NCBI GenBank assembly: GCA_963666365.2
Contig: CAXXNF010000002.1
Span: 736,001-800,000 of the forward strand
Length of the DNA stretch: 64,000 nucleotides
Source: Syntrophales bacterium
Lineage (GTDB): Bacteria; Desulfobacterota; Syntrophia; Syntrophales; UBA2210
Direction of reading: 5' to 3'
The notes under the pieces are model-generated. The model was not told the origin of the DNA and ran no database searches. It saw only the letters and a program-made list of their open reading frames with translations. Within the stretch, counting starts at the first letter, position 1. Every line of letters starts with the position of its first letter. A program made the position numbers and the translations under genes. Shown here piece by piece: positions 1-64,000 of the stretch.

Positions 1-2
1 GC

Positions 3-557
3 AATGATGACGATTATGCCGACCGGATAGCACGGGAAGTAATGGCCAGGGGCGAAGCCGCTGTCGAAGAAGTAAAAGACGGCTTCGGCTTGTCGCACCG
101 GGGTGATGGAAGCGCCGTATCCGCAACCTACGGCCTTGCCATCGACACTCCGGCCACCCCGGACGGGCGCATGGACGGGGAGCCTTTCTCCGATTCAACG
201 CTGGCGCCGGCGCCGGGGCGGGACAAAAGAGGACCGACGGCCGTTCTTAAATCGGTATCCAAGATCAGCACGGTTGACACTTACAACCATCTGTTGAATC
301 AGAAGTTCCTTCCCAAGTTTCTGGAAGAAGATTTGAAGCCTGCCTTTCTCGGTTATCTCAAGACATGGAAGGAGCTTGGCGTCCCTCATATCCAGTTTAA
401 CATTGTGGACAAGCAGACGTTGATGAATGCAAAGGCCCAGCCGGAGAAGTACAGCGATCTCATTGTACGGGTTGCCGGTTTCAGCGCCTATTTTGTCGAT
501 TTGTCGGGAGGACTGCAGGATCATATTATTGCAAGAACAGAGCAGAGCTTGATCTAG
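3..557 (+). CDS. Glycyl radical enzyme (PFL2-like family), C-terminal part; 5' truncated by window edge
   Basis: Frame open from the window start (NDDDYADRIAR...). Contains ATPDGR, NQKF, HIQFN and the glycyl-radical motif LIVRVAGFSAYF. Confidence 0.93.
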   Translation, partial: NDDDYADRIAREVMARGEAAVEEVKDGFGLSHRGDGSAVSATYGLAIDTPATPDGRMDGEPFSDSTLAPAPGRDKRGPTAVLKSVSKISTVDTYNHLLNQKFLPKFLEEDLKPAFLGYLKTWKELGVPHIQFNIVDKQTLMNAKAQPEKYSDLIVRVAGFSAYFVDLSGGLQDHIIARTEQSLI

Positions 558-561
558 GCTG

Positions 562-1464
562 ATGGAAAAGGGTTTAATTTTCAACATCCAGAAATTCAGT
601 GTTCACGATGGTCCCGGTATCCGAACGACGGTTTTCATGAAGGGTTGCCCACTGGATTGTCTGTGGTGCTCCAATCCTGAATCAAAATCCTTCACGCCTG
701 TTCTTCTGGTAAGAGACATAAATTGCAGGGGTTGTGGGGCCTGCGTTGCGGCATGCCCGCGCCAGGCCATCACCATTACGAGAGAATCGGGCAGAAGGAT
801 AGACTGGGACAAGTGCAATCAATGTGTCTGCTGCGTCAGTCATTGCCTCTATGGGTCATTGGTGCAATGCGGCACGTATATGACCGTACGGGAGGTGTTC
901 GATCAGGTCATGCAGGACGAGATCTTTTACAAAAATTCCGGTGGAGGGGTCACGGTTTCCGGTGGAGAAGCCCTGTCACAGAGCGGTTTTGTATCTTCCC
1001 TGTTGGCTGAATGCAAGAAGGCCGGTCTGCACACCGTTCTCGATACCGCGGGATATGCACCTTGGAAGAATATGGCGGCCCTATTGAAATTTGTAGATTT
1101 AATCTTGTTTGATATCAAGCATCTCGATTCCGCCTTACACCGGCACTATATCGGTGTCGGGAATGAACTAATTATTAAAAACCTCAAAAAGGCGGCGGGG
1201 ATGAAAGAAATATGGCTGCGCATTCCGCTCATAAAAGGAGTTAACGATTCGATTGAACATATCACCAGAGTAGCCACGCTGGGCAGGGATATCGGTGCAC
1301 GGAAAATCTCTCTCCTGCCGTACCATGAAGGGGGACTTTCAAAATCGGAACAGTTGGGAATTGCCTATCGTTATTCAGAAGGTGAAGCGCCTGCCGATGA
1401 GTACGTGCTGGAACTCAAAGATCTCATCGAAGAAGTGGGGGTACGCGCGACAATCAACGTATAG
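562..1464 (+). CDS. Glycyl-radical enzyme activating enzyme (radical SAM with ferredoxin insert)
   Basis: HDGPGIRTTVFMKGCPLDCLWCSNPES (CxxxCxxC), two CxxCxxCxxxC motifs, GGVTVSGGE; 4 bp downstream of the GRE gene. Confidence 0.95.
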   Translation: MEKGLIFNIQKFSVHDGPGIRTTVFMKGCPLDCLWCSNPESKSFTPVLLVRDINCRGCGACVAACPRQAITITRESGRRIDWDKCNQCVCCVSHCLYGSLVQCGTYMTVREVFDQVMQDEIFYKNSGGGVTVSGGEALSQSGFVSSLLAECKKAGLHTVLDTAGYAPWKNMAALLKFVDLILFDIKHLDSALHRHYIGVGNELIIKNLKKAAGMKEIWLRIPLIKGVNDSIEHITRVATLGRDIGARKISLLPYHEGGLSKSEQLGIAYRYSEGEAPADEYVLELKDLIEEVGVRATINV

Positions 1465-1537
1465 GTATGCCAAAATATCGTTACTGTCATGGGAACTGAC
1501 GTGCAGTTTCCCGGGCAGCCTACAAAAAAAGAACAGA

Positions 1538-1640
1538 TTCTCGCGCAGAGACGCAGGAACGTTGAGGACAAAGGAAATGAAAACAATGTGGTTCTCTGCA
1601 TCCCGCGTCTTGCGGGAGAAAATGAATCAGTTGAGTAGAA
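1538..1640. repeat. ~100 bp imperfect-palindromic dispersed repeat, copy 1
   Basis: Its reverse complement (caactgattcattttctcccgcaagacgc...cctgcgtctctgcgcgagaa) aligns by eye with 51367-51468. Confidence 0.8.
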
Positions 1641-1675
1641 ATGCCAAAATCGCCTTCTCCCATGAAAGAAGTGGG

Positions 1676-3367
1676 TTATGGCGTGCTTCTTTTGAGTTCC
1701 TCTTCAAGAAGCACTCTTCTCAATACCTTGCCGGCGCCGCTCATGGGCAGGTCGTCTCTGAATTCTACAGTTTTGGGCACCTTGTAAGGCGAGATGCCCT
1801 GTTTTGCCCATGCTATTATTCCGTCGGCCGTGACGGTATCCTTGAACGGGGCTTTCGGTACGATAAAGGCCTTGATGACTTGCTGTCCGGCAGGCCGATG
1901 ACGGCAGCTCTGTCCACGGCTTCATGGCGGCAGAGAAAGAGTTCCACTTCTTCGGGGAATACACTGAACCCCGATGTATTTATCATTTCCTTCTCCCTGC
2001 CAAGAAAATAGAGGTAGCCTTCTTCATCGAATTTACCCATATCCCCTGTATAGACCCATCCGTCGATAAGCGAGTCGTTCGTTTCCTCCGGTTTGTTCCA
2101 GTAGCCTTTGAACACGGCAGGATGATTAAGCGCGATCTCGCCCATTTCTCCTACCAGAACTTCCCAGGTTCTGTCCTCGAACGATACCATTTTGATGCCG
2201 GCGCCGGGATTGGGAATGCCCTGCCAGCCTTGTCCGTACTTGTGCTTGTCAAGGAGGATGAAGGTAGCGAAGGTGTCGGTTTTGGAAGGACCGTAGGCGG
2301 TTTCCACCAGAATACATCCGCCGGTGTCATCCTTCCAACGCTTTGCAATTTTTTCGGTAATCTGAACCCCGAAGCTGGTGGTCAGGCAGAGCTTAAGGGT
2401 TGATATGTCATAATTCTTCCTGTCCGGATGATCCATTATGCCGATATTCATGGGAACAGTAGCCTGAAAATAGTTGATATTATAGCGTTCGAGTGCCTGC
2501 ATGGCAGCTACGGGATCGAACATGACCATGAGGACCTGTGTGCTTCCCAGTGCGATCTGCCTGTCCACGCTCGATAGCATGCCGGCAATATGAAAGGTCG
2601 GAAGAATCGAGAGGCAGGAGATCGAATACCCACGGTATCTGGCAAATTCAAAACCAGCCTTGATTATGGTTATCATGTTGGCTATTTTAAAAAGTTTCGC
2701 GCCGTGAGTGAGGATGGCGCCCTTGGGAAGACCGGTAGTACCGCCCGTATACTGAAACTGGACTATGTCGTCGAGATCAACGTCGATCTGCACGGGTTCC
2801 GCCGGGAACTGCGACATGATATCCATGAATTCGATGGGCCCCTCATGGGTCATTTAGGAAACTCCATCATGGGGATCAGATTCATGGTTGTTGTGTCCGG
2901 GAGAAAATCATGCATACTGGTGACAACAACCTTTCCCAGATTTCATTCCTTACCGGCGACCGCAGCAACGGGATACAGAAGATCGAGAGAGACAACCGCC
3001 TTTGCGCCTGAATCCTGGAGTTCATAGGCCAGTTCCCATTCTTTGAAGACAGGACTGCAGGGAACTATTACTCCGCCCATCTTGTTGATGCCGTAGTGGG
3101 CAATATGATACTGGGGCAACTGGGAAGAAAGAGTGCAATGCGATCAACTTTTTTCAATCCTGAATCGACAAGAAAACGGGCGAATCGTTCGGACATGTCG
3201 TTCAGTTCGCCGTAGGTGACCTTTCTGCCGTAAAAGATCAAAGCAGTCCTGTCAGGATACTCCTTTGCATTATCGCGTAAATATTCAAAAATGGGTTTTT
3301 TATCTTTTGTGTATAGAGTTTCCTTGGGAAGAAAGTCAGGCCAACTTTTCATCCATATCTTGTCCAT
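1676..3367 (-). pseudogene. Long-chain acyl-CoA ligase pseudogene
   Basis: RBS GAGGAGG then ATG at 3367 (MDKIWMKSWP). Frameshift in a C-run at FLPSCP/QYHIAHYG and an internal stop. Core in ORF 1816-2853 (YTGGTTGLPKG, YTGDMG). A further frameshift precedes the C-terminal VIKAFIV...SPYKVPKTVEFRDDLPMSGAGKVLRR, ending TAA at 1676. Confidence 0.88.
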
Positions 3368-5850
3368 ATGAGCCTCCTCTTCCAATTCCCTGACATTGCC
3401 GGGCCATTCAAAAAAAAGCAGTTTTTCCGTTTCCTGATGGTTGATATTCTCCAGTGGTTTGTTGAATTTCTGGGCATAGAGGGTAAGAAAATAGTGGACC
3501 AGGAATGGAATATCCTCTTTTCTTTCACTGAGGCTCGGCACATTGATGGGAAAAACGTTGAGCTGGTAGTACAGATCCTGGCGAAACCGGCCGATTTCGA
3601 CCTCCTTCGCAAGATCACGGTTGGTTGCTGCCAACAGGCGAAAGTCGGATCTCAACGTTTCGTGCCCTCCCACACGTTCGAACTCTCCGCTCTGAAGCAC
3701 CCGCAGCAGTCTGACCTGAGTCTCCATAGAAATATCGCCGATTTCATCGAGAAATATCGTTCCACCGTTAGCCAGCTCGAATCTTCCCATGTGCCGTGTC
3801 GTTGCACCCGTGAATGCGCCATTTTCATGGCCGAAGAGTTCGCTGGAGATAAGGCTTTCAGACAAGGCGCTGCAATGGACTCGTATGAAAGGTTTTCCGT
3901 TGCGGGGACTATGACGGTGAATCGATCGAGCCACCATTTCCTTGCCGACGCCGGTTTCTCCAAGAATCAAAACGGTGGCATCGGTCTCAGCCACCTGATC
4001 TCTCTGGCTGAATACCTTCATGATGGCCGGGCTTTTTCCTATAAAGTCTTTAAAATGAATTGTCTCGATATATTCCTTTTCGTAATATTGCTTTTCTATC
4101 GCCTGTTTTTCGTACAAGTCATTCAAGGCCTTCCAGGCGTCGGCATTATCTATTGCAATGGCAGCCTGTGCTGCAAAAATAATTCAGAATGTCCAGATCC
4201 GACTCTCTGAAGGCGCTGCAAAACAGCCTGTTGTCGTGGGATAACACGCCCACGGTTTTATTACGAATGGTCATGGGAACGCATATGCACGAACGAATTG
4301 AGTCGACGCCTGCGGAACCAGGTTCATTTCGAATATCCAATTCTCTGATTCGACCCTTGCCCGATTTTATTGTCTCATCAATCAGTCTCATTGACATCAC
4401 GAATCCCGGATTGCGGATGTCTTCTCCGGTAAGGTTTTTTGCGGCCCTTAGAACAATATTTTTCCTGGCATCGTTTTCCACAAGAAATATCGCACCCTGT
4501 TCCGTCCACGTAATTCTATTTATCGTCGAAATAACAGGTCGAGACAGATCCCTGTAATTGCGAATCGTAGTTAATTCCTGGCTTAATCGCAAAATTTCCT
4601 CGAGAAGATTTTTACCGTACCGAAGGTCCTTTACAAGGGTCGAATATCATCGGGCACCAGCGCATCATTGAACGAATAGAGACCCCGCGCTGCCGTTTCT
4701 ACCCACTCCATGGCCTTCTTCCGCTTGCCGAACAGAAGATATTCCCTGGCCAGTTCTACCTTTGATTTTGCCAGCTCTATCTGATGGCCGCAGCTTTCAA
4801 GATAGGAAACGGATCGTTTGAGAGCATGTATGACATGTGTGGTCTCTGCACCTTCCTTCCTTTGTTGCAGTGTGCTGTAGCGATAGGCAACGCCCTTCAT
4901 CAGCAAATTGCCGCTTTCAATGGAATAGTGAATATCCTCTTACAGGGACATACCATCAACATGGGAAAATGTTCCCTCCTCCATCGCCCAAAAGATTAAC
5001 ATCCACAGGGCGCTGAACTTGACCGTCATGCAGACCTTTCCACTGAGGTCGAAATATTTCTGCAGGGCTGAAAGCGCCCGCTTGTGATCATTGAGCAGAT
5101 GCGAGGCATAGCATAGCAATGCCAATCCTCCAAGATGCGTATAGGTGTTGCGGCTTTTTATTGAATCTTCCAGAGACTCTTCAATGTAATGCAGGGCTTC
5201 CCCGGGTCGGTGAAGCTCAAGAAGCAAATAGCCTATCTATGTTCCCGCCAGCCCTATAACGGAAAAATTGCCGATATTGCGGCCATGCTCCCGAATGGCA
5301 TGGAGCATACCCAGCGCCTGAGAATACAGTCCCGTATGGCCCACACAGACTCCTGCGGTTAAGGCGGCTGAAAGAGGCAGGCTGTCTTTGGGAGAGGTGT
5401 CTTTCACATCTGGGACGAGGGTCTCGTAATTCTGAACGACCTCTCGATAATGTCCCGACCAGTAATTGAAAAACATGCCGAAAATTGTTGCCGATCGTTG
5501 AATGGTAGGATCGTCTATTTCCCGGGCCAATGCCCACACTTGCTTGAAATGGTGCAGCGTCGGGCGGTAAAGGGAACGAAGCCACTCGCTTTTGCCCAGA
5601 TGCATCTCAAGAAAGCCCAAAGAGTTTTTTTGCCCACAAGCTTTTGCGCGGCCCATGGCCTCTCGTATGACTGAGATTACCCGAGTCGGGTCTGTGTTAT
5701 CGGCGGAAACTTTGGCATATTGGAGCGCCGCTTCAATAAAAAGCTGATCGGCTTCATGCCCTCGGATTATTTTGAGGTCATCAATCACCTTATCATAATA
5801 GAATGGTACTGGCTGACTTCTTCCTTGGATGCGATCTTCTTTTGACTCAT
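3368..5850 (-). pseudogene. Large sigma54-dependent activator (helical N-terminus + GAF + AAA+) pseudogene, HTH deleted
   Basis: Fragments 5237-5788, 4940-5227, 4631-4906, 4146-4592 (GAF-like: SIRSCICVPM) and 3368-4126 ([37 protein letters not shown]). Stops and frameshifts lie between them; the sequence ends abruptly after RELE. Confidence 0.87.
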
Positions 5851-6130
5851 GGGTGCCTCGTCAGAGGATCTTCCCCTACCCCAAGTTCAAGGGATGACGG
5901 TACCCCGGTTTCCGGGTTTTCTCCGCTTACATACGCATTCATATTCGTTCATAGGGTTTGTGCAACGGGATACATCTTGTACACTTTCCCAATGTGAATG
6001 TCAACGTATGCGACCCTAAGCTCGATGAAAATCTGGAGAAAAAGACATTGCTCTTTGGGTAGTAAAAAAGGATTACAGGCGGGAGTTTACTTTCGAATGT
6101 TTTGTGTGCTTGTGTGTTACTAGGTATGGA

Positions 6131-6165
6131 AGCTGGAGGGACGGAAAAAATCCCCCCCTCCAGCT
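6131..6165 (-). terminator. Hairpin downstream of carboxyltransferase
   Basis: agctggaggg...ccctccagct inverted repeat; no clear U-tract. Confidence 0.45.
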
Positions 6166-6195
6166 GTCGGAAACGAAGGGGCGGCAGGTTTATAC

Positions 6196-7752
6196 TTAAA
6201 ACTTAGTGGGCCAGTTGGCGAGTTTATGTTCGCTTATTCCCCTTGTTTTGGAGAAGTCCTGCGATTGTTGCAGCACCCTTATGATATGGTTCCGTGTATC
6301 ACGGGGATCGATTATATCATGGATAAAGTGCAGGCCGGCGGCGCCGTAAGGGTCAGTTCCCTCGGCCATCTTTGCTACCCGCTCCTCCTGTTCCTCCGGT
6401 GTCTTCGCCGGCGTGCCCCCGAAGACCACGTTTGCCGCAATTACCGGATCGACGAAGCTCATTTCCGCCGTAGGCCATGCGACAATTGAATCGGCGCCGC
6501 TGCCGGAGCCGCACATGTTCCAAAACGCCATGCCGTAGGCCTTTCTCACAATTACGGTAATCTTGGGTACCGTCAGAAGTCCCAGGGCGTTCATGAAATT
6601 CATGACGTGGGCACCTACCCGCTTACGCTCCGCCTCTCTTCCTACAAGAAATCCCGGAATGTCTTCCATGAAGACAAGGGGAATGTTGAAGGAATCACAC
6701 AGGCAGAGAAAACTCATGACTTTTTCGATGCCGTCCGTATCCATGGCGCCTGAGTTAAACCGGGGCTGATTCGCCACGATGCCGATCACCCTGCCGTCGA
6801 TGCGGGCAAGCGTGGTGATGACCGTCTGCCCGAAGAGGGGCTTGATAGGAAAGAGGCTGTTCGTGTCGACAATGCACTTCAAAAGCTGGTTCATGTCGTA
6901 GGTGCGGTTTCTTTTTTCCGGCAGCAAATCCAGAATGTGGGGCATGTTGGTACCGGAGTCTTCCGGCACGGGCGCCCTGGGGGGGAGTTCCTCGTTATGC
7001 GCGGGCATATAACTTAGATAATCACGAATAATTTGCATGCACTCGTCTTCGCTTTCGGCCGCGCGATCGGCCATGCCCGTCACCCGGGAATGCAGCTGCC
7101 AGCCCCCCAGTTCCTCGTCGGTGATGTTCTCACCCAGGGCGATTGAAAGAATGCGGGGACCAGATACACCCATAGCAGTACCTTTTACCATGACGACAAA
7201 ATCCGAAAGACAGGCCATCCAGGTCGGTTCACCGTAACATTTGCCCAGCACAGCCGTAACCAGCGGCGTTTCACGAACCCGGCTCATCATCTGAAGAAAG
7301 GTAGTGCGACCGCCGCCGCCGTAGGAGGCGAGTCCCCCCGATCCCATGATATCGGGCATCCGTGCCCCGCCTGCCTCGCCAAGGTAGATAACAGGAAATC
7401 CGTGTCGAATTGCTGTTTCTCTCACATCGTGTTCTTTTCGTCCGGCAATGCGGCTCGACGTTGCGCCCAGGACGGTAAAGTCTGCGGCAAGTACGGCGAC
7501 GGGCCGGCCGTTAATCATTCCATAGCCGCCGACTTTGCTGTCGGCAGGGCTCTTATCTTCCATTCCCGGCATGTCTGAGTGATTCAACATGCCGACTTCA
7601 GCAAATGAACCATCATCGACAAGTCTATCGATGCGCTCACGAGCGGTGTATTTACCCTCAGCATGCTGTTTGGCAATCTTTTTTTCCCCGCCCATCATAA
7701 GGGCCTTTTTCTTACGGCGGCTCAATTCCTCCATCTGCTGTTCAAAGGGCAT
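6196..7752 (-). CDS. Acyl-CoA carboxyltransferase (methylmalonyl-/glutaconyl-CoA decarboxylase alpha or PCC beta type)
   Basis: GKYTARERIDRLVD, GGARMPD, TTLARIDGRVIGIVANQP, EDIPGFLVG, RKAYG. RBS AAGGAGG before ATG 7752 (MPFEQQ). Confidence 0.92.
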   Translation of the reverse strand: MPFEQQMEELSRRKKKALMMGGEKKIAKQHAEGKYTARERIDRLVDDGSFAEVGMLNHSDMPGMEDKSPADSKVGGYGMINGRPVAVLAADFTVLGATSSRIAGRKEHDVRETAIRHGFPVIYLGEAGGARMPDIMGSGGLASYGGGGRTTFLQMMSRVRETPLVTAVLGKCYGEPTWMACLSDFVVMVKGTAMGVSGPRILSIALGENITDEELGGWQLHSRVTGMADRAAESEDECMQIIRDYLSYMPAHNEELPPRAPVPEDSGTNMPHILDLLPEKRNRTYDMNQLLKCIVDTNSLFPIKPLFGQTVITTLARIDGRVIGIVANQPRFNSGAMDTDGIEKVMSFLCLCDSFNIPLVFMEDIPGFLVGREAERKRVGAHVMNFMNALGLLTVPKITVIVRKAYGMAFWNMCGSGSGADSIVAWPTAEMSFVDPVIAANVVFGGTPAKTPEEQEERVAKMAEGTDPYGAAGLHFIHDIIDPRDTRNHIIRVLQQSQDFSKTRGISEHKLANWPTKF

Positions 7753-7896
7753 GGTAGAAGCTTCCTCCTTCTTTGGTGTAGTGTAGGTAATGATACAAAA
7801 ATAATTATGGGGAAAATCCCCATTGTGCGATATCAAAGTATGAGGGTACACTTTCCATAGATCAGGTCCCCACCGGGGTCAATTGGGTGGTGTGTC

Positions 7897-9240
7897 CTAT
7901 CCCAGGATTCCGATAAAGACGCCGCCTGCGATGGCGGCGCCGATGGCGCCGGCCACGTTGGGTCCCATGGCGTGCATCAGGAGGAAGTTCTGCTTGTTTT
8001 CCTTCTGTCCCATCACCTGAACGACCCGTGCCGACATGGGGACGGCAGAGACGCCCGCCCCGCCGATCATGGGATTGATTTTCTCTTTCAGGAAGAGATT
8101 CATGATCTTTGCCAGAATCACGCCGGCGGCGGCGGCGCTGGCAAAGGAAACCACGCCGAGAACCAGTATGAGGAGCGTGTCCACCCGAAGGAAGTTTTCC
8201 GCCGACATGGTGCCGCCGATGGCAAGGGTCAGAAAGATGGTCAGCATGTCGATGAACACCGTCTGCGCCGTCTTGCTGAGCCGTTCAACCACCCCGCTCT
8301 CGCGAAAGAGATTGCCCACCATGAAACAGCCGATCAGGGGCGCCGAGTCGGGCACGAAGAGGATCACCACGATGGCGGTCACGATGGGGAAGAGGATCTT
8401 TTCCAGCTTCGACACCTTGCGAAGCTGGGGTTTCATGTAAATGGACCGCTCCTTCTTGGTCGTCAAAAGTTTGATAACCGGGGGAAGGATCAGCGGCACC
8501 AGGGCCATGTAGGAATAGCAGGCCACGGCGGTGGCGCCGATAATATGGGGCGCGAGCCGGGCCGTCACATAGATCGTGGTGGGGCCCTCGGCCCCGCCGA
8601 TTATGCCGATGGAACTTGCCTCAGGAAGGGTGAACCCACAGAAAATTGCCAGAAAAAAGGCGAAATACACGCCGAACTGCGCCGCCGCACCCAGGAGCAG
8701 CGTCTTGGGATTGGCCAGCATGGGGCCGAAATCGGTCAGCGCCCCCAGACAGAGAAATATCAGCGGGGGAAGAATCTGCCACATGATGCCGAAGGCGAAA
8801 AAGCGAGAAAGAAGCCCCACGGGCCGGGTGGGAATCTTCTCCTGATCCGTCTGCTGTGTCGTCACGATGACCGCCACCACATCGCCCGCATCGACTCTCT
8901 GGTTCTCCGTCACCCTGAACTTCGCGACCCGCCCGTAGACGGGGGAAGTGATCTCCCCGGCATCGGTCGCGACAATGGCCGCGCCGCACTCGAAGCTGTC
9001 CCCCCGCTCCACGGAGAGCCGGCTGACCATTCCCGGACTCGGGGCCCTGAGCGTGTATTCGTAGTCCATGAGCCCCCCCATGGGAAGATTGACCAGCATG
9101 ATGCCGAAGCCGATGGGCAGCAGCAGAAGGGGCTCCATCTTTTTGCCGATGGCAAGATATATGAGGACGCAGCCGATGATGATCATCAGGACGTTGCCCC
9201 AGGTAATATACTGAAAACCGCTTTCTAATAAACCGAACAC
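7897..9240 (-). CDS. Na+-translocating decarboxylase beta subunit (OadB/MmdB/GcdB family), atypical
   Basis: EPLLLLPIGFG, LGALTDFGP, LLGAAAQFG, IGIIGGAEGPT, YSYMALVP, NPMIGGAGVSAVPMSAR, NFLLMHAMGPNVAG; insertion at about aa 62-127. Confidence 0.95.
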   Translation of the reverse strand: MFGLLESGFQYITWGNVLMIIIGCVLIYLAIGKKMEPLLLLPIGFGIMLVNLPMGGLMDYEYTLRAPSPGMVSRLSVERGDSFECGAAIVATDAGEITSPVYGRVAKFRVTENQRVDAGDVVAVIVTTQQTDQEKIPTRPVGLLSRFFAFGIMWQILPPLIFLCLGALTDFGPMLANPKTLLLGAAAQFGVYFAFFLAIFCGFTLPEASSIGIIGGAEGPTTIYVTARLAPHIIGATAVACYSYMALVPLILPPVIKLLTTKKERSIYMKPQLRKVSKLEKILFPIVTAIVVILFVPDSAPLIGCFMVGNLFRESGVVERLSKTAQTVFIDMLTIFLTLAIGGTMSAENFLRVDTLLILVLGVVSFASAAAAGVILAKIMNLFLKEKINPMIGGAGVSAVPMSARVVQVMGQKENKQNFLLMHAMGPNVAGAIGAAIAGGVFIGILG

Positions 9241-9263
9241 GTGTGTACCTCCCGGAATCCGCG

Positions 9264-9401
9264 TTACTCGCTTCTCGATTTTGATATCTTTTCAGTGACG
9301 ACCTTTGTCACCCATACCGTAAATGACAAGAGGATGAGGAGAATAAATACCAGGCCGAAACCGCCGACGGCTATCTTGAGCGCCAATCCCATATCCACCA
9401 T
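9264..9401 (-). CDS. 45-aa single-TM decarboxylase gamma/delta-like subunit (OadG/MmdD family); absent from ORF track
   Basis: MVDMGLALKIAVGGFGLVFILLILLSFTVWVTKVVTEKISKSRSE*. Resembles the G-x-x-x-VF-x-x-L-x-x-L N-terminal pattern of OadG. RBS AAAGGA; 23 bp upstream of the beta gene. Confidence 0.75.
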   Translation of the reverse strand: MVDMGLALKIAVGGFGLVFILLILLSFTVWVTKVVTEKISKSRSE

Positions 9402-9660
9402 TATTTTAGTATCCTTTCCCGGGGAACTCACAATATGGAAGCACCTGAATTAGTGTTGTCCCGATACATCTCGATGGGGGTTCCGGCACCTAATTCCTGG
9501 TGGTTTCATATGCATTTAAAAAATAATTGTCCTTATGGTACGTGCCAAATAGCGAAAACAGAAATTATCTCTATAATTCAATATGATATGACTATACAAT
9601 TTGTCTCGCACGAGAATGATAAAACGACAATTTATGAACACACTATATTTCGTGATATTC

Positions 9661-11184
9661 TCAATATTTCCCTCCGTGATCGATTTTGACCTGCGCTCTG
9701 TCTGTTTCTCCCTCAGTCGTTCGGGGAAGTCTCTCTACAAACAGAACATATTTCGGTTTTTTGTAGCGGGCGATTTTTGTCGTTACATAATCGATCAATT
9801 CCTGAGGACTCAAATCGGCGCCGGCTTTGGGTACGCACACTGCCTTTATCGCTTCCCCCCAGGTCTCGTCGGGAACACCAATGACACAGACATCTTCGAT
9901 GCCGTCATGGCTGAGAATCGCCTTTTCAACTTCTGCAGGGTACACGTTTTCTCCGCCCGGTTTGATCAGCTCTTTTTGCGCCTTGCGCTTGACATACCAG
10001 AGATATCCCTCTTCATCAAAACGGCCTATGTCTCCCGTATGGTGCCATCCGTTTCTGAAGGTATAGGCCGTTGCCTCTTCCATGTTCCAATATCCCTGAA
10101 ATACTGAAGGTGACTGTACGCAGATTTCACCAGGTTCTCCCAGGGGTACTTCGTTGTCATAGTCGTCGAAAAGTGAAACCCGGGCAAGAAGTGCGGGCTT
10201 TCCGGCGCTGCCCGGCCTGTCAGCGGCATTGCCACCCGTTACCGGAATTGCCTCGGTCTGCGCGTAGCCGCTGTAAAATACCGCATGCGGCGCGAGTGTG
10301 AGGATGGTGCGCACGCTCTCCGGATCCTCAAGGCCGCCGATACTTCGAAGACTGGAAAGATCACAGGGTGTTTCTTTATGGGCATCGATGAGCATTTTCA
10401 ATATGGGTGCAAATGATCCGAAGGTGGTCACTCTTTCGGCTTCAATGAGTTTCAGGGCCAGAGCGGGGTCGAAACGATCGACGATGACGTTTTTCGCTCC
10501 CCCATGAAGAATTGCCATAGAGGTTGAAAGCGCGGCGATGTGAAAGAGGGGAAGGATGCAAAGGTGACACGCATCTTCGCCCATGCGCTCCTGCGCGAGA
10601 ATCTGCATGTTGGTGGCGATTACATTCCCCTGACTCAGGAGGGCGCCTCGGGGCGTCCCTTCAACGGCCGCAGTATGGATAATTACATATCCCGCTTCGG
10701 CGGGAATGTCATATGTCGTGTCGGCGCCTTTTTTTCTGTAAAGCGTTTCAAAGGGTTGAAAGGAGGGAAGATCCGATTGTGCTGACATCGCATACCACAT
10801 TTCTATTGATGCGACGTTTTCCGCTGCTTCGGCGGCTGCGTTCAGATACTCCGATCCCGCAAAAAGGGCCTTGGGTGTGCAGTCCTTCAGGATATGGGAG
10901 ATTTCGTTACACTGAAAGCGCCAGTTTACGGGAACGACTATTGCGCCTATCTTTGCCGCGGCCCCGTAGAGAATCATGAAGTAATCCGAATTGTGAGCGA
11001 CTACGGCAATTCGATCCCCCAGTTGAATTCCCTGCTCGACAAGCCCCGCAGCACAGTGATCACATTTCATCTTGTAATCGCGGAACGTCATGCGCAGGTC
11101 TCCATAGACCAGTGCATCCCGATCTGCATGAAGCACGGCATTTCTGGATATCACGTCGTAAACAGTAAAGTCGCGAAGTCCCAT
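9661..11184 (-). CDS. AMP-dependent acyl-CoA synthetase (variant HTAAVxG subfamily)
   Basis: LPLFHI, GYAQTE, WHHTGDIGRFDEEGYL, IKPGGENVYPAEVE, IARYKKPK; RBS AAGGAGG. Confidence 0.92.
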   Translation of the reverse strand: MGLRDFTVYDVISRNAVLHADRDALVYGDLRMTFRDYKMKCDHCAAGLVEQGIQLGDRIAVVAHNSDYFMILYGAAAKIGAIVVPVNWRFQCNEISHILKDCTPKALFAGSEYLNAAAEAAENVASIEMWYAMSAQSDLPSFQPFETLYRKKGADTTYDIPAEAGYVIIHTAAVEGTPRGALLSQGNVIATNMQILAQERMGEDACHLCILPLFHIAALSTSMAILHGGAKNVIVDRFDPALALKLIEAERVTTFGSFAPILKMLIDAHKETPCDLSSLRSIGGLEDPESVRTILTLAPHAVFYSGYAQTEAIPVTGGNAADRPGSAGKPALLARVSLFDDYDNEVPLGEPGEICVQSPSVFQGYWNMEEATAYTFRNGWHHTGDIGRFDEEGYLWYVKRKAQKELIKPGGENVYPAEVEKAILSHDGIEDVCVIGVPDETWGEAIKAVCVPKAGADLSPQELIDYVTTKIARYKKPKYVLFVERLPRTTEGETDRAQVKIDHGGKY

Positions 11185-11356
11185 TATCTCCTCCTTTGCT
11201 TATATAACAGACAATGTGTGATATATTGATTTTCAGTTCCATTTCAAGTAATAGGAACAAAAACATATGCATTTTTTTGAAAGGATCATCCTTTAACCCC
11301 TGTCAAGGGCGCTGCAGGCGCCGATACGTGTGAACAGATACGCGCAAGCGAAGGCG

Positions 11357-11968
11357 ATGCGAGAACACTTTCTTAAAAAATATTATGATCTGCTGGAATG
11401 GATACTGCGCCCGTTGATAGGCAGATCAATTTCAGCAAATGCTGTTTCGTGCCTTTCGGTCATGTTCTCCTTTATCGCATTTTTCATATATGCGAAAGGA
11501 CTCTTTTTAGCAGGCGGGATAGTGCTTCTCCTATCGGGGTTCGTCGACACGCTGGATGGAACCATTGCCCGTCTTTCCGGCACCTCCTCCAAATTCGGTG
11601 CGCTGCTCGATTCCAGTTTGGACCGTTGGTCCGACTTTTTTATCTACGCAGGATTGCTTATATACTACCGCCAGAGCCCGGTCATCTATGCGGTACTCCT
11701 CTGTATAATCGGCTCCTTCATGGTGAGTTATGTAAAGGCGAGGGCCGAATCACTCGGAAGAGTCCGCGTCGTAGGTTTCATGCAGAGGCCTGAGCGCGTG
11801 GTGTTGCTTGCAGTGGCCTCGTTCAGTGTACCCGTTATGTCATGCTTTGCGCCTTCCAATAGAGAGGCGATGCTGATAGTCGTGCTCTACCTTATGGCGA
11901 TTCTTACCAATATCACATTTTTGCACAGGCTCTTCGCAGCGAAAAAAGACTTGGGCCAAGAAAAGTGA
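11357..11968 (+). CDS. CDP-alcohol phosphatidyltransferase
   Basis: DTLDGTIAR...GALLDSSLDRWSD signature, SYVKARAE, MQRPER. Start at 11330 or 11357. Confidence 0.9.
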   Translation: MREHFLKKYYDLLEWILRPLIGRSISANAVSCLSVMFSFIAFFIYAKGLFLAGGIVLLLSGFVDTLDGTIARLSGTSSKFGALLDSSLDRWSDFFIYAGLLIYYRQSPVIYAVLLCIIGSFMVSYVKARAESLGRVRVVGFMQRPERVVLLAVASFSVPVMSCFAPSNREAMLIVVLYLMAILTNITFLHRLFAAKKDLGQEK

Positions 11969-12029
11969 ATTCCGGGTGTTGCTGCAGGCTGCTGCCAATG
12001 AGGACGATTCCATTCTCTTGGAGGAAAGG

Positions 12030-12069
12030 AAGGCGAGGGAATCCTGACTCATAGAGATTCCCTCGCTTC
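12030..12069. terminator. Hairpin between convergent genes
   Basis: gcgagggaatc...gattccctcgc inverted repeat. Confidence 0.65.
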
Positions 12070-12073
12070 TAAG

Positions 12074-13309
12074 TTATTTCCAGCTGTATTTCGTTAAATC
12101 GGGACAGGGATATTCGCCGATAACATTCTGACGATTATCGTTCAGTCTGATCAGAACTGCCGTATCCTGCCCGAATCGTTTCTTTTCGTTAAATGTTACA
12201 GGCGGTCGAAGGCCCATCATGTCATAACCTTTGATCGTTTGTATAGCATCATAGACAGCTTTGCCATCAACATTGCCAGGTCCTACTTTATGCGCCGCTA
12301 TACGTATTGCCTCGCAGGCGATAAGGGCCATCCCCGCGGTCATTGCATGTCCTTCTGGTGGAAATCCCATTTTATCACGCCCATTTTTCTTAAATATTTC
12401 CAGAACCTTCGGGCATCGATTCGGCCACTCAGCTACAGGCCAGATATTGGAAACTATATAGGTGTTTCTCGCCAGAGGGCCGACCATATCTAAAAGGACG
12501 CCCGGCACTATGGCATAGCAAAGACCGATATCTATCTGGTCGATCATGCCTAATTTTTCCATTTCCTTAAGTACGACCGCAAAGGCATTTTGATACATGC
12601 CGCCAAAGGTGAAATCAACACCCTTTTCCTTCAATCTCAATAATTGAGCACTCACATCGGTAGGTACATAGGGAATAAACTCTTCACCGATTATTTCTAC
12701 ACCCTTCGATTCAATGTAGGCCCTTGCTTTAGGTGTTATGGATGCACGGCCATAGGCGACTTCCCATGTGAGCCAGGCAAAGCGCGGTTTTCTGTTAAGT
12801 CCTTTTTTTGGCCAGATATTTGCGAGATACCAATCGACCCATAATCCCAATTCATTCACGTAGGGGGATGTCGGTGAAAATGTCCATGAAGGAAGTTTTG
12901 TCAGTTCATCATCGCTGCCCCCCTCAACATTGATTATTTCTTTTTTGATATTCCATTTTTTCAGCGCCAGAGCAACGCCGGTGGACTGGCCTACCATAGC
13001 GACCACTTTGTCCTTTCCCTCGGACATTTGTTTGAAAGCGGTCATTGATTTTGCTGCATCGGATCCTCCATCTTTCCAGATGGGAACAATTTCGACTCCA
13101 TTCAGGTCCATGTACTTGTTTGCAAGTTCGACACCATCGAGAAATCCCGGGTTATTGGCAACCTGTGTTCCACCATAGGGTCCGGTTATATGAACCAGAT
13201 GGCCGAGATAGACCTTTGTCTTGTCGGCTTGGGCCATACCCGTGATACCTGCAATAAGGAACAAAGAGAAAAAAGTAAAAAACATTTTATTCAATACCCA
13301 TTTATTCAT
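12074..13309 (-). CDS. LivJ/K-like ABC substrate-binding protein
   Basis: Signal peptide, ITGPYG, AQLLRLKEKGVDF; last gene of the liv-type operon. Confidence 0.88.
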   Translation of the reverse strand: MNKWVLNKMFFTFFSLFLIAGITGMAQADKTKVYLGHLVHITGPYGGTQVANNPGFLDGVELANKYMDLNGVEIVPIWKDGGSDAAKSMTAFKQMSEGKDKVVAMVGQSTGVALALKKWNIKKEIINVEGGSDDELTKLPSWTFSPTSPYVNELGLWVDWYLANIWPKKGLNRKPRFAWLTWEVAYGRASITPKARAYIESKGVEIIGEEFIPYVPTDVSAQLLRLKEKGVDFTFGGMYQNAFAVVLKEMEKLGMIDQIDIGLCYAIVPGVLLDMVGPLARNTYIVSNIWPVAEWPNRCPKVLEIFKKNGRDKMGFPPEGHAMTAGMALIACEAIRIAAHKVGPGNVDGKAVYDAIQTIKGYDMMGLRPPVTFNEKKRFGQDTAVLIRLNDNRQNVIGEYPCPDLTKYSWK

Positions 13310-13366
13310 GATTCCCTCCTTTTGTTGCGGATTTATTTTAGGCTTGTTCCAGATAATTCAGAAAGT

Positions 13367-14161
13367 CTAGCCAAGCCACCTCTTGCGCCTTTTATAATGC
13401 TTCACGTCGCGATAGCTCTTCTTTTTTCCCACACCGGACAATCCGAGATAAAATTCGCGCACATCTTCGTTCTCTTTGATTTTATCGGCAGGTCCGTCAA
13501 GGACGATGCGCCCGTTTTCCATGACATAGGCATAATCAGATACGGTAAGTGCGATATTGGCATTCTGTTCTACCAGTAGAATGGGAAGCTTCTCCTCCTG
13601 ATTGATTGTTTTGACTATCTGAAAGATCTCTTTCACGATTAAAGGGGCCAGCCCCAAAGATGGCTCGTCAAGCATGATTAATCGAGGACGCGCCATAAGA
13701 CTCCGGCCTATCACGAGCATCTGCTGCTCCCCGCCGGAAAGATATCCGCTCACTGCCTTCTTTAAATCAAAAAGGCGGGGAAAGTACTCATATACCTGGC
13801 GTAACCTTTTCTTTACATCCTGCCTGCTTCTATTCAGATACGCACCCAGAAGAAGATTTTCTTCAACATTCAGATGCGCATACAGACGCCTTCCCTCAAT
13901 TACCTGCCTTATACCGTAAGAGGCAATTTCTTCTGGACCCAGTTTCTCGATCCGGTGTCCGGTATAATCGATGCTTCCATGGGTGACTTCACCCAGTTCA
14001 ACGCCTAATATCCCCGATATTGCTTTGAGCGTGGTGCTTTTCCCGGCGCCGTTTGCCCCGAGGAGGGAAACAATCTGACCTTCTTTTACGGAGAGACTTA
14101 CTCCCCGCAGGACGAGAATCACTTTCGAATAGACGACTTCAATATTATTAACTTCCAGCAT
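13367..14161 (-). CDS. livF: ABC ATPase, LivF family
   Basis: GANGAGKST, LSGGEQQML, LDEPSLGLAP, LVEQN. Confidence 0.93.
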   Translation of the reverse strand: MLEVNNIEVVYSKVILVLRGVSLSVKEGQIVSLLGANGAGKSTTLKAISGILGVELGEVTHGSIDYTGHRIEKLGPEEIASYGIRQVIEGRRLYAHLNVEENLLLGAYLNRSRQDVKKRLRQVYEYFPRLFDLKKAVSGYLSGGEQQMLVIGRSLMARPRLIMLDEPSLGLAPLIVKEIFQIVKTINQEEKLPILLVEQNANIALTVSDYAYVMENGRIVLDGPADKIKENEDVREFYLGLSGVGKKKSYRDVKHYKRRKRWLG

Positions 14162-14190
14162 GGTATCCCTCCCGACGAATTCTTTTTACC

Positions 14191-15246
14191 TCAGTATGGA
14201 AACGGCCACAGGCGGAATGTCGAAAGTGTTATCTGCCATCGATGAAACAGCCCTCGCGGCTCAAATACAAGAAAGAGAAGAATTACGGCGCCAAAAAAAA
14301 TCTGAACAAATCCAGCGACAGCCGATCCTTCAAGGGCCGGAAAAACACTGCCGAGCCAAGGAGCAAGGAAGAGAACAAGCTGGTGGAGTAACTTGAGAAA
14401 GAATACCCCCATAATTGCGCCTGTGATTGTGGCTCCTCCAATAATAAGCATTCCCAACATCCAGATGGAATCCATAAGCGTGAATTGCTCGACGGTAATT
14501 ATTCCCTGGTAATGGGCAAGCAGTGATCCTGCTATACCGGCATACAAGGACGATAGAAAAAAGGCGAGCACTTTGGTTTTAAATACATTAATTCCCATAA
14601 ATGCTGCTGCCAGATCATTGTCCCTAACGGCTATAAAGGATCGCCCTGTCTTTGTTCTCATCATATTGTTCGTGAGAAACACAATGACAACGACAAAAGT
14701 CATTGCAAGATAATAAAATCTGAGTTCACTGTCGAAGACAAAACCGAAGAAAGAGACTTCTTCGGCGGGCAGACCCGATATCCCCTGAGTTATATTGCCT
14801 CCGTGAAGGATAATCCACATGATGATGAAGTGAGCTGCCAGTGTGGTCACGGCAATGTAAAATCCCCTGATTTTCAGCGCCGGCATTGCGACGATTATGC
14901 CAAGAATTCCACTTCCCAAAGCTGCGCATGGAAGAGTGAGCCAGAAAGGCAATCCGACGTGAGTGGAAAGTGCTGCGCTCACATAGGCGCCCACAGCCAT
15001 GAAGGCAGCATGCCCCATGCTTATCTGTCCGGTAAATCCAACAATAATCTGCAGCCCCAGAACGGCAATAACAAATATTCCCATATTTATCGCGACATCA
15101 AGAAGATAATTACCTGCGATCAGCGGAAACAGGCCGAAGAGGAAAACAAGAAGCAGTATCAGCATAATCCAGCGAAATCCGGTTCGTACCAGAGCGCTAT
15201 CCTGCTCATATGTTTCATCAAATGTTCCGCAGGGTTTTTTCAGCAT
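14191..15246 (-). CDS. livM: ABC permease, LivM family
   Basis: GQISMGHAAF, GFYIAVTTL, GRSFIAVRDNDLAA. Confidence 0.92.
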   Translation of the reverse strand: MLKKPCGTFDETYEQDSALVRTGFRWIMLILLLVFLFGLFPLIAGNYLLDVAINMGIFVIAVLGLQIIVGFTGQISMGHAAFMAVGAYVSAALSTHVGLPFWLTLPCAALGSGILGIIVAMPALKIRGFYIAVTTLAAHFIIMWIILHGGNITQGISGLPAEEVSFFGFVFDSELRFYYLAMTFVVVIVFLTNNMMRTKTGRSFIAVRDNDLAAAFMGINVFKTKVLAFFLSSLYAGIAGSLLAHYQGIITVEQFTLMDSIWMLGMLIIGGATITGAIMGVFFLKLLHQLVLFLAPWLGSVFPALEGSAVAGFVQIFFGAVILLFLVFEPRGLFHRWQITLSTFRLWPFPY

Positions 15247-15248
15247 TT

Positions 15249-16136
15249 TTATACCCTTTCTATTCTTTCATAGCCAAAAAGCCCGTATGGCCTCAGCACC
15301 AGAGCAATGAGCAATACCACGTAGGGTGCGACCTCGGAAAAGCCTCCACCTACATAGGGATCAAGATAACCGCTGCCTAGGGCCTCTGATAATCCAATAA
15401 TGATTCCGCCAATCAACGCACCCACTACTGATTCCATGCCGCCTAGTATCACGACTGCAAGAGCCTTCATTCCCAGTCCGTTTAAAGAGGTAAAGCTTAC
15501 CCCGTAGAGAGAGCTCATCAAGATTCCACCGACTGCCGCAACGAGAATAGCCACAAACCAGGATACGACAAAAATAGAACTTACCCGTATTCCTTCGCTT
15601 TGAGCCAAAGTGTGATCCTCTGCGGTACCTCTCATTGCCAGCCCGATTTTGGTTTTCTGGAAGAAAAGGACAAAAATTAAAAAACAAAGGGCACAGACTA
15701 TAAAATTTAGAAGCGACTCTGAAGAAAGGACGACTGTGCCGAGATGAATCCGGGCCGATGAAACTATTTCCGGCAACAGTCTCCCCGGTCCCGGCCAGAA
15801 GAGGACAACGGCACCGCTGAAAAGCTCACCCATGGCGATTGTTGCCATTACCGCCGCCATCAGGGGTTGCCCGGTCAAAGGCTGCAGTATAAGTCGCTGG
15901 ATGATAAATGCGAGCAAAGCGATGCAGAAAATGAGTATCGGCAAGGCAAGCCATGGAGGCATATTCCATTTAACAAGAAGCTGCCATAACATGAAAGCTG
16001 AAAATGCCACTAATGGTCCGTGAGCGAAATTAAAAATAGAAGAGGATTTGTAAATTATTACGATGGCAAGTGCCATCAGGGCGTACACACCGCCTGTCAG
16101 AATGCCGTTCACGAATATCTGAGAAAAAAAATCCAT
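15249..16136 (-). CDS. livH: ABC permease, LivH family
   Basis: NGILTGGVYAL, FNFAHG, GLAMRG, LRPYGLFG. Confidence 0.92.
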   Translation of the reverse strand: MDFFSQIFVNGILTGGVYALMALAIVIIYKSSSIFNFAHGPLVAFSAFMLWQLLVKWNMPPWLALPILIFCIALLAFIIQRLILQPLTGQPLMAAVMATIAMGELFSGAVVLFWPGPGRLLPEIVSSARIHLGTVVLSSESLLNFIVCALCFLIFVLFFQKTKIGLAMRGTAEDHTLAQSEGIRVSSIFVVSWFVAILVAAVGGILMSSLYGVSFTSLNGLGMKALAVVILGGMESVVGALIGGIIIGLSEALGSGYLDPYVGGGFSEVAPYVVLLIALVLRPYGLFGYERIERV

Positions 16137-16138
16137 TT

Positions 16139-18130
16139 TCAATCTCCTGCCAGTGTTGTTTTGATTTTGAGATCCGTTTTCATTGTTCCAGTGCGTCCAT
16201 CCCGATACTTGACATCAGCCTTAATGGATATGTGTTCTTTATTCTCAAAGGCGGCATTGATTAGATTACTGTATTTACTTTCCAAAAATTCGCGGCGCAA
16301 TTTTCTTGTTTTGGTCAATTCTCCCTCGTCGGCATCGAACTCCTTGTGCAGGAGTGTATAACGAGACACCTTTGCATTTTCGGGAAGAGTCGTATTTACC
16401 TGAACCACGTCTTTTTCAATAAGGTCATACACTTCTTTCTTCTGGCTGAGATCGACAAATGTAGTGTAGGAAATATGATTCTTTTCCGCCCATTTCCCTA
16501 CATTATCGAAGTCAATTGTAATAAGAGCGAAAATGAAGGGGCGCTCCTTGCCGCCTATGACCAGAACCTCCTTGATGTAGGGGCTGAATTTAAGGCGATT
16601 CTGGATGTAGGTAGGGGAATATCGAGTTCCATCTTTCAAAGACAGCATCTCTTTCATGCGATCATAGACGATGAGATGGCCATCTTTATCAATAATGCCG
16701 GCATCACCGGTCTTGACCCAACCGTTTTCCAGCATGGCTGCGGTTTCATCCGGCTTTTTGTAATAACCTGAAAACTTGGCATCTGCCTTCAGATATATCT
16801 CGCCCTGATTCGTTATTTTGACTTCCACACCAGGCACAGGTATCCCGCTGGTTCCGGGCTTGATTAATTCCCTATGAGTTACAGCAGGATTGAGCTCGGT
16901 TAATCCGTAGGCGTCTCTGATTCTCACACCAATAGCCTTATACCAGCGTATCACGTCCGGCCCCAGGGCGGAGCCGCCCGTCAATGCGTAGCGGAGTTTG
17001 CTTAACCCAAGGTAATCCCGGATATGATAGAGACAAAGGCCATTAGCGAGCCAGAAGAGAGCACGAAGATAAAGGGGGGGCTTCGTGCCATGTGTTCTTT
17101 CATATTCTGAATATCGATACCCTATAGGGAGGGAGACGTTATACAGAAATCGTCTGATCGGCCCTGTATCGAATATCTTCATTTGTACCTGCGAAAGTAT
17201 TCCCTGCCACTGCATTGGACTCAACAGGCATGTACGGGCGCCAATCTCACGTAGGTTTTGCATGACCGTTTCCGGTTCTTCCGGGAAATTCACTTGAGTC
17301 CGGAAGGCGACCCAGCCTGCGATCATCAATTGTTCGGAGATCCAGGCAGGCGGCACGTAGGAGAGGTAATTGTCCTTTGGAGCCGGTGGGGCGACGGCCC
17401 CCCAGCGTATAGCTCCTTTAATCAGATATTCGTGACTCAACATGGCGCCTTTAGGAAGTCCGGTTGTGCCGGACGTATAGCAAATCACCGCAATGTCTTC
17501 ATCGTTTCCTTCTTCCACCGATTGTTCGAAAAAGTCAGGATTCTCCTTTTCAAAAGATTTTCCCTGTTCGATAAGATCCTTGTTCTCCAGGAGCCAGGGA
17601 TCATCCTTATGGCGCACCATTCCCCGGTTATCCCAGTAAATGATTTTCTTTATCTTTGGGATCTCCTTTTTTATTTCTAGAAATTTATCTGTTTGCTCCT
17701 GATCCTTTGAAAAAACAAGGACGCTGTCGGAGTCGTTTACAAGATACTGCAGATCCGAAGGCATTGCATCTATATAAAGTCCTACAACGGAAGCCCCCAT
17801 TGATTGCACGGCTATTTCCGCCCAGTACCATTCAGGATCATTATCTCCAATTATGCATACCTTATCCCCCCTGTTGATCCCCAGGCTTTTCAATCCAAGT
17901 GCCATATATTTAATATTTTCGTAAACCTGTGCATTGGTAAAACTATTCCAAATTCCGAGATCTTTCTTTCGCATGCAGATTTCATCGGGATATTCAGTGC
18001 ATGTATCTTTGATGATCTTGGGGAGTGTATCACGGATGCCTTCGACGCACCTTCGGTAATAATCCGAATTAAATCCAGAATCCTTCAATGCCGGCATACA
18101 CTGTTCCAGAAGTGCTTGGGTATCAATCAT
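16139..18130 (-). CDS. Long-chain fatty acid--CoA ligase embedded in ABC operon
   Basis: YTSGTTGLPKG, YGLTE, WVKTGDAG, GELTKTRKLRR; ATG overlaps the livG stop (ATGA). Confidence 0.92.
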   Translation of the reverse strand: MIDTQALLEQCMPALKDSGFNSDYYRRCVEGIRDTLPKIIKDTCTEYPDEICMRKKDLGIWNSFTNAQVYENIKYMALGLKSLGINRGDKVCIIGDNDPEWYWAEIAVQSMGASVVGLYIDAMPSDLQYLVNDSDSVLVFSKDQEQTDKFLEIKKEIPKIKKIIYWDNRGMVRHKDDPWLLENKDLIEQGKSFEKENPDFFEQSVEEGNDEDIAVICYTSGTTGLPKGAMLSHEYLIKGAIRWGAVAPPAPKDNYLSYVPPAWISEQLMIAGWVAFRTQVNFPEEPETVMQNLREIGARTCLLSPMQWQGILSQVQMKIFDTGPIRRFLYNVSLPIGYRYSEYERTHGTKPPLYLRALFWLANGLCLYHIRDYLGLSKLRYALTGGSALGPDVIRWYKAIGVRIRDAYGLTELNPAVTHRELIKPGTSGIPVPGVEVKITNQGEIYLKADAKFSGYYKKPDETAAMLENGWVKTGDAGIIDKDGHLIVYDRMKEMLSLKDGTRYSPTYIQNRLKFSPYIKEVLVIGGKERPFIFALITIDFDNVGKWAEKNHISYTTFVDLSQKKEVYDLIEKDVVQVNTTLPENAKVSRYTLLHKEFDADEGELTKTRKLRREFLESKYSNLINAAFENKEHISIKADVKYRDGRTGTMKTDLKIKTTLAGD

Positions 18131-18939
18131 GACAGACACACCCCCTGCTCTTCTTCCGCTTCACCAAGATATGCGGCAAGAACGGCTGGATTTTTGCTGA
18201 TTTCCGAAGGCGTGCCGTCGGCAATTTTTTTACCGAAATCCAAAACTATTATATGGTCGGCAATATCCATTACCACCCCCATGTCATGCTCAACCAAAAT
18301 CATGGTGGTGTTACGTTCATCGGAGACATCAAGGATAAAACGTGCCATATCTTCCTTTTCTTCGAGATTCATGCCCGCCATAGGTTCATCAAGCAGAAGT
18401 AGATCTGGCTCCATGGCTAATGCACGGCCAAAATCAACTCTTTTCCTTAGACCGTATGATAATTCCCCTACATAGGACTTCCTTATGTGCTCGATTTCCA
18501 GAAAATCTATTATCTCCTCGACCTTACGCCGATTTGCCAGTTCCTCTTTTTTGGCCTTTGACCAGAAATAGAAATAGGATGCGAATGCGCTGTGAGTAAA
18601 ACGTAGATGCATTCCCGTCATCAAGTTATCGAGGGTCGTCATTCCCGCATATGTCTGTATACCCTGAAAAACACGACCGATTCCCAGCTTTGCAATATTA
18701 TGCGTTTTCATTCCCAGAAGTTCCTGACCTTTATACTGCAAAGACCCCCCGGGCTCGGCATGGTAAAAACCGTTGATACAGTTGAGCAGACAGGTCTTTC
18801 CAGCACCATTCGGTCCTATGATTGCCATGATTTCTCCAGGGATTACATCAAAATCAACATTAGTAAGTGCTTTAACCCCGCCGAATCTAAGGCTTATATT
18901 AGATGCGGCAAGTATCGCCTTTCTCCCGTCAGTCGCCAT
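18127..18939 (-). CDS. livG: ABC ATPase, LivG family
   Basis: FGGVKAL, GPNGAGKT, LDEPMAG, VEHDM; RBS AAGGAG before ATG 18939. Confidence 0.92.
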   Translation of the reverse strand: MATDGRKAILAASNISLRFGGVKALTNVDFDVIPGEIMAIIGPNGAGKTCLLNCINGFYHAEPGGSLQYKGQELLGMKTHNIAKLGIGRVFQGIQTYAGMTTLDNLMTGMHLRFTHSAFASYFYFWSKAKKEELANRRKVEEIIDFLEIEHIRKSYVGELSYGLRKRVDFGRALAMEPDLLLLDEPMAGMNLEEKEDMARFILDVSDERNTTMILVEHDMGVVMDIADHIIVLDFGKKIADGTPSEISKNPAVLAAYLGEAEEEQGVCLS

Positions 18940-19385
18940 AGAGAGACACTCCTTCATCAGTAATTTTGTGTGCCAGAAAGACTCAGCAATTAAGACTTCT
19001 TTATTTCAGGGTACTCTTGGGGGGTACGGCTTATTACTAGTCATCCAAAGCCCTACACACTTCTAAGGCAATAAGAAAGATATGTCAAATGGAAAAACAA
19101 AGCCTTTACTCGACGCCCGCTTTATTCTGACGATTGAATTTCATTTTAAAAAGGACATTTCTTAATAATATGAAGATGTTTTTTCTTGATTGTTGTTTTT
19201 CTTTGTGCTAGTTATCTGGAAACCTTTGACAGAGCGCTTTTGCGGCTTACACTGATTTTGCAGCTGCGACAGCACTGCATTTAATGTTCCCATGTATGAT
19301 ATTCCCGGTGAAACCGGGATGTTAAGCATAACACAGGCATCTGAAGTACCAACTTTATTATGCAAAGGAAAGGGGGACGTAAGGT

Positions 19386-19658
19386 ATGACAAAGGCTGAA
19401 TTAATCGCGGCCATGGCAAAGGATGCGGATGTAACAAAGGCGGTAGCTGGAAAGGTTTTGGAATCATATATCAAAAACGTTCAGGGGGAGCTCAAAAAAA
19501 ACGGAAAGATCGGTTTGGTCGGTTTTGGCACTTTTTCTGTTGTGAAGAGGAAGGCCAGAACAGGGCGGAATCCGCAGACAGGTAAAGAGATAAAGATCAA
19601 AGCAAAAAAGGTGGTAAAATTTAAACCGGGCAAGCAGCTCCAGGAAAAAGTAAAATAG
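19386..19658 (+). CDS. hup: DNA-binding protein HU
   Basis: MTKAELI...GFGTFSVVKRKARTGRNPQTG...FKPGK. Confidence 0.96.
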   Translation: MTKAELIAAMAKDADVTKAVAGKVLESYIKNVQGELKKNGKIGLVGFGTFSVVKRKARTGRNPQTGKEIKIKAKKVVKFKPGKQLQEKVK

Positions 19659-19677
19659 GTTGCTTCCTTGAAAAGGC

Positions 19678-19718
19678 AAACGGCCTCCACGTGAAAACGA
19701 CGGGGGTCGTTTTTTTTT
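19678..19718 (+). terminator. Rho-independent terminator after HU
   Basis: aaacggcctcc...gggggtcgttt stem followed by a T-run. Confidence 0.65.
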
Positions 19719-19831
19719 AAGACGCAGAAATGCGGATTTCTTGGCCGCTGCATAGTGTAATGTGTTGTCGAGCTTACTTCAGGTGGATCGTCGAACTTTC
19801 GGTACAGAGATAAAAGTCGGGAAGGACCGAA

Positions 19832-21184
19832 ATGCACTGGAAGGAACTGTATAAGACCAAGCAGACGACGCCCGAGGAAGTGGTAAAGCACATCAAGTCA
19901 GGCGACAGGGTTGTCGTAGGTCATGCGGCGGGTTCGCCGGAACTCCTGTTGAAGGCGCTCGTCGATAACAGAGAATCATATCCCAATGTCGAAATTGTGC
20001 ATATGGTGGCGATGGGGTCTTCAGAGTATTGTTTGCCCGAATATGTCCCCTATTTTGTACACAACTCTCTCTTTGCTGGGGAAACGACGCGTTCCGCAAT
20101 CAACGAAGGACGGGCCACATTTACTGCGTGCCATTTCAGCCAGATACCGCGTCTTTTCAGAAAAGGCATATTGCCGGTGGATGTAACGTTGTGTATGGTG
20201 TCACCACCGGATGAACACGGTTATTGCTCTTTTGGTATTTCGGTAGACTACACAAAGCCGGCAGCTGAGAGTTCAAAGCTTGTCATTGCGGAAGTGACGC
20301 CTCATATGCCGCGTACACTTGGAGATTCCTTCATACACGTATCAAAAATCGATTACATCGTGGAATGCGATTCTCAACCATTAGTTCTGAGCCCGCAAAA
20401 AATTACCGCCACTGACGAAGCGATCGGCGGATTCTGCGCCGATCTGGTGAATGACGGCGATTGTCTTCAGCTTGGCATCGGCGGCGTTCCCGATTCGATG
20501 CTTACTTTTTTGAAAGATAAAAAGGATTTAGGCATTCATACGGAGATGTTTTCCGACGGCGTTGTCGATCTGGTTGAATCGGGAGCGATCACCTGTGAAC
20601 GAAAAAATTTTCACCTCGGTAAAATGGTGGCGACTTTCTTCATGGGAACGGAAAAACTTTACAGATTTGTACACAACAACCCGATGGTTGAGATGCATAC
20701 CGTTGATTATACAAATAACCCTTCGATAATTGCCAGAAATCACAATGTCGTCTCGATTAACTCATCCATTCAGATCGATCTTCTCGGCCAGGCGGCATCG
20801 GACACCATAGGCTACAAGCAATTCAGCGGATCGGGAGGTCAGGCTGATTTTGTGCGAGGCGCATCCTGGTCGAAAGGGGGGCGATCGATACTGGCATTAC
20901 ATTCGACGGCATCGGGCGGAAAGCTGTCAAGGATAGTCCCTCACCTGGATGAGGGCGCTGTGGTAACGACGACCCGCACCGACATACACTATGTCGTAAC
21001 TGAATTCGGTATTGCCGACCTCTGGGGCAAGACCACGCCACAGCGGGCAAAAGCGCTGATTGCCTTAGCCCATCCCGATTTTCGAGAGGGACTCAAGCGG
21101 GATTTCGACAAGATATATCATCCGAACACCCGACTTTACCACCAAGTGCCGCCTGGGTTCAGATCTGCGAAGGCAGAAGAGTAG
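19832..21184 (+). CDS. Acetyl-CoA hydrolase/transferase family (4-hydroxybutyrate/butyryl-CoA transferase-like)
   Basis: LQLGIG, LGIHTEMFSDG, SGSGGQADF, VVTEFG, LIALAHPDFR. Confidence 0.93.
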   Translation: MHWKELYKTKQTTPEEVVKHIKSGDRVVVGHAAGSPELLLKALVDNRESYPNVEIVHMVAMGSSEYCLPEYVPYFVHNSLFAGETTRSAINEGRATFTACHFSQIPRLFRKGILPVDVTLCMVSPPDEHGYCSFGISVDYTKPAAESSKLVIAEVTPHMPRTLGDSFIHVSKIDYIVECDSQPLVLSPQKITATDEAIGGFCADLVNDGDCLQLGIGGVPDSMLTFLKDKKDLGIHTEMFSDGVVDLVESGAITCERKNFHLGKMVATFFMGTEKLYRFVHNNPMVEMHTVDYTNNPSIIARNHNVVSINSSIQIDLLGQAASDTIGYKQFSGSGGQADFVRGASWSKGGRSILALHSTASGGKLSRIVPHLDEGAVVTTTRTDIHYVVTEFGIADLWGKTTPQRAKALIALAHPDFREGLKRDFDKIYHPNTRLYHQVPPGFRSAKAEE

Positions 21185-21202
21185 GATCAATCATAAGTTA
21201 AA

Positions 21203-21242
21203 TAAAAAAGGGGTTAGCTTTTTGAGCTAACCCCTCGATTTT
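21203..21242. terminator. Bidirectional terminator
   Basis: aaaaaaggggttagc-tttttga-gctaacccct between the CoA transferase and the convergent tRNAs. Confidence 0.75.
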
Positions 21243-21243
21243 C

Positions 21244-21320
<77 letters not shown>

Positions 21321-21333
21321 GCATATCTATATT

Positions 21334-21409
21334 TGGTAGGCGGAACAGGACTTGAACCTGTGACATCCACGGTGTAAACGTGGCGCTCTCCCAGCTGAGC
21401 TACCCGCCC
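21334..21409 (-). tRNA. tRNA-Val (TAC)
   Basis: Cloverleaf, anticodon arm ccacg-tt-TAC-ac-cgtgg, CCA. Confidence 0.97.
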
Positions 21410-21434
21410 TCCTTTCACAAGCAAGAGCTATGGC

Positions 21435-21463
21435 TTACTAGACAAAAACAGCGCTCTTGTCAA
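21435..21463 (-). promoter_or_regulatory. sigma70 promoter for tRNA-Val/Asp, overlapping the lon stop codon
   Basis: TTGACA-17 nt-TAGTAA; the TGA of lon lies within the -35 box. Confidence 0.6.
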
Positions 21464-23934
21464 GCACAATTTACGTGCTGCTTCGCATTAACTCGGATCT
21501 CGTCTCCCCTTTCCCTAAATGTCACACCTGCGCCGACCTCCACTTCTTCTACAAATTTTTGAGGCGCTCCATCATCTGCCGGAAGAAGTGCTCTCTCCAG
21601 GACCTGGTCCATGTTGTCAGCCAGTACAATTTCGATTTCTCGCAGCACATTGGCCGGGATATCTTCTTCGAGATTCTTTTTGTTCTCCCTTGGAATAATT
21701 ACCGTTTTGATGTTCCCCCGGTGAGCCGCCAGAAGCTTTTCCTTCAACCCGCCAATGGGCAGTACCCGCCCCTGAAGGGTAATTTCTCCCGTCATCGCCA
21801 CCTCGCTTCGCACTTTCCTGTTTAAAATAGACGATGCAATCGATGTGACCATGGCAATTCCCGCTGAAGGACCGTCTTTCGGGATGGCGCCTTCTGGCAC
21901 ATGAATGTGCACATCGAGCTTCCGGTAGAAGTTCTCATCGAGACCGAGCTGATGCGCCCTGGATCTTACATAGGTGAGCGCCGCCTGGGCGGATTCTTGC
22001 ATTACGTCGCCCAGTTTGCCCGTCATGGTAAGTCTTCCCGTACCGCGCACCACAGTTGACTCTATATTCAGAAGTTCTCCACCAACCTCAGTCCAGGCAA
22101 GCCCTATGGTCAAGCCGACCTTGTCCTCGCCCTCTTTTTCTCCGTATCGATATCGTTCCACTCCAAGATACTTTTCAATAGATTTTGAGGTGACTTTCAC
22201 AGGACCCTGAGCTCCATCAGTCACAATCTTTCTCGCCACCTTCCTGCATATGGATGCGATTTCCCGCTGCAGTCCTCGAACGCCGGCTTCACGGGTATAA
22301 TTTCTGATCAATTTCAAAAGCGCGCCCTCGGAAAAGCTTATAGTTTCTTCAGTGAGCCCGTTCGCTTCCATCTCCTTGGAAACCAGGTACTTCTTCGCGA
22401 TATTCAGTTTTTCCGGTTCGGTATAGCCCGCAAGCCGAATCACCTCCGTACGATCTTGAAGAGGCGCCGGTATGGTTTGCAGCACATTCGCCGTCGTAAT
22501 AAACATGATATCGGACAAATCGTAATCGACCTCAAGATAGTTGTCGTTAAAGGCATGATTCTGTTCAGGATCCAGCACCTCAAGCAGCGCCGACGCCGGG
22601 TCTCCCCTGAAATCGGAACTCAGCTTGTCGATTTCATCAAGACAGAATACGGGATTGTTCGCACCGGCCTTCTTGAGAAGCTGAATGATCTTTCCGGGAA
22701 GAGCCCCTATATAAGTTCTCCTGTGCCCCCGTATCTCCGCTTCGTCACGCAACCCACCGAGAGACAATCTTACAAACTTCCGGTTCGTCGCGCGGGCGAT
22801 CGATTTCGCAATCGAGGTTTTCCCCACCCCCGGAGGACCCACAAGGCAAAGAATCGACCCCTTCTTTTTCTTTACGAGGATCTGTACCGCCAGGTATTCG
22901 AGGATCCGCTCCTTTACCTTCTTAAGTCCGTAGTGATCCTCTTCAAGGATCGCCTCCGATTCTTTCAGATTGTCCTGATCCTCCGTCTTCTCCATCCAGG
23001 GTAGTGCAAGTATCCAGTCTATGTAATTGCGCACCACCGTCGCTTCAGCGGACATCGGGGCCATCATTTTCAGTTTTTTTATTTCATGCTCTACTTTCTT
23101 CTTGGCCTCTTCGGTCATTTCCTTATCAGACAGCTTCTTTTCGAGTTCTTTTATCTCGTTTTTGAAGCTGTCGTCTTCGCCCATTTCTTTCTGAATTGCC
23201 CGCATCTGCTCATTCAGGTAATAATCCTTCTGGGTCTTCTCCATCTGCTTCTTTACCCGCTTCTTGATGCGACCCTCAACTTCCAGAATCTCTATCTCCG
23301 ACATCATGAGCGAATAAATTTTTTCCAGTCGTTCCGCCACATTTCTTGTTTCAAGCACTTTCTGCTTTTCTTCAAGCCGTATGTGAAGATGTGACGCCGC
23401 AACATCCGCCAGCTTTGAGGGATCCTCCGTTGATGCAATGGTGCTTACCATTTCAGCAGGGACCTTTTTACTCATTTTTGCATACCGTTCAAAAGATTCG
23501 GAAATGCTTCTCATGAGAGCCTCTACTTTGACTTTCTCATCAAGCTCGTACGAATCGTCGATTTCCTGGATATTGACAAGGAAGAAATCATTGTTCGGCA
23601 CATATTCCACGATACGCCCGCGCTGCTTTCCTTCCACAAGCGCCTTCACGGTTCCATCCGGCAATCTCAGCAGTTGGATTATTGACCCCACCGTTCCAAC
23701 GGAATAAATGTCCTCTTCTGCAGGATGGTCGTTCTCTGCGTTTTTCTGGGCCACCAGAAATATCTCCTTCTCATATTTCATGGCGGATTCAAGCGCGCTG
23801 ATGGAGCGTTCACGACCCACAAAAAGCGGCACGATCATATGAGGAAAGACCACGACATCCCGCAATGGAAGCAATGGAATTATCATTCCCGGATCTTTCT
23901 TTTCATAACTTTTGCTTAAACTAAACATTCCCAT
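21460..23934 (-). CDS. lon: ATP-dependent protease La
   Basis: [34 protein letters not shown]. Confidence 0.98.
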
Positions 23935-23936
23935 TT

Positions 23937-25226
23937 TTATCCTATCTCTTTTTGCCTGTTGGTTTCGGCAGTCTCTGTTTGAGTTTCAAACAACAGAATC
24001 GGTTTTTCATTATTGATGATTACATCTTCGCTTATTAAACACTCCTTCACGTCACGCCTCGATGGAATATCATACATAATATCGAGCATAATGCTTTCCA
24101 TAATCGACTGCAATCCCCGCGCGCCCGATTTTCTTGCCACCGATAATCGCGCAATGGCCCTGAGTGCGCCCTCTGTAAAGGACAGTTTGACATTTTCTAT
24201 TTCGAACATCTTCTTGTACTGTTTCAAAATGGAATTTTTAGGTTCAACAAGAATTTTTACAAGATCGCTGTCCGAAAGGTCATTCAACGTGGCAATAACC
24301 GGCAATCGGCCGATAAATTCAGGGATCAATCCATATTTCAAAAGATCTTCAGGCTGCACTTCAACAAGAGTATCGCCGATATTTTTTTTCACCCTGCTTC
24401 GAATTTCAGCACCGAACCCTACGGAATTTACGCCGGTTCGCTTCTCAATTATATCTTCCAACCCGTTAAAGGCCCCTCCGCAAATAAAAAGAATATTTGT
24501 GGTATCCACCTGTATAAATTCCTGTTGAGGATGTTTCCTTCCGCCTTTGGGGGGCACATTTGCCAATGTTCCCTCAATTATTTTCAGAAGGGCCTGCTGC
24601 ACCCCCTCTCCCGATACGTCTCTGGTAATCGAAGGGTTCCCCGATTTTCTTGATATTTTGTCTATTTCATCGATATAGACGATGCCGCGCGATGCTTTCT
24701 GCACATCATAGTCGGCATTTTGGAGCAGACTGAGAATAATATTTTCGACATCCTCACCCACATATCCCGCCTCCGTCAGCGTTGTGGCATCTGCAATAGT
24801 AAAAGGAACATTCAGCATCCGCGCCAGTGTCCTCGCCAATAGCGTTTTTCCCGAACCCGTGGGTCCTATAAGCAGGATGTTGCTTTTCTGAAGTTCCACT
24901 CCATCTCTTTCATAGTCCGCAAAGAGTCTTTTATAATGATTGTAGACGGCAACGGAGAGCACCTTTTTTGTTCTTTCCTGACCTATTACATACTGATCAA
25001 GAAACTTCTTGATATCCTTTGGCTCGGGAATATCTTCATTAGTGTCCCGAATATCATGCACTCCACCGTCTTCCTCTACAATGCAGCGGCATAGATCGAT
25101 ACATTCATCGCAAATGTATGCGGCAGGACCGGCGACCAGTTTTCTCACTTCATTCTGGGTTTTTCCGCAAAACGAGCAAAAAAGCGTCCCCTGCTCGCCA
25201 TTATCGTCTTTCCGCCTTTTACCCAT
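23937..25226 (-). CDS. clpX: Clp protease ATPase subunit
   Basis: CSFCGK zinc finger, [19 protein letters not shown] loop. Confidence 0.98.
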
Positions 25227-25242
25227 ATGAACTGACTCCCTT

Positions 25243-25839
25243 CTACTTTGACAGAGATGATCTTTTTTCGATCACTTGATCGATTATACCATACTCCAGC
25301 GCTTCGCCGCTTGACATATAAAAGTCTCTGTCAGAATCTTTTTCTATTTTTTCCACCGGCTGTCCCGTGTGCATCGCCAATATATTGTTCAGATCCTGTT
25401 TAAGTCGTAATATTTCCTTTGCATGAATACCTATATCGGATGCCTGTCCCTGAAACCCTCCCAGAGGTTGATGAATCACAATTCGCGAATTGGGCAGGGC
25501 GTAACGCTTTCCATTCTCTCCGGCGGCAAGCAGGATGGCGCCCATACTGGCCGCTTGTCCCATGCAGACCGTGGAAACTGACGGCTTTATGTACTGTATC
25601 GTGTCGTATATCGCCAAACCCGCACTTACTACGCCACCCGGTGAATTCAGATAGAAGAATATATCTTTGTCGGGATTTTCCGATTCCAGGTACAGCAGCT
25701 GCGCGATGATAAGGTTGGCGACGTTGTCATCAAGGGCAGAACCGAGAAATACAATGCGCTCTCTCAGCAGTCGCGAATAGATGTCGAAGGCGCGCTCACC
25801 CCTGCCGTCCTGTTCTATGACCATGGGGATCAGATTCAT
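25243..25839 (-). CDS. clpP: Clp protease proteolytic subunit
   Basis: DIYSRLL, NSPGG, GQAASMG, IHQP. Confidence 0.98.
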
Positions 25840-27170
25840 GCAGTCTGCCCCTCTTTTGCGTTCACTTCTTTTTTCTTCATCGTAATGGATGCCTTTTCAA
25901 TCAGGTACTCAATCGTCTTGTCTTCCTGCAGTTCTTCCCGGAGACGTTCTTTCATGTTATTCTTGTCATAGGCTTCGTTTAGCGACTCGTAATCCTGACC
26001 GTAGAGTCCCGCGATGCTCCGCATACGTTCCTCAATGTCCTTATCTTCTACTTTTATCAATTCCTTCTCTGCGATCTTCGCTAAAAGAAGCGACGACTTG
26101 ACAAGCCGTTCCGCCGGCTCCCTGAATCCTTCGTGGAGATTCATACTGACTTCCATCGCCTTTTCCGGCGACATTCCGTTTGAAACCATTCGTTTCTGCG
26201 TATCGAGCATCATGTAGTAAATCTGCTGCTGCACCCATACTGAGGGGACTTCAAATTCATTGTGCGCAAGAAGCGCATCTATAATCCGTTTTTTCAGCTC
26301 CGACTCGATTTTGGCATTTGTTTCGTCTGCGAGCGATTGTTGTACCGCCGTCTTCAAATCTTCGATTGTTTCATACTGCTCGAAGTTTTTAATGAACTCG
26401 TCGTCCAGTTCGGGAAGCTTCTTCTCTCGAATATTCTTAACGACGACTCTGAATGATCCTTCCTTACCCGCCAGGTCGGCAGGCTGATAGTCTTCCGGAA
26501 ATGTAATCTCGACGACCTTTTCTTCGCCCTTTTTGAGGCCCTTCAGCTTTTCTTCAAAATCGGCAACAAATTTTCCTGCTCCGATCTGAAGCGTATAGTT
26601 ATCGGTCGTCAATTCCTCTCTCAGCGTTCCATCGACGGTTACCTCAAAATCGACAACCACGAAATCGTCTTCTCGCGCCGCTCTCTCATCTGCCACATCT
26701 TCGAGCGTTGCATACATTTCTCTCATCTGCTGGAGGCGGTCGTTTACTTCCTGTTCCGTCGTTTCAATTTCGTCTTTTATCACCTCGAGACCCAGGTAGT
26801 CTTTCGGCTCGAATTCAGGTCTTGTTTCAACCGTTGCAGTAAAGGAAAAAGGTTTATCCTTTTCAATTCCTTTCTGATCGATTTCAGGCTGGGCAACGGC
26901 AAAGATATCATTGGCGGTAATGGCATCGGCGTATCGTTTTGAGACGAGATTCTGAACCGCTTCATCCTCGGCATCCTTCTTGTAGTGCATTTCCAGCACA
27001 TTTCGAGGAACCTTGCCCGGTCTGAACCCCCTCACCTTCACTTTTTTGCTGAACATTCCATATGTTGCATCCAGTTCTCTTTTTACTTCAGTCCATGGCA
27101 CTTCGAAGGACAACTTTTTCTTCACCGGACTGAGATCTTCGATCATGACTTCCGCAGATGTTTCTCCCAC
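25836..27170 (-). CDS. tig: Trigger factor
   Basis: GFRPGKVP motif, FKBP domain; upstream of clpP. Confidence 0.96.
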
Positions 27171-27198
27171 AAAACGACTCCTTAAGTGTAATGGCGAA

Positions 27199-27285
27199 TG
27201 GTGCGAGAGAGGGGAGTTGAACCCCTATCCGCATAAGCGGGCTGGATCCTAAGTCCAGTGCGTCTTCCAGTTCCGCCACTCTCGC
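27199..27285 (-). tRNA. tRNA-Leu (TAG)
   Basis: GCGAGAG/CTCTCGC stem, ctgga-ct-TAG-ga-tccag, long variable arm, CCA. Confidence 0.97.
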
Positions 27286-27567
27286 ATACGCGTAGTTTAT
27301 ATATAGTAACTCCCCCTTCAATTGTCAACAGCCAATACCCCGTCAGTTTTACTTTCTATATACTTGAAATTAATTGAATTAATTGTCAGGCGGATCACAC
27401 TGTCACCATGACAATCCCTTAGAAATGATGTTACCGAGTACGGAAGATTGCGTTTCCTTTACAGGAATTACATTATTAAACTGTTGATAATTCATTACTA
27501 TTTGCATTGCTTGGAGTGGCAGGTATAAACAATCCCGGCAGAAATTGCAAGAAAAATTCCTGATGTT

Positions 27568-27647
27568 TAGGGTACAGTATACTAAATTTGCTTCGCGTCT
27601 TATGAAGGTTGAAGCGGAATTTATGGAATTAAGTGTACTGTCCCTGA
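27568..27647. repeat. REP-like inverted doublet
   Basis: tagggtacagtatactaaatt ... aattaagtgtactgtccctga (imperfect inverted repeat). Confidence 0.65.
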
Positions 27648-27697
27648 GATATCAAAAATTTTTCTTGACTACCCGATTAAAATATAGTTGTATCTAA

Positions 27698-27724
27698 ATT
27701 ATAGTTTCTATTTGATACTATAAT
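27698..27724. promoter_or_regulatory. Palindromic operator candidate upstream of HxlR regulator
   Basis: ATTATAGT-N11-ACTATAAT, perfect 8-bp arms just before the RBS. Confidence 0.6.
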
Positions 27725-27740
27725 ATAGAAAGGAGTGGCT

Positions 27741-28409
27741 ATGACAACAAGGTATTCGCATTTTTGCCCGGCGGCTCGGACGCTGGAAAAAATCGGCGAC
27801 AAGTGGTCTTTGCTGATTGTTCGCGATCTGCTGGAAGGACCGCAGCGTTTTACCGACCTTCTCGCCTATTTGAACAATATCACCCCGAAGTGGTTGACGT
27901 TGCGCCTGCGAGAGCTCGAAGCCGCCGGTATTGTCGCACGCGATCGTCAGTTCGGCCGGCGCGAAGTCTGGTATCGGCTTACATCTGCGGGCATGGATTT
28001 ACGTCCCGTGGTAGAAGCCTTGATCTCGTGGGGTGAGCGCTATGCCATGCGCCCGCCATTGCCGGGCGAAGCAGTTAATGGCGAAAGGCTGATAAAAGGA
28101 TTGGCAAAATCGCTTAACAAACGGCACAAGCGATTACTCCATCAGGCCATTGTTTCGATACAATTTCCCCAAGGCGCCTATCTTCTTTCCTTCACCAACG
28201 ATGAATGGACAGGTGCACCGGGGGAAGCATCCGACGCCGATATCACCATTAGCACAACACCGGAAGCCATGGCCACCTTCATCACCGTACCCCGTGCCGA
28301 ACGTAAGGAAATATTTGAATCCATGCGGGTGACAGGACTAACGGAAAGGATTAAGGAGTTTACGGGGATTTTCGGTGTCCCTGAGACTGAAGGGAAAACA
28401 AATCCATAA
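27741..28409 (+). CDS. HxlR-family winged-helix regulator with C-terminal SCP2-like extension
   Basis: YSHFCPAARTLEKIGDKWSLLIVRDLL, LTLRLRELE, YRLTSAG. Confidence 0.9.
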   Translation: MTTRYSHFCPAARTLEKIGDKWSLLIVRDLLEGPQRFTDLLAYLNNITPKWLTLRLRELEAAGIVARDRQFGRREVWYRLTSAGMDLRPVVEALISWGERYAMRPPLPGEAVNGERLIKGLAKSLNKRHKRLLHQAIVSIQFPQGAYLLSFTNDEWTGAPGEASDADITISTTPEAMATFITVPRAERKEIFESMRVTGLTERIKEFTGIFGVPETEGKTNP

Positions 28410-28433
28410 ATAAATTCGAAGGAACGGGTTACA

Positions 28434-29549
28434 ATGAATAAACTATTCGAGAACAGCAATATCAACAACATGGTATTACCGAACCGTTTTGTGAGATCGG
28501 CGACCTGGGAAGGAATGGCCGCCGATGACGGCGCCGTGACCCCAAAATTGATTGCGACCATGGCCGATCTGGCCAAGGGCGGTGTGGGATTGATCATCAG
28601 CTCACATGCCTATATCAGCCCGGAAGGGCAAGCGGGTCCCTGGCAGTTGGGCATCTATAAAGATGAGTTGATGGATGGTTTAGGGCAAATGACCGCCGCT
28701 GTCCATGCCGCTGGCGGTAAGATCGTGGCCCAATTGTCTCATGCTGGCCAGGCGGCAGCCGCATCCCTCAGCAGACGACTCCCACTAGTGGTTTCCGATT
28801 TTGAAGGGCTCATGGATTCACCGCGGCAGGAAATGACGGTACCGGATATAGAACATATCGTAACGGCTTTTGCCGATGCGGCGCGGAGAGCAAAGTTATC
28901 GGGATTCGACGGTATTCAACTCCATGCAGCCCATGGCTACCTTCTCAATCAATTCCTTTCTCCCGCCTATAATGAGCGTCAGGACAGATACGGCGGCAGT
29001 ATTGAGAATCGCGTGCGAATCATACTCGACGTGCTTCGTGCGGTCCGGGAAACCGTAGGTCGGGATTTCCCCGTCTTGATCAAACTGAACAGCCAAGATT
29101 TTATCGAAAATGGATTAACACTCGAGGATTCGATAACCGCAGCTGAACTCTTAGCCGCTGCCGGTATTGATGCCATCGAGTTGAGCGGCGGCATGGTTGG
29201 AAGCCGGAAATTGATGCCCAGCCGTACGGGTATCAATTCAGAAGAAACCGAAGCTTATTTCAGGGAAGAGGCACGGATTTTCAAGAAACAGATTTCTGTA
29301 CCTCTGATCCTGGTGGGTGGCCTGCGTTCTCTGGAAGTGGCCGAGAATCTCATGGAAGAAGGTATTGCCGATTATATTTCAATGTGCCGGCCCTTCATCC
29401 GAGAACCGGGCCTGATCAACCGCTGGAACGCCGGTGACCGAAGGAAGTCGACATGTCTGTCAGATAATCAGTGCTTTAAGCCCGGGATTGAAGGCAAAGG
29501 CATATACTGTATCGTCGAGGAACGTGAAAACGCAAAGAAGGGAAAGTAA
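28434..29549 (+). CDS. NADH:flavin oxidoreductase (old yellow enzyme family)
   Basis: NRFVRSATWEG, GFDGIQLHAAHGYLLNQFLSP, RPFIREP, C-terminal CLSDNQC. Confidence 0.93.
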   Translation: MNKLFENSNINNMVLPNRFVRSATWEGMAADDGAVTPKLIATMADLAKGGVGLIISSHAYISPEGQAGPWQLGIYKDELMDGLGQMTAAVHAAGGKIVAQLSHAGQAAAASLSRRLPLVVSDFEGLMDSPRQEMTVPDIEHIVTAFADAARRAKLSGFDGIQLHAAHGYLLNQFLSPAYNERQDRYGGSIENRVRIILDVLRAVRETVGRDFPVLIKLNSQDFIENGLTLEDSITAAELLAAAGIDAIELSGGMVGSRKLMPSRTGINSEETEAYFREEARIFKKQISVPLILVGGLRSLEVAENLMEEGIADYISMCRPFIREPGLINRWNAGDRRKSTCLSDNQCFKPGIEGKGIYCIVEERENAKKGK

Positions 29550-29665
29550 AAATGAGTGATGAAGCATACATGAGACTTTGCAAAGAGATGACCCGCCGGG
29601 GCGCACAGGTTTTATAAAATATTACAAATAAGTTGCACATGGTGCAGAAGGAAAGTTGACATTGC

Positions 29666-31054
29666 ATGGAAATAACGTCTGCAATAAATATCACTGAAAA
29701 GATCCCCCCCACAATCGACCGACGCACCCTCGCTTTGCTGCATGGGTCGATTTTTCCCGTTTTGAGTCGCATGGCCGCACCTAATATTTTTCTCGCGTTC
29801 ATGTGGGGGCTGGTCAGTTTTGCGGAAATATGGTTCGTCGGCAGGAACGGAACACCCGCTCTGGCCGGAATTGCGCTGGTCTTCCCTTTGATTATGCTGA
29901 TGCAGATGTTATCGGGGGGAGCGATGGGTGGAGCGGTTTCCTCTTCGATCTCACGTGCGCTGGGCGGCGGAAACACACGGAAGGCGGAGCTCCTTGCTGT
30001 CCATGCTGTTGTGATCGCCCTCGCCTTCGGGCTGATCTTTACCATCGGGATGATCGTGGGAGGACCGGGACTCTACAGTATGCTCGGCGGCAAGGGGGAG
30101 GCGCTGTCCCAGGCGGTGGTCTATTCTCAGGTCATTTTCGGCGGTATCATCGTGATTTGGATATGCAACACCCTGGCGAGCATTATGCGAGGAACGGGTG
30201 ACATGTTCGTCCCCGCGGCAACCCTGAGCGTGACCTCCCTGCTGCATATCCCGCTGTGCGGTTCACTCGTTCTGGGATGGGGCCCTTTTCCGGAAATGGG
30301 CCTCGCGGGCGCAGGGATCTCGTATATCCTCACGTTCGGTGCAGCAACTTTTTTTTTCGCGTTCTGGCTTCTAGCCGGCCATAGCGGTCTTCGAATCCAT
30401 TGGCGCGAGATGAAACTAAGCACTTCCCTTTTCGGGGATATCCTTGGCGTCGGACTGCTTTCATCAGTCAATACACTACAGACTGTTGCGGCTGCCGTCA
30501 TCCTGACGGGTCTGGTCGGGTCATTCGGAACCGCTGCACTGGCCGGCTACGGACTTGGAGTTCGTCTGGAAATGCTGCAAATACCGATCGTCTTTGCGCT
30601 CGGCTCCTCCCTCATCCCCATCGTCGGCGTCAGCATAGGCGCTGGAGCCATACAACGCGCAAAGAAGGTTGCCTGGATCGGAGCAGGATTTGCGGCCTTT
30701 CTGACCGGGGCGGTGGGGATCACCGTCGCGATCCGGCCCGGAATCTGGGCAGGGCTGTTCAGCAGTGATCCTGCCGTGCTTGAAGCGGCATTCAGCTACC
30801 TCCACATTGTCGGTCCATTCTATATATTCCTCGGAATCGGGATTGCCCTTTATTTTGCCTCTCAGGGTGCAAGAAGAATGTTTTTCCCTATGCTTGCCGG
30901 TACGGCCCGCTTCTTGATCGCGGTTTGCGGAGGGTTCGGGATTGTTTATTTTTTCGATGGGAAGGCCGGTTCATTATTCGTTTTCATCAGTTTGAGCATG
31001 TTGGCTCTGGGAATAGTCAATGCTGCAGCAGTCAAATGGACTGATTGGCACTGA
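29666..31054 (+). CDS. MATE family efflux transporter
   Basis: About 12 hydrophobic segments, LAGIALVFP, RGTGDM, ALAGYGLGVRLE. Confidence 0.9.
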   Translation: MEITSAINITEKIPPTIDRRTLALLHGSIFPVLSRMAAPNIFLAFMWGLVSFAEIWFVGRNGTPALAGIALVFPLIMLMQMLSGGAMGGAVSSSISRALGGGNTRKAELLAVHAVVIALAFGLIFTIGMIVGGPGLYSMLGGKGEALSQAVVYSQVIFGGIIVIWICNTLASIMRGTGDMFVPAATLSVTSLLHIPLCGSLVLGWGPFPEMGLAGAGISYILTFGAATFFFAFWLLAGHSGLRIHWREMKLSTSLFGDILGVGLLSSVNTLQTVAAAVILTGLVGSFGTAALAGYGLGVRLEMLQIPIVFALGSSLIPIVGVSIGAGAIQRAKKVAWIGAGFAAFLTGAVGITVAIRPGIWAGLFSSDPAVLEAAFSYLHIVGPFYIFLGIGIALYFASQGARRMFFPMLAGTARFLIAVCGGFGIVYFFDGKAGSLFVFISLSMLALGIVNAAAVKWTDWH

Positions 31055-31123
31055 TAGTGTTTGTTGATTTTTGGCAGATCTCCCCGGGGCATGAACCATC
31101 ATACAAAATAAATGGAGGAAGAC

Positions 31124-31716
31124 ATGGATTTGAAAAATGCAAACGTGACTTTGGATACGTACATAAGGCCGCAGACTTTTCCTATTGCGATTAAACTTTT
31201 CACAGCCGATGAAACGCTTCCGGACAGGGTTAGAATTCCTGTCAAGGATTTATGGATAAGCCTCCCCAGGGAGCCTCAGGTGATGCTGAAAGTAGAAATG
31301 AACCTGGCAAATACGCCTATATGGTTTCAGCACCTATCGACAGGACCGATTTCGAGCCGGATATGATCTGTGTGTACGTTAACTCTGCGCAAGCCATGCG
31401 ACTGGCTCATGCGGCTGCTATGGGAGGGGGAGGTATAGCGCCAACGTTAGCGACTGGCATGGGCAGCTGCGGTGATATTGTGGCACGAACACACAAAACA
31501 GATATGACCCATTTTATCCTCCCCTCAGGTGGAACCAGAAATTTCGCGACCACTCAGGATGATGAACTCATCTTCACCATTCCGAAAAGTAAAATCGACC
31601 TTATGATGAAAGCACTGGCTGATACACATGTGGCCGGCTTCCGCTACCCCGTCCTGATGGATGTGCGTCACCGTCCAAACCTTCCGCCCTTTCTCGAAAT
31701 TCCGAAAGATGTTTAA
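31124..31716 (+). pseudogene. DUF169-family gene with internal deletion/frameshift
   Basis: N-terminus (YIRPQTFPIAIK) and C-terminus (FEPDMICVYVNSAQAMRL, SCGD, DDELIFTIP) are in different frames; the central Cys-containing part appears missing. Confidence 0.72.
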
Positions 31717-31850
31717 CTGTGGAAGGAAACATATGTTTTTGGAAGAAAACGACTTGGAATAGAATTCAGAATCCATGGCATCGAAGTGAATTAAAGCTGA
31801 ATGAAGTATTGTTTCATAGAACCCATTGAGTAAGTGAAGGAGGAATAATA

Positions 31851-32435
31851 ATGAAAGTCGTCGGTTTTGTGGGAAGTCCGAGAAAGAAAGGAAATACAAC
31901 CAGCATCGTGAATGAGGTTTTACGTGGTGCGGCCGAGGCCGGTGCGGAGACGAAAATATTCAATATTAACGAGCTGGGCATCCGGGGATGCCAGGCCTGT
32001 TACAAATGCCAGACGCCGGAAGGGAAATGTGTGCAGACCGATGGCATGGCGTCGCTTTATGACGAAATCTTCAGCGCCGATGCTGTTGTTTTCGGGACGC
32101 CGGTTTTCATGTTCCAGATAACCGGTCAGATGAAGACGTTTATCGATCGGCTTTTCGCCTTGTTGTATCTGAAGGACGGCCAACCGGGCGCGTTCAGAAA
32201 CAAAATACGTGGGAAAAAGGCCATAACCGTGTATTCCCAGGGTCAACCTGAAACCGCCGCCTTTGCATCGTCCTTCGATTTGAACGAAGGTGTCCTTGGT
32301 TTCCTGGGCTTCAAGGTCGAGGGGCGCATTGTTGCCGGAGGGATGTCCAGTCTGAATTCGGCCAAAGGCAACCAATCTGTTATGGAAAAGGCCTATGCCA
32401 AAGGGGTTGAATTGGCGAAGGAAAACACAATGTGA
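31851..32435 (+). CDS. Iron-sulfur flavoprotein / flavodoxin family
   Basis: GSPRKKGNT, CQACYKC...C, GTPVF, KTFIDR. Confidence 0.92.
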   Translation: MKVVGFVGSPRKKGNTTSIVNEVLRGAAEAGAETKIFNINELGIRGCQACYKCQTPEGKCVQTDGMASLYDEIFSADAVVFGTPVFMFQITGQMKTFIDRLFALLYLKDGQPGAFRNKIRGKKAITVYSQGQPETAAFASSFDLNEGVLGFLGFKVEGRIVAGGMSSLNSAKGNQSVMEKAYAKGVELAKENTM

Positions 32436-32469
32436 AGCAATCGCATGTATGATGGAGGAGAAGACAAAC

Positions 32470-33246
32470 ATGGAAAAGGTAACCTACGAGCAGAGCGGAG
32501 CGCTGGGCATCATCACGTTTGCAGATACACCTCTGAACCTGTTGGGCGATGAACTCGGACAGGGACTCTATAGTGCTATTGATCGGGCGAAGCAGGGCAA
32601 TCTCCGAGGATTGATCCTAAAAGTGGATGAGGGGCATTTTTCCGCCGGCGCTGATATCAACCGGTTTCTCGGCCTGACACCCGACAAGGCTCGGGACATA
32701 TTCCGTGATTTTCAGGCGGCGCTTCATGCCGTCGAGACGTTCCCTTTTCCGACAATGGCTGCCGTTCGTGGATTATGCCTTGGCGGCGGTCTGGAAATCG
32801 CCCTTGCCTTCGATCTCATCTGGGCGGCTGAAAACGCTTCCTTCGGCCAGGTCGAAGTCACCATCGGCGCCCTGCCTTTCGGTGGCGGCGGACAGCGGCT
32901 TGCCGCCAGAGCCGGGGCCGGCCGGGCCAAAGAGCTGGTCTTCAGCGGCCGCATCTTTCCGGCCGTGGATTTCGAAAGATGGAATATCATCAACAGGGTG
33001 CTTCCGGAAACGGAACTGAACGGAAAAGCAATTGCCTATATGCAGAAGCTGGCGAACGACGGCCCAACGGTTGCCCTCGGATGCTCGAAGCAGATTATCA
33101 ATGTTTACATGGAAAAGGGACTGGCCGAAGCTGATCGTGTAACTCTTGAATTGTCATCCGGCATGTTTGACACAGAGGATCTTACGCTTGGCGTGAAATC
33201 ATTCCTGAAAAACGGTCCCGGTAAGGCCAAATTTATCGGGAAATAA
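32470..33246 (+). CDS. Enoyl-CoA hydratase/isomerase
   Basis: FSAGADI, GGGLEIAL, GQVEVTIG; RBS GGAGG before ATG 32470. Confidence 0.92.
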   Translation: MEKVTYEQSGALGIITFADTPLNLLGDELGQGLYSAIDRAKQGNLRGLILKVDEGHFSAGADINRFLGLTPDKARDIFRDFQAALHAVETFPFPTMAAVRGLCLGGGLEIALAFDLIWAAENASFGQVEVTIGALPFGGGGQRLAARAGAGRAKELVFSGRIFPAVDFERWNIINRVLPETELNGKAIAYMQKLANDGPTVALGCSKQIINVYMEKGLAEADRVTLELSSGMFDTEDLTLGVKSFLKNGPGKAKFIGK

Positions 33247-33262
33247 GGAGAAACACCAAGCC

Positions 33263-34039
33263 ATGAACGAATCTCTTAAAGAAAAAATTAGAAGCTATGT
33301 ATTGGGTTTGGAGGTGGACGATGTTGGATTCGGGGCAGCATCCGATTACAAGAGCCCTCTGTCTCCCAAAATCGAGACAATCTTCCCCGGGACAAAGACG
33401 CTGATCGTCATGGCCTTCAAAGAATTGTCCAACTGTGAGAGCGACAATAAAAGCATCGCCATGGGAGGGAGGATCGATATCATGGAATTCATGAGATCAT
33501 GCAGCTATAAGCTCTCGCGCTATCTGGAACGGGAGTTCAAGGCCAAGGCGATATCCACGCCTCTTTCCTATCCCATGAGCATGACACCGGAAATGAAATT
33601 TGGTCTTATCGCGGATTTCTCACAGCGCCACGCCGCCATTGCGGCCGGTATGGGAAGTTGGGGAAGACATAATCTGGTAATTCATCGCAGTCTCGGTTCA
33701 CGGGTGCTGTTTACGACCGTTCTATGTGATCTGGAATTGCTGCCGGACCCGCCTTTTACCCAGGATCTTTGCATTCAGTGCAACATCTGTGTTGAAAATT
33801 GCCCCGGTGGGGCGCTGGATGAAGAGGGAAGAACGCATCAGGTGAAATGCATGAAATACTCGCAGCCTTTCGGATTGATGAAAAATATCGGATTTTGGAA
33901 CAAGTTCATCGATCATGACCCCAATGAACAGAAAAAAATGATGAGCAGTCCTGAATATATGGCATTGTACCAGGCGGCTTTCATCGGCTTCCAGTATCAC
34001 TGCTTTAACTGCTATATGTTGTGCCCGATAAACAAATAA
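33263..34039 (+). CDS. QueG-like (epoxyqueuosine reductase superfamily) 4Fe-4S protein
   Basis: SQRHAAIAAGMGSWGRHNL, GSRVLFTTV, CIQCNICVENCP, CFNCYMLCP. Confidence 0.82.
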   Translation: MNESLKEKIRSYVLGLEVDDVGFGAASDYKSPLSPKIETIFPGTKTLIVMAFKELSNCESDNKSIAMGGRIDIMEFMRSCSYKLSRYLEREFKAKAISTPLSYPMSMTPEMKFGLIADFSQRHAAIAAGMGSWGRHNLVIHRSLGSRVLFTTVLCDLELLPDPPFTQDLCIQCNICVENCPGGALDEEGRTHQVKCMKYSQPFGLMKNIGFWNKFIDHDPNEQKKMMSSPEYMALYQAAFIGFQYHCFNCYMLCPINK

Positions 34040-34157
34040 GGATGAACTGATGAAATCTGTCCTTCAACCAGATCTTTGGCCGTTCATCTTTGAGTAATTT
34101 TAAAAACTCTCAGGTGAAAAACAATGATTGGTCTTCATTTCAGTAAAGGAAATTATC

Positions 34158-36401
34158 ATGGAAGAATGGAAAAAAACCACCTGCTCGATTTGCGGCATCC
34201 GCTGCAGTCTTGAAGTCAAAGTTGAGAACAACCGTGTTGTCAAGGCCCGCCCTGACAAGGACAGCCCGGTCAGCGAAGGATACATCTGCCGAAAGGGCAT
34301 GAACCTTGCCTATCACCAGCACAATGCGGACCGGCTGCTGTACCCGTTAAAGAGGATGGGAAACAAATTTGAACGTATAACCTGGGATCAGGCCATCGGT
34401 GAAATCTCGGAAAAACTCAAAAAGATCCTTCAGGAGCACGGGCCGCGGTCCCTGGCCTCGATGGTCGGGGGCGGGGAATTCAACTTCTACCCGTGGCGTT
34501 TCCTGATCGGTTTCGTTGACGCCCTTGGGTCGCATTACCATTACTCGGCCGGCAACCAGGAGTTTGCCGGCCGGTATTGGGCACATGGGTTGACATTAGG
34601 AAGCCAGCTTCTGGAGCTGGTGCCCGATTATAAGCATACGGAAATGATGATGGTCGTCGGTTGGAATGGGATGATGAGCCATCAAATACCCCAGGCCCGA
34701 AGAGTATTGACCGGAATTTCCAAAGATCCTGACAAACTGCTTGTCGTGATCGACCCGAGGCGTTCGGAGACGGCGAAAATCGCTGACATTCACCTGGCCC
34801 TGCGACCGGGGACGGATGCCCTGCTGCTGAAATCGATGATTGCCATCATCCTTCGGGAGGGCATGTATAATCAGGAATACATCGACAGGCACGTCAGCGG
34901 GTTCCAGGAAATACTCCCCTGGTTTGACGGATTTGACGTGAGGGAGGCGCTGAAGGTCTGCGAACTGGACTATGACCAGGTGGTTCGTGTTTGTCGGGAA
35001 TTCGTTACACGCCAGTCCTGTCTGCGTGACGACCTGGGCATCCTGATGAACCGGCACAGCGCCTACGTATCCTATCTGCTCGTGGTGCTGCTGGCGATCT
35101 GCGGACGCATCGGCGTGCCGGGGGGGAACTACCTCGTGGGAGAGAAGATCTATTCGGATCCGGATGACCCCAAGACATGGAGGACAGCGGTGACCGATAT
35201 CCCGGCCATCGCGGGAACGTTCCCTCCCAATGTAATGCAGGAAGAGATCGACAGCGACCGTCCCGACAGGATCAGGTCCGTCTTTATCATGGGCGCTAAT
35301 CCATTGCGGTCTTATGCGGATACGACCGCCTATGAAGAGGCATTCGGGCGGCTTGATCTGCTGGTGGTCGCCGAGATCGTCATGAGCGAGACCGCCGCAC
35401 TTGCACACTACGTCCTGCCCTGCCGGTCAACCTATGAATCCTGGAGCCCGGCGGATGCGATTATCCCCTCCACAACCAACAAGGGGTTTCTGGACGTAAT
35501 CAGCCGGATGCGCCGGCCTGTTGTCGAAGTTGAAGGAGAACAGAAAGAAACGGGAGAAATCTTCACCCTCTTGGCCGATGCCATGGGGTTGCTGCCCGCA
35601 CTTCCCGACCCGCTCTACTCGGCTGCGGACAGCGGCGAGCCGAGAACATACCGCGATTCGCTGACGCAGTATTTCACCGAGCATCCCGAGAACATGAAGA
35701 TGGCGTCCTTCATCGTGGCCAAGACGCTGGGCAATGCAACTGGTTCCGCTCAGCTGGCTAATTATTTTGCCGGCCTGTTACAGCGTTCCCGGATGAAACA
35801 AGAAGAGGCGGCAAGGGTGGGCTTCGATGCCGGGCCGGATCAGGGGCTGGCCCTTTATCAGGCCATCATCGATCACCCGGAAGGTGTGCTGGTCGGAGTG
35901 CAGGATTTAGCGAAAAACCTTGGTCGAGTGGCCACAAAGGATGGCAGGATCAGGATTCATGCAATTGAGGTGGAAGACTGGATACAGGGAATCAAGCCTG
36001 ATGAAGAAGAAAAACGGCTAATACTCGATGCGAAATTCCCATTGCTCCTGATGGCCGGGCGCCATATGGACATGAATGCCAATACGGGTATGAGAGATCC
36101 TGCCTGGAACAAAGGCAGGCGGTCCTGCACTCTGGCGATGAATCCGGTGGACGCGGAGAACTACGGTTTTTCCGACGGGCAAACGGTGAAGGTTGTCACC
36201 GAGGCCGGCGAAGAAACCATCGAGGTGGAAGTGACCGAGGATGCCAGAAAAGGGCAGGTCATTATTCCGCACGGGTTTGGTCTGGTCTACGACGGGGTGA
36301 AATACGGCGCCAACATCAACCGATTGACAAAAAACACACACCGGGACTTTGTCGGAACCCCGATGCACCGTTATGTGCCTTGCCGGGTAGAGGCGCTTTA
36401 A
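34158..36401 (+). CDS. Molybdopterin (bis-MGD) oxidoreductase catalytic subunit
   Basis: CSICGIRC...C Fe-S motif, RLLYPLKR, IDPRRSETA, LRPGTD, ETAALAHYVLP, C-terminal dinucleotide-binding domain; no Tat signal. Confidence 0.92.
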   Translation: MEEWKKTTCSICGIRCSLEVKVENNRVVKARPDKDSPVSEGYICRKGMNLAYHQHNADRLLYPLKRMGNKFERITWDQAIGEISEKLKKILQEHGPRSLASMVGGGEFNFYPWRFLIGFVDALGSHYHYSAGNQEFAGRYWAHGLTLGSQLLELVPDYKHTEMMMVVGWNGMMSHQIPQARRVLTGISKDPDKLLVVIDPRRSETAKIADIHLALRPGTDALLLKSMIAIILREGMYNQEYIDRHVSGFQEILPWFDGFDVREALKVCELDYDQVVRVCREFVTRQSCLRDDLGILMNRHSAYVSYLLVVLLAICGRIGVPGGNYLVGEKIYSDPDDPKTWRTAVTDIPAIAGTFPPNVMQEEIDSDRPDRIRSVFIMGANPLRSYADTTAYEEAFGRLDLLVVAEIVMSETAALAHYVLPCRSTYESWSPADAIIPSTTNKGFLDVISRMRRPVVEVEGEQKETGEIFTLLADAMGLLPALPDPLYSAADSGEPRTYRDSLTQYFTEHPENMKMASFIVAKTLGNATGSAQLANYFAGLLQRSRMKQEEAARVGFDAGPDQGLALYQAIIDHPEGVLVGVQDLAKNLGRVATKDGRIRIHAIEVEDWIQGIKPDEEEKRLILDAKFPLLLMAGRHMDMNANTGMRDPAWNKGRRSCTLAMNPVDAENYGFSDGQTVKVVTEAGEETIEVEVTEDARKGQVIIPHGFGLVYDGVKYGANINRLTKNTHRDFVGTPMHRYVPCRVEAL

Positions 36402-36529
36402 AAGGAACACCCTACTGCCAACTGAGCGATACCTGTTAACTGACCTGAAAGGACCCATGGATTTAAGGTATCTTAACGACACATAATTTTCTTTTTAATA
36501 ACGGCAAATTGCCACGTCTACTTGAAAAT

Positions 36530-36562
36530 CAGGCGGATTCGTTACAAAAACGATTCCGCCTG
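36530..36562. terminator. Hairpin between convergent units
   Basis: caggcggattcgtt-acaaa-aacgattccgcctg. Confidence 0.55.
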
Positions 36563-36590
36563 CTCGCAGTATGTATTCAAGACCGTACTA

Positions 36591-36839
36591 TTAAAAATCG
36601 AATCGTTTTTCCAGCAGCCCGTCTCCAAAGCTGGGTTCCCTGTCGCGGTCTTCCGAATCGTCGAACTCTTTTTCTATCTCCACAAGAAATCGGGCAAGTC
36701 TTTTTCTAGTATAATAGTCATATTCGATCCCCAGAGCAATAGTCTCCATTATATAAGCTTTTTCGACCACCAGGTTTTTAATAGCTCCTGTGCATAGTGT
36801 GAATTGGTTGGCCCATTTGCTATGCAACCCAAAAGTCAA
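36591..36839 (-). CDS. Small hypothetical protein
   Basis: ORF overlapping the permease stop; start uncertain; no recognisable motif. Confidence 0.3.
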   Translation of the reverse strand: MTFGLHSKWANQFTLCTGAIKNLVVEKAYIMETIALGIEYDYYTRKRLARFLVEIEKEFDDSEDRDREPSFGDGLLEKRFDF

Positions 36840-38542
36840 TGATCGAAATGAAGTGCTATGGAACAGTGTCCGTCCTCGATGCGTGTTGAAATCTGATCTA
36901 CCTGCTGTCTGACCAGAAATCCTGACAATTTAATGAAGTTACGGTCATCTTCTATGAGATCCGATTGTAACGGACGGACCTCGGGAAAGGTCATGAGTTC
37001 TCCCCGATATGAAAGGACTATGTCGAGGTTGAACTCGTCGAAACTAACCCTTGCCTGAACCTTGCCGTCAACTCTACACAAAGACGATAGCGATTCCATA
37101 ACCTCATTAACCGCCGAGGTGGCACGATAGATAATTTCTTGACGCATCCCCCACACGGCCCCCTGAGACTGCATGAATTTGAAGATCTTATCGGTGAAAA
37201 TTTCTCCCGGGTCCAATTCCGTGGTTTCGCTTTTAGAAATTCCCATGCGAAAAAGAAAGTTCAGTACGACGGCCGATATTGTTCCGAGGGCCAAGGACGA
37301 AGTAAACATGGGCTTTATCACCGGGTGGATACCGGCATAAAGAGAGGGAAAAAGTTCGACACTGAGCCCAAAAATCATTGAAAAACCGATGATGAATGTC
37401 TTCCGGCTATCGATCATCCTGGATGCCATAATCTGTATGCCTGTCACAATCATAAAGCTTGCGACAAAGACCATGAGAGCGCCGATAACCGGCATGGGCA
37501 TAATGGCGAATATTGCCGCAAGTTTGGGGACAAACGCCATAAAAAGAAGGATGCCGGCAACAGTAAATCCGATACGTCGACTTGTTGCCCCGGTTGCTAT
37601 TGAGAGTCCGACACTTCCTGAGGCTGTTGATTGCCCCATTCCCCCCAGCAAGCCACCGGAGATCGCACTGAGGCCGTCAACAAGAATCCCTCCGCCTATG
37701 GATTCAAGATCAGGCCGCTTCCACTCCGCATCGTTGATCTTTTGACAGGTCGTGATGTCGCCGACACTTTTCAGGGTTGAACTCAGGGCTGCCACGAGAA
37801 AAGGAATCAGGAAGCGAGCATCAAATGACCAGCCCACATGCGTTATGTCCGGCAAGGCAATAAGGGGTTCGATTGAGAGCCGGGAAAACTGCGTGTTTGT
37901 CAAGATCCCGAAACAATAAGATAAAACATATCCTGCAACCATGGCGATGAGAACACAGAAAAGGCGTAGTTTGCCTTTGCCCCAGACGTTTAAGCTCACC
38001 ATAATCGCAAGCGTAGCCAAACCCGTTGTGCATTCGCCTGCGGTGGAAATCTGGTCTGCACCGCAGACCCCAAAAAGCTGGGAGACACTTGTCGGAACCA
38101 GGGAAACGCCTACCATTGTCACAACAACGCCTACAACTTCTGTCGGAAAAAGGCTCCGTAATCTATGCATCACACGGGATATAACGACCTCAAAAACACC
38201 CGCTATTAATGTCATACCGAAAACAAGCGAAACCTGACCTGTATTCGCAGCCATTAGAGAGGCGGACAAATACGACGGACCGGGATGTTCGGGACAGAGA
38301 TAACCGCAACCGAGGGAACCCCGCTTGAGAGTTTGAAGAAATGTTCCAATTGCAGCTGCGATCATGGAAAGGCTGATCATGCTTTTGGCCAAATCATGGG
38401 ACCCGCCAAGAGATCTCACAATGATCACCGGAAGCACAAAGGCGGCAGCCATGGTAAAGATATGCTGGAATCCCAAGACAATCGTCACTCCGAGAGAAGG
38501 ATTCTCGTTGACACCATACAAAAGATTAGCTGGTTTTTTCAT
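36836..38542 (-). CDS. NCS2 (xanthine/uracil permease family) transporter with soluble C-terminal domain
   Basis: LGFQH, FPTEVVG, PKLAAIF, PVIGA; ~135-aa hydrophilic tail. Confidence 0.9.
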   Translation of the reverse strand: MKKPANLLYGVNENPSLGVTIVLGFQHIFTMAAAFVLPVIIVRSLGGSHDLAKSMISLSMIAAAIGTFLQTLKRGSLGCGYLCPEHPGPSYLSASLMAANTGQVSLVFGMTLIAGVFEVVISRVMHRLRSLFPTEVVGVVVTMVGVSLVPTSVSQLFGVCGADQISTAGECTTGLATLAIMVSLNVWGKGKLRLFCVLIAMVAGYVLSYCFGILTNTQFSRLSIEPLIALPDITHVGWSFDARFLIPFLVAALSSTLKSVGDITTCQKINDAEWKRPDLESIGGGILVDGLSAISGGLLGGMGQSTASGSVGLSIATGATSRRIGFTVAGILLFMAFVPKLAAIFAIMPMPVIGALMVFVASFMIVTGIQIMASRMIDSRKTFIIGFSMIFGLSVELFPSLYAGIHPVIKPMFTSSLALGTISAVVLNFLFRMGISKSETTELDPGEIFTDKIFKFMQSQGAVWGMRQEIIYRATSAVNEVMESLSSLCRVDGKVQARVSFDEFNLDIVLSYRGELMTFPEVRPLQSDLIEDDRNFIKLSGFLVRQQVDQISTRIEDGHCSIALHFDH

Positions 38543-38638
38543 ATCGTTTCATTCTTCATTCAATCGCTCGTTTTCAAAGGAGGAGTCATGTTGTAACCGT
38601 CCGATCTTTTCCCTTATGGTATACTTTTTCCCTGCGCC

Positions 38639-38694
38639 GGCCAATGTGTTTATCAGCGGGAGCGTAGCGATCCGTTAAATATAATTTGTTATGA
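38639..38694 (-). mobile_element. Degenerate integron attC-like site
   Basis: TCATAAC (overlapping the upstream gene's TAA)...aacggatcgctacgctcccgctgat...ATTGGCC (GTT core altered). Confidence 0.55.
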
Positions 38695-39420
38695 TTTGAG
38701 TTCTTGCTCCTTTTTCGCTTTTTTGCGCCAAGTTTCTTGGCCATAAAGCTTCTCGGAACATTCCTCACAAAGACCATGACTGAATTCAACATCGGAATTT
38801 TCCGCAATATATAATTCAATCTGCTTCCAGTAACCCTTATCATCTCTGATTTTCTTGCATGATGCGCAGATTGGAATATGACTTCTCTCCTCCAATCTTT
38901 TGCATCAATATCCATACCAAGAATTGCAATTAAACCGTTTTTTTCTTGTAAATGAATTGGTACAAGACTGGTCATTAAGGTCCCCCAACGATCCGTTATG
39001 GGACCGACTGTTTTTTGCATTCCAGAATCGAATGCCTGTAAATACTCTTCCGATACTTCCTCATAGATTAGGCCTGGAGGAGCATAGCCGATTGAGTCTG
39101 CCGTTTGTGAATCCACATCGAAAAAGATGGTTCCGCCATTTCTGAGTCCCATTAGATAAAGAAAACGGCATTTACGATTAGCGAGGCGAATTTGAGTCAA
39201 CTGTTCTTTTATTCGGATGTAATCTTTTGATTTCAAATCCGCTGAATTACCTTGCAAGTTCAACAGCCGCTCTTTATTAATCGATCTTGCTATACATAGC
39301 TTGCTCCATCGCTTCTTCTGACAGTCTGTTTACTGTATGGTTCCATTAAAACCATGTCGAAATCACGCTCACTGTAAGCACCGCTATTACAAAGAAGGTA
39401 GTTATAATATGTTTCACCGG
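38689..39420 (-). pseudogene. Degraded membrane sensor protein (periplasmic sensor domain + IPICxxCKKIRDD..GYW domain)
   Basis: CRFLYLMG...YAPPGLIY...GPITDRWG...LGMDID in one frame and IPICASCKKIRDDKGYWKQIELY...FSHGLCEEC in another; N-terminal TM segment broken by stops. Confidence 0.7.
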
Positions 39421-39439
39421 AGTATCATCCTTATTTTTG

Positions 39440-39715
39440 AATTATGAAGACATGACATTTAATTCTTTTTTCCTCGGACCGAGTTCTGCCATTGTAGTAT
39501 GCGTCCTGTCAGTTTTTCCTTCTTTTTTACAAAATCTAAATCACCTCAGGACGTCCTGATCTTTTCGATCTCACAATACCTATATCATCATTTCCAGCAA
39601 TCCGCTCATCCAAATATGTTCGCCAATCCCTTACCAGACCACATAAATCCCTGCATTTCACTAGAACATCATGCTTGGTATCGCCAACGTGGCATGAAAA
39701 ACATCCATTGAAATG
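39440..39715 (-). mobile_element. Remnant of a REP-associated (Y1/RAYT-like) transposase C-terminus
   Basis: HV..D.LV..L..LVRDWRTYL...IVRSKRSGRP / GDLDFVKKKEKLTGRIL across a frameshift, followed by a REP-like aattaaatgtcatgtc. Confidence 0.5.
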
Positions 39716-39724
39716 CGGGTGTCG

Positions 39725-40309
<585 letters not shown>

Positions 40310-40345
40310 ACTCAATAATGCTGCAGTGGAATATCACCAACTTCT

Positions 40346-40921
40346 CTATCTGTCAAGTACCAGATAGCGTTTTATCGTTTTTAATCGCCCTTCTCCAAAA
40401 CCACGGATCGATTTTATTTCATCAATGTTCTTGAATCCGCCCCGCGCTGTCCTGTAGGCAATGAGCGCCTTGGCCGAGGTCTCGCCGATTCCGGGAATCA
40501 ACACCAGATCTTCGGCGGTGGCGGTGTTAATATCAATAGGCATTTCAAGCGCCAGTTTTTCAAGATTTTCTATCTGTCCTATGTGCACAGCGCCGGTGCG
40601 TCGATCCACCACTACCTTTTCACCATTTGCGAGGATTCTTCTTCTGTCGAAACCTGTCATGTTCAGAGCGTCTCCTGGCTCAACCATTTCCAGAAAATCA
40701 CCACATGTCCAGGTACCCGGAAGAAAGTACAGGCCGTCGTTTTTCCCCATGCCCGTTATCTTTACTGCAATGGAACCGGGCGTCTCAATTGAATAGGGAA
40801 CTATCAATGCTCTGTTGGCAGGTGGAAAAAACCGCACGATGCTTTTTGTCGAAACGATCAGCAACGCGACAACAAGGAGGATCACACTTCCCGCAAGTTG
40901 GCTTTTGGTAAGCTTCTCCAC
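40346..40921 (-). CDS. comEA: ComEA-like helix-hairpin-helix DNA-binding protein
   Basis: [18 protein letters not shown]...YR...IRGFG; N-terminal TM. Confidence 0.8.
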
Positions 40922-41002
40922 TGACCCGGTCTCCCTGATTATAACAAATTCAACCCTTTACTCGCTGGGATGGAACTCCCCTTTTCTTAGCATGTCATTG
41001 CA

Positions 41003-42226
41003 TCAGTTCCCTATGTCAAGCCCAAAGGCGTCATGCAGAACCCGCACGGCCAGTTCCGTGTATTTCTCTTCGATGGCACAGGAAATTTTGATTTCCGACG
41101 TGCTGATCATCAGTATATTAATTCCTTCCTTGGCGAGCGTGTCAAACATCCGCGATGCGACGCCGGAGTGGCTCTTCATGCCCACGCCCACGATGGATAC
41201 CTTTGAAATATTCTGATCAAAATCGATCTTTTCGGCGCCTAGTTCTTTTTCCACGGCGCGCAGAATAGACTCCACCGCTTTGATGTCCTTTTTCGATACG
41301 GTAAAGGTCAAGTCGGTGTAGCCCTCGACACTGGCGTTTTGAATGATCATGTCGACCACTATATTTTTATCTGAAAGCGGCGTAAATAGCTTTGATGCAA
41401 CCCCCGGCCTGTCCGGTACGTGAATGACCGTCACCTTGGCCTGGTCCTTGTCGTATGTTACACCGGAAACAAATTCCTTCTCCATGTCTTTATCCTCCTT
41501 CGTCACAAGCGTTCCCTCGTCGTCATTGAAAGAAGAGCGCACATACAGGGGAACTTCATATATTTTTGCAAGTTCAACGGACCGCTGGTGAAGCACCTTG
41601 GCGCCGGCGCCGGCCAATCCCAGCATCTCATCATAGGATATTTTTTTGAGTTTCCGGGCTTTATTATACACATTGGGATCCGTGGTGTACACACCGTCCA
41701 CATCGGTGAAGATTTCGCAGTAGTCGGCCTTGAGCGCGGCGGCGATGGCCACGGCGCTCGTATCGGACCCTCCCCTGCCGAGAGTAGTGATGCTGTTTTT
41801 TTCGCTTACGCCCTGAAAACCGGCTACGACAACAATCCTTTTTTTGTCGAGCTCTTGTTTCAAAGTCGTGGATTCAATCTTGATAATCCGTGCGGATGCA
41901 TGATTGTTGTCCGTGATAATCCGGATCTGATGGCCTTGAAGCGAGATCGCATCATATCCCTTGCTGCTTAAGACGATTGCCAAGAGTGATGACGTAACCT
42001 GCTCGCCGGAAGATATGAGCGCATCGTACTCGCGCACGGGCGGCCCTCCTCCCGACGCCTCATTTGCCAGGCGTATCAGCTTGTCCGTTTCGCCCGCCAT
42101 GGCGGATACAACGACAACTACCTCATTCCCTTTGTCTGCGGTCCTGATCACACGCTCTGCGACATTGGTGATCTTTGCGATATCGGCGACGGATGTACCC
42201 CCGTATTTTTGTACTATCAATGCCAC
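41003..42226 (-). CDS. lysC: Aspartate kinase
   Basis: [20 protein letters not shown], two ACT domains. Confidence 0.97.
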
Positions 42227-42712
42227 TTATATATGACCTCCTTCTTCAAGTGCTCGTTTTAACCCGGCCGCAATCCCGAAATGACATGATATTTCAATCT
42301 TCCTTGTCTCATCGGAGATGCGGGTGAGATGAATGTGAAGGGCCTCCTCAGGAAGTATGCCGATAAGTTTCTCGGCCCATTCGATCACAACTACACCTCT
42401 TCCGTAAAAATACTCTTCATAGCCCATTTCTTCCAAATCACAGGCGCCGGCAAGACGATATACATCGAAATGATAGAGCGGCAGTCTTCCGGGGTATTCG
42501 TTTATCAGCGTAAATGTGGGACTGGTCACGTAGTACTCCTCAGGTACCGAAAGCCCTCTGGCAATACCCTGGGTCAGAGTGGTTTTCCCCGTCCCCAGAT
42601 CGCCCATAAGTGCAATAATATCACCAGGTAGCGACTGTTGCCCCAAGATCGTTCCGACGGCGTGTGTTTCTTCACTTGCTCCCGATACAATGCTGATGAC
42701 GCTTTTACCCAT
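42227..42712 (-). CDS. tsaE: tRNA t6A biosynthesis ATPase
   Basis: GDLGTGKTT, SPTFTL, HFDVYRL, IEWA. Confidence 0.96.
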   Translation of the reverse strand: MGKSVISIVSGASEETHAVGTILGQQSLPGDIIALMGDLGTGKTTLTQGIARGLSVPEEYYVTSPTFTLINEYPGRLPLYHFDVYRLAGACDLEEMGYEEYFYGRGVVVIEWAEKLIGILPEEALHIHLTRISDETRKIEISCHFGIAAGLKRALEEGGHI

Positions 42713-42730
42713 AAAATTGCTCTTATACTC

Positions 42731-43108
42731 CTATCGTTCCAAAATCACAACTGCAGACGCATAGTGAATCGTATGAGTGATACTGACGTGCACGGCTGTC
42801 GCATTTATCCGCTTCATGGCATTTTCTGCGGCACCCTGGAGCCGTAGAGAAGGCTTCCCCCGTGCATCAAGCGCTACCTCGATTTGATTGAATGGAATCC
42901 CGTCGCCTATTCCACAGCCGAGACATTTCAAAAAGGCTTCTTTCACAGCAAAACGTGCCGCGTAGTGCTGAGAGGGGTGTGATGTGCATGCACAATACAG
43001 CTGCTCATCCGTCCCGTAGATTTTTTTAGTGAAGCGATCACCCCAGCGTGCGATGATCTTCTCAATTCTTTCCACTTCCACGAGATCAATCCCGAGACCG
43101 CAGATCAC
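42731..43108 (-). CDS. acpS: Holo-ACP synthase
   Basis: GLGIDLVE, ARFAVKEA, VSITH. Confidence 0.95.
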   Translation of the reverse strand: MICGLGIDLVEVERIEKIIARWGDRFTKKIYGTDEQLYCACTSHPSQHYAARFAVKEAFLKCLGCGIGDGIPFNQIEVALDARGKPSLRLQGAAENAMKRINATAVHVSITHTIHYASAVVILER

Positions 43109-43109
43109 A

Positions 43110-44303
43110 TTAACTCCTCACAATTGCATCGGTCACCGCGGCCACGTTCTTCATGGCCGCCACGTCGTGCACCCGTACGATATGCGCCCCGTGAATAATG
43201 GATGCCGCAACGGTCGCCGCCGTTCCTTCCACACGTTCCCTGGGTTCACCTCCGGTAATGCGGCGGATAAAACCCTTACGGGACGTCCCGATCAAGATCG
43301 GCCGTCCCAGCGTCCTGAATTCTTCCAAGCGCTTGATAAGTCTAAAATTGTCTTCGGCTGTTTTACCGAATCCGATGCCGGGATCAATAATAATACGTTC
43401 TCTCTCAATACCGAGTAACTGCGCCGCCTCAATGCGCTCACGCAGAAAATTGATAATATCGCCGCAGAGCGAATGATAGTTCAGATCGTTCTGCTGCATT
43501 GTCTTCGGCGTTCCCCTCATGTGCATCAACACCACCGGAACTCCCGACGCAGCAACAACGTTTCCCATTGCCTCATCGTCACGAAGTGCACTGATATCAT
43601 TAATCATCTCCGCCCCTTCGTCCACAGCGGCCCGCGCCACCTGCGCCTTGCGTGTATCCACGGATATGGGCACACGCACCGTGGATTTTAACGCCTTTAC
43701 CAGGGGAACAACCCGTTTCAATTCATCGGATAACGGCACGGAATCTGAACCGGGCCTCGTCGACTCGCCTCCCACATCGATGATATCCGCACCCTCCTCC
43801 TCCATCTGCGATGCACGGGCAATCGCTTTTTCAAGAGAATCGTAATGACCGCCGTCGGAAAAAGAATCGGGAGTCACATTGACAATTCCCATGACAAGCG
43901 TCCGTTCTCCGATAGAAATTTCTCTTTCAGGAGTTTTTATTAAAAAAGAGTTTCGCGATGTGTTTTCTATGGAATCCTTTATTTGTTCGGCAATTGCCTT
44001 CATGCCGAAGGGTTGCCGTTCTATTTTTTTTATAAATCTCTCAATCTGTTTTACCGTTCCCATTACAACGGCATCGGTTGTTTCTATGCTGCAGTCGACG
44101 GTACCCCGTGCAACCGCCACATCTCCTCCCAGGGAAAGCATTTCCTGCTTCATGATATTTGCAACCTTGCAGGCAAGCCCTTCAAGCGCAAGGACAAAGT
44201 GCTGCATTTTCGGAAGCATTGCGGTAATTCCGTAAGGATCTACGCCTACCCTTTTAAGCTCCTCAAGGGCATCTTCTTTTGAAGTGAGGTGAAGGACACG
44301 CAT
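43110..44303 (-). CDS. folP: Dihydropteroate synthase with N-terminal extension
   Basis: GIVNVTPDSFSDGG, GGESTRPG, DPGIGFGK, SRK, VRVHDV; probable ATG at 44303. Confidence 0.95.
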   Translation of the reverse strand: MRVLHLTSKEDALEELKRVGVDPYGITAMLPKMQHFVLALEGLACKVANIMKQEMLSLGGDVAVARGTVDCSIETTDAVVMGTVKQIERFIKKIERQPFGMKAIAEQIKDSIENTSRNSFLIKTPEREISIGERTLVMGIVNVTPDSFSDGGHYDSLEKAIARASQMEEEGADIIDVGGESTRPGSDSVPLSDELKRVVPLVKALKSTVRVPISVDTRKAQVARAAVDEGAEMINDISALRDDEAMGNVVAASGVPVVLMHMRGTPKTMQQNDLNYHSLCGDIINFLRERIEAAQLLGIERERIIIDPGIGFGKTAEDNFRLIKRLEEFRTLGRPILIGTSRKGFIRRITGGEPRERVEGTAATVAASIIHGAHIVRVHDVAAMKNVAAVTDAIVRS

Positions 44304-44533
44304 TTCCCTTTTTCTTTCATCATTGCCTATGTCACGACTGTGTTTACAAAATCCCGCCGACACCCTTGGGAAGAATTGAAGGACTGATACCGCCTCTTCC
44401 CTTTCAAACTGTTGTCAACGGGACAAGATCACATTATTCAGTTCGCATAATGCAGGCACAGGACTGTGCGCCCGGCTCTCATATCAATCACGCCTGGACG
44501 TGCCGTTTCATCTGACGTCCAGAGGCGCCTCCT

Positions 44534-46372
44534 CTACACTGCCGTCTCCCTCTCCGGGGCTTGCTGTCGATCGGAGTCCCCTTCAGTGCTCATTCCCACA
44601 AGTGCATCAAGTTCTTCAGTGTTGAGGACCTCTTTTACGAGAAGTTCCTGTGCAAGCTTCTCGAGGATATCGATGTGATCGGAAAGGAGTTTCTTTGCCC
44701 GGGTGTAATTGTCCCGCACCACCTTCGACACTTCTGCGTCAATTTTCTGTGCCGTCTGTTCACTGTAGTCTCTGTGCGTGGCAATTTCTCTTCCCAGGAA
44801 AATTTCCTCATCTTTTTTTCCATAAGTCAGCGGGCCCATTTCTTCGCTCATGCCCCACTCGCACACCATTTTCCTGGCGAGCTCTGTGGCCCTTTCTATG
44901 TCGTTTCCGGCGCCGGTGGTAAAATCCTTCAGGATCAGCTCTTCGGCGGCCCTGCCCCCGAGAAGAATTGCGATATTATTAACAAGAAACTTCCTGGGAT
45001 AGGTGTGCTTATCCTCTACGGGCAGCTGCTGCGTCAATCCAAGCGCCCTGCCGCGGGGAATGATTGTCACCTTGTGAATGGGGTCTGTTCCGGGGATCAG
45101 TTTTGCCACAAGTGCATGGCCTGCTTCATGGTAGGCGGTACCCCGCTTTTCTTCATCGCTGATTACCATGCTTCTCCGTTCGGACCCCATGAGCACTTTA
45201 TCCTTGGCAAATTCAAAATCCGCCATAGTGACCTGATCATTGTTCTGTCGTGCAGCCCTCAAGGCCGCCTCGTTTATCAGGTTTTCGATATCGGCGCCGG
45301 AAAATCCGGGGGTGCCGCGTGCAATGATTCCAAGATTGACATCAGTGGCAAGAGGCACCTTTTTTGCGTGGACATGGAAAATTTTTTCTCTTCCCTTTAC
45401 ATCGGGCAGCGGTACTACCACCTGCCGGTCGAAGCGACCGGGCCTCAGCAGTGCGGGATCGAGCACATCGGGTCTGTTTGTCGCCGACATGATAATGACC
45501 CCCTCGTTGGACTCAAAACCGTCCATCTCCACCAGAAGCTGATTCAGGGTTTGCTCCCGCTCGTCATGTCCTCCGCCGAGACCGGCGCCGCGGTGCCGCC
45601 CCACGGCATCAAGCTCGTCGATGAATATTATGCAGGGGGCGTTTTTCTTCCCCTGCGTAAAGAGGTCGCGTACACGGGATGCCCCGACGCCGACAAACAT
45701 TTCCACAAAGTCGGAACCGCTGATGCTTAAAAAGGGAACACCCGCCTCTCCGGCAATCGCCCTGCCCAGGAGCGTTTTTCCTGTGCCGGGAGGTCCTACG
45801 AGCAGTACGCCTTTCGGTATCCGTCCTCCCAGTTTTGTAAATTTCTTAGGATCACTGAGGAATTCAACTACTTCCTCCAGTTCCGCTTTCGCCTCATCGA
45901 TGCCCGCCACATCATTGAAGGTGACTTTCTTTGACTTATCCGTCATCAGGCGGGCCCTGCTTTTCCCGAATGACATGGCTTTTCCGCCGCCCGACTGCAT
46001 CTGGCGCATGAAAAATACCCACACACCTACAAGAAGAATAATCGGCAGCCAGGAAATGAGAATCGTCATGTACCAGGAGGTGCCCTCCGCCGGTTTCGCG
46101 GCGATGCGCACTCCTTTTTCCCTCAGGAGGGGCACAAAGGTTGAACCGGGAGGCACATACGTTTTAAAGGTCTTGCCGTCAATCATTCTTCCCGATACCG
46201 TCTCGCCCTGTATCGTCACTTCCGCAACCTGTCCTTTTTCCACAAGACTGAGCAGATCGCTGTAAACGATACCGTCATCCTTGCCCTGGGGTTGATTAAA
46301 CATATGGAACAGAAATATAAACACCAGACATACCACGATCCACATGGCAATATTTTTTTGCAATTGATTCAC
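44534..46372 (-). CDS. ftsH: ATP-dependent zinc metalloprotease FtsH
   Basis: Two TM segments, [20 protein letters not shown]. Confidence 0.98.
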
Positions 46373-46430
46373 CTGTTTTTTTGCTCCTTTTTGATTCAGG
46401 ACCTTCCTTAAACAGAAATTAACTAAAATT

Positions 46431-47852
46431 TCAAATTATTTCTGCTTTTAATATTTTTTTCGTCGCCGACGTCACCTTGACCCTGTCGCTGAGACATACT
46501 CCCGCAACCCAGACAATCGATTTCCCGTCCTCTATGACCGGGATTCGACTGCGACGATATCGGGGAATCTTCCTATCAATGAACATCGATTTTATCTTTT
46601 TTGTTCCCTTCATGCCCAGGGGTTGCACGGTATCGCCCAATCTGACATTACGCACCCGAAGAGGAAATTCAAGTGTAGCGCAATCCATAAAAACACGTTC
46701 CGGCATTGTGAAATCAACTGCCGCCGCATCAACGATCCCGCAGACAATGGACCGTGAAATCTCCCTTATCGCCACAACAGCGGACATCTGTAAAGTATAA
46801 CAGAATTGAGGCGCCGCTTCTGTTGCCGTTTTTTCAGCGCCCCTGCCCTCATTCCCTCCCCTTTCGAACACAAGGCGGTCGTATTCTCTCCGCACCCTGA
46901 CGTCTCCGCCGATATGCACGACCCCCTGCGGTTTTCCGCCCTGAAGAAAGTCGATTACCGCCTTCACGTGGCGATATTCCGCGTTATGTTTTGCGTCGGA
47001 TACAGTCCCGATGAGGCGGCGTATAATACGGCGCTGCAAGGCAGTATGAATACTCTTGAATTCATTGACACTTACCGCGGGGGAGAATGTGCCATTCGCC
47101 ACATCCCACTCCGCCAGCAACTTCTCCACTTTCAAATTGAGATATTCTTCCTCCATCCGCAGTACATTGACCATCTGCCCGATATTTCTAAGCAACTGAG
47201 GGTTATATGATTGTACCAGCTCGGGCAGTATTTTTTTACGCACCCGGTTTCTCAGGTACCGTTCATCCTCGTTCGTTGAATCGGACACATGGCACACACA
47301 CGTTTCCTGAAGAAACGCAATGACTTCCGCCCGCGTCGTTTCAATCAGGGGACGGATATAAAACCCGTCCCGCACAGGCAGCATTCCCCTCAATCCACTC
47401 AATCCGGCGCCCCGCATCACCTTCATGAGTACTGTTTCCGCCTGATCATCCAAGGTATGTCCCAGGGCAATCTTTGTCAATCCCCGGAGATATTTTATCT
47501 GATTGAAGTACTTGTAGCGCTCATTCCTTGCAAGATCTTCAATCGATCCTCTTACACTCTGCCGGATCTTGGGAATTGAAATATAGCGGCTGTCAACCAC
47601 TATATCCAGCTGTTCAGCAAGACTTTTTACAAACAGTTCGTCCCGGTCCGACTCATTATCGCGAAGGCCATGATTCACATGGATAATGGAGAGGGATGCA
47701 CCGTAATCGATCCCGATAGAGCGCAGCGCATGCAAGAGCGCAACAGAATCGGCGCCGCCGGAAAGGGCAATCCCGATCCGGTCGCCATTGTCGATCATTG
47801 CATGGGCCTCTACGGTTTTTTTTACTTTGCTTAGAAATCCTTCCCCCATCAC
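46431..47852 (-). CDS. tilS: tRNA(Ile)-lysidine synthetase
   Basis: [20 protein letters not shown]; upstream of ftsH. Confidence 0.96.
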
Positions 47853-47862
47853 CTGTTTCCCA

Positions 47863-48507
47863 TCAATAAAACAACCTCTGCAATTCCCCGATTTCTTCGC
47901 AACAATAATCAGGCCTGAGATTGAGCAATTCTCTGCGATGCGTCAGGCCGTTGAGAAGGGCGCAGCTCAATGCTCCTGCATTTTTTGCAAACATGATGTC
48001 ATGCACACCGTCTCCGATGACGGCGGTCGCTTTACCGGCAACCGAGAATCTATCCAGGTACGGCAGCAGAAGGCGTCTGTCCGGCTTCGTGTAGGGCTTT
48101 GAATCCATGCCCACTATTTCCTCAAAATATACTTCAATCCCGAGACCGCGAGCGATGTTAAGAGTCAGATATTCCATTTTGTTCGTGATTATTATTTTGG
48201 GGATTGCGCGAAAATGATTCAGAATGACTTCTACTCCGGGATACAATGTCGTGGTATCCAGGAGATGCGATTCATAATAGGAAAGAAAAATTTTTCTTGC
48301 TTTTTCAATGTCCTGTTTCCTTTCCTCTCCCAGGGATCGTTCGATCAGTTTCTTCACTCCGTCGCCGATGAACCGTTTCACTGTCTGTATATCAAGGGTG
48401 GGCGCGTTCAGCGTTCGCAAGGTATGATTGACGGCATCGGCAAGATCCTGCCCCGATTGTACCAGCGTCCCGTCAAAATCAAAGACCATAAAATCTATTT
48501 TTTCCAT
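47863..48507 (-). CDS. HAD hydrolase (phosphoglycolate phosphatase-like)
   Basis: FDFDGTLV, ITNK, KPD, IGD. Confidence 0.9.
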   Translation of the reverse strand: MEKIDFMVFDFDGTLVQSGQDLADAVNHTLRTLNAPTLDIQTVKRFIGDGVKKLIERSLGEERKQDIEKARKIFLSYYESHLLDTTTLYPGVEVILNHFRAIPKIIITNKMEYLTLNIARGLGIEVYFEEIVGMDSKPYTKPDRRLLLPYLDRFSVAGKATAVIGDGVHDIMFAKNAGALSCALLNGLTHRRELLNLRPDYCCEEIGELQRLFY

Positions 48508-48617
48508 TATGTATTCCTGTCGGTTGTGTAATCGCATCCCTGTGGTTCAAGTACAGCTGAATATACCATCTGTCCCCTATGTGACAAGGTTAAAATGAGC
48601 GGTGAAATTTGTTGCTG

Positions 48618-48754
48618 TTGACATAACCCGACCATCTATGGTAGGTGCGTAGATATCGCTTGGATCCAGGAACTGGACTGAGACGAAGTGGTCAGAGTGT
48701 AGAAAATGTGCCGTTTTTATAGACCCTTCCGACTTCAGTCTGAAGGGTTTTTTT
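48618..48754 (+). promoter_or_regulatory. Promoter and attenuator-like leader of pantothenate operon (possible pan RNA motif)
   Basis: TTGACA at 48618; leader with ggactgagacg; terminator gacccttc-cgacttcagtct-gaagggt followed by a T-run before the first CDS. Confidence 0.65.
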
Positions 48755-48776
48755 GTAAAAAAGGCCTCAGGTGATC

Positions 48777-49661
48777 ATGAAGAGGGATGCTATCGCCATT
48801 ATCGGGGCGGGTAAAGTTGGCACTGCCGTCGGGTACCTATTACGAACGGCGGGATACCGCATTGTTGCCCTTGCGGATCTTTCCGGTGATGCGCTGAAGC
48901 GCGGCGCCGAATACACGGGCGGGGACACCTTCACCGACCCGGCAAGGGCCTGCGCTATGGCAGATGCGGTGTTTATCACCACCGTCGATGACATGATTGC
49001 CCCGGTCTGTCGAGATCTGGCCTCCAGGGACGCCATCAAACCGGGACAGAAGGTTGTTCATATGAGCGGCGCCGGCGGGCTGGATCTTCTCGAATCCGCA
49101 CGGGCTTCAGGTGCTCTGGTGGCAAGCATCCACCCGCTTCAGTCATTTGTTGATGTGCGTGGCGTAATCGAAAATATTCCCGGAAGTACTTTCAGCATCA
49201 CCGCGCAGCAGGAAATCACCACCTGGGCGGTTCAAGTGGTAAAAGATCTTGGGGGCATTGCCTTTTTTGTCGCCGACGAGGACAAACCGCTCTACCACGC
49301 CGCCGCCTGCATTGCTTCAAACTACCTGGTTACATTGATGAACATCGTTGTCTCACTCTACGGTCGTCTGGGACTTGATCCCGAAGAGGCGGTAACAGCA
49401 TTCTGGCCTCTCGTGAAAGGCACCATCAACAATATAGAGCACCGGGGACCGCAAAAAGCACTCACGGGGCCTATTTCGCGTGGAGATGTCGAAACAATTC
49501 GAAAACATCTCGATGTCCTTCACACGAAGGCCCCTTCCACTCTTTCGTTATATGCCGAACTTGGGCTGTTAACTGTGGAAATCGGATTAAAGAACAGCTC
49601 GCTTTCGAAGGATAAAGCGGAAGAAATTCTCTCACTTTTAAAAGGAGATCATATGTCATGA
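48777..49661 (+). CDS. Rossmann-like + DUF2520 oxidoreductase (PanG-like ketopantoate reductase candidate)
   Basis: [40 protein letters not shown]-coupled to panB. Confidence 0.85.
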
Positions 49662-50476
49662 GTACACAGGGAGAAATGCGTACCATTACTACCGCCGTGG
49701 TAAAGGAAATGAAGAAAAAAGGCGAAAAAATAACCATGCTCACCGCCTATGATTTCAGTATGGCCGCTGTGATGGATGAAATCGGCATCGACATGATTCT
49801 GGTGGGAGATTCTCTGGGAATGGTGGTGCTGGGATACGACAGCACGCTCCCCGTCACAATGGATGATATGATTCATCACACGAAAACCGTTACCCGTGCA
49901 ACGAAACGAATCATGGTCATTGCCGATATGCCATTCATGTCCTATCAGGCTTCTCTTGACGACGCCATTGTAAATGCAGGACGGCTCCTGAAGGAGGCGG
50001 GCGCCCAGGGAATCAAGCTTGAGGGTGGTGAAGAAATTGCCGAAAAGGTGCGAAGGATCAGCGCCGCCGGCATCCCCGTAATGGGCCATCTGGGTTTGAC
50101 GCCCCAGTCGGTTCATCAATTCGGAGGCTACAAGGTGCAGGGAAAACAGAGCGACGCCGCCCAAAAGATGGTCAATGATGCAAAAATCCTTGAAGAATCT
50201 GGCGCCTTTTCAGTGGTGCTTGAATGCATCCCCTCAGAACTGGGCAGAAAGATCAGTGAATCACTCTCCATTCCGACTATCGGTATCGGCGCGGGTCCTC
50301 ACTGCGACGGGCAGGTGCTTGTGGTACACGACATGCTCGGCATGTATGATAAATTTACCCCGAAATTTGTAAAAAAATACGCCGATCTGAACAGCAAGAT
50401 GAAAAAGGCTTTCAAGGAATACATTGAGGAGGTTAAGTCGGGCGCGTTCCCGGGTCCCGAACATTCATTCAAGTAA
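49658..50476 (+). CDS. panB: 3-methyl-2-oxobutanoate hydroxymethyltransferase
   Basis: [30 protein letters not shown]. Confidence 0.97.
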
Positions 50477-50498
50477 TCGTCACGGATAAGGTGCGCCT

Positions 50499-51293
50499 TC
50501 ATGTATTTTTTCTACTGAAGGCGCGCACCGCTTCGAAGAATTCCGGCGCGAAACAGCAAATGCTCTGATTCCGGTTTTCCATCTCAATGGCCATTTCAAG
50601 CGATTGTGCGTCAATATTCTGATTGAGAACTTCTTTGGTAAAGCGCAATCCCATGGGACTTTTTTCCAGCATACGACGCGCCGTTTCCATGGCCTTTTCT
50701 ATAAGATGTTCCCCATCGATAACAGTGGTTACCAGCCCGATGCGCTCCGCCTCTCTCGCCCCAACCGTGCGCCCGGTCAGTAGTATTTCCGATGACCGAG
50801 GCATTCCGACGGCCCGTGGTAAAAAATAGGAGGTTCCCATTTCACCTCCCGAAAGGCCGATATTGATGAAGGAAGGAGTAAATGTCGCCTCTTCACTGGC
50901 AACAATAACATCCGATGCCAGGGCGAGGCTCATGCCGCCTCCTGCGGCCGGACCGTTAACGGCGGCGATTATGGGCTGCGGCAAACGGCGCAATTCCAGT
51001 ACACGGTCGGCATATTTTTTCTGAATGTTGACCAGATGCATTGCCGGATTTGAAAACAATGAGGGATCAACCTCATCCTTCAGATCGGCACCAGCACAGA
51101 AGCCTCTTCCCTTCCCTGTAAGAATCAGCACCCGCACGATGGTGTTGTGCTGAAGGGAGTTAAAGAGTTCTTGAAAATCATCAAGCATACCCATATTAAG
51201 CGCATTGAGCCGTTCCTGACGGTTGAGCGTTATGATTCCGATGCCCTCTTCGAGTTCTTCAAACAATATCGTATCCAGTTTCATGCTCGTCAT
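50499..51293 (-). CDS. Enoyl-CoA hydratase/isomerase family
   Basis: FCAGADL, GPAAGGGMSLALASD. Confidence 0.92.
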   Translation of the reverse strand: MTSMKLDTILFEELEEGIGIITLNRQERLNALNMGMLDDFQELFNSLQHNTIVRVLILTGKGRGFCAGADLKDEVDPSLFSNPAMHLVNIQKKYADRVLELRRLPQPIIAAVNGPAAGGGMSLALASDVIVASEEATFTPSFINIGLSGGEMGTSYFLPRAVGMPRSSEILLTGRTVGAREAERIGLVTTVIDGEHLIEKAMETARRMLEKSPMGLRFTKEVLNQNIDAQSLEMAIEMENRNQSICCFAPEFFEAVRAFSRKNT

Positions 51294-51366
51294 CCCTTCT
51301 AAGTAAGTCGACGCGGCAGCGCCGCTTACTTTTAATTATATTGATTAATTAGTCATCATAAGGAGC

Positions 51367-51468
51367 TTCTAAGCAACTGAATCATTTTCTCCCGCAAGAC
51401 GCCAAGAGGCAGAGAGATCATTTTTTATTTCCTCTTGTTCCCAGCGCCCCTGCGCCTCTGCGCGAAAT
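51367..51468. repeat. ~100 bp dispersed repeat, copy 2
   Basis: caactgaatcattttctcccgcaagacgcc...cctgcgcctctgcgcgaa; inverted relative to 1538-1640. Confidence 0.8.
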
Positions 51469-51809
51469 TCTTTTTTCCTATACGCTGTCTGAGCGCAACG
51501 CGCGAGTTCGCCGGGACGGCTTCGCGAGACGCTGCATGGTTGAAACACCTGTCTGTGCCGGGCGCCGGATCATTCCCCTCAACGACATCAACTGAGAAAG
51601 AATGCAGCCTGGGGAACAGTGATGCCCGCCTCATGTACTTTTCACTATAATGCCGGTCCGTCGGCATGGGGAGCTTTTTATTCTTCCGAACAGCTTCGTC
51701 GATACGTGCCCCTCAGCCTCATCCGGTCATATGCCCATACACCAATTGAGCATTCCTTCCTCTGCACAACTCCGGTCCCAGGCGAAAACAATTTATATAA
51801 AGTACCTTT

Positions 51810-53069
51810 TCATCGGTCCTTTTGCAAAATTATGACCGAGCATGCGGCTTCCTCCAGTCCCATAACTCCGCCACCATTTTCCTGGAGCGCAAATTCGGCA
51901 TTTTTAATCTGCCGCGGACCTGCCTCACCGCGCAGTTGAGTTACTAATTCGTATATCATTGAAAGTCCGGTTGCACCGATGGGATGCCCCTTTGACACAA
52001 GTCCGCCCGAAGTATTGATGGGAATCTTTCCATCCAAGGCCGTTGCACCCGATTCCACAAATTTCCCCCCTTCGCCAATGGGACAGAATCCCATCATTTC
52101 GGACTGGTAGATTTCACAAAAAGAACAGGCGTCGTGTATCTCTGCAACATCAATATCTTCCGGTCCTATGTTCGAGAGAGCATAGGCCTGATCAGCGGCA
52201 ATCTTGCTCAGACTCGGTTCATCGGCATCGCGATACTTTCCCCCTGTCAACACCGTGGCGAGAACCTTAACTGCCCGATTTTGAACACTTGAAGGAAGCT
52301 CGTTCAGATACTCGCCACTACAGAGAATGACGGCTGCAGCGCCGTCTCCAATGGGGGAACACATTGAGCGGGTCAACGGATAACTGACCTCCCTGTCGGC
52401 AAGTACCTTTTCGACAGGCACTTCGAATTGATACTGAGCCTTCGGGTTCAAAGAACCGTTATAATGGTTTTTTGAGGCGCCTACTGCGATTTGTCGCTGG
52501 GTAGTCCCATATTTCTTCATGTGGTAACATGCCTGGATCGCGTAGGTATCCATAAACACTGTATGAGACCCAATCTCCGGGTCCCATTTCTTTCCGCATT
52601 TAGCCGCCGTGTCCATATAAACTTTTATCCATTGCTCCTTATCGAACTGATCAATCCCGTTTTGAAACCCCTTAAATATTAACTGGGGATCGACATCGGG
52701 ATGAAATATTTTGTCAACACCGATAGCGATGGATATATCACTGAAACCGCTTTGTATATCTTTCCATGCACCGTTAAGCGCCATAGATCCCGTTGCACAG
52801 GCGCTTTCAATGTTGAAAATTGGGACTCGCTCCGGAAAAAGCCCTTCCTGCACCAATGGACTAAAGCATACTTGGCCACCGATATTGCCCTGCTGCCATG
52901 CTGCCATTGAGGTACTCCCAAACCAGACGCATTTGAATTCATTGCCACTTTCTATCCCTGCATCTTTAAGAACTTGTAAGTAGGCATCGCGTGTTAGTTG
53001 TTTGTACGTTTTATCTGGCCATTTTTTAAATTGTGTGGAACAGGAACCGATAATATACACATCTTTCAT
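51810..53069 (-). CDS. Thiolase, SCP2-type
   Basis: ESACATGS, CSPIGDGAAA, EIHDAC, SGGLVSKGHPIGATG. Confidence 0.92.
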   Translation of the reverse strand: MKDVYIIGSCSTQFKKWPDKTYKQLTRDAYLQVLKDAGIESGNEFKCVWFGSTSMAAWQQGNIGGQVCFSPLVQEGLFPERVPIFNIESACATGSMALNGAWKDIQSGFSDISIAIGVDKIFHPDVDPQLIFKGFQNGIDQFDKEQWIKVYMDTAAKCGKKWDPEIGSHTVFMDTYAIQACYHMKKYGTTQRQIAVGASKNHYNGSLNPKAQYQFEVPVEKVLADREVSYPLTRSMCSPIGDGAAAVILCSGEYLNELPSSVQNRAVKVLATVLTGGKYRDADEPSLSKIAADQAYALSNIGPEDIDVAEIHDACSFCEIYQSEMMGFCPIGEGGKFVESGATALDGKIPINTSGGLVSKGHPIGATGLSMIYELVTQLRGEAGPRQIKNAEFALQENGGGVMGLEEAACSVIILQKDR

Positions 53070-53377
53070 GCTGCCCCCCCCTTTTTTGAATTTAATTCAC
53101 GGTACAATAAAAAAATCAGTCAAATTTATAAAGCCTTCTATTAATATGTGCAAGAGGGGATATTGAAAAAAGAGGGATCAATAATCTTTACGGTCTGCGT
53201 AACATTCCATTTGTAAACAAGGGCGCTTCTTCGCAAAAGAATATTGTGAGAGAGAATGTATTGTGGACCCTGGGGTTCGTAAATTTTAAACAATTTTTAT
53301 ACTTGCCATATTTTGAATAATCACTTATAAGGTTACACTCTTCTTGGAAAATTCCTCTTTGAAAGGAGTCTTATACC

Positions 53378-54049
53378 ATGAATATTCTGATTTTCGGACC
53401 CAATGGAAGCGGCAAGGGAACCCAGGGCGCTATTGTGCAAAAGAAATTCGGTGTGCCCCACATAGAAACGGGCGTCATATTCAGACAGAATATCAAAGGC
53501 GGCACTGAACTCGGAAAAAAGGCGAAAGAGTATATCGACAAGGGTGAGTTGGTACCTGATGACATCACCATTCCCATGATCCTGAACAGGCTGAAAGAAG
53601 CGGATTGCGCACAGGGATGGCTGCTGGACGGATTCCCCAGGAATCTTGCGCAGGCAGAGGCGATGTACGAGGCGCTTCAAAAAGAGAACATTGCCCTGGA
53701 TTACGTCATTGAAATCGAGCTTGACCGGGGAACCTCGAAGAATCGCATTATGGGAAGACGTCTCTGTGCAAACGACAATAACCATCCGAACAATATTTAT
53801 ATCGATGCAATAAAACCGGTGGAAAAAGACGGAACTTTTGTGTGTCGAGTCTGCGGCGGTGAACTCTCAACGCGGGCTGACGACCAGGACGAGGCAGCAA
53901 TAGATAAACGCCATAATATTTATTACGACACCGAAACGGGAACTATGGCGGCGATCAATTATTTCAAGGAACGGGTAAAGGTCATCGGAGTAGATGGACT
54001 GCCGGGCGTCAAGGAAGTTTCAGAGGATCTTCTGAGCAAACTTGGGTAA
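53378..54049 (+). CDS. adk: Adenylate kinase
   Basis: GPNGSGKGTQ, LDGFPR, metal-binding LID C..H..CxxC. Confidence 0.96.
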   Translation: MNILIFGPNGSGKGTQGAIVQKKFGVPHIETGVIFRQNIKGGTELGKKAKEYIDKGELVPDDITIPMILNRLKEADCAQGWLLDGFPRNLAQAEAMYEALQKENIALDYVIEIELDRGTSKNRIMGRRLCANDNNHPNNIYIDAIKPVEKDGTFVCRVCGGELSTRADDQDEAAIDKRHNIYYDTETGTMAAINYFKERVKVIGVDGLPGVKEVSEDLLSKLG

Positions 54050-54072
54050 CAGCATCCTATCGGATTAATGCA

Positions 54073-54106
54073 GAAAAGCCTTCCTTTCCATCGGAAGGCT
54101 TTTTTT
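54073..54106 (+). terminator. Terminator after adk
   Basis: aaaagccttcc...ggaaggctttttt. Confidence 0.75.
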
Positions 54107-54125
54107 GACATCACAAACATGGTAT

Positions 54126-55922
54126 ATGAAACACATTAGAAATTTCAGCATTATCGCCCATATAGATCACGGCAAATCAACGCTTGCCGACCGCATGATT
54201 CAGCATACCGGTCTCGCCGACATGCGCACCTTCAAGGATCAGATCCTCGATACAATGGACATTGAACGGGAGCGGGGCATTACCATAAAAAGCCAGGCCA
54301 TCACCCTTCCCTACAGGGCGCGGAACGGGAAGTCATACCTCCTCAATTTGATCGACACGCCCGGCCATGTCGATTTTTCCTACGAAGTATCTCGATCGCT
54401 TGCCTCATGCGAAGGGGTGCTGCTGCTCATCGATGCGGCTCAGGGAATACAGGCGCAGACACTGGCAAATCTTTACATGGCCATGGAACATGATCTGGAG
54501 GTCATACCCGTTATCAACAAGATAGACCTTCCCTCTGCTGATATCGAAATGGTCATGGAACAGATTGAAACAGAACTGGGACTTGATCCCTTTTCCAGTC
54601 TGACCTGTTCCGCCAAGGCGGGAACAGGAGTGGAGGCAATTCTTGAAGCAATAGTGGAAAAAATTCCACCGCCCAAAGGGGACGAATCCATGCCCCTGTC
54701 GGCACTCATATTCGATGCGTTTTATGACGCCTTCAGGGGAACCATAGTATCCTGTCGCATCTTTGACGGCGAGATCAGTGCAGGCCAGACGATACGGTTA
54801 ATGTCGAATCACACCGCCTATCGGGTCGAGGAAGTGGGCCGCTTTTCCCTTGCCAGGGACAAAAAAGACCGGCTCACAGCCGGAGAGGTGGGATATATTA
54901 TTGCCGGGATCAAGACGGTGTCGGATGTACGTGTCGGCGACACCGTCACCAATGACCGCAACCCCTGCGCCAAGCCGCTTCCCGGTTTCAAAGAGGCAAA
55001 ACCGGTCGTCTTCGCATCGATCTACCCGATTGCCTCCGACGACTACGAAGAACTTGCCGTGGCGCTCGAGAAATACACGCTGAACGATGCATCCTTTGTG
55101 TACCAGAAAGACTCGTCCGTGGCCCTTGGTCAGGGATTTCGATGCGGATTCCTGGGGCTGCTGCACCTCGATATCGTGCAGGAGCGTCTCGAAAGGGAGT
55201 ATGATTTATCCATCATTCTCTCTGTTCCCAGCGTTAGGTACCGCTTTACATTAAAAAACGGAGAAATCACTTTCATTGACAATCCCGCCCATTTTCCTGA
55301 ACCAGCACAGATCGCCGGAACGGAAGAACCTTATATTCGTGCGTCCATGATGTTTCCCGAGCGCTATCTGGGCGCCGTGATGAAGCTCTGTATTGACAGA
55401 CGGGGCGAAAATTCCACTATTACCTATCCCAGTCCCGGCCGTGCCGAACTGACCTTTGAAATGCCTCTGGCAGGGGTTATCTTTGATTTCTATGACAATC
55501 TCAAATCAATTACACAGGGATACGGATCATTCGATTACGCCATGATAGGGTACCGGGAAAGCGATCTTGTGCTTCTCGACATCCTTGTGAATGGAGAAAA
55601 AGTGGACGCGCTTTCGCAGATCGTCTATCGGGGCATCGCCCGCCCGCGGGCGCTTCAGGCCTGCGAACGTTTGAAGGAAGAAATTCCCCGTCAGATGTTT
55701 AAAATCGCCATTCAGGGCGCGATCGGCGGAGAAATTATCTCCCGTACTACCATCTCCCCATTCCGAAAGGATGTGACGGCGAAATGCTACGGCGGCGACA
55801 TCACCCGCAAACGGAAGCTCCTTGAAAAGCAAAAAAAAGGGAAAAAACGTATGAAAATGGTGGGTTCCGTGGCAATACCGCAGAGCGCCTTTGTGGCTGT
55901 GTTGAAATCCGATCAAGACTAG
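54126..55922 (+). CDS. lepA: Elongation factor 4
   Basis: IAHIDHGKSTLADR, DTPGH, NKID, AKCYGGDITRK. Confidence 0.98.
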   Translation: MKHIRNFSIIAHIDHGKSTLADRMIQHTGLADMRTFKDQILDTMDIERERGITIKSQAITLPYRARNGKSYLLNLIDTPGHVDFSYEVSRSLASCEGVLLLIDAAQGIQAQTLANLYMAMEHDLEVIPVINKIDLPSADIEMVMEQIETELGLDPFSSLTCSAKAGTGVEAILEAIVEKIPPPKGDESMPLSALIFDAFYDAFRGTIVSCRIFDGEISAGQTIRLMSNHTAYRVEEVGRFSLARDKKDRLTAGEVGYIIAGIKTVSDVRVGDTVTNDRNPCAKPLPGFKEAKPVVFASIYPIASDDYEELAVALEKYTLNDASFVYQKDSSVALGQGFRCGFLGLLHLDIVQERLEREYDLSIILSVPSVRYRFTLKNGEITFIDNPAHFPEPAQIAGTEEPYIRASMMFPERYLGAVMKLCIDRRGENSTITYPSPGRAELTFEMPLAGVIFDFYDNLKSITQGYGSFDYAMIGYRESDLVLLDILVNGEKVDALSQIVYRGIARPRALQACERLKEEIPRQMFKIAIQGAIGGEIISRTTISPFRKDVTAKCYGGDITRKRKLLEKQKKGKKRMKMVGSVAIPQSAFVAVLKSDQD

Positions 55923-55958
55923 ACTGTCGCGAAACAACACGCCGGGGGGCGATGTGCA

Positions 55959-57140
55959 ATGAAAAGCCAAGTCGACATTCCGGACCTTGTCGGTCTTTAT
56001 GAAAAAGGCAGAAAAGATTCGCCCGGCCTGTATGTTCATATTCCCTTTTGTCGCACCAAGTGTCACTATTGTAATTTTTATTCCGTGACGGACAGATCCT
56101 GCAGTCGCCGTTACATAGAGGCGTTGAAGGACGAGATGGCTCTCTATGGAAACGCATCAATCGCCTATGATACGGTCTATATAGGTGGCGGCACACCTTC
56201 CGTACTTACTGCCGGACAGTTGGACGAGATTTTCAAAGCGATAACAACAGTCTTTTCTATTGCCCCGGAAAGCGAGATTACCATTGAGGCAAATCCCGGC
56301 GATATTGACGGGGACTTCGCGTCCTTTCTGGCTCAAAGCCCCGTGAATCGAATCAACGTGGGCGTACAATCATTCAATGACGACATATTGGTCTACCTCG
56401 GCCGGCGCCACTCGGTAAGGGATGCAATATCTGCACTGGAAAGGCTTGCTGCAGAAGGATTCACTAATATCGGGTTCGATCTGATATACGGTGTCCCGGG
56501 ACAGCCCATTAATTCATGGAAAGATACCCTCGCGCAGGCACTTCTGTTTTCTCCCGCACATCTCTCATGCTACGAGTTGACGGTAGAACGGGACACTCCA
56601 CTGGGCAGACGTCTTGCACAGGGGCAGGCATCTCCTCTTCCTTCCGAAGATATGATGTATGACTTTTTCATGACCACCGCCGACATACTGGAGCGTGCCG
56701 GGTATCTTCACTACGAAGTGTCGAACTTCGCCCGCACCGATCGTTTCATGTCGAGGCACAATGGAAAATACTGGCGTCATACGCCATATCTCGGTCTCGG
56801 TCCCGCAGCGCATTCCTTTTTCGGAAACAGACGATGGTGGAACCATCGATCCGTCTCACACTACATCACCGATGCAGCAAAGGGAAGGCCGCCCATCGAA
56901 GGCATGGAAACGCTTGACGGGGAGTCGCTCATTTTTGAAGCGCTTTTGCTGGGCCTCAGAACGTCTGAGGGTATCAACCTTGATGAATTGAAATCACGCT
57001 TTCACATGGACCTTTTTGAGCAATGCGCATCAAAAATCTTCGAGCTCAGCGAAAACGGATTCATACGAATTGAGAGCGGACGCATACGCCCGACACTTCG
57101 AGGGCTTGCGCTCGCCGATTATATTCCGACAGTTCTGTAA
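55959..57140 (+). CDS. hemW: Radical SAM heme chaperone HemW (HemN-like)
   Basis: YVHIPFCRTKCHYCNF, GGGTPS, YEVSNF, HNGKYW; follows lepA. Confidence 0.9.
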   Translation: MKSQVDIPDLVGLYEKGRKDSPGLYVHIPFCRTKCHYCNFYSVTDRSCSRRYIEALKDEMALYGNASIAYDTVYIGGGTPSVLTAGQLDEIFKAITTVFSIAPESEITIEANPGDIDGDFASFLAQSPVNRINVGVQSFNDDILVYLGRRHSVRDAISALERLAAEGFTNIGFDLIYGVPGQPINSWKDTLAQALLFSPAHLSCYELTVERDTPLGRRLAQGQASPLPSEDMMYDFFMTTADILERAGYLHYEVSNFARTDRFMSRHNGKYWRHTPYLGLGPAAHSFFGNRRWWNHRSVSHYITDAAKGRPPIEGMETLDGESLIFEALLLGLRTSEGINLDELKSRFHMDLFEQCASKIFELSENGFIRIESGRIRPTLRGLALADYIPTVL

Positions 57141-57548
57141 GTGTCGGCGTCGATTCGTCTCATAGGGATCATTTACTTCTTGAAGACACCGATAATTTTT
57201 CTTTGACATTCGTAGACGCTTGGATTAAGAAATATGCGGTATCAACTTCTTATAAGGCATGAGCAACGTTCAGAGGGCTGGAATACTACTCGGGGCGGGT
57301 TCACATAGCGCTGCTAGTGGTGAGTGTATCGAACGATCTGGAATAAGATGCGATTCCGATTCTCTACAGGGGGGTGCTGAATGGAAAAGGAACGAACGGA
57401 GCTTTCCCGCAAGGTCGTGCCGGATTGTAACGAGGCATATACCATTCATCTCTCAGCTGCCTTACATTGCTTGACAATCATTCCCATTAACACAATCTGA
57501 ATGTCACAACCGATGAATAACATCACTAACCCTGATGAGGCGTACGGT

Positions 57549-57800
57549 ATGAAAAAAGAATTTGACTGGTTTGACAAAGCGGAAAATCTGAGAAAGTTAC
57601 GAATTGCAAGTTACATAATTCTTGTAGTGTCCGTTCTTACTGAATTTCTTATTCCGGGCCATGCATCCCATCTGCCTTGGGACAACATACCTGGAATATA
57701 TGCGCTGTTCGGGTTTGTCACCTGTGTGCTCATGATCGTTATTTCCAAAATACTGGGACAATACTGGTTAAAGAAGAGTGAGGATTATTATGATAAGTAG
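57549..57800 (+). CDS. Small two-TM protein associated with Mrp subunits
   Basis: IPGIYALFGFVTCVLMIVISKILG...EDYYD; overlaps the start of the next gene. Confidence 0.75.
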   Translation: MKKEFDWFDKAENLRKLRIASYIILVVSVLTEFLIPGHASHLPWDNIPGIYALFGFVTCVLMIVISKILGQYWLKKSEDYYDK

Positions 57801-59535
57801 TTATCTTCCCCCGGCCTTCATATTTATCATCGGAGCGCTCCTGCTGCTGGTCGCCTCGGGCAGGATCAAGCAGATATTGATATTGCTTATACCGGCAGCA
57901 GCCTTTTTTTATATTCTTAATCTGAATGTCGACGTATCATGGGTAGTCCCTTTTCTGGACTATCAGTTGAACTTCCTCCATGTGGACAAACTGAGTAAAG
58001 TATTTGGATATATCTTTTGCATTGCCGCCTTCGGGAGCTTTCTTTTTGCCTTTCATCTGAAAGGAAAGCTCGAACATTTCTCGGCGCTTATCTATGTGGG
58101 CAGCGCCATCGGTGTTGTCTTTGCGGGTGATTTTTTCTCCCTCTACCTCTTCTGGGAATTCATGGCAGTGGCCTCCGTCATGCTTATCTGGGCGAGAAGG
58201 GAAAAGAAGTCTCTCGATGCCGGGTTTAGATATGTGCTTGTACATATCGCAGGAGGGTTGATCCTTCTGGCGGGCATCCTGCTTCACGTGCATAATACCG
58301 GCTCACTTGAAGTCGGCCGAATACAGTCGCATGAACTTTCTTCCTGGCTCATACTTATCGGCTTCATGCTCAATGCGGCCGTCCCCCCTCTTTCCGCCTG
58401 GCTGTCGGATGCCTATCCTGAATCCACCGCAACGGGCGGAGTATTCTTGAGCGCCTTTACCACCAAAACCGCCGTATACACGCTTCTGCGCGTATTCCCG
58501 GGGTGGGAGATCCTTATCTGGCTCGGTGCGCTCATGACACTGTACGGCATCATATACGCCATTATGGAGAACGACAGTCGACGAATCCTCGCCTACAGCA
58601 TTATCAACCAGGTTGGATTCATGGTCTGCGGCATAGGCATAGGTACGGCAATGGCCTTAAATGGCGCTGCGGCGCACGCCTTCGCACATATTATCTACAA
58701 GGGGTTGCTCTGGATGTCTGCAGGATCGGTGCTCTATATGACAGGAAAAACAAAGTGCACCGACCTTGGAGGTCTCTACAAGACCATGCCCCTCACACTG
58801 ATATGCTGTTGTATTGCGGCGGCTTCAATCTCCGCCTTTCCATTGACGAGCGGATTCACCACGAAAACAATGATACTCCAGGCTGCGGTAGACAAGCATC
58901 TCATAATCATATACATCCTGCTCGAAGCAGCCTCGGCGGGCGTGTTTCTCCATGCGGGAATTAAGTTCCCCTACTTCGTCTTTTTCGCAAAGGACAAGGG
59001 GTTGCGGGTGTCGGACCCGAAGCCGAACATGCAGTACGCAATGGTCTTTTTCGCCGCTTTGTGTATTTTCATCGGCATTTATCCCCAGCCCCTCTATAAA
59101 ATCCTGCCTTACCCCGTTGAGTATCATGCATACACCGGCATGCATGTGATAAGAATGCTGCAGCTTCTCTTCTTTTCCGGTCTCGCGTTTTTTGTCTTCC
59201 TGGGTCTTTTGAAAAGGACGGAAACTATTACCCTCGATACCGACTGGATTTACCGGAAGGGCGCCCAACTCGTGCTTTTTGTCGTTACGGGCATTGCTTC
59301 TGGAATAGCGAAATTTTTCGATTTTATCTTCATTCGCAGTCTGCCTGCTGCTCTTGCGAATTTTTCTAAAAGCCCGATCCGACGAATCGCGGCCATGACC
59401 GGGGGCGCCACATCCTCTGAAGACCAGGGTTCGGACCGTGCGCCCGAGTTTAGCACCCGCATTCCCTCAGGCATACCCGTACTGGTGGCTGTTGCGTTTC
59501 TTTCGGCACTGGCCTTTGTGTTCATATTGGGATAA
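57790..59535 (+). CDS. Na+/H+ antiporter MrpD-like subunit
   Basis: FWEFMA, WLSDAYP, FTTKTAVY, LAYSIINQVG, HIIYKGLL. Confidence 0.9.
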   Translation: MISSYLPPAFIFIIGALLLLVASGRIKQILILLIPAAAFFYILNLNVDVSWVVPFLDYQLNFLHVDKLSKVFGYIFCIAAFGSFLFAFHLKGKLEHFSALIYVGSAIGVVFAGDFFSLYLFWEFMAVASVMLIWARREKKSLDAGFRYVLVHIAGGLILLAGILLHVHNTGSLEVGRIQSHELSSWLILIGFMLNAAVPPLSAWLSDAYPESTATGGVFLSAFTTKTAVYTLLRVFPGWEILIWLGALMTLYGIIYAIMENDSRRILAYSIINQVGFMVCGIGIGTAMALNGAAAHAFAHIIYKGLLWMSAGSVLYMTGKTKCTDLGGLYKTMPLTLICCCIAAASISAFPLTSGFTTKTMILQAAVDKHLIIIYILLEAASAGVFLHAGIKFPYFVFFAKDKGLRVSDPKPNMQYAMVFFAALCIFIGIYPQPLYKILPYPVEYHAYTGMHVIRMLQLLFFSGLAFFVFLGLLKRTETITLDTDWIYRKGAQLVLFVVTGIASGIAKFFDFIFIRSLPAALANFSKSPIRRIAAMTGGATSSEDQGSDRAPEFSTRIPSGIPVLVAVAFLSALAFVFILG

Positions 59536-59606
59536 CGCCTTGGCCTCCTTCTTGCGGGCACAAAAAAAGGGTTGCGAAAACCAATCTTCACAACCCCTTG
59601 ATATCA

Positions 59607-59683
59607 TGGTGGCGGTGCAGGGACTTGAACCCCGGACACTACGGATATGAGCCGTATGCTCTAACCTGCTGAGCTACACCGCC
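59607..59683 (-). tRNA. tRNA-Met (CAT), probably elongator
   Basis: Paired G1-C72 (GGCGGTG/CACCGCC), tacgg-ct-CAT-at-ccgta, CCA; TTGACA-17-TATATA promoter at 59704-59732. Confidence 0.93.
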
Positions 59684-59734
59684 CTCTCATTTAAGACTCG
59701 CGGTATATACGTTAAATTCATTTTCATGTCAAGT

Positions 59735-61411
59735 TTATTGAACGATTAAATCGTATGCAACTACCACGCTTTTCGATTGTGAAAGTGCCACGGCAAGGAC
59801 AATTTCGTTTTGCCCGTCATTATCAATGTCCTTAAATTGATAATCGGCCACGTATCCCTGAATCTTTCTCGTTTTCCAGTTTTGAATCAAGCCTAGTCCA
59901 TCCCACTCGAGATTATAGATTTCGCTGCTCGAAAACATTCGTACATTTTTGAACAGTCTTCCCGCAGGGGATAAATTTTTGACAATAACGACCTCCTCCT
60001 TTCCATCTCCCTTAATGTCGTAGGTCAGGATCCTCACGTTCACGTATACATTATCCTGCATGCCCTCGTCGCCGAATCCGGGTGTGATGCTCCTGTAATC
60101 GAAGCGGTTGTTTGTTCCCCCGAATACATCATCCGAAGTATAGATTATCTCATCGCCTCCGCCAACTACATGGATCTGGGAGACCGGTTTTTTTGTTTTC
60201 TTGTATATGTTGAGATGATCGTACTCGTCGAGAGCAATGACACGTTCCGTGTTTCCGCCGTCAATACTGGCCATCGTCATGCCGTATACGGACAATCCTT
60301 CCGGGATGGGCATTCGTTGCCCCTCTCGGTATCCGTCCCCCTTCCATAAAATCTCAAAAATAGGGTTCGAAAACGGCCTGTCAAGTCCCAGTTCCTGTCC
60401 CACCAGTTTGATCCCTTCGTTTGTAGGAATGACTCGCAGAAACCACGGTAAATTCTCCGCGATGCGCTCATATTTTCCGTCCTTGAATTCAACCACGAAT
60501 GAGCGGAGTGTGCTCCCCTGGAAATTGGTTACAATAATCTCGTCGATTCCGTTGCCGTTGATATCGGCGACGTCAAGTGCAAGATATCGATCACTGGATT
60601 TTCCTGCAATTTTGTTGAGCAGGGTAAAGCCCGCGCCTTCTTTTCTATAGATTAGAACATTCGTGTGATCGATCAACACCACTTCGTTCTTAGTATCTCC
60701 ATCCACGTCTCCGATATCCATCCCCTTAATATTTCTCGAATACCGGGGGCTCATAAAAAAGCCTTTTCGATCGAGTACACCGGTCGTCGTTATAAAGGAC
60801 GGATTAATGATGGAGGTAAAGGTTCCTTCCTGCGTTTTCAGCGCATCGATCGCCTCCGCCCCCCCTGGTTTTTCCGATGCTTCCCTCTGGACGGTTGCAG
60901 TCGCCTTCGGCGGCACAGGCAAGCTGGCCGCAGGCAAAGTCTTTCCAAGTACAAATTGATTTATTTTGTTGGCAAAATCATTGATTTTGGGAATGACGTC
61001 ATCCATGCCCCGGCACTGTTCGAAGATACCCACCGGCATCTTGTAGGTGGAAATATCAAGCAGCTTCCCGTCAAGGCTTATACTGTTTCCGATTTTTGTG
61101 ATGCTCCCCCAGACGACATAATCGGTACCCAGTGTCTTTCCTATTTCATAGGCATCAGATGCCGTCAGTTCCTTTTTTTTCAATTTATCGACGGCAGTCG
61201 AAATGGAAAGTTTATCAAGAACCGATATTTCACCACTGGCGGACAAACGGGATATCAACATATCCCATATGCCGCTTTTTACATAATCCAGATCTTCCAC
61301 GCTGTGAACTGCAAAGGGCAGTACGCCGACCGATTTTTTCTCGGAACTCCAGGCTGATGTCACCATAACAATAGACATGAGTATAGAGAAAATAATAATG
61401 TGCTTCTTCAT
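59735..61411 (-). CDS. Exported FG-GAP/VCBS-repeat protein with N-terminal TolB-like domain
   Basis: Signal peptide; GDVDGD, ADINGNG, DIKGDG, DIDNDG repeats. Confidence 0.8.
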   Translation of the reverse strand: MKKHIIIFSILMSIVMVTSAWSSEKKSVGVLPFAVHSVEDLDYVKSGIWDMLISRLSASGEISVLDKLSISTAVDKLKKKELTASDAYEIGKTLGTDYVVWGSITKIGNSISLDGKLLDISTYKMPVGIFEQCRGMDDVIPKINDFANKINQFVLGKTLPAASLPVPPKATATVQREASEKPGGAEAIDALKTQEGTFTSIINPSFITTTGVLDRKGFFMSPRYSRNIKGMDIGDVDGDTKNEVVLIDHTNVLIYRKEGAGFTLLNKIAGKSSDRYLALDVADINGNGIDEIIVTNFQGSTLRSFVVEFKDGKYERIAENLPWFLRVIPTNEGIKLVGQELGLDRPFSNPIFEILWKGDGYREGQRMPIPEGLSVYGMTMASIDGGNTERVIALDEYDHLNIYKKTKKPVSQIHVVGGGDEIIYTSDDVFGGTNNRFDYRSITPGFGDEGMQDNVYVNVRILTYDIKGDGKEEVVIVKNLSPAGRLFKNVRMFSSSEIYNLEWDGLGLIQNWKTRKIQGYVADYQFKDIDNDGQNEIVLAVALSQSKSVVVAYDLIVQ

Positions 61412-61527
61412 AAATATCTCCTTATCTAACGCTTTTCATGGAAGAGTTATAAGGTAAATTTAATTTTATTTCGAGTAATTAATTTGCATATACATGTCTT
61501 ACTCCGCGTGAGCATGGCATGTGTTGG

Positions 61528-62406
61528 CTAATCGATCCGGTTTTCAAATTTATCATCTTCACCACCCTCCACAGCCATAGCTCTGAGGAGAGATAGATTC
61601 TCTCTATCATGAGGCGTCTCAATAATCTTGGGGACGGCTTTCAATCTTTGATCCCTCATGATCCATCGGAAGGGTATGGCGCCGATCATTCCCTTTCCAA
61701 TATCCTCGTGCCTGTCAACAAGGGAACCACATTCCTTTTTTGAGTCGCTCAAATGAATCACTTTTATTTTATGCAACCCTATCACAGCATCAACCTTTTC
61801 AAAAACCTCTTTATAGGCTTTTTTTGAGCGCACTTCATAGCCTGCGGCAAACATATGACAAATATCGAGGCAGAGCCCCGGTTCGAGCGGTCTGTGCACC
61901 TTGTCAATAATTTGTGCGATTTCCTCAAGAGTCCTGCCGATCGATGTCCCCTGTCCTGCCATCGTCTCAAGAACTATCGAAACATGATCGGTTCCTACTT
62001 CGTCATATAGCCGATTCAGCGCATGAACAATCCTTTGCGTTCCCACGTGTGTGCCGTCGCCACCATGGCTTCCGGGATGAATCACAAGATAATCGATCCC
62101 GAGTGTGTGGCAGCGTTTCACTTCGTTCACTAAGGCACGATAGGACTGCTCCCGTATTCTTTCTTCCTTTGATGCTAGATTTACCAGATACCCCACATGG
62201 GAAATAACCGGGTTTATGTGCAGAAGATCTCTTATTCTTTTGAAATTCGAAACCTCGGATTCAGAAAGATCGGGCTCCTGCCATCGGTTGGAGTTTTTGG
62301 TAAAAATCTGGATGGTTGCAATGTCCAGTTCCCCAGCTCTCAGCAGTGCCTTTTCCAGTCCTCCTGCAATTGACGTGTGCGCACCAAGCAGTATCCTTTC
62401 TTTCAT
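61528..62406 (-). CDS. nfo: Endonuclease IV
   Basis: GAHTSIAGG, QIFTKN, HPG, ETMAGQG, DICH, DRH, IETP. Confidence 0.95.
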   Translation of the reverse strand: MKERILLGAHTSIAGGLEKALLRAGELDIATIQIFTKNSNRWQEPDLSESEVSNFKRIRDLLHINPVISHVGYLVNLASKEERIREQSYRALVNEVKRCHTLGIDYLVIHPGSHGGDGTHVGTQRIVHALNRLYDEVGTDHVSIVLETMAGQGTSIGRTLEEIAQIIDKVHRPLEPGLCLDICHMFAAGYEVRSKKAYKEVFEKVDAVIGLHKIKVIHLSDSKKECGSLVDRHEDIGKGMIGAIPFRWIMRDQRLKAVPKIIETPHDRENLSLLRAMAVEGGEDDKFENRID

Positions 62407-62695
62407 TTACCGATCACTATTTGCGATTGCTCCGTCTCAACAATTGGGTATGCGTAAATAAATCAGGAGTGCGGGCCCTCATTTCGCCTTTGAATCTCTG
62501 CTGTTTGGACTATGTGATTATAGAAGGCATGCCAAGCAAATCTTATCGGTTTCGAATGTACAAATGTACAATTGTCGCCCGACCGAAACCACAGGGTGGT
62601 CACTCTACACACATCTCGAGTACGGAGCTGAATATGAGGCTTCGTTTATAATTGTGTTCAATACACACTGCTTGCGTGGGCTTCTCATGGGGGTG

Positions 62696-64000
62696 TCACA
62701 GTTTAGGCACCGCATGTTCTATAATGCTCACGATAATCGGCTGATTATATATTCCGATAAGCACCGTGATCAGGGCGATGATTATCGTGGGGATCAACAT
62801 ACTGGCAGGCGCCTCCGCTATGTGTGAACCTTCGGGCGCACCTGCATGAATATCGTCATGCCCGTTCTCTCCGTAATACCCGATTTCTATTATTCTGAAG
62901 AAAAGAACAACATTCACAAGACTCGAAAAGAGCAGCGCCGCCATAAAGGCCCAGTTTTCATTTACAACGGCGCCCTGTATAAGATACCACTTACTGAAAA
63001 ATCCACAGGTAGGCGGTACCCCTATGACCGACAGCGCTACCGTGATCAACGCCACCATTGTAAAGGGCATTTTCTTGAAAATACCCTTAAAGTCCGAAAG
63101 GTTGTGGCTTTTCATTTTGTAAGTGACAATACCCGCTACGGCAAAGAGTCCCACGGTCATGACCACATCATTCATTATATGAAGAATCGCGCCTTTGATT
63201 GCCACTGCGTTTGCCAACCCTACGCCTCCCACAATGTAGCCTACCTCGGCTACCACGATATAGCAGAGCATCCTCTTAAAATCAACCTGGGCAAGCGCCA
63301 TAACCGCACCGACGATGATTGCCGCAATCCCCGCGACCATCATAATTTTCGGAAGGGGCATCAGTTCAAGTGAAAAGTATGGCCGAAAGACGGTAAACAT
63401 AATGCGAAGCATGACATAAATAGCAATTTTTGTCATAAGCGGCGCAATCAGTGCGCTCGCCACGGAAGGCGCTTTGGTATATGCATCGGGAAGCCAGACA
63501 TGGAGAGGAAACAGGGCCATTTTAAGTGCGATTCCCACCATAAAAAAGGCGAAGGCCACCAGCACAACCTTGGAACCATAAAGCTCGGGGAGAATCTTTC
63601 CGAGATCGGCCATATTGAGAGATCCGGTCACCATATAGAGATATCCCACCCCGATGAGATAGAAGCAGGCGCCCACGGTGCCGAGGATGATGTAGCGGAA
63701 GCTGGCCAACGGCGCCCCCTCTTCCCCCACGGCGATCAATGCATAACCGGCAAGGGAGGCAATCTCCAGGAATACATAAAGATTGAATACATCGCCGGTA
63801 ATGACGATTCCCAGAAATCCGGTAACCTGGAGAAGATATACGGTATAAAAATATACTGCTTTATCGGGCAGTTCCAGCTCTACACTGCGCCGAGAGTACA
63901 GTGCAACCAGCAATGCAGTTCCTGTAATAAGGACCAGCATCAGGGCGTTGAGATGATCGATCACATACTCAATGCCCCACGGCGGCAACCAGCTTCCGAG
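62696..64000 (-). CDS. Monovalent cation/H+ antiporter subunit D (MrpD-like), 5' truncated by window edge
   Basis: GSWLPPWGIEY, GDVFNLYVFLE, KMALFPLHVWLPDAY, GVPPTCGFFSKW. Confidence 0.92.
   Translation of the reverse strand, partial: LGSWLPPWGIEYVIDHLNALMLVLITGTALLVALYSRRSVELELPDKAVYFYTVYLLQVTGFLGIVITGDVFNLYVFLEIASLAGYALIAVGEEGAPLASFRYIILGTVGACFYLIGVGYLYMVTGSLNMADLGKILPELYGSKVVLVAFAFFMVGIALKMALFPLHVWLPDAYTKAPSVASALIAPLMTKIAIYVMLRIMFTVFRPYFSLELMPLPKIMMVAGIAAIIVGAVMALAQVDFKRMLCYIVVAEVGYIVGGVGLANAVAIKGAILHIMNDVVMTVGLFAVAGIVTYKMKSHNLSDFKGIFKKMPFTMVALITVALSVIGVPPTCGFFSKWYLIQGAVVNENWAFMAALLFSSLVNVVLFFRIIEIGYYGENGHDDIHAGAPEGSHIAEAPASMLIPTIIIALITVLIGIYNQPIIVSIIEHAVPKL

Follow-up and report, generated by a model that had tools for sequence, protein, structure and literature searches.

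In syntrophs that degrade benzoate, fatty acids and probably hydrocarbons, decarboxylase pumps serve to conserve the little energy gained, and to our knowledge everything known of how these pumps work comes from the enterobacterial OAD and a few firmicute Gcd and Mmd enzymes. GcdB and MmdB, the beta subunits of the latter, have about 375 amino acids and merely a short loop between helices T2 and T3'. In OadB of Salmonella and Klebsiella (6IWW, 6IVA; PMC7274780) the same T2-T3' site holds a soluble domain of four helices, domain E, so that the claim made in a preliminary description of the present locus, that OadB is normally membrane-only, does not hold. For the Gcd and Mmd pumps (GcdABCD of Acidaminococcus and Clostridium symbiosum, MmdABCDE of Veillonella), PMC7145394 describes a beta subunit and a small membrane anchor that work with an acyl-CoA carboxyltransferase and a free biotin carrier bearing an (E)AMKM motif, and reports GcdB and MmdB as proteins of 35-39 kDa.

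The beta subunit and its gene neighbourhood

The window analysed here is a stretch of 64,000 nucleotides from a Syntrophales bacterium, in which the following features form the locus:

6196..7851, minus strand: carboxyltransferase, alpha-like, without a biotin domain (Carboxyl_trans, 357 bits)
7892..9402, no strand assigned: 1,511-bp gamma-beta cassette, duplicated elsewhere in the genome (repeat comparison)
7897..9240, minus strand: beta subunit (carboxybiotin decarboxylase / ion pump), 447 aa (Pfam, TIGR01109, AF2, Foldseek)
9264..9401, minus strand: mini gamma subunit, 45 aa from the ATG at 9399-9401, the longest ORF reaching 9431 (weak OAD_gamma)
9661..11184, minus strand: AMP-forming acyl-CoA ligase, upstream of gamma-beta on the same strand (AMP-binding and AMP-binding_C)

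The ORF at 7897-9240 (-) encodes an OadB/GcdB-type beta subunit of a biotin-dependent decarboxylase pump. It matches Pfam OAD_beta (PF03977) with 501 bits (E 2.1e-150, cut-off 31.6) and TIGR01109 Na_pump_decarbB with 487 bits (cut-off 190.6) over positions 1-354 of 354; in the Pfam match, residues 16-445 are aligned to profile positions 2-348 of 349, which leaves about 80 extra residues in the protein. The AF2 model of the whole subunit (pLDDT 93.3) finds 6iww_A as its Foldseek match (E 5.5e-27, TMq 0.77, TMt 0.82), followed by CitS chains, and presents the CitS-like fold with two helical hairpins known from Salmonella OadB, with which the sequence aligns at an E-value of 3.9e-111 and shares E40, N55, T148/D149, Y227, Y229, R304, N373, G377, S382, R389 and N412 (Salmonella numbering). 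Sequence and fold thus file it in the OAD_beta family, though as a variant. It is not OadB proper: its score of 408 bits against the profiles NF012019-21 lies below their cut-offs of 820-824, the match falling into two pieces that skip the insert; helical domain E is missing; and the adjacent alpha subunit is an acyl-CoA carboxyltransferase, not OadA.

The partners of this beta subunit share the subunit logic of the Gcd and Mmd pumps. The carboxyltransferase has no fused carrier, unlike the alpha subunit of Salmonella and Klebsiella OAD, and reaches 408 bits against TIGR01117 mmdA, below the cut-off of 998.8; its true start is likely M34, near position 7752, since the match of a relative begins at residue 34. 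Carriers are encoded elsewhere in the genome as two 71-aa EAMKM proteins, each a bare domain, while GcdC has an Ala/Pro linker and an N-terminal anchor (PMC7145394). As in Salmonella, the beta subunit is accompanied by a single-helix gamma, but this one has 45 aa, matches OAD_gamma weakly and over the TM helix only (24.4 bits, below the cut-off of 27) and lacks the C-terminal tail that anchors alpha in the classical OAD. The acyl-CoA ligase matches an NCBIfam long-chain-fatty-acid--CoA ligase subfamily below cut-off.

The gamma-beta cassette is present a second time in the genome (G000:C2, L007 9461-10971, inverted) with 99.93% identity and unrelated flanks, the single mismatch falling at position 7896, outside both coding sequences. 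The neighbours of the second copy include a glutaryl-CoA dehydrogenase of the non-decarboxylating type (NF045552, 732 bits) and a carboxyltransferase resembling GcdA. These two identical insert-type copies are the only OAD_beta genes of this genome, and the insert variant must therefore be the working pump.

A survey of homologues and their neighbourhoods, which the preliminary description had proposed, found the same architecture at 80 loci, counted at species level and labelled either Syntrophales/"Deltaproteobacteria" or Dehalococcoidia; they cover two phyla, and their insert hardly varies in length. A gamma homologue lies upstream of beta in all five of the relatives' loci and in 66 of the 80 species-level loci, and a separate BCCP-like gene within 4 kb of beta in 52; beyond gamma, carrier and carboxyltransferase, no conserved partner gene was found beside beta in the 80 related loci. 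The architecture, first put forward as unusual and as a candidate for an undescribed variant, is thus common, while our literature searches found no description of it: the insert-bearing beta subunit is a widespread, apparently undescribed sub-family. A cultured Syntrophus is among the carriers of an insert-type beta.

A biotinyl fold without the biotinyl lysine

The insert, its linker and the position of the lost lysine are located as follows:

8821..8862, minus strand: conserved linker T127..Q130-T131-[DN]-Q133..P137-T138-x-P140 into T3' (clade alignment)
8821..9069, minus strand: lysine-less biotinyl-fold insert, residues 58-140, 83 residues (Pfam, BLASTP, AF2, structure matches)
8956..8958, minus strand: Gly95 codon, biotinyl-lysine position (BLASTP alignments to own-genome BCCPs)

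A two-piece alignment to 6iva_A places the insert where Salmonella has its variable domain E (residues 62-119), to which the insert has no sequence similarity, an all-beta biotinyl fold standing in place of four helices. The preliminary description had delimited it at 8860-9057 (-), which corresponds to residues 62-127 of the 447-aa protein, and had recognised in it a biotinyl/lipoyl fold without the biotin lysine. The profile searches bear this reading out. Within the whole beta subunit, Biotin_lipoyl (PF00364) matches residues 64-125 over profile positions 3-73 of 73 with 24.1 bits (cut-off 22.1), and the 66-aa stretch by itself passes both Biotin_lipoyl (29.8 bits) and Biotin_lipoyl_2 (34.3 bits, cut-off 29.8). 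The AF2 model of the insert (pLDDT 96.2) is continuous and free of helices and superposes on the P. horikoshii BCCP 2d5d_A with Z 11.9 and an rmsd of 0.8 Å over 66 residues at 35% identity. All 17 Foldseek matches with E <= 0.001 are biotin carriers or biotin-carboxylase carrier domains, and the likeness to the biotinyl fold is far beyond chance. Among carriers of known structure (P. horikoshii 2D5D/5GUA and the transcarboxylase 1.3S subunit 1DD2) the rmsd ranges from 0.8 to 1.3 Å and the identity from 31 to 35%, with a common twofold AP-x-G / GD pattern. BLASTP against the genome's own two 71-aa carriers gives 34% identity (E 3e-11) and 25% (E 3e-7). The weaker genomic matches of the insert are small BCCP genes. 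In the ESM Atlas the best scores, 0.75-0.80, stayed below the counting level and provide only leads, to OAD_beta fragments and small lipoyl/biotinyl clusters.

The same fold, likewise lysine-less, is found in the adaptors EmrA (4TKO), HlyD (5C21), AcrA (2F1M) and MexA (1VF7), which the insert matches with Z 10.0-11.4 (up to 11.6 among adaptor lipoyl domains), and there are weak Pfam matches to HlyD_3 and BSH; HlyD_3 reaches 28.1 bits with the 66-aa stretch (cut-off 22.2) but spans only about 30 of its residues. In the adaptors, however, an alpha-hairpin splits the domain, and the matches run over split chain ranges with an rmsd of 2.2-2.8 Å. The continuous insert does not show the adaptor layout, in which an alpha-helical hairpin lies between the two barrel-sandwich halves and beta-barrel/MP domains come after them. 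Since the BCCPs are closer in sequence and superpose with lower rmsd, we rejected an adaptor origin. The insert very probably derives from a biotin carrier domain: BCCPs are nearest to it by sequence as well as by structure, and in many related loci beta has a BCCP gene as its neighbour.

The insert differs from these carriers in lacking the Met-Lys-Met hairpin and in being embedded in a loop of a membrane protein. The modifiable lysine at the hairpin tip, which the (E)AMKM motif provides in biotin carriers, is absent: in both own-genome alignments the biotinyl lysine falls on Gly95 and is followed, after the hairpin, by a deletion of four residues. Of 121 clade members, 108 have glycine at this position, as do 71 of the 79 species loci covered. 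The insert thus has the fold of a carrier but is not one. Lys91 was considered as a cryptic biotin site and rejected: position 91 lies four residues before the aligned lysine position without an MKM context, carries Lys in only 54 of the 121 clade members and is Ala in the present protein.

An insert of this kind could be an accidental in-frame fragment of a carrier gene, caught in a permissive loop, functionless and slowly decaying. The loop is indeed permissive, as 112 cluster representatives have anything between 0 and 104 residues there (MAFFT-based count), and the insert is less conserved than the core, with a mean column identity of 0.65 against 0.90. The substitution rates tell otherwise: in a comparison of 35 genes, ten pairs with dS < 0.7 gave dN/dS values of 0.09-0.21 for the insert and of 0.008-0.07 for the core, so that the insert, although evolving faster, is under purifying selection. 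Its length is almost the same throughout the two phyla, the model is confident, and the Gly and Pro residues defining the fold are conserved together with the motifs MDYE and QT[DN]Q..PTxP, all of them invariant or nearly so. Within the linker, T127, Q130, T131, Q133, P137, T138 and P140 are each kept in 118-121 of the 121 clade members. A neutral relic is on these grounds very improbable, and of the earlier proposal that the insert is the relic of a carrier fusion only the origin from a carrier stands. The faster evolution of the insert relative to the core fits a decoration, without showing what the insert binds.

Membrane side of the insert and the altered pocket

The insert is connected to the membrane part through two helices, for which the sides given below follow from the alignment with Salmonella OadB:

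8737..8814, minus strand: kinked helix T3'/T3, residues 143-168, back to a putatively cytoplasmic T169/D170 (model helices 143-153 and 157-168)
9070..9132, minus strand: helix T2, residues 37-57, from a putatively cytoplasmic E36 to N51 at the putative periplasmic face (aligns to Salmonella residues 41-61)

For the Salmonella protein, the supplementary table of Xu et al. (eLife 2020, PMC7274780) assigns N55 of T2 to the periplasmic face and T148/D149 to the cytoplasmic one; the N-terminus of hairpin 1 is periplasmic (eLife 2020, PMC7274780), and E40 belongs to the Na+ cavity open to the cytoplasm (eLife 2020 main text, PMC7274780). The sides themselves were assigned in that paper from the positive-inside rule, from conservation and from the tail of gamma. 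In our alignment N51 corresponds to N55, E36 to E40 and T169/D170 to T148/D149, and N51 stands 7 residues ahead of the insert. By homology to these published locations, the insert would face the periplasm, across the membrane from biotin ligase, carrier and carboxyltransferase. A domain outside the cell could neither carry biotin nor dock a cytoplasmic carboxyltransferase. The short loops on the side of E36 and of the TD pair contain K/R residues when read from the sequence (GKKME, KKER..RK).

An older model of Klebsiella OadB from PhoA/LacZ fusions reportedly places the N-terminus in the cytoplasm; if it were right for T1-T2, the insert loop would be cytoplasmic, and the insert could then serve as a pseudo-carrier, a docking point on beta for the real carrier or the carboxyltransferase, or be the vestige of a beta-carrier fusion once biotinylated. 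The fold and the nearest relatives, which are true biotin carriers, would suit such a role, and another anchor for alpha would be welcome where the mini gamma has lost its anchoring tail. The flanking residues of the Salmonella structure nevertheless make the loop periplasmic, the insertion site is that of domain E, the hairpin is short and without its lysine, and genes for real carriers are present in this genome and, in most of the related loci, close to beta. We consider this explanation scarcely credible, and the docking part of the earlier suggestion of a structural or docking module is not supported; the structural part survives as the leading interpretation.

The clade is also set apart by its pocket, in which one codon is of particular importance:

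8587..8589, minus strand: Glu218 codon GAG, at the Salmonella/Klebsiella Asp203 position (alignment)

Five pocket residues differ from Salmonella OadB, and likewise from the Gcd and Mmd enzymes, namely Asp203->Glu, Ala226->Cys, Gln237->Leu, Asn311->Thr and Ser419->Ala, all of them found across the clade. Glu218 replaces the essential Asp203, the Na+ ligand at the tip of hairpin 1, for which D203N/E in KpOAD leave 0% activity with loss of pumping (eLife 2020 Supplementary file 1B, PMC7274780). All 121 clade members have both the insert and this Glu, which is also present at 75 of the 78 species loci covered, whereas among 111 other cluster representatives 103 have Asp and none Glu. The other residues with strong mutant phenotypes (E40, Y229, N373, G377, S382, R389 and N412) are retained as E36, Y244, N389, G393, S398, R405 and N428, each in 121 of 121 clade members. 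Given the changes Q237L, N311T and S419A, Na+ is a putative coupling ion here; since apolar residues replace polar Na+ ligands, as in H+-selective rotor rings, H+ translocation may be envisaged.

These substitutions raise the possibility that the insert is a functional periplasmic module that co-evolved with the ion site, gating or tuning the release of ions at the outer face or binding a periplasmic partner or ligand, with a coupling ion or stoichiometry unlike that of the classical Na+ pumps. The strict association of insert and Glu218, the replacement of polar cavity residues of known phenotype (Q237L, S419A, N311T), the invariant linker motif beside T3' and the maintenance of the insert in two phyla at dN/dS of about 0.1-0.2 all point in this direction. 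The association, however, may simply reflect shared ancestry within one clade. Of the 150 cluster representatives listed, 49 were scanned with Pfam (those with at least some 400 aa, plus the fragment P0212), and Biotin_lipoyl was detected only in P0122, with 21.8 bits, just under the cut-off, which implies that profile scans alone under-detect diverged inserts; P0122, with its weakly similar barrel insert, retains Asp, so that insert and Glu are separable. Moreover, the domain is attached to scaffold helices, which do not move in elevator-type transporters, rather than to the transport core, and in the 80 related loci beta has no conserved neighbour, apart from gamma, carrier and carboxyltransferase, that could be such a partner. 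A role as periplasmic proton antenna was also considered, and is weakened by a 2026 preprint, which has the chemical proton of Vibrio OAD coming from the cytoplasm and so removes one reason for such an antenna. We hold a co-evolved module of this kind to be unlikely.

A probable structural role outside the membrane

The explanation that we prefer, with a probability of roughly 60%, is that of a periplasmic domain derived from a BCCP, never biotinylated, acting as a rigid structural ectodomain on the beta scaffold. A carrier-derived domain would have been accommodated at the variable T2-T3' site, with its hairpin shortened and Gly in place of the biotinyl lysine. Projecting from the outer face, it would never be biotinylated and would take no part in carboxyl transfer, which the separate 71-aa EAMKM carriers would perform. 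There it would buttress or cap the beta trimer from outside, in the manner of Salmonella helix alphaE4 and of the lipoyl-like domains of periplasmic adaptors. The latter serve as packing modules of oligomeric assemblies in the periplasm, and alphaE4, in whose place the linker of the insert stands, touches the trimer interface. It is the attachment of the domain to two scaffold helices flanking this interface that makes the rigid-ectodomain role the most likely one, although we infer it with less support than the membrane side. The insert at the same time marks a clade with a remodelled ion/biotin cavity (D203E, A226C, Q237L, N311T, S419A). That its linker is invariant and its association with Glu218 perfect may point to more than passive support.

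A further-reaching proposal, which we regard as speculative and rather doubtful, is that the BCCP-derived ectodomain, taken together with a pocket that has Glu for Asp203 and the changes Q237L, N311T, S419A and A226C, defines a distinct class of pump in syntrophs and Dehalococcoidia, whose coupling would be unlike that of the classical Na+ pumps (e.g., H+, or a stoichiometry suited to reversible operation near equilibrium) and whose ectodomain would be needed for assembly or for gating at the outer face.

For annotation, a Biotin_lipoyl match within a beta subunit should not be taken to indicate carrier fusion. The insert provides a clear example of a cofactor-carrier fold reused in a role that needs no cofactor, and the pump version of Syntrophales and many Dehalococcoidia differs twice from those described, through a recycled carrier domain that would serve as an extracytoplasmic module and through an altered pocket. 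Glu in place of the 'essential' Asp203, a substitution lethal to the Klebsiella enzyme, stands here alongside four other pocket changes, which offers a natural set of compensating substitutions for probing the working of the ion site and the identity of the pumped ion.

The inserted domain and its conservation

The beta subunit, the membrane part of a carboxybiotin decarboxylase and ion pump, holds the stretch that was first noticed:

7897-9240, minus strand, beta subunit, 447 aa
8860-9057, minus strand, stretch first noticed, beta residues 62-127

Beta matches the NCBIfam model TIGR01109 (487 bits against a cut-off of 190.6) and Pfam OAD_beta (E = 2.1e-150) and, since profile positions 2-348 of 349 are spread over its residues 16-445, about 80 residues are surplus. 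In the whole protein, residues 64-125 match positions 3-73 of the 73 of Pfam Biotin_lipoyl with 24.1 bits (cut-off 22.1). When the 66-residue stretch was scanned by itself, Biotin_lipoyl (29.8 bits) and Biotin_lipoyl_2 (34.3 bits, cut-off 29.8) were both above cut-off, as was HlyD_3 (28.1 bits, cut-off 22.2). The insert as a whole (residues 58-140) is related by BLASTP to the two 71-aa EAMKM carriers of the same genome, with 34% identity to one (E = 3e-11) and 25% to the other (E = 3e-7); each alignment sets Gly95 of the insert against the biotinyl lysine and opens a gap of 4 residues after the hairpin. The AF2 model of full-length beta (mean pLDDT 93.3) is all-beta at residues 60-127, and a separate model of the insert, for which 50 sequences were aligned, reaches a pLDDT of 96.2 and superposes on the P. 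horikoshii BCCP with a Z of 11.9 and an rmsd of 0.8 Å over 66 residues (35% identity). All 17 Foldseek matches with E ≤ 0.001 are biotin-carrier chains or biotin-carboxylase carrier domains. Profiles, genomic carriers and models thus confirm the claim of the preliminary description that this beta contains a biotinyl/lipoyl-like domain without the biotin lysine; chance is ruled out, and the insert is a well-folded, carrier-derived domain.

In the clade formed by the query and the 120 best hits of a word-indexed search (n = 121), alignment columns of the insert have a mean identity of 0.65, those of residues 141-447 one of 0.90. Nei-Gojobori dN/dS ratios were calculated on 35 intact genes; in the 10 pairs whose dS is under 0.7 for insert and core alike, the insert has ratios of 0.09-0.21 and the core 0.008-0.07. 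Residues M58-D59-Y60-E61, G70, F83, D93, G95, P100, G103, R104, G119, T127, Q130, T131, Q133, P137, T138 and P140 are invariant or nearly so. These low ratios and fixed residues show that the domain is kept by purifying selection with no decay, and it is very improbable that it persists as a functionless relic.

Insertion site, membrane side and proposed role

Beta aligns with Salmonella OadB (6iva_A, E = 3.9e-111) in two pieces, residues 7-57 with Salmonella 11-61 and residues 141-443 with 120-427, so that the insert stands in place of Salmonella residues 62-119. In the available part of the study of that enzyme (eLife 2020, PMC7274780), this region is domain E, four helices between T2 and T3' which are solvent exposed, weakly conserved and missing from some OADs, and whose helix alphaE4 enlarges the trimer contact by 250 Å2 at each interface. 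The same part places Glu40 within the cytoplasm-open Na+ cavity and the N-terminus of hairpin 1 in the periplasm, while Supplementary file 1B locates N55, in T2, at the periplasmic face and T148 and D149 at the cytoplasmic one (PMC7274780). Their counterparts in beta, E36, N51 and T169/D170, are each kept in 120-121 of the 121 clade members. As to which side of the membrane the insert faces, a point raised in the preliminary description, homology to these locations predicts the outer, periplasmic face, because N51, 7 residues ahead of the insert, would be periplasmic and, on either side, only one transmembrane helix lies between the insert and a cytoplasmic residue. An older fusion-based topology reportedly placed the N-terminus inside. 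The topology of CitS is N-in. Compared with beta, CitS has one extra N-terminal helix, according to the available text of PMC7274780. Taken together, the two points argue for N-out in beta as well. To assign sides, that paper itself relied on the positive-inside rule, on conservation and on the gamma tail (PMC7274780, available part).

A domain outside the cell would have no access to biotin ligase, carrier or carboxyltransferase. The docking module suggested initially, which would have to work in the cytoplasm, was not borne out and seems most unlikely: the insert is predicted on the wrong side of the membrane for a carrier or dock, and the genome encodes true carriers:

L007 (locus of the second beta copy) 14300-14515, 71-aa EAMKM carrier, 3.3 kb from that beta
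L004 (another locus of this genome) 1492-1707, second 71-aa EAMKM carrier

Within flanks of at most 4 kb around beta, carrier tblastn gave matches in 56 of 80 related species-level loci; four of these matches were the insert itself, and a separate carrier-like gene is present in 52/80. The gene order gamma, carrier, beta is found in many Dehalococcoidia loci, and this adjacency offers a simple origin for the insert, through a copy of the local carrier gene placed in frame into a permissive loop.

T2 and T3' are part of the trimer-forming scaffold, and the barrel attached there, with its invariant linker, most probably forms a rigid cap or buttress round the three-fold axis on the outer side; alphaE4, which touches neighbouring subunits in Salmonella, points in the same direction. 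To this overall reading, an outer-face, carrier-derived domain capping or bracing the trimer, we give a probability of about 0.6. Fold, insertion site, lysine loss, purifying selection and clade signature are its demonstrated steps, the outer-face location and the role being inferred. Lipoyl-like domains have a packing role in periplasmic adaptors, to which the proposed function may be compared.

Gene neighbourhood and distribution

Beta lies in the following neighbourhood:

9661-11184, minus strand, acyl-CoA ligase, first in order
9264-9401, minus strand, mini-gamma, between ligase and beta
6196-7851, minus strand, carboxyltransferase, 551 aa, after beta (TIGR01117, 408 bits, below cut-off)
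L007 9461-10971, second gamma-beta copy (G000:C2)

Mini-gamma has 45 aa, with a transmembrane helix and without the alpha-binding tail; a gamma homologue precedes beta in 5/5 relatives' loci and in 66 of the 80 species loci. The gamma-beta cassette (7892-9402) is repeated 1.7 Mb away on the same contig with 99.93% identity over 1,511 bp. Its sole mismatch, at 7896, is outside both coding sequences, those of the two betas being identical; the flanks are unrelated, and the repeat breaks off sharply, on one side at the start codon of gamma and on the other 5 nt past the beta stop, a pattern suggestive of gene conversion or a recent duplication. After the second copy come a glutaryl-CoA dehydrogenase of the non-decarboxylating type (NF045552, 732 bits, cut-off 470) and a carboxyltransferase of 589 aa; the 71-aa carrier lies downstream and is convergent, a layout as expected for a glutaconyl-CoA decarboxylase. 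As the same cassette stands beside two carboxyltransferases, one pump module appears to serve two decarboxylases.

Elsewhere in the window, a branched-chain-type ABC uptake system (12074-18957, minus strand; binding protein, two permeases, two ATPases), which includes a 666-aa AMP-binding ligase, adjoins the decarboxylase operon and may import and activate its substrate. In ORF 3068-4126 (minus), a sigma-54 AAA+ activator domain is fused to ~60 residues from the start of an AMP-binding enzyme. ORF 1816-2853 (minus) covers AMP-binding profile positions 153-384, and just upstream there is a separate 148-aa ORF with a GAF domain (4146-4592, minus); the region could be a frameshifted or rearranged regulator and ligase. 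At 3-1464 on the plus strand, the window opens inside the gene of a glycyl radical enzyme, of which the C-terminal portion is left (Gly_radical; PFL2-3 family, 158 bits); next comes a radical SAM activase that has ferredoxin-type clusters.

A word-indexed search with beta scored 8000 candidates, of which the best 120 have 429-455 aa and 74-98% identity to beta. By alignment all 120 carry an insert of 80-89 residues, and a precomputed PF00364 match was counted in 96. Where given, their names are "sodium ion-translocating decarboxylase subunit beta" and their sources Smithellaceae, Smithella, Syntrophales, Desulfosalsimonas or "Deltaproteobacteria" MAGs. Among 60 relatives' genomes, 23 have the full-length 83-aa insert within a frame of 377-517 aa (22/36 in the same family, 1/24 in other families of the order). 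When a single genome of each species was scanned for a pattern, 185 matches emerged, of which 85 were confirmed and 80 kept as loci. Thirty-seven are titled Syntrophales, Syntrophaceae, Smithella, Syntrophus, Syntrophobacterales, Desulfobacterales, Thermodesulfobacteriota or "Deltaproteobacteria", including the complete genome of Syntrophus buswellii DM-2, and 43 Dehalococcoidia or other Chloroflexota. The 64-77% identity to the query beta across the two phyla suggests transfer between them.

S. buswellii DM-2 (NZ_CP175563.1) also encodes a second, divergent paralogue at L026 41-1162, some 2.7 kb away from its insert-type beta; this protein is 32% identical, and it has a short loop and Asp in its GGADGP motif. 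In Dehalococcoidia loci L064-L092 the order is mini-gamma, a 64-aa-class biotin carrier directly upstream of beta, and insert-type beta; in Dehalococcoidales inserts the QT[DN]Q linker is shorter by three residues (QT---P).

Representatives of 50%-identity clusters gave 5887 hits at E ≤ 0.001. Among the best 150, the 112 with both flanks have 0-104 residues at the insertion site, and only three have inserts resembling that of the query: P0212, a fragment (38% identity over 72 aa), P0122 (36% over 39 aa, E = 0.001) and P0127 (31% over 48 aa, E = 0.003). Many 450-630-aa representatives (P0123-P0223) carry N-terminal extensions of ~90-260 residues with no Pfam match, some of them maybe miscalled starts or chimeric gene calls (e.g., ABC_tran or DUF892 with partial beta); the extension of P0160 contains a CarboxypepD_reg-like domain, as would be consistent with an extracellular N-terminus. 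The preliminary description had called the architecture unusual and undescribed. With 80 species-level loci it is widespread; no description of a biotinyl-like domain in a beta subunit was found in the literature searched, subscription journals lying mostly outside it.

The ion pocket of the clade

Glu218 of beta, at the tip of hairpin 1, aligns with Asp203 of Klebsiella and Salmonella OadB. This position is Glu in 121/121 clade members; the other representatives have Asp in 103/111 and Glu in 0/111. Of the 80 species loci, 2 do not cover the position; 75 have Glu, 2 have Ala and 1 has Ser, and Asp is absent. In the available part of the Salmonella study, D203N/E leaves 0% OAD activity and the pump is lost (eLife 2020, PMC7274780, Supplementary file 1B). 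Four further positions have changed, while E40, Y229, N373, G377, S382, R389 and N412 are retained.

Table. Pocket positions changed in the clade (Salmonella numbering)
A226: Cys in 121/121 of the clade, Cys in 0/111 others; adjoins Y227, which contacts the hairpin tip
Q237: Leu or Ile in 121/121, Gln in 101/110 others; Q237A has 15% activity
N311: Thr in 119/121, Asn in 71 others; called essential in the available text of PMC7274780
S419: Ala in 121/121, Ser or Thr in 82 others; S419A has 10% activity; hydrogen-bonds the hairpin tip

An ectodomain with a more active role, tied to this remodelled pocket, seems to us unlikely, though less so than a dock or a relic. P0122 has a barrel-like insert yet Asp at the 203 position, so insert and Glu are separable. 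Since this genome has no OAD_beta gene beyond the insert-type copies, the insert/Glu variant must be the working enzyme here, and it is the Glu203 pocket, present throughout the clade, which is the chief source of added interest.
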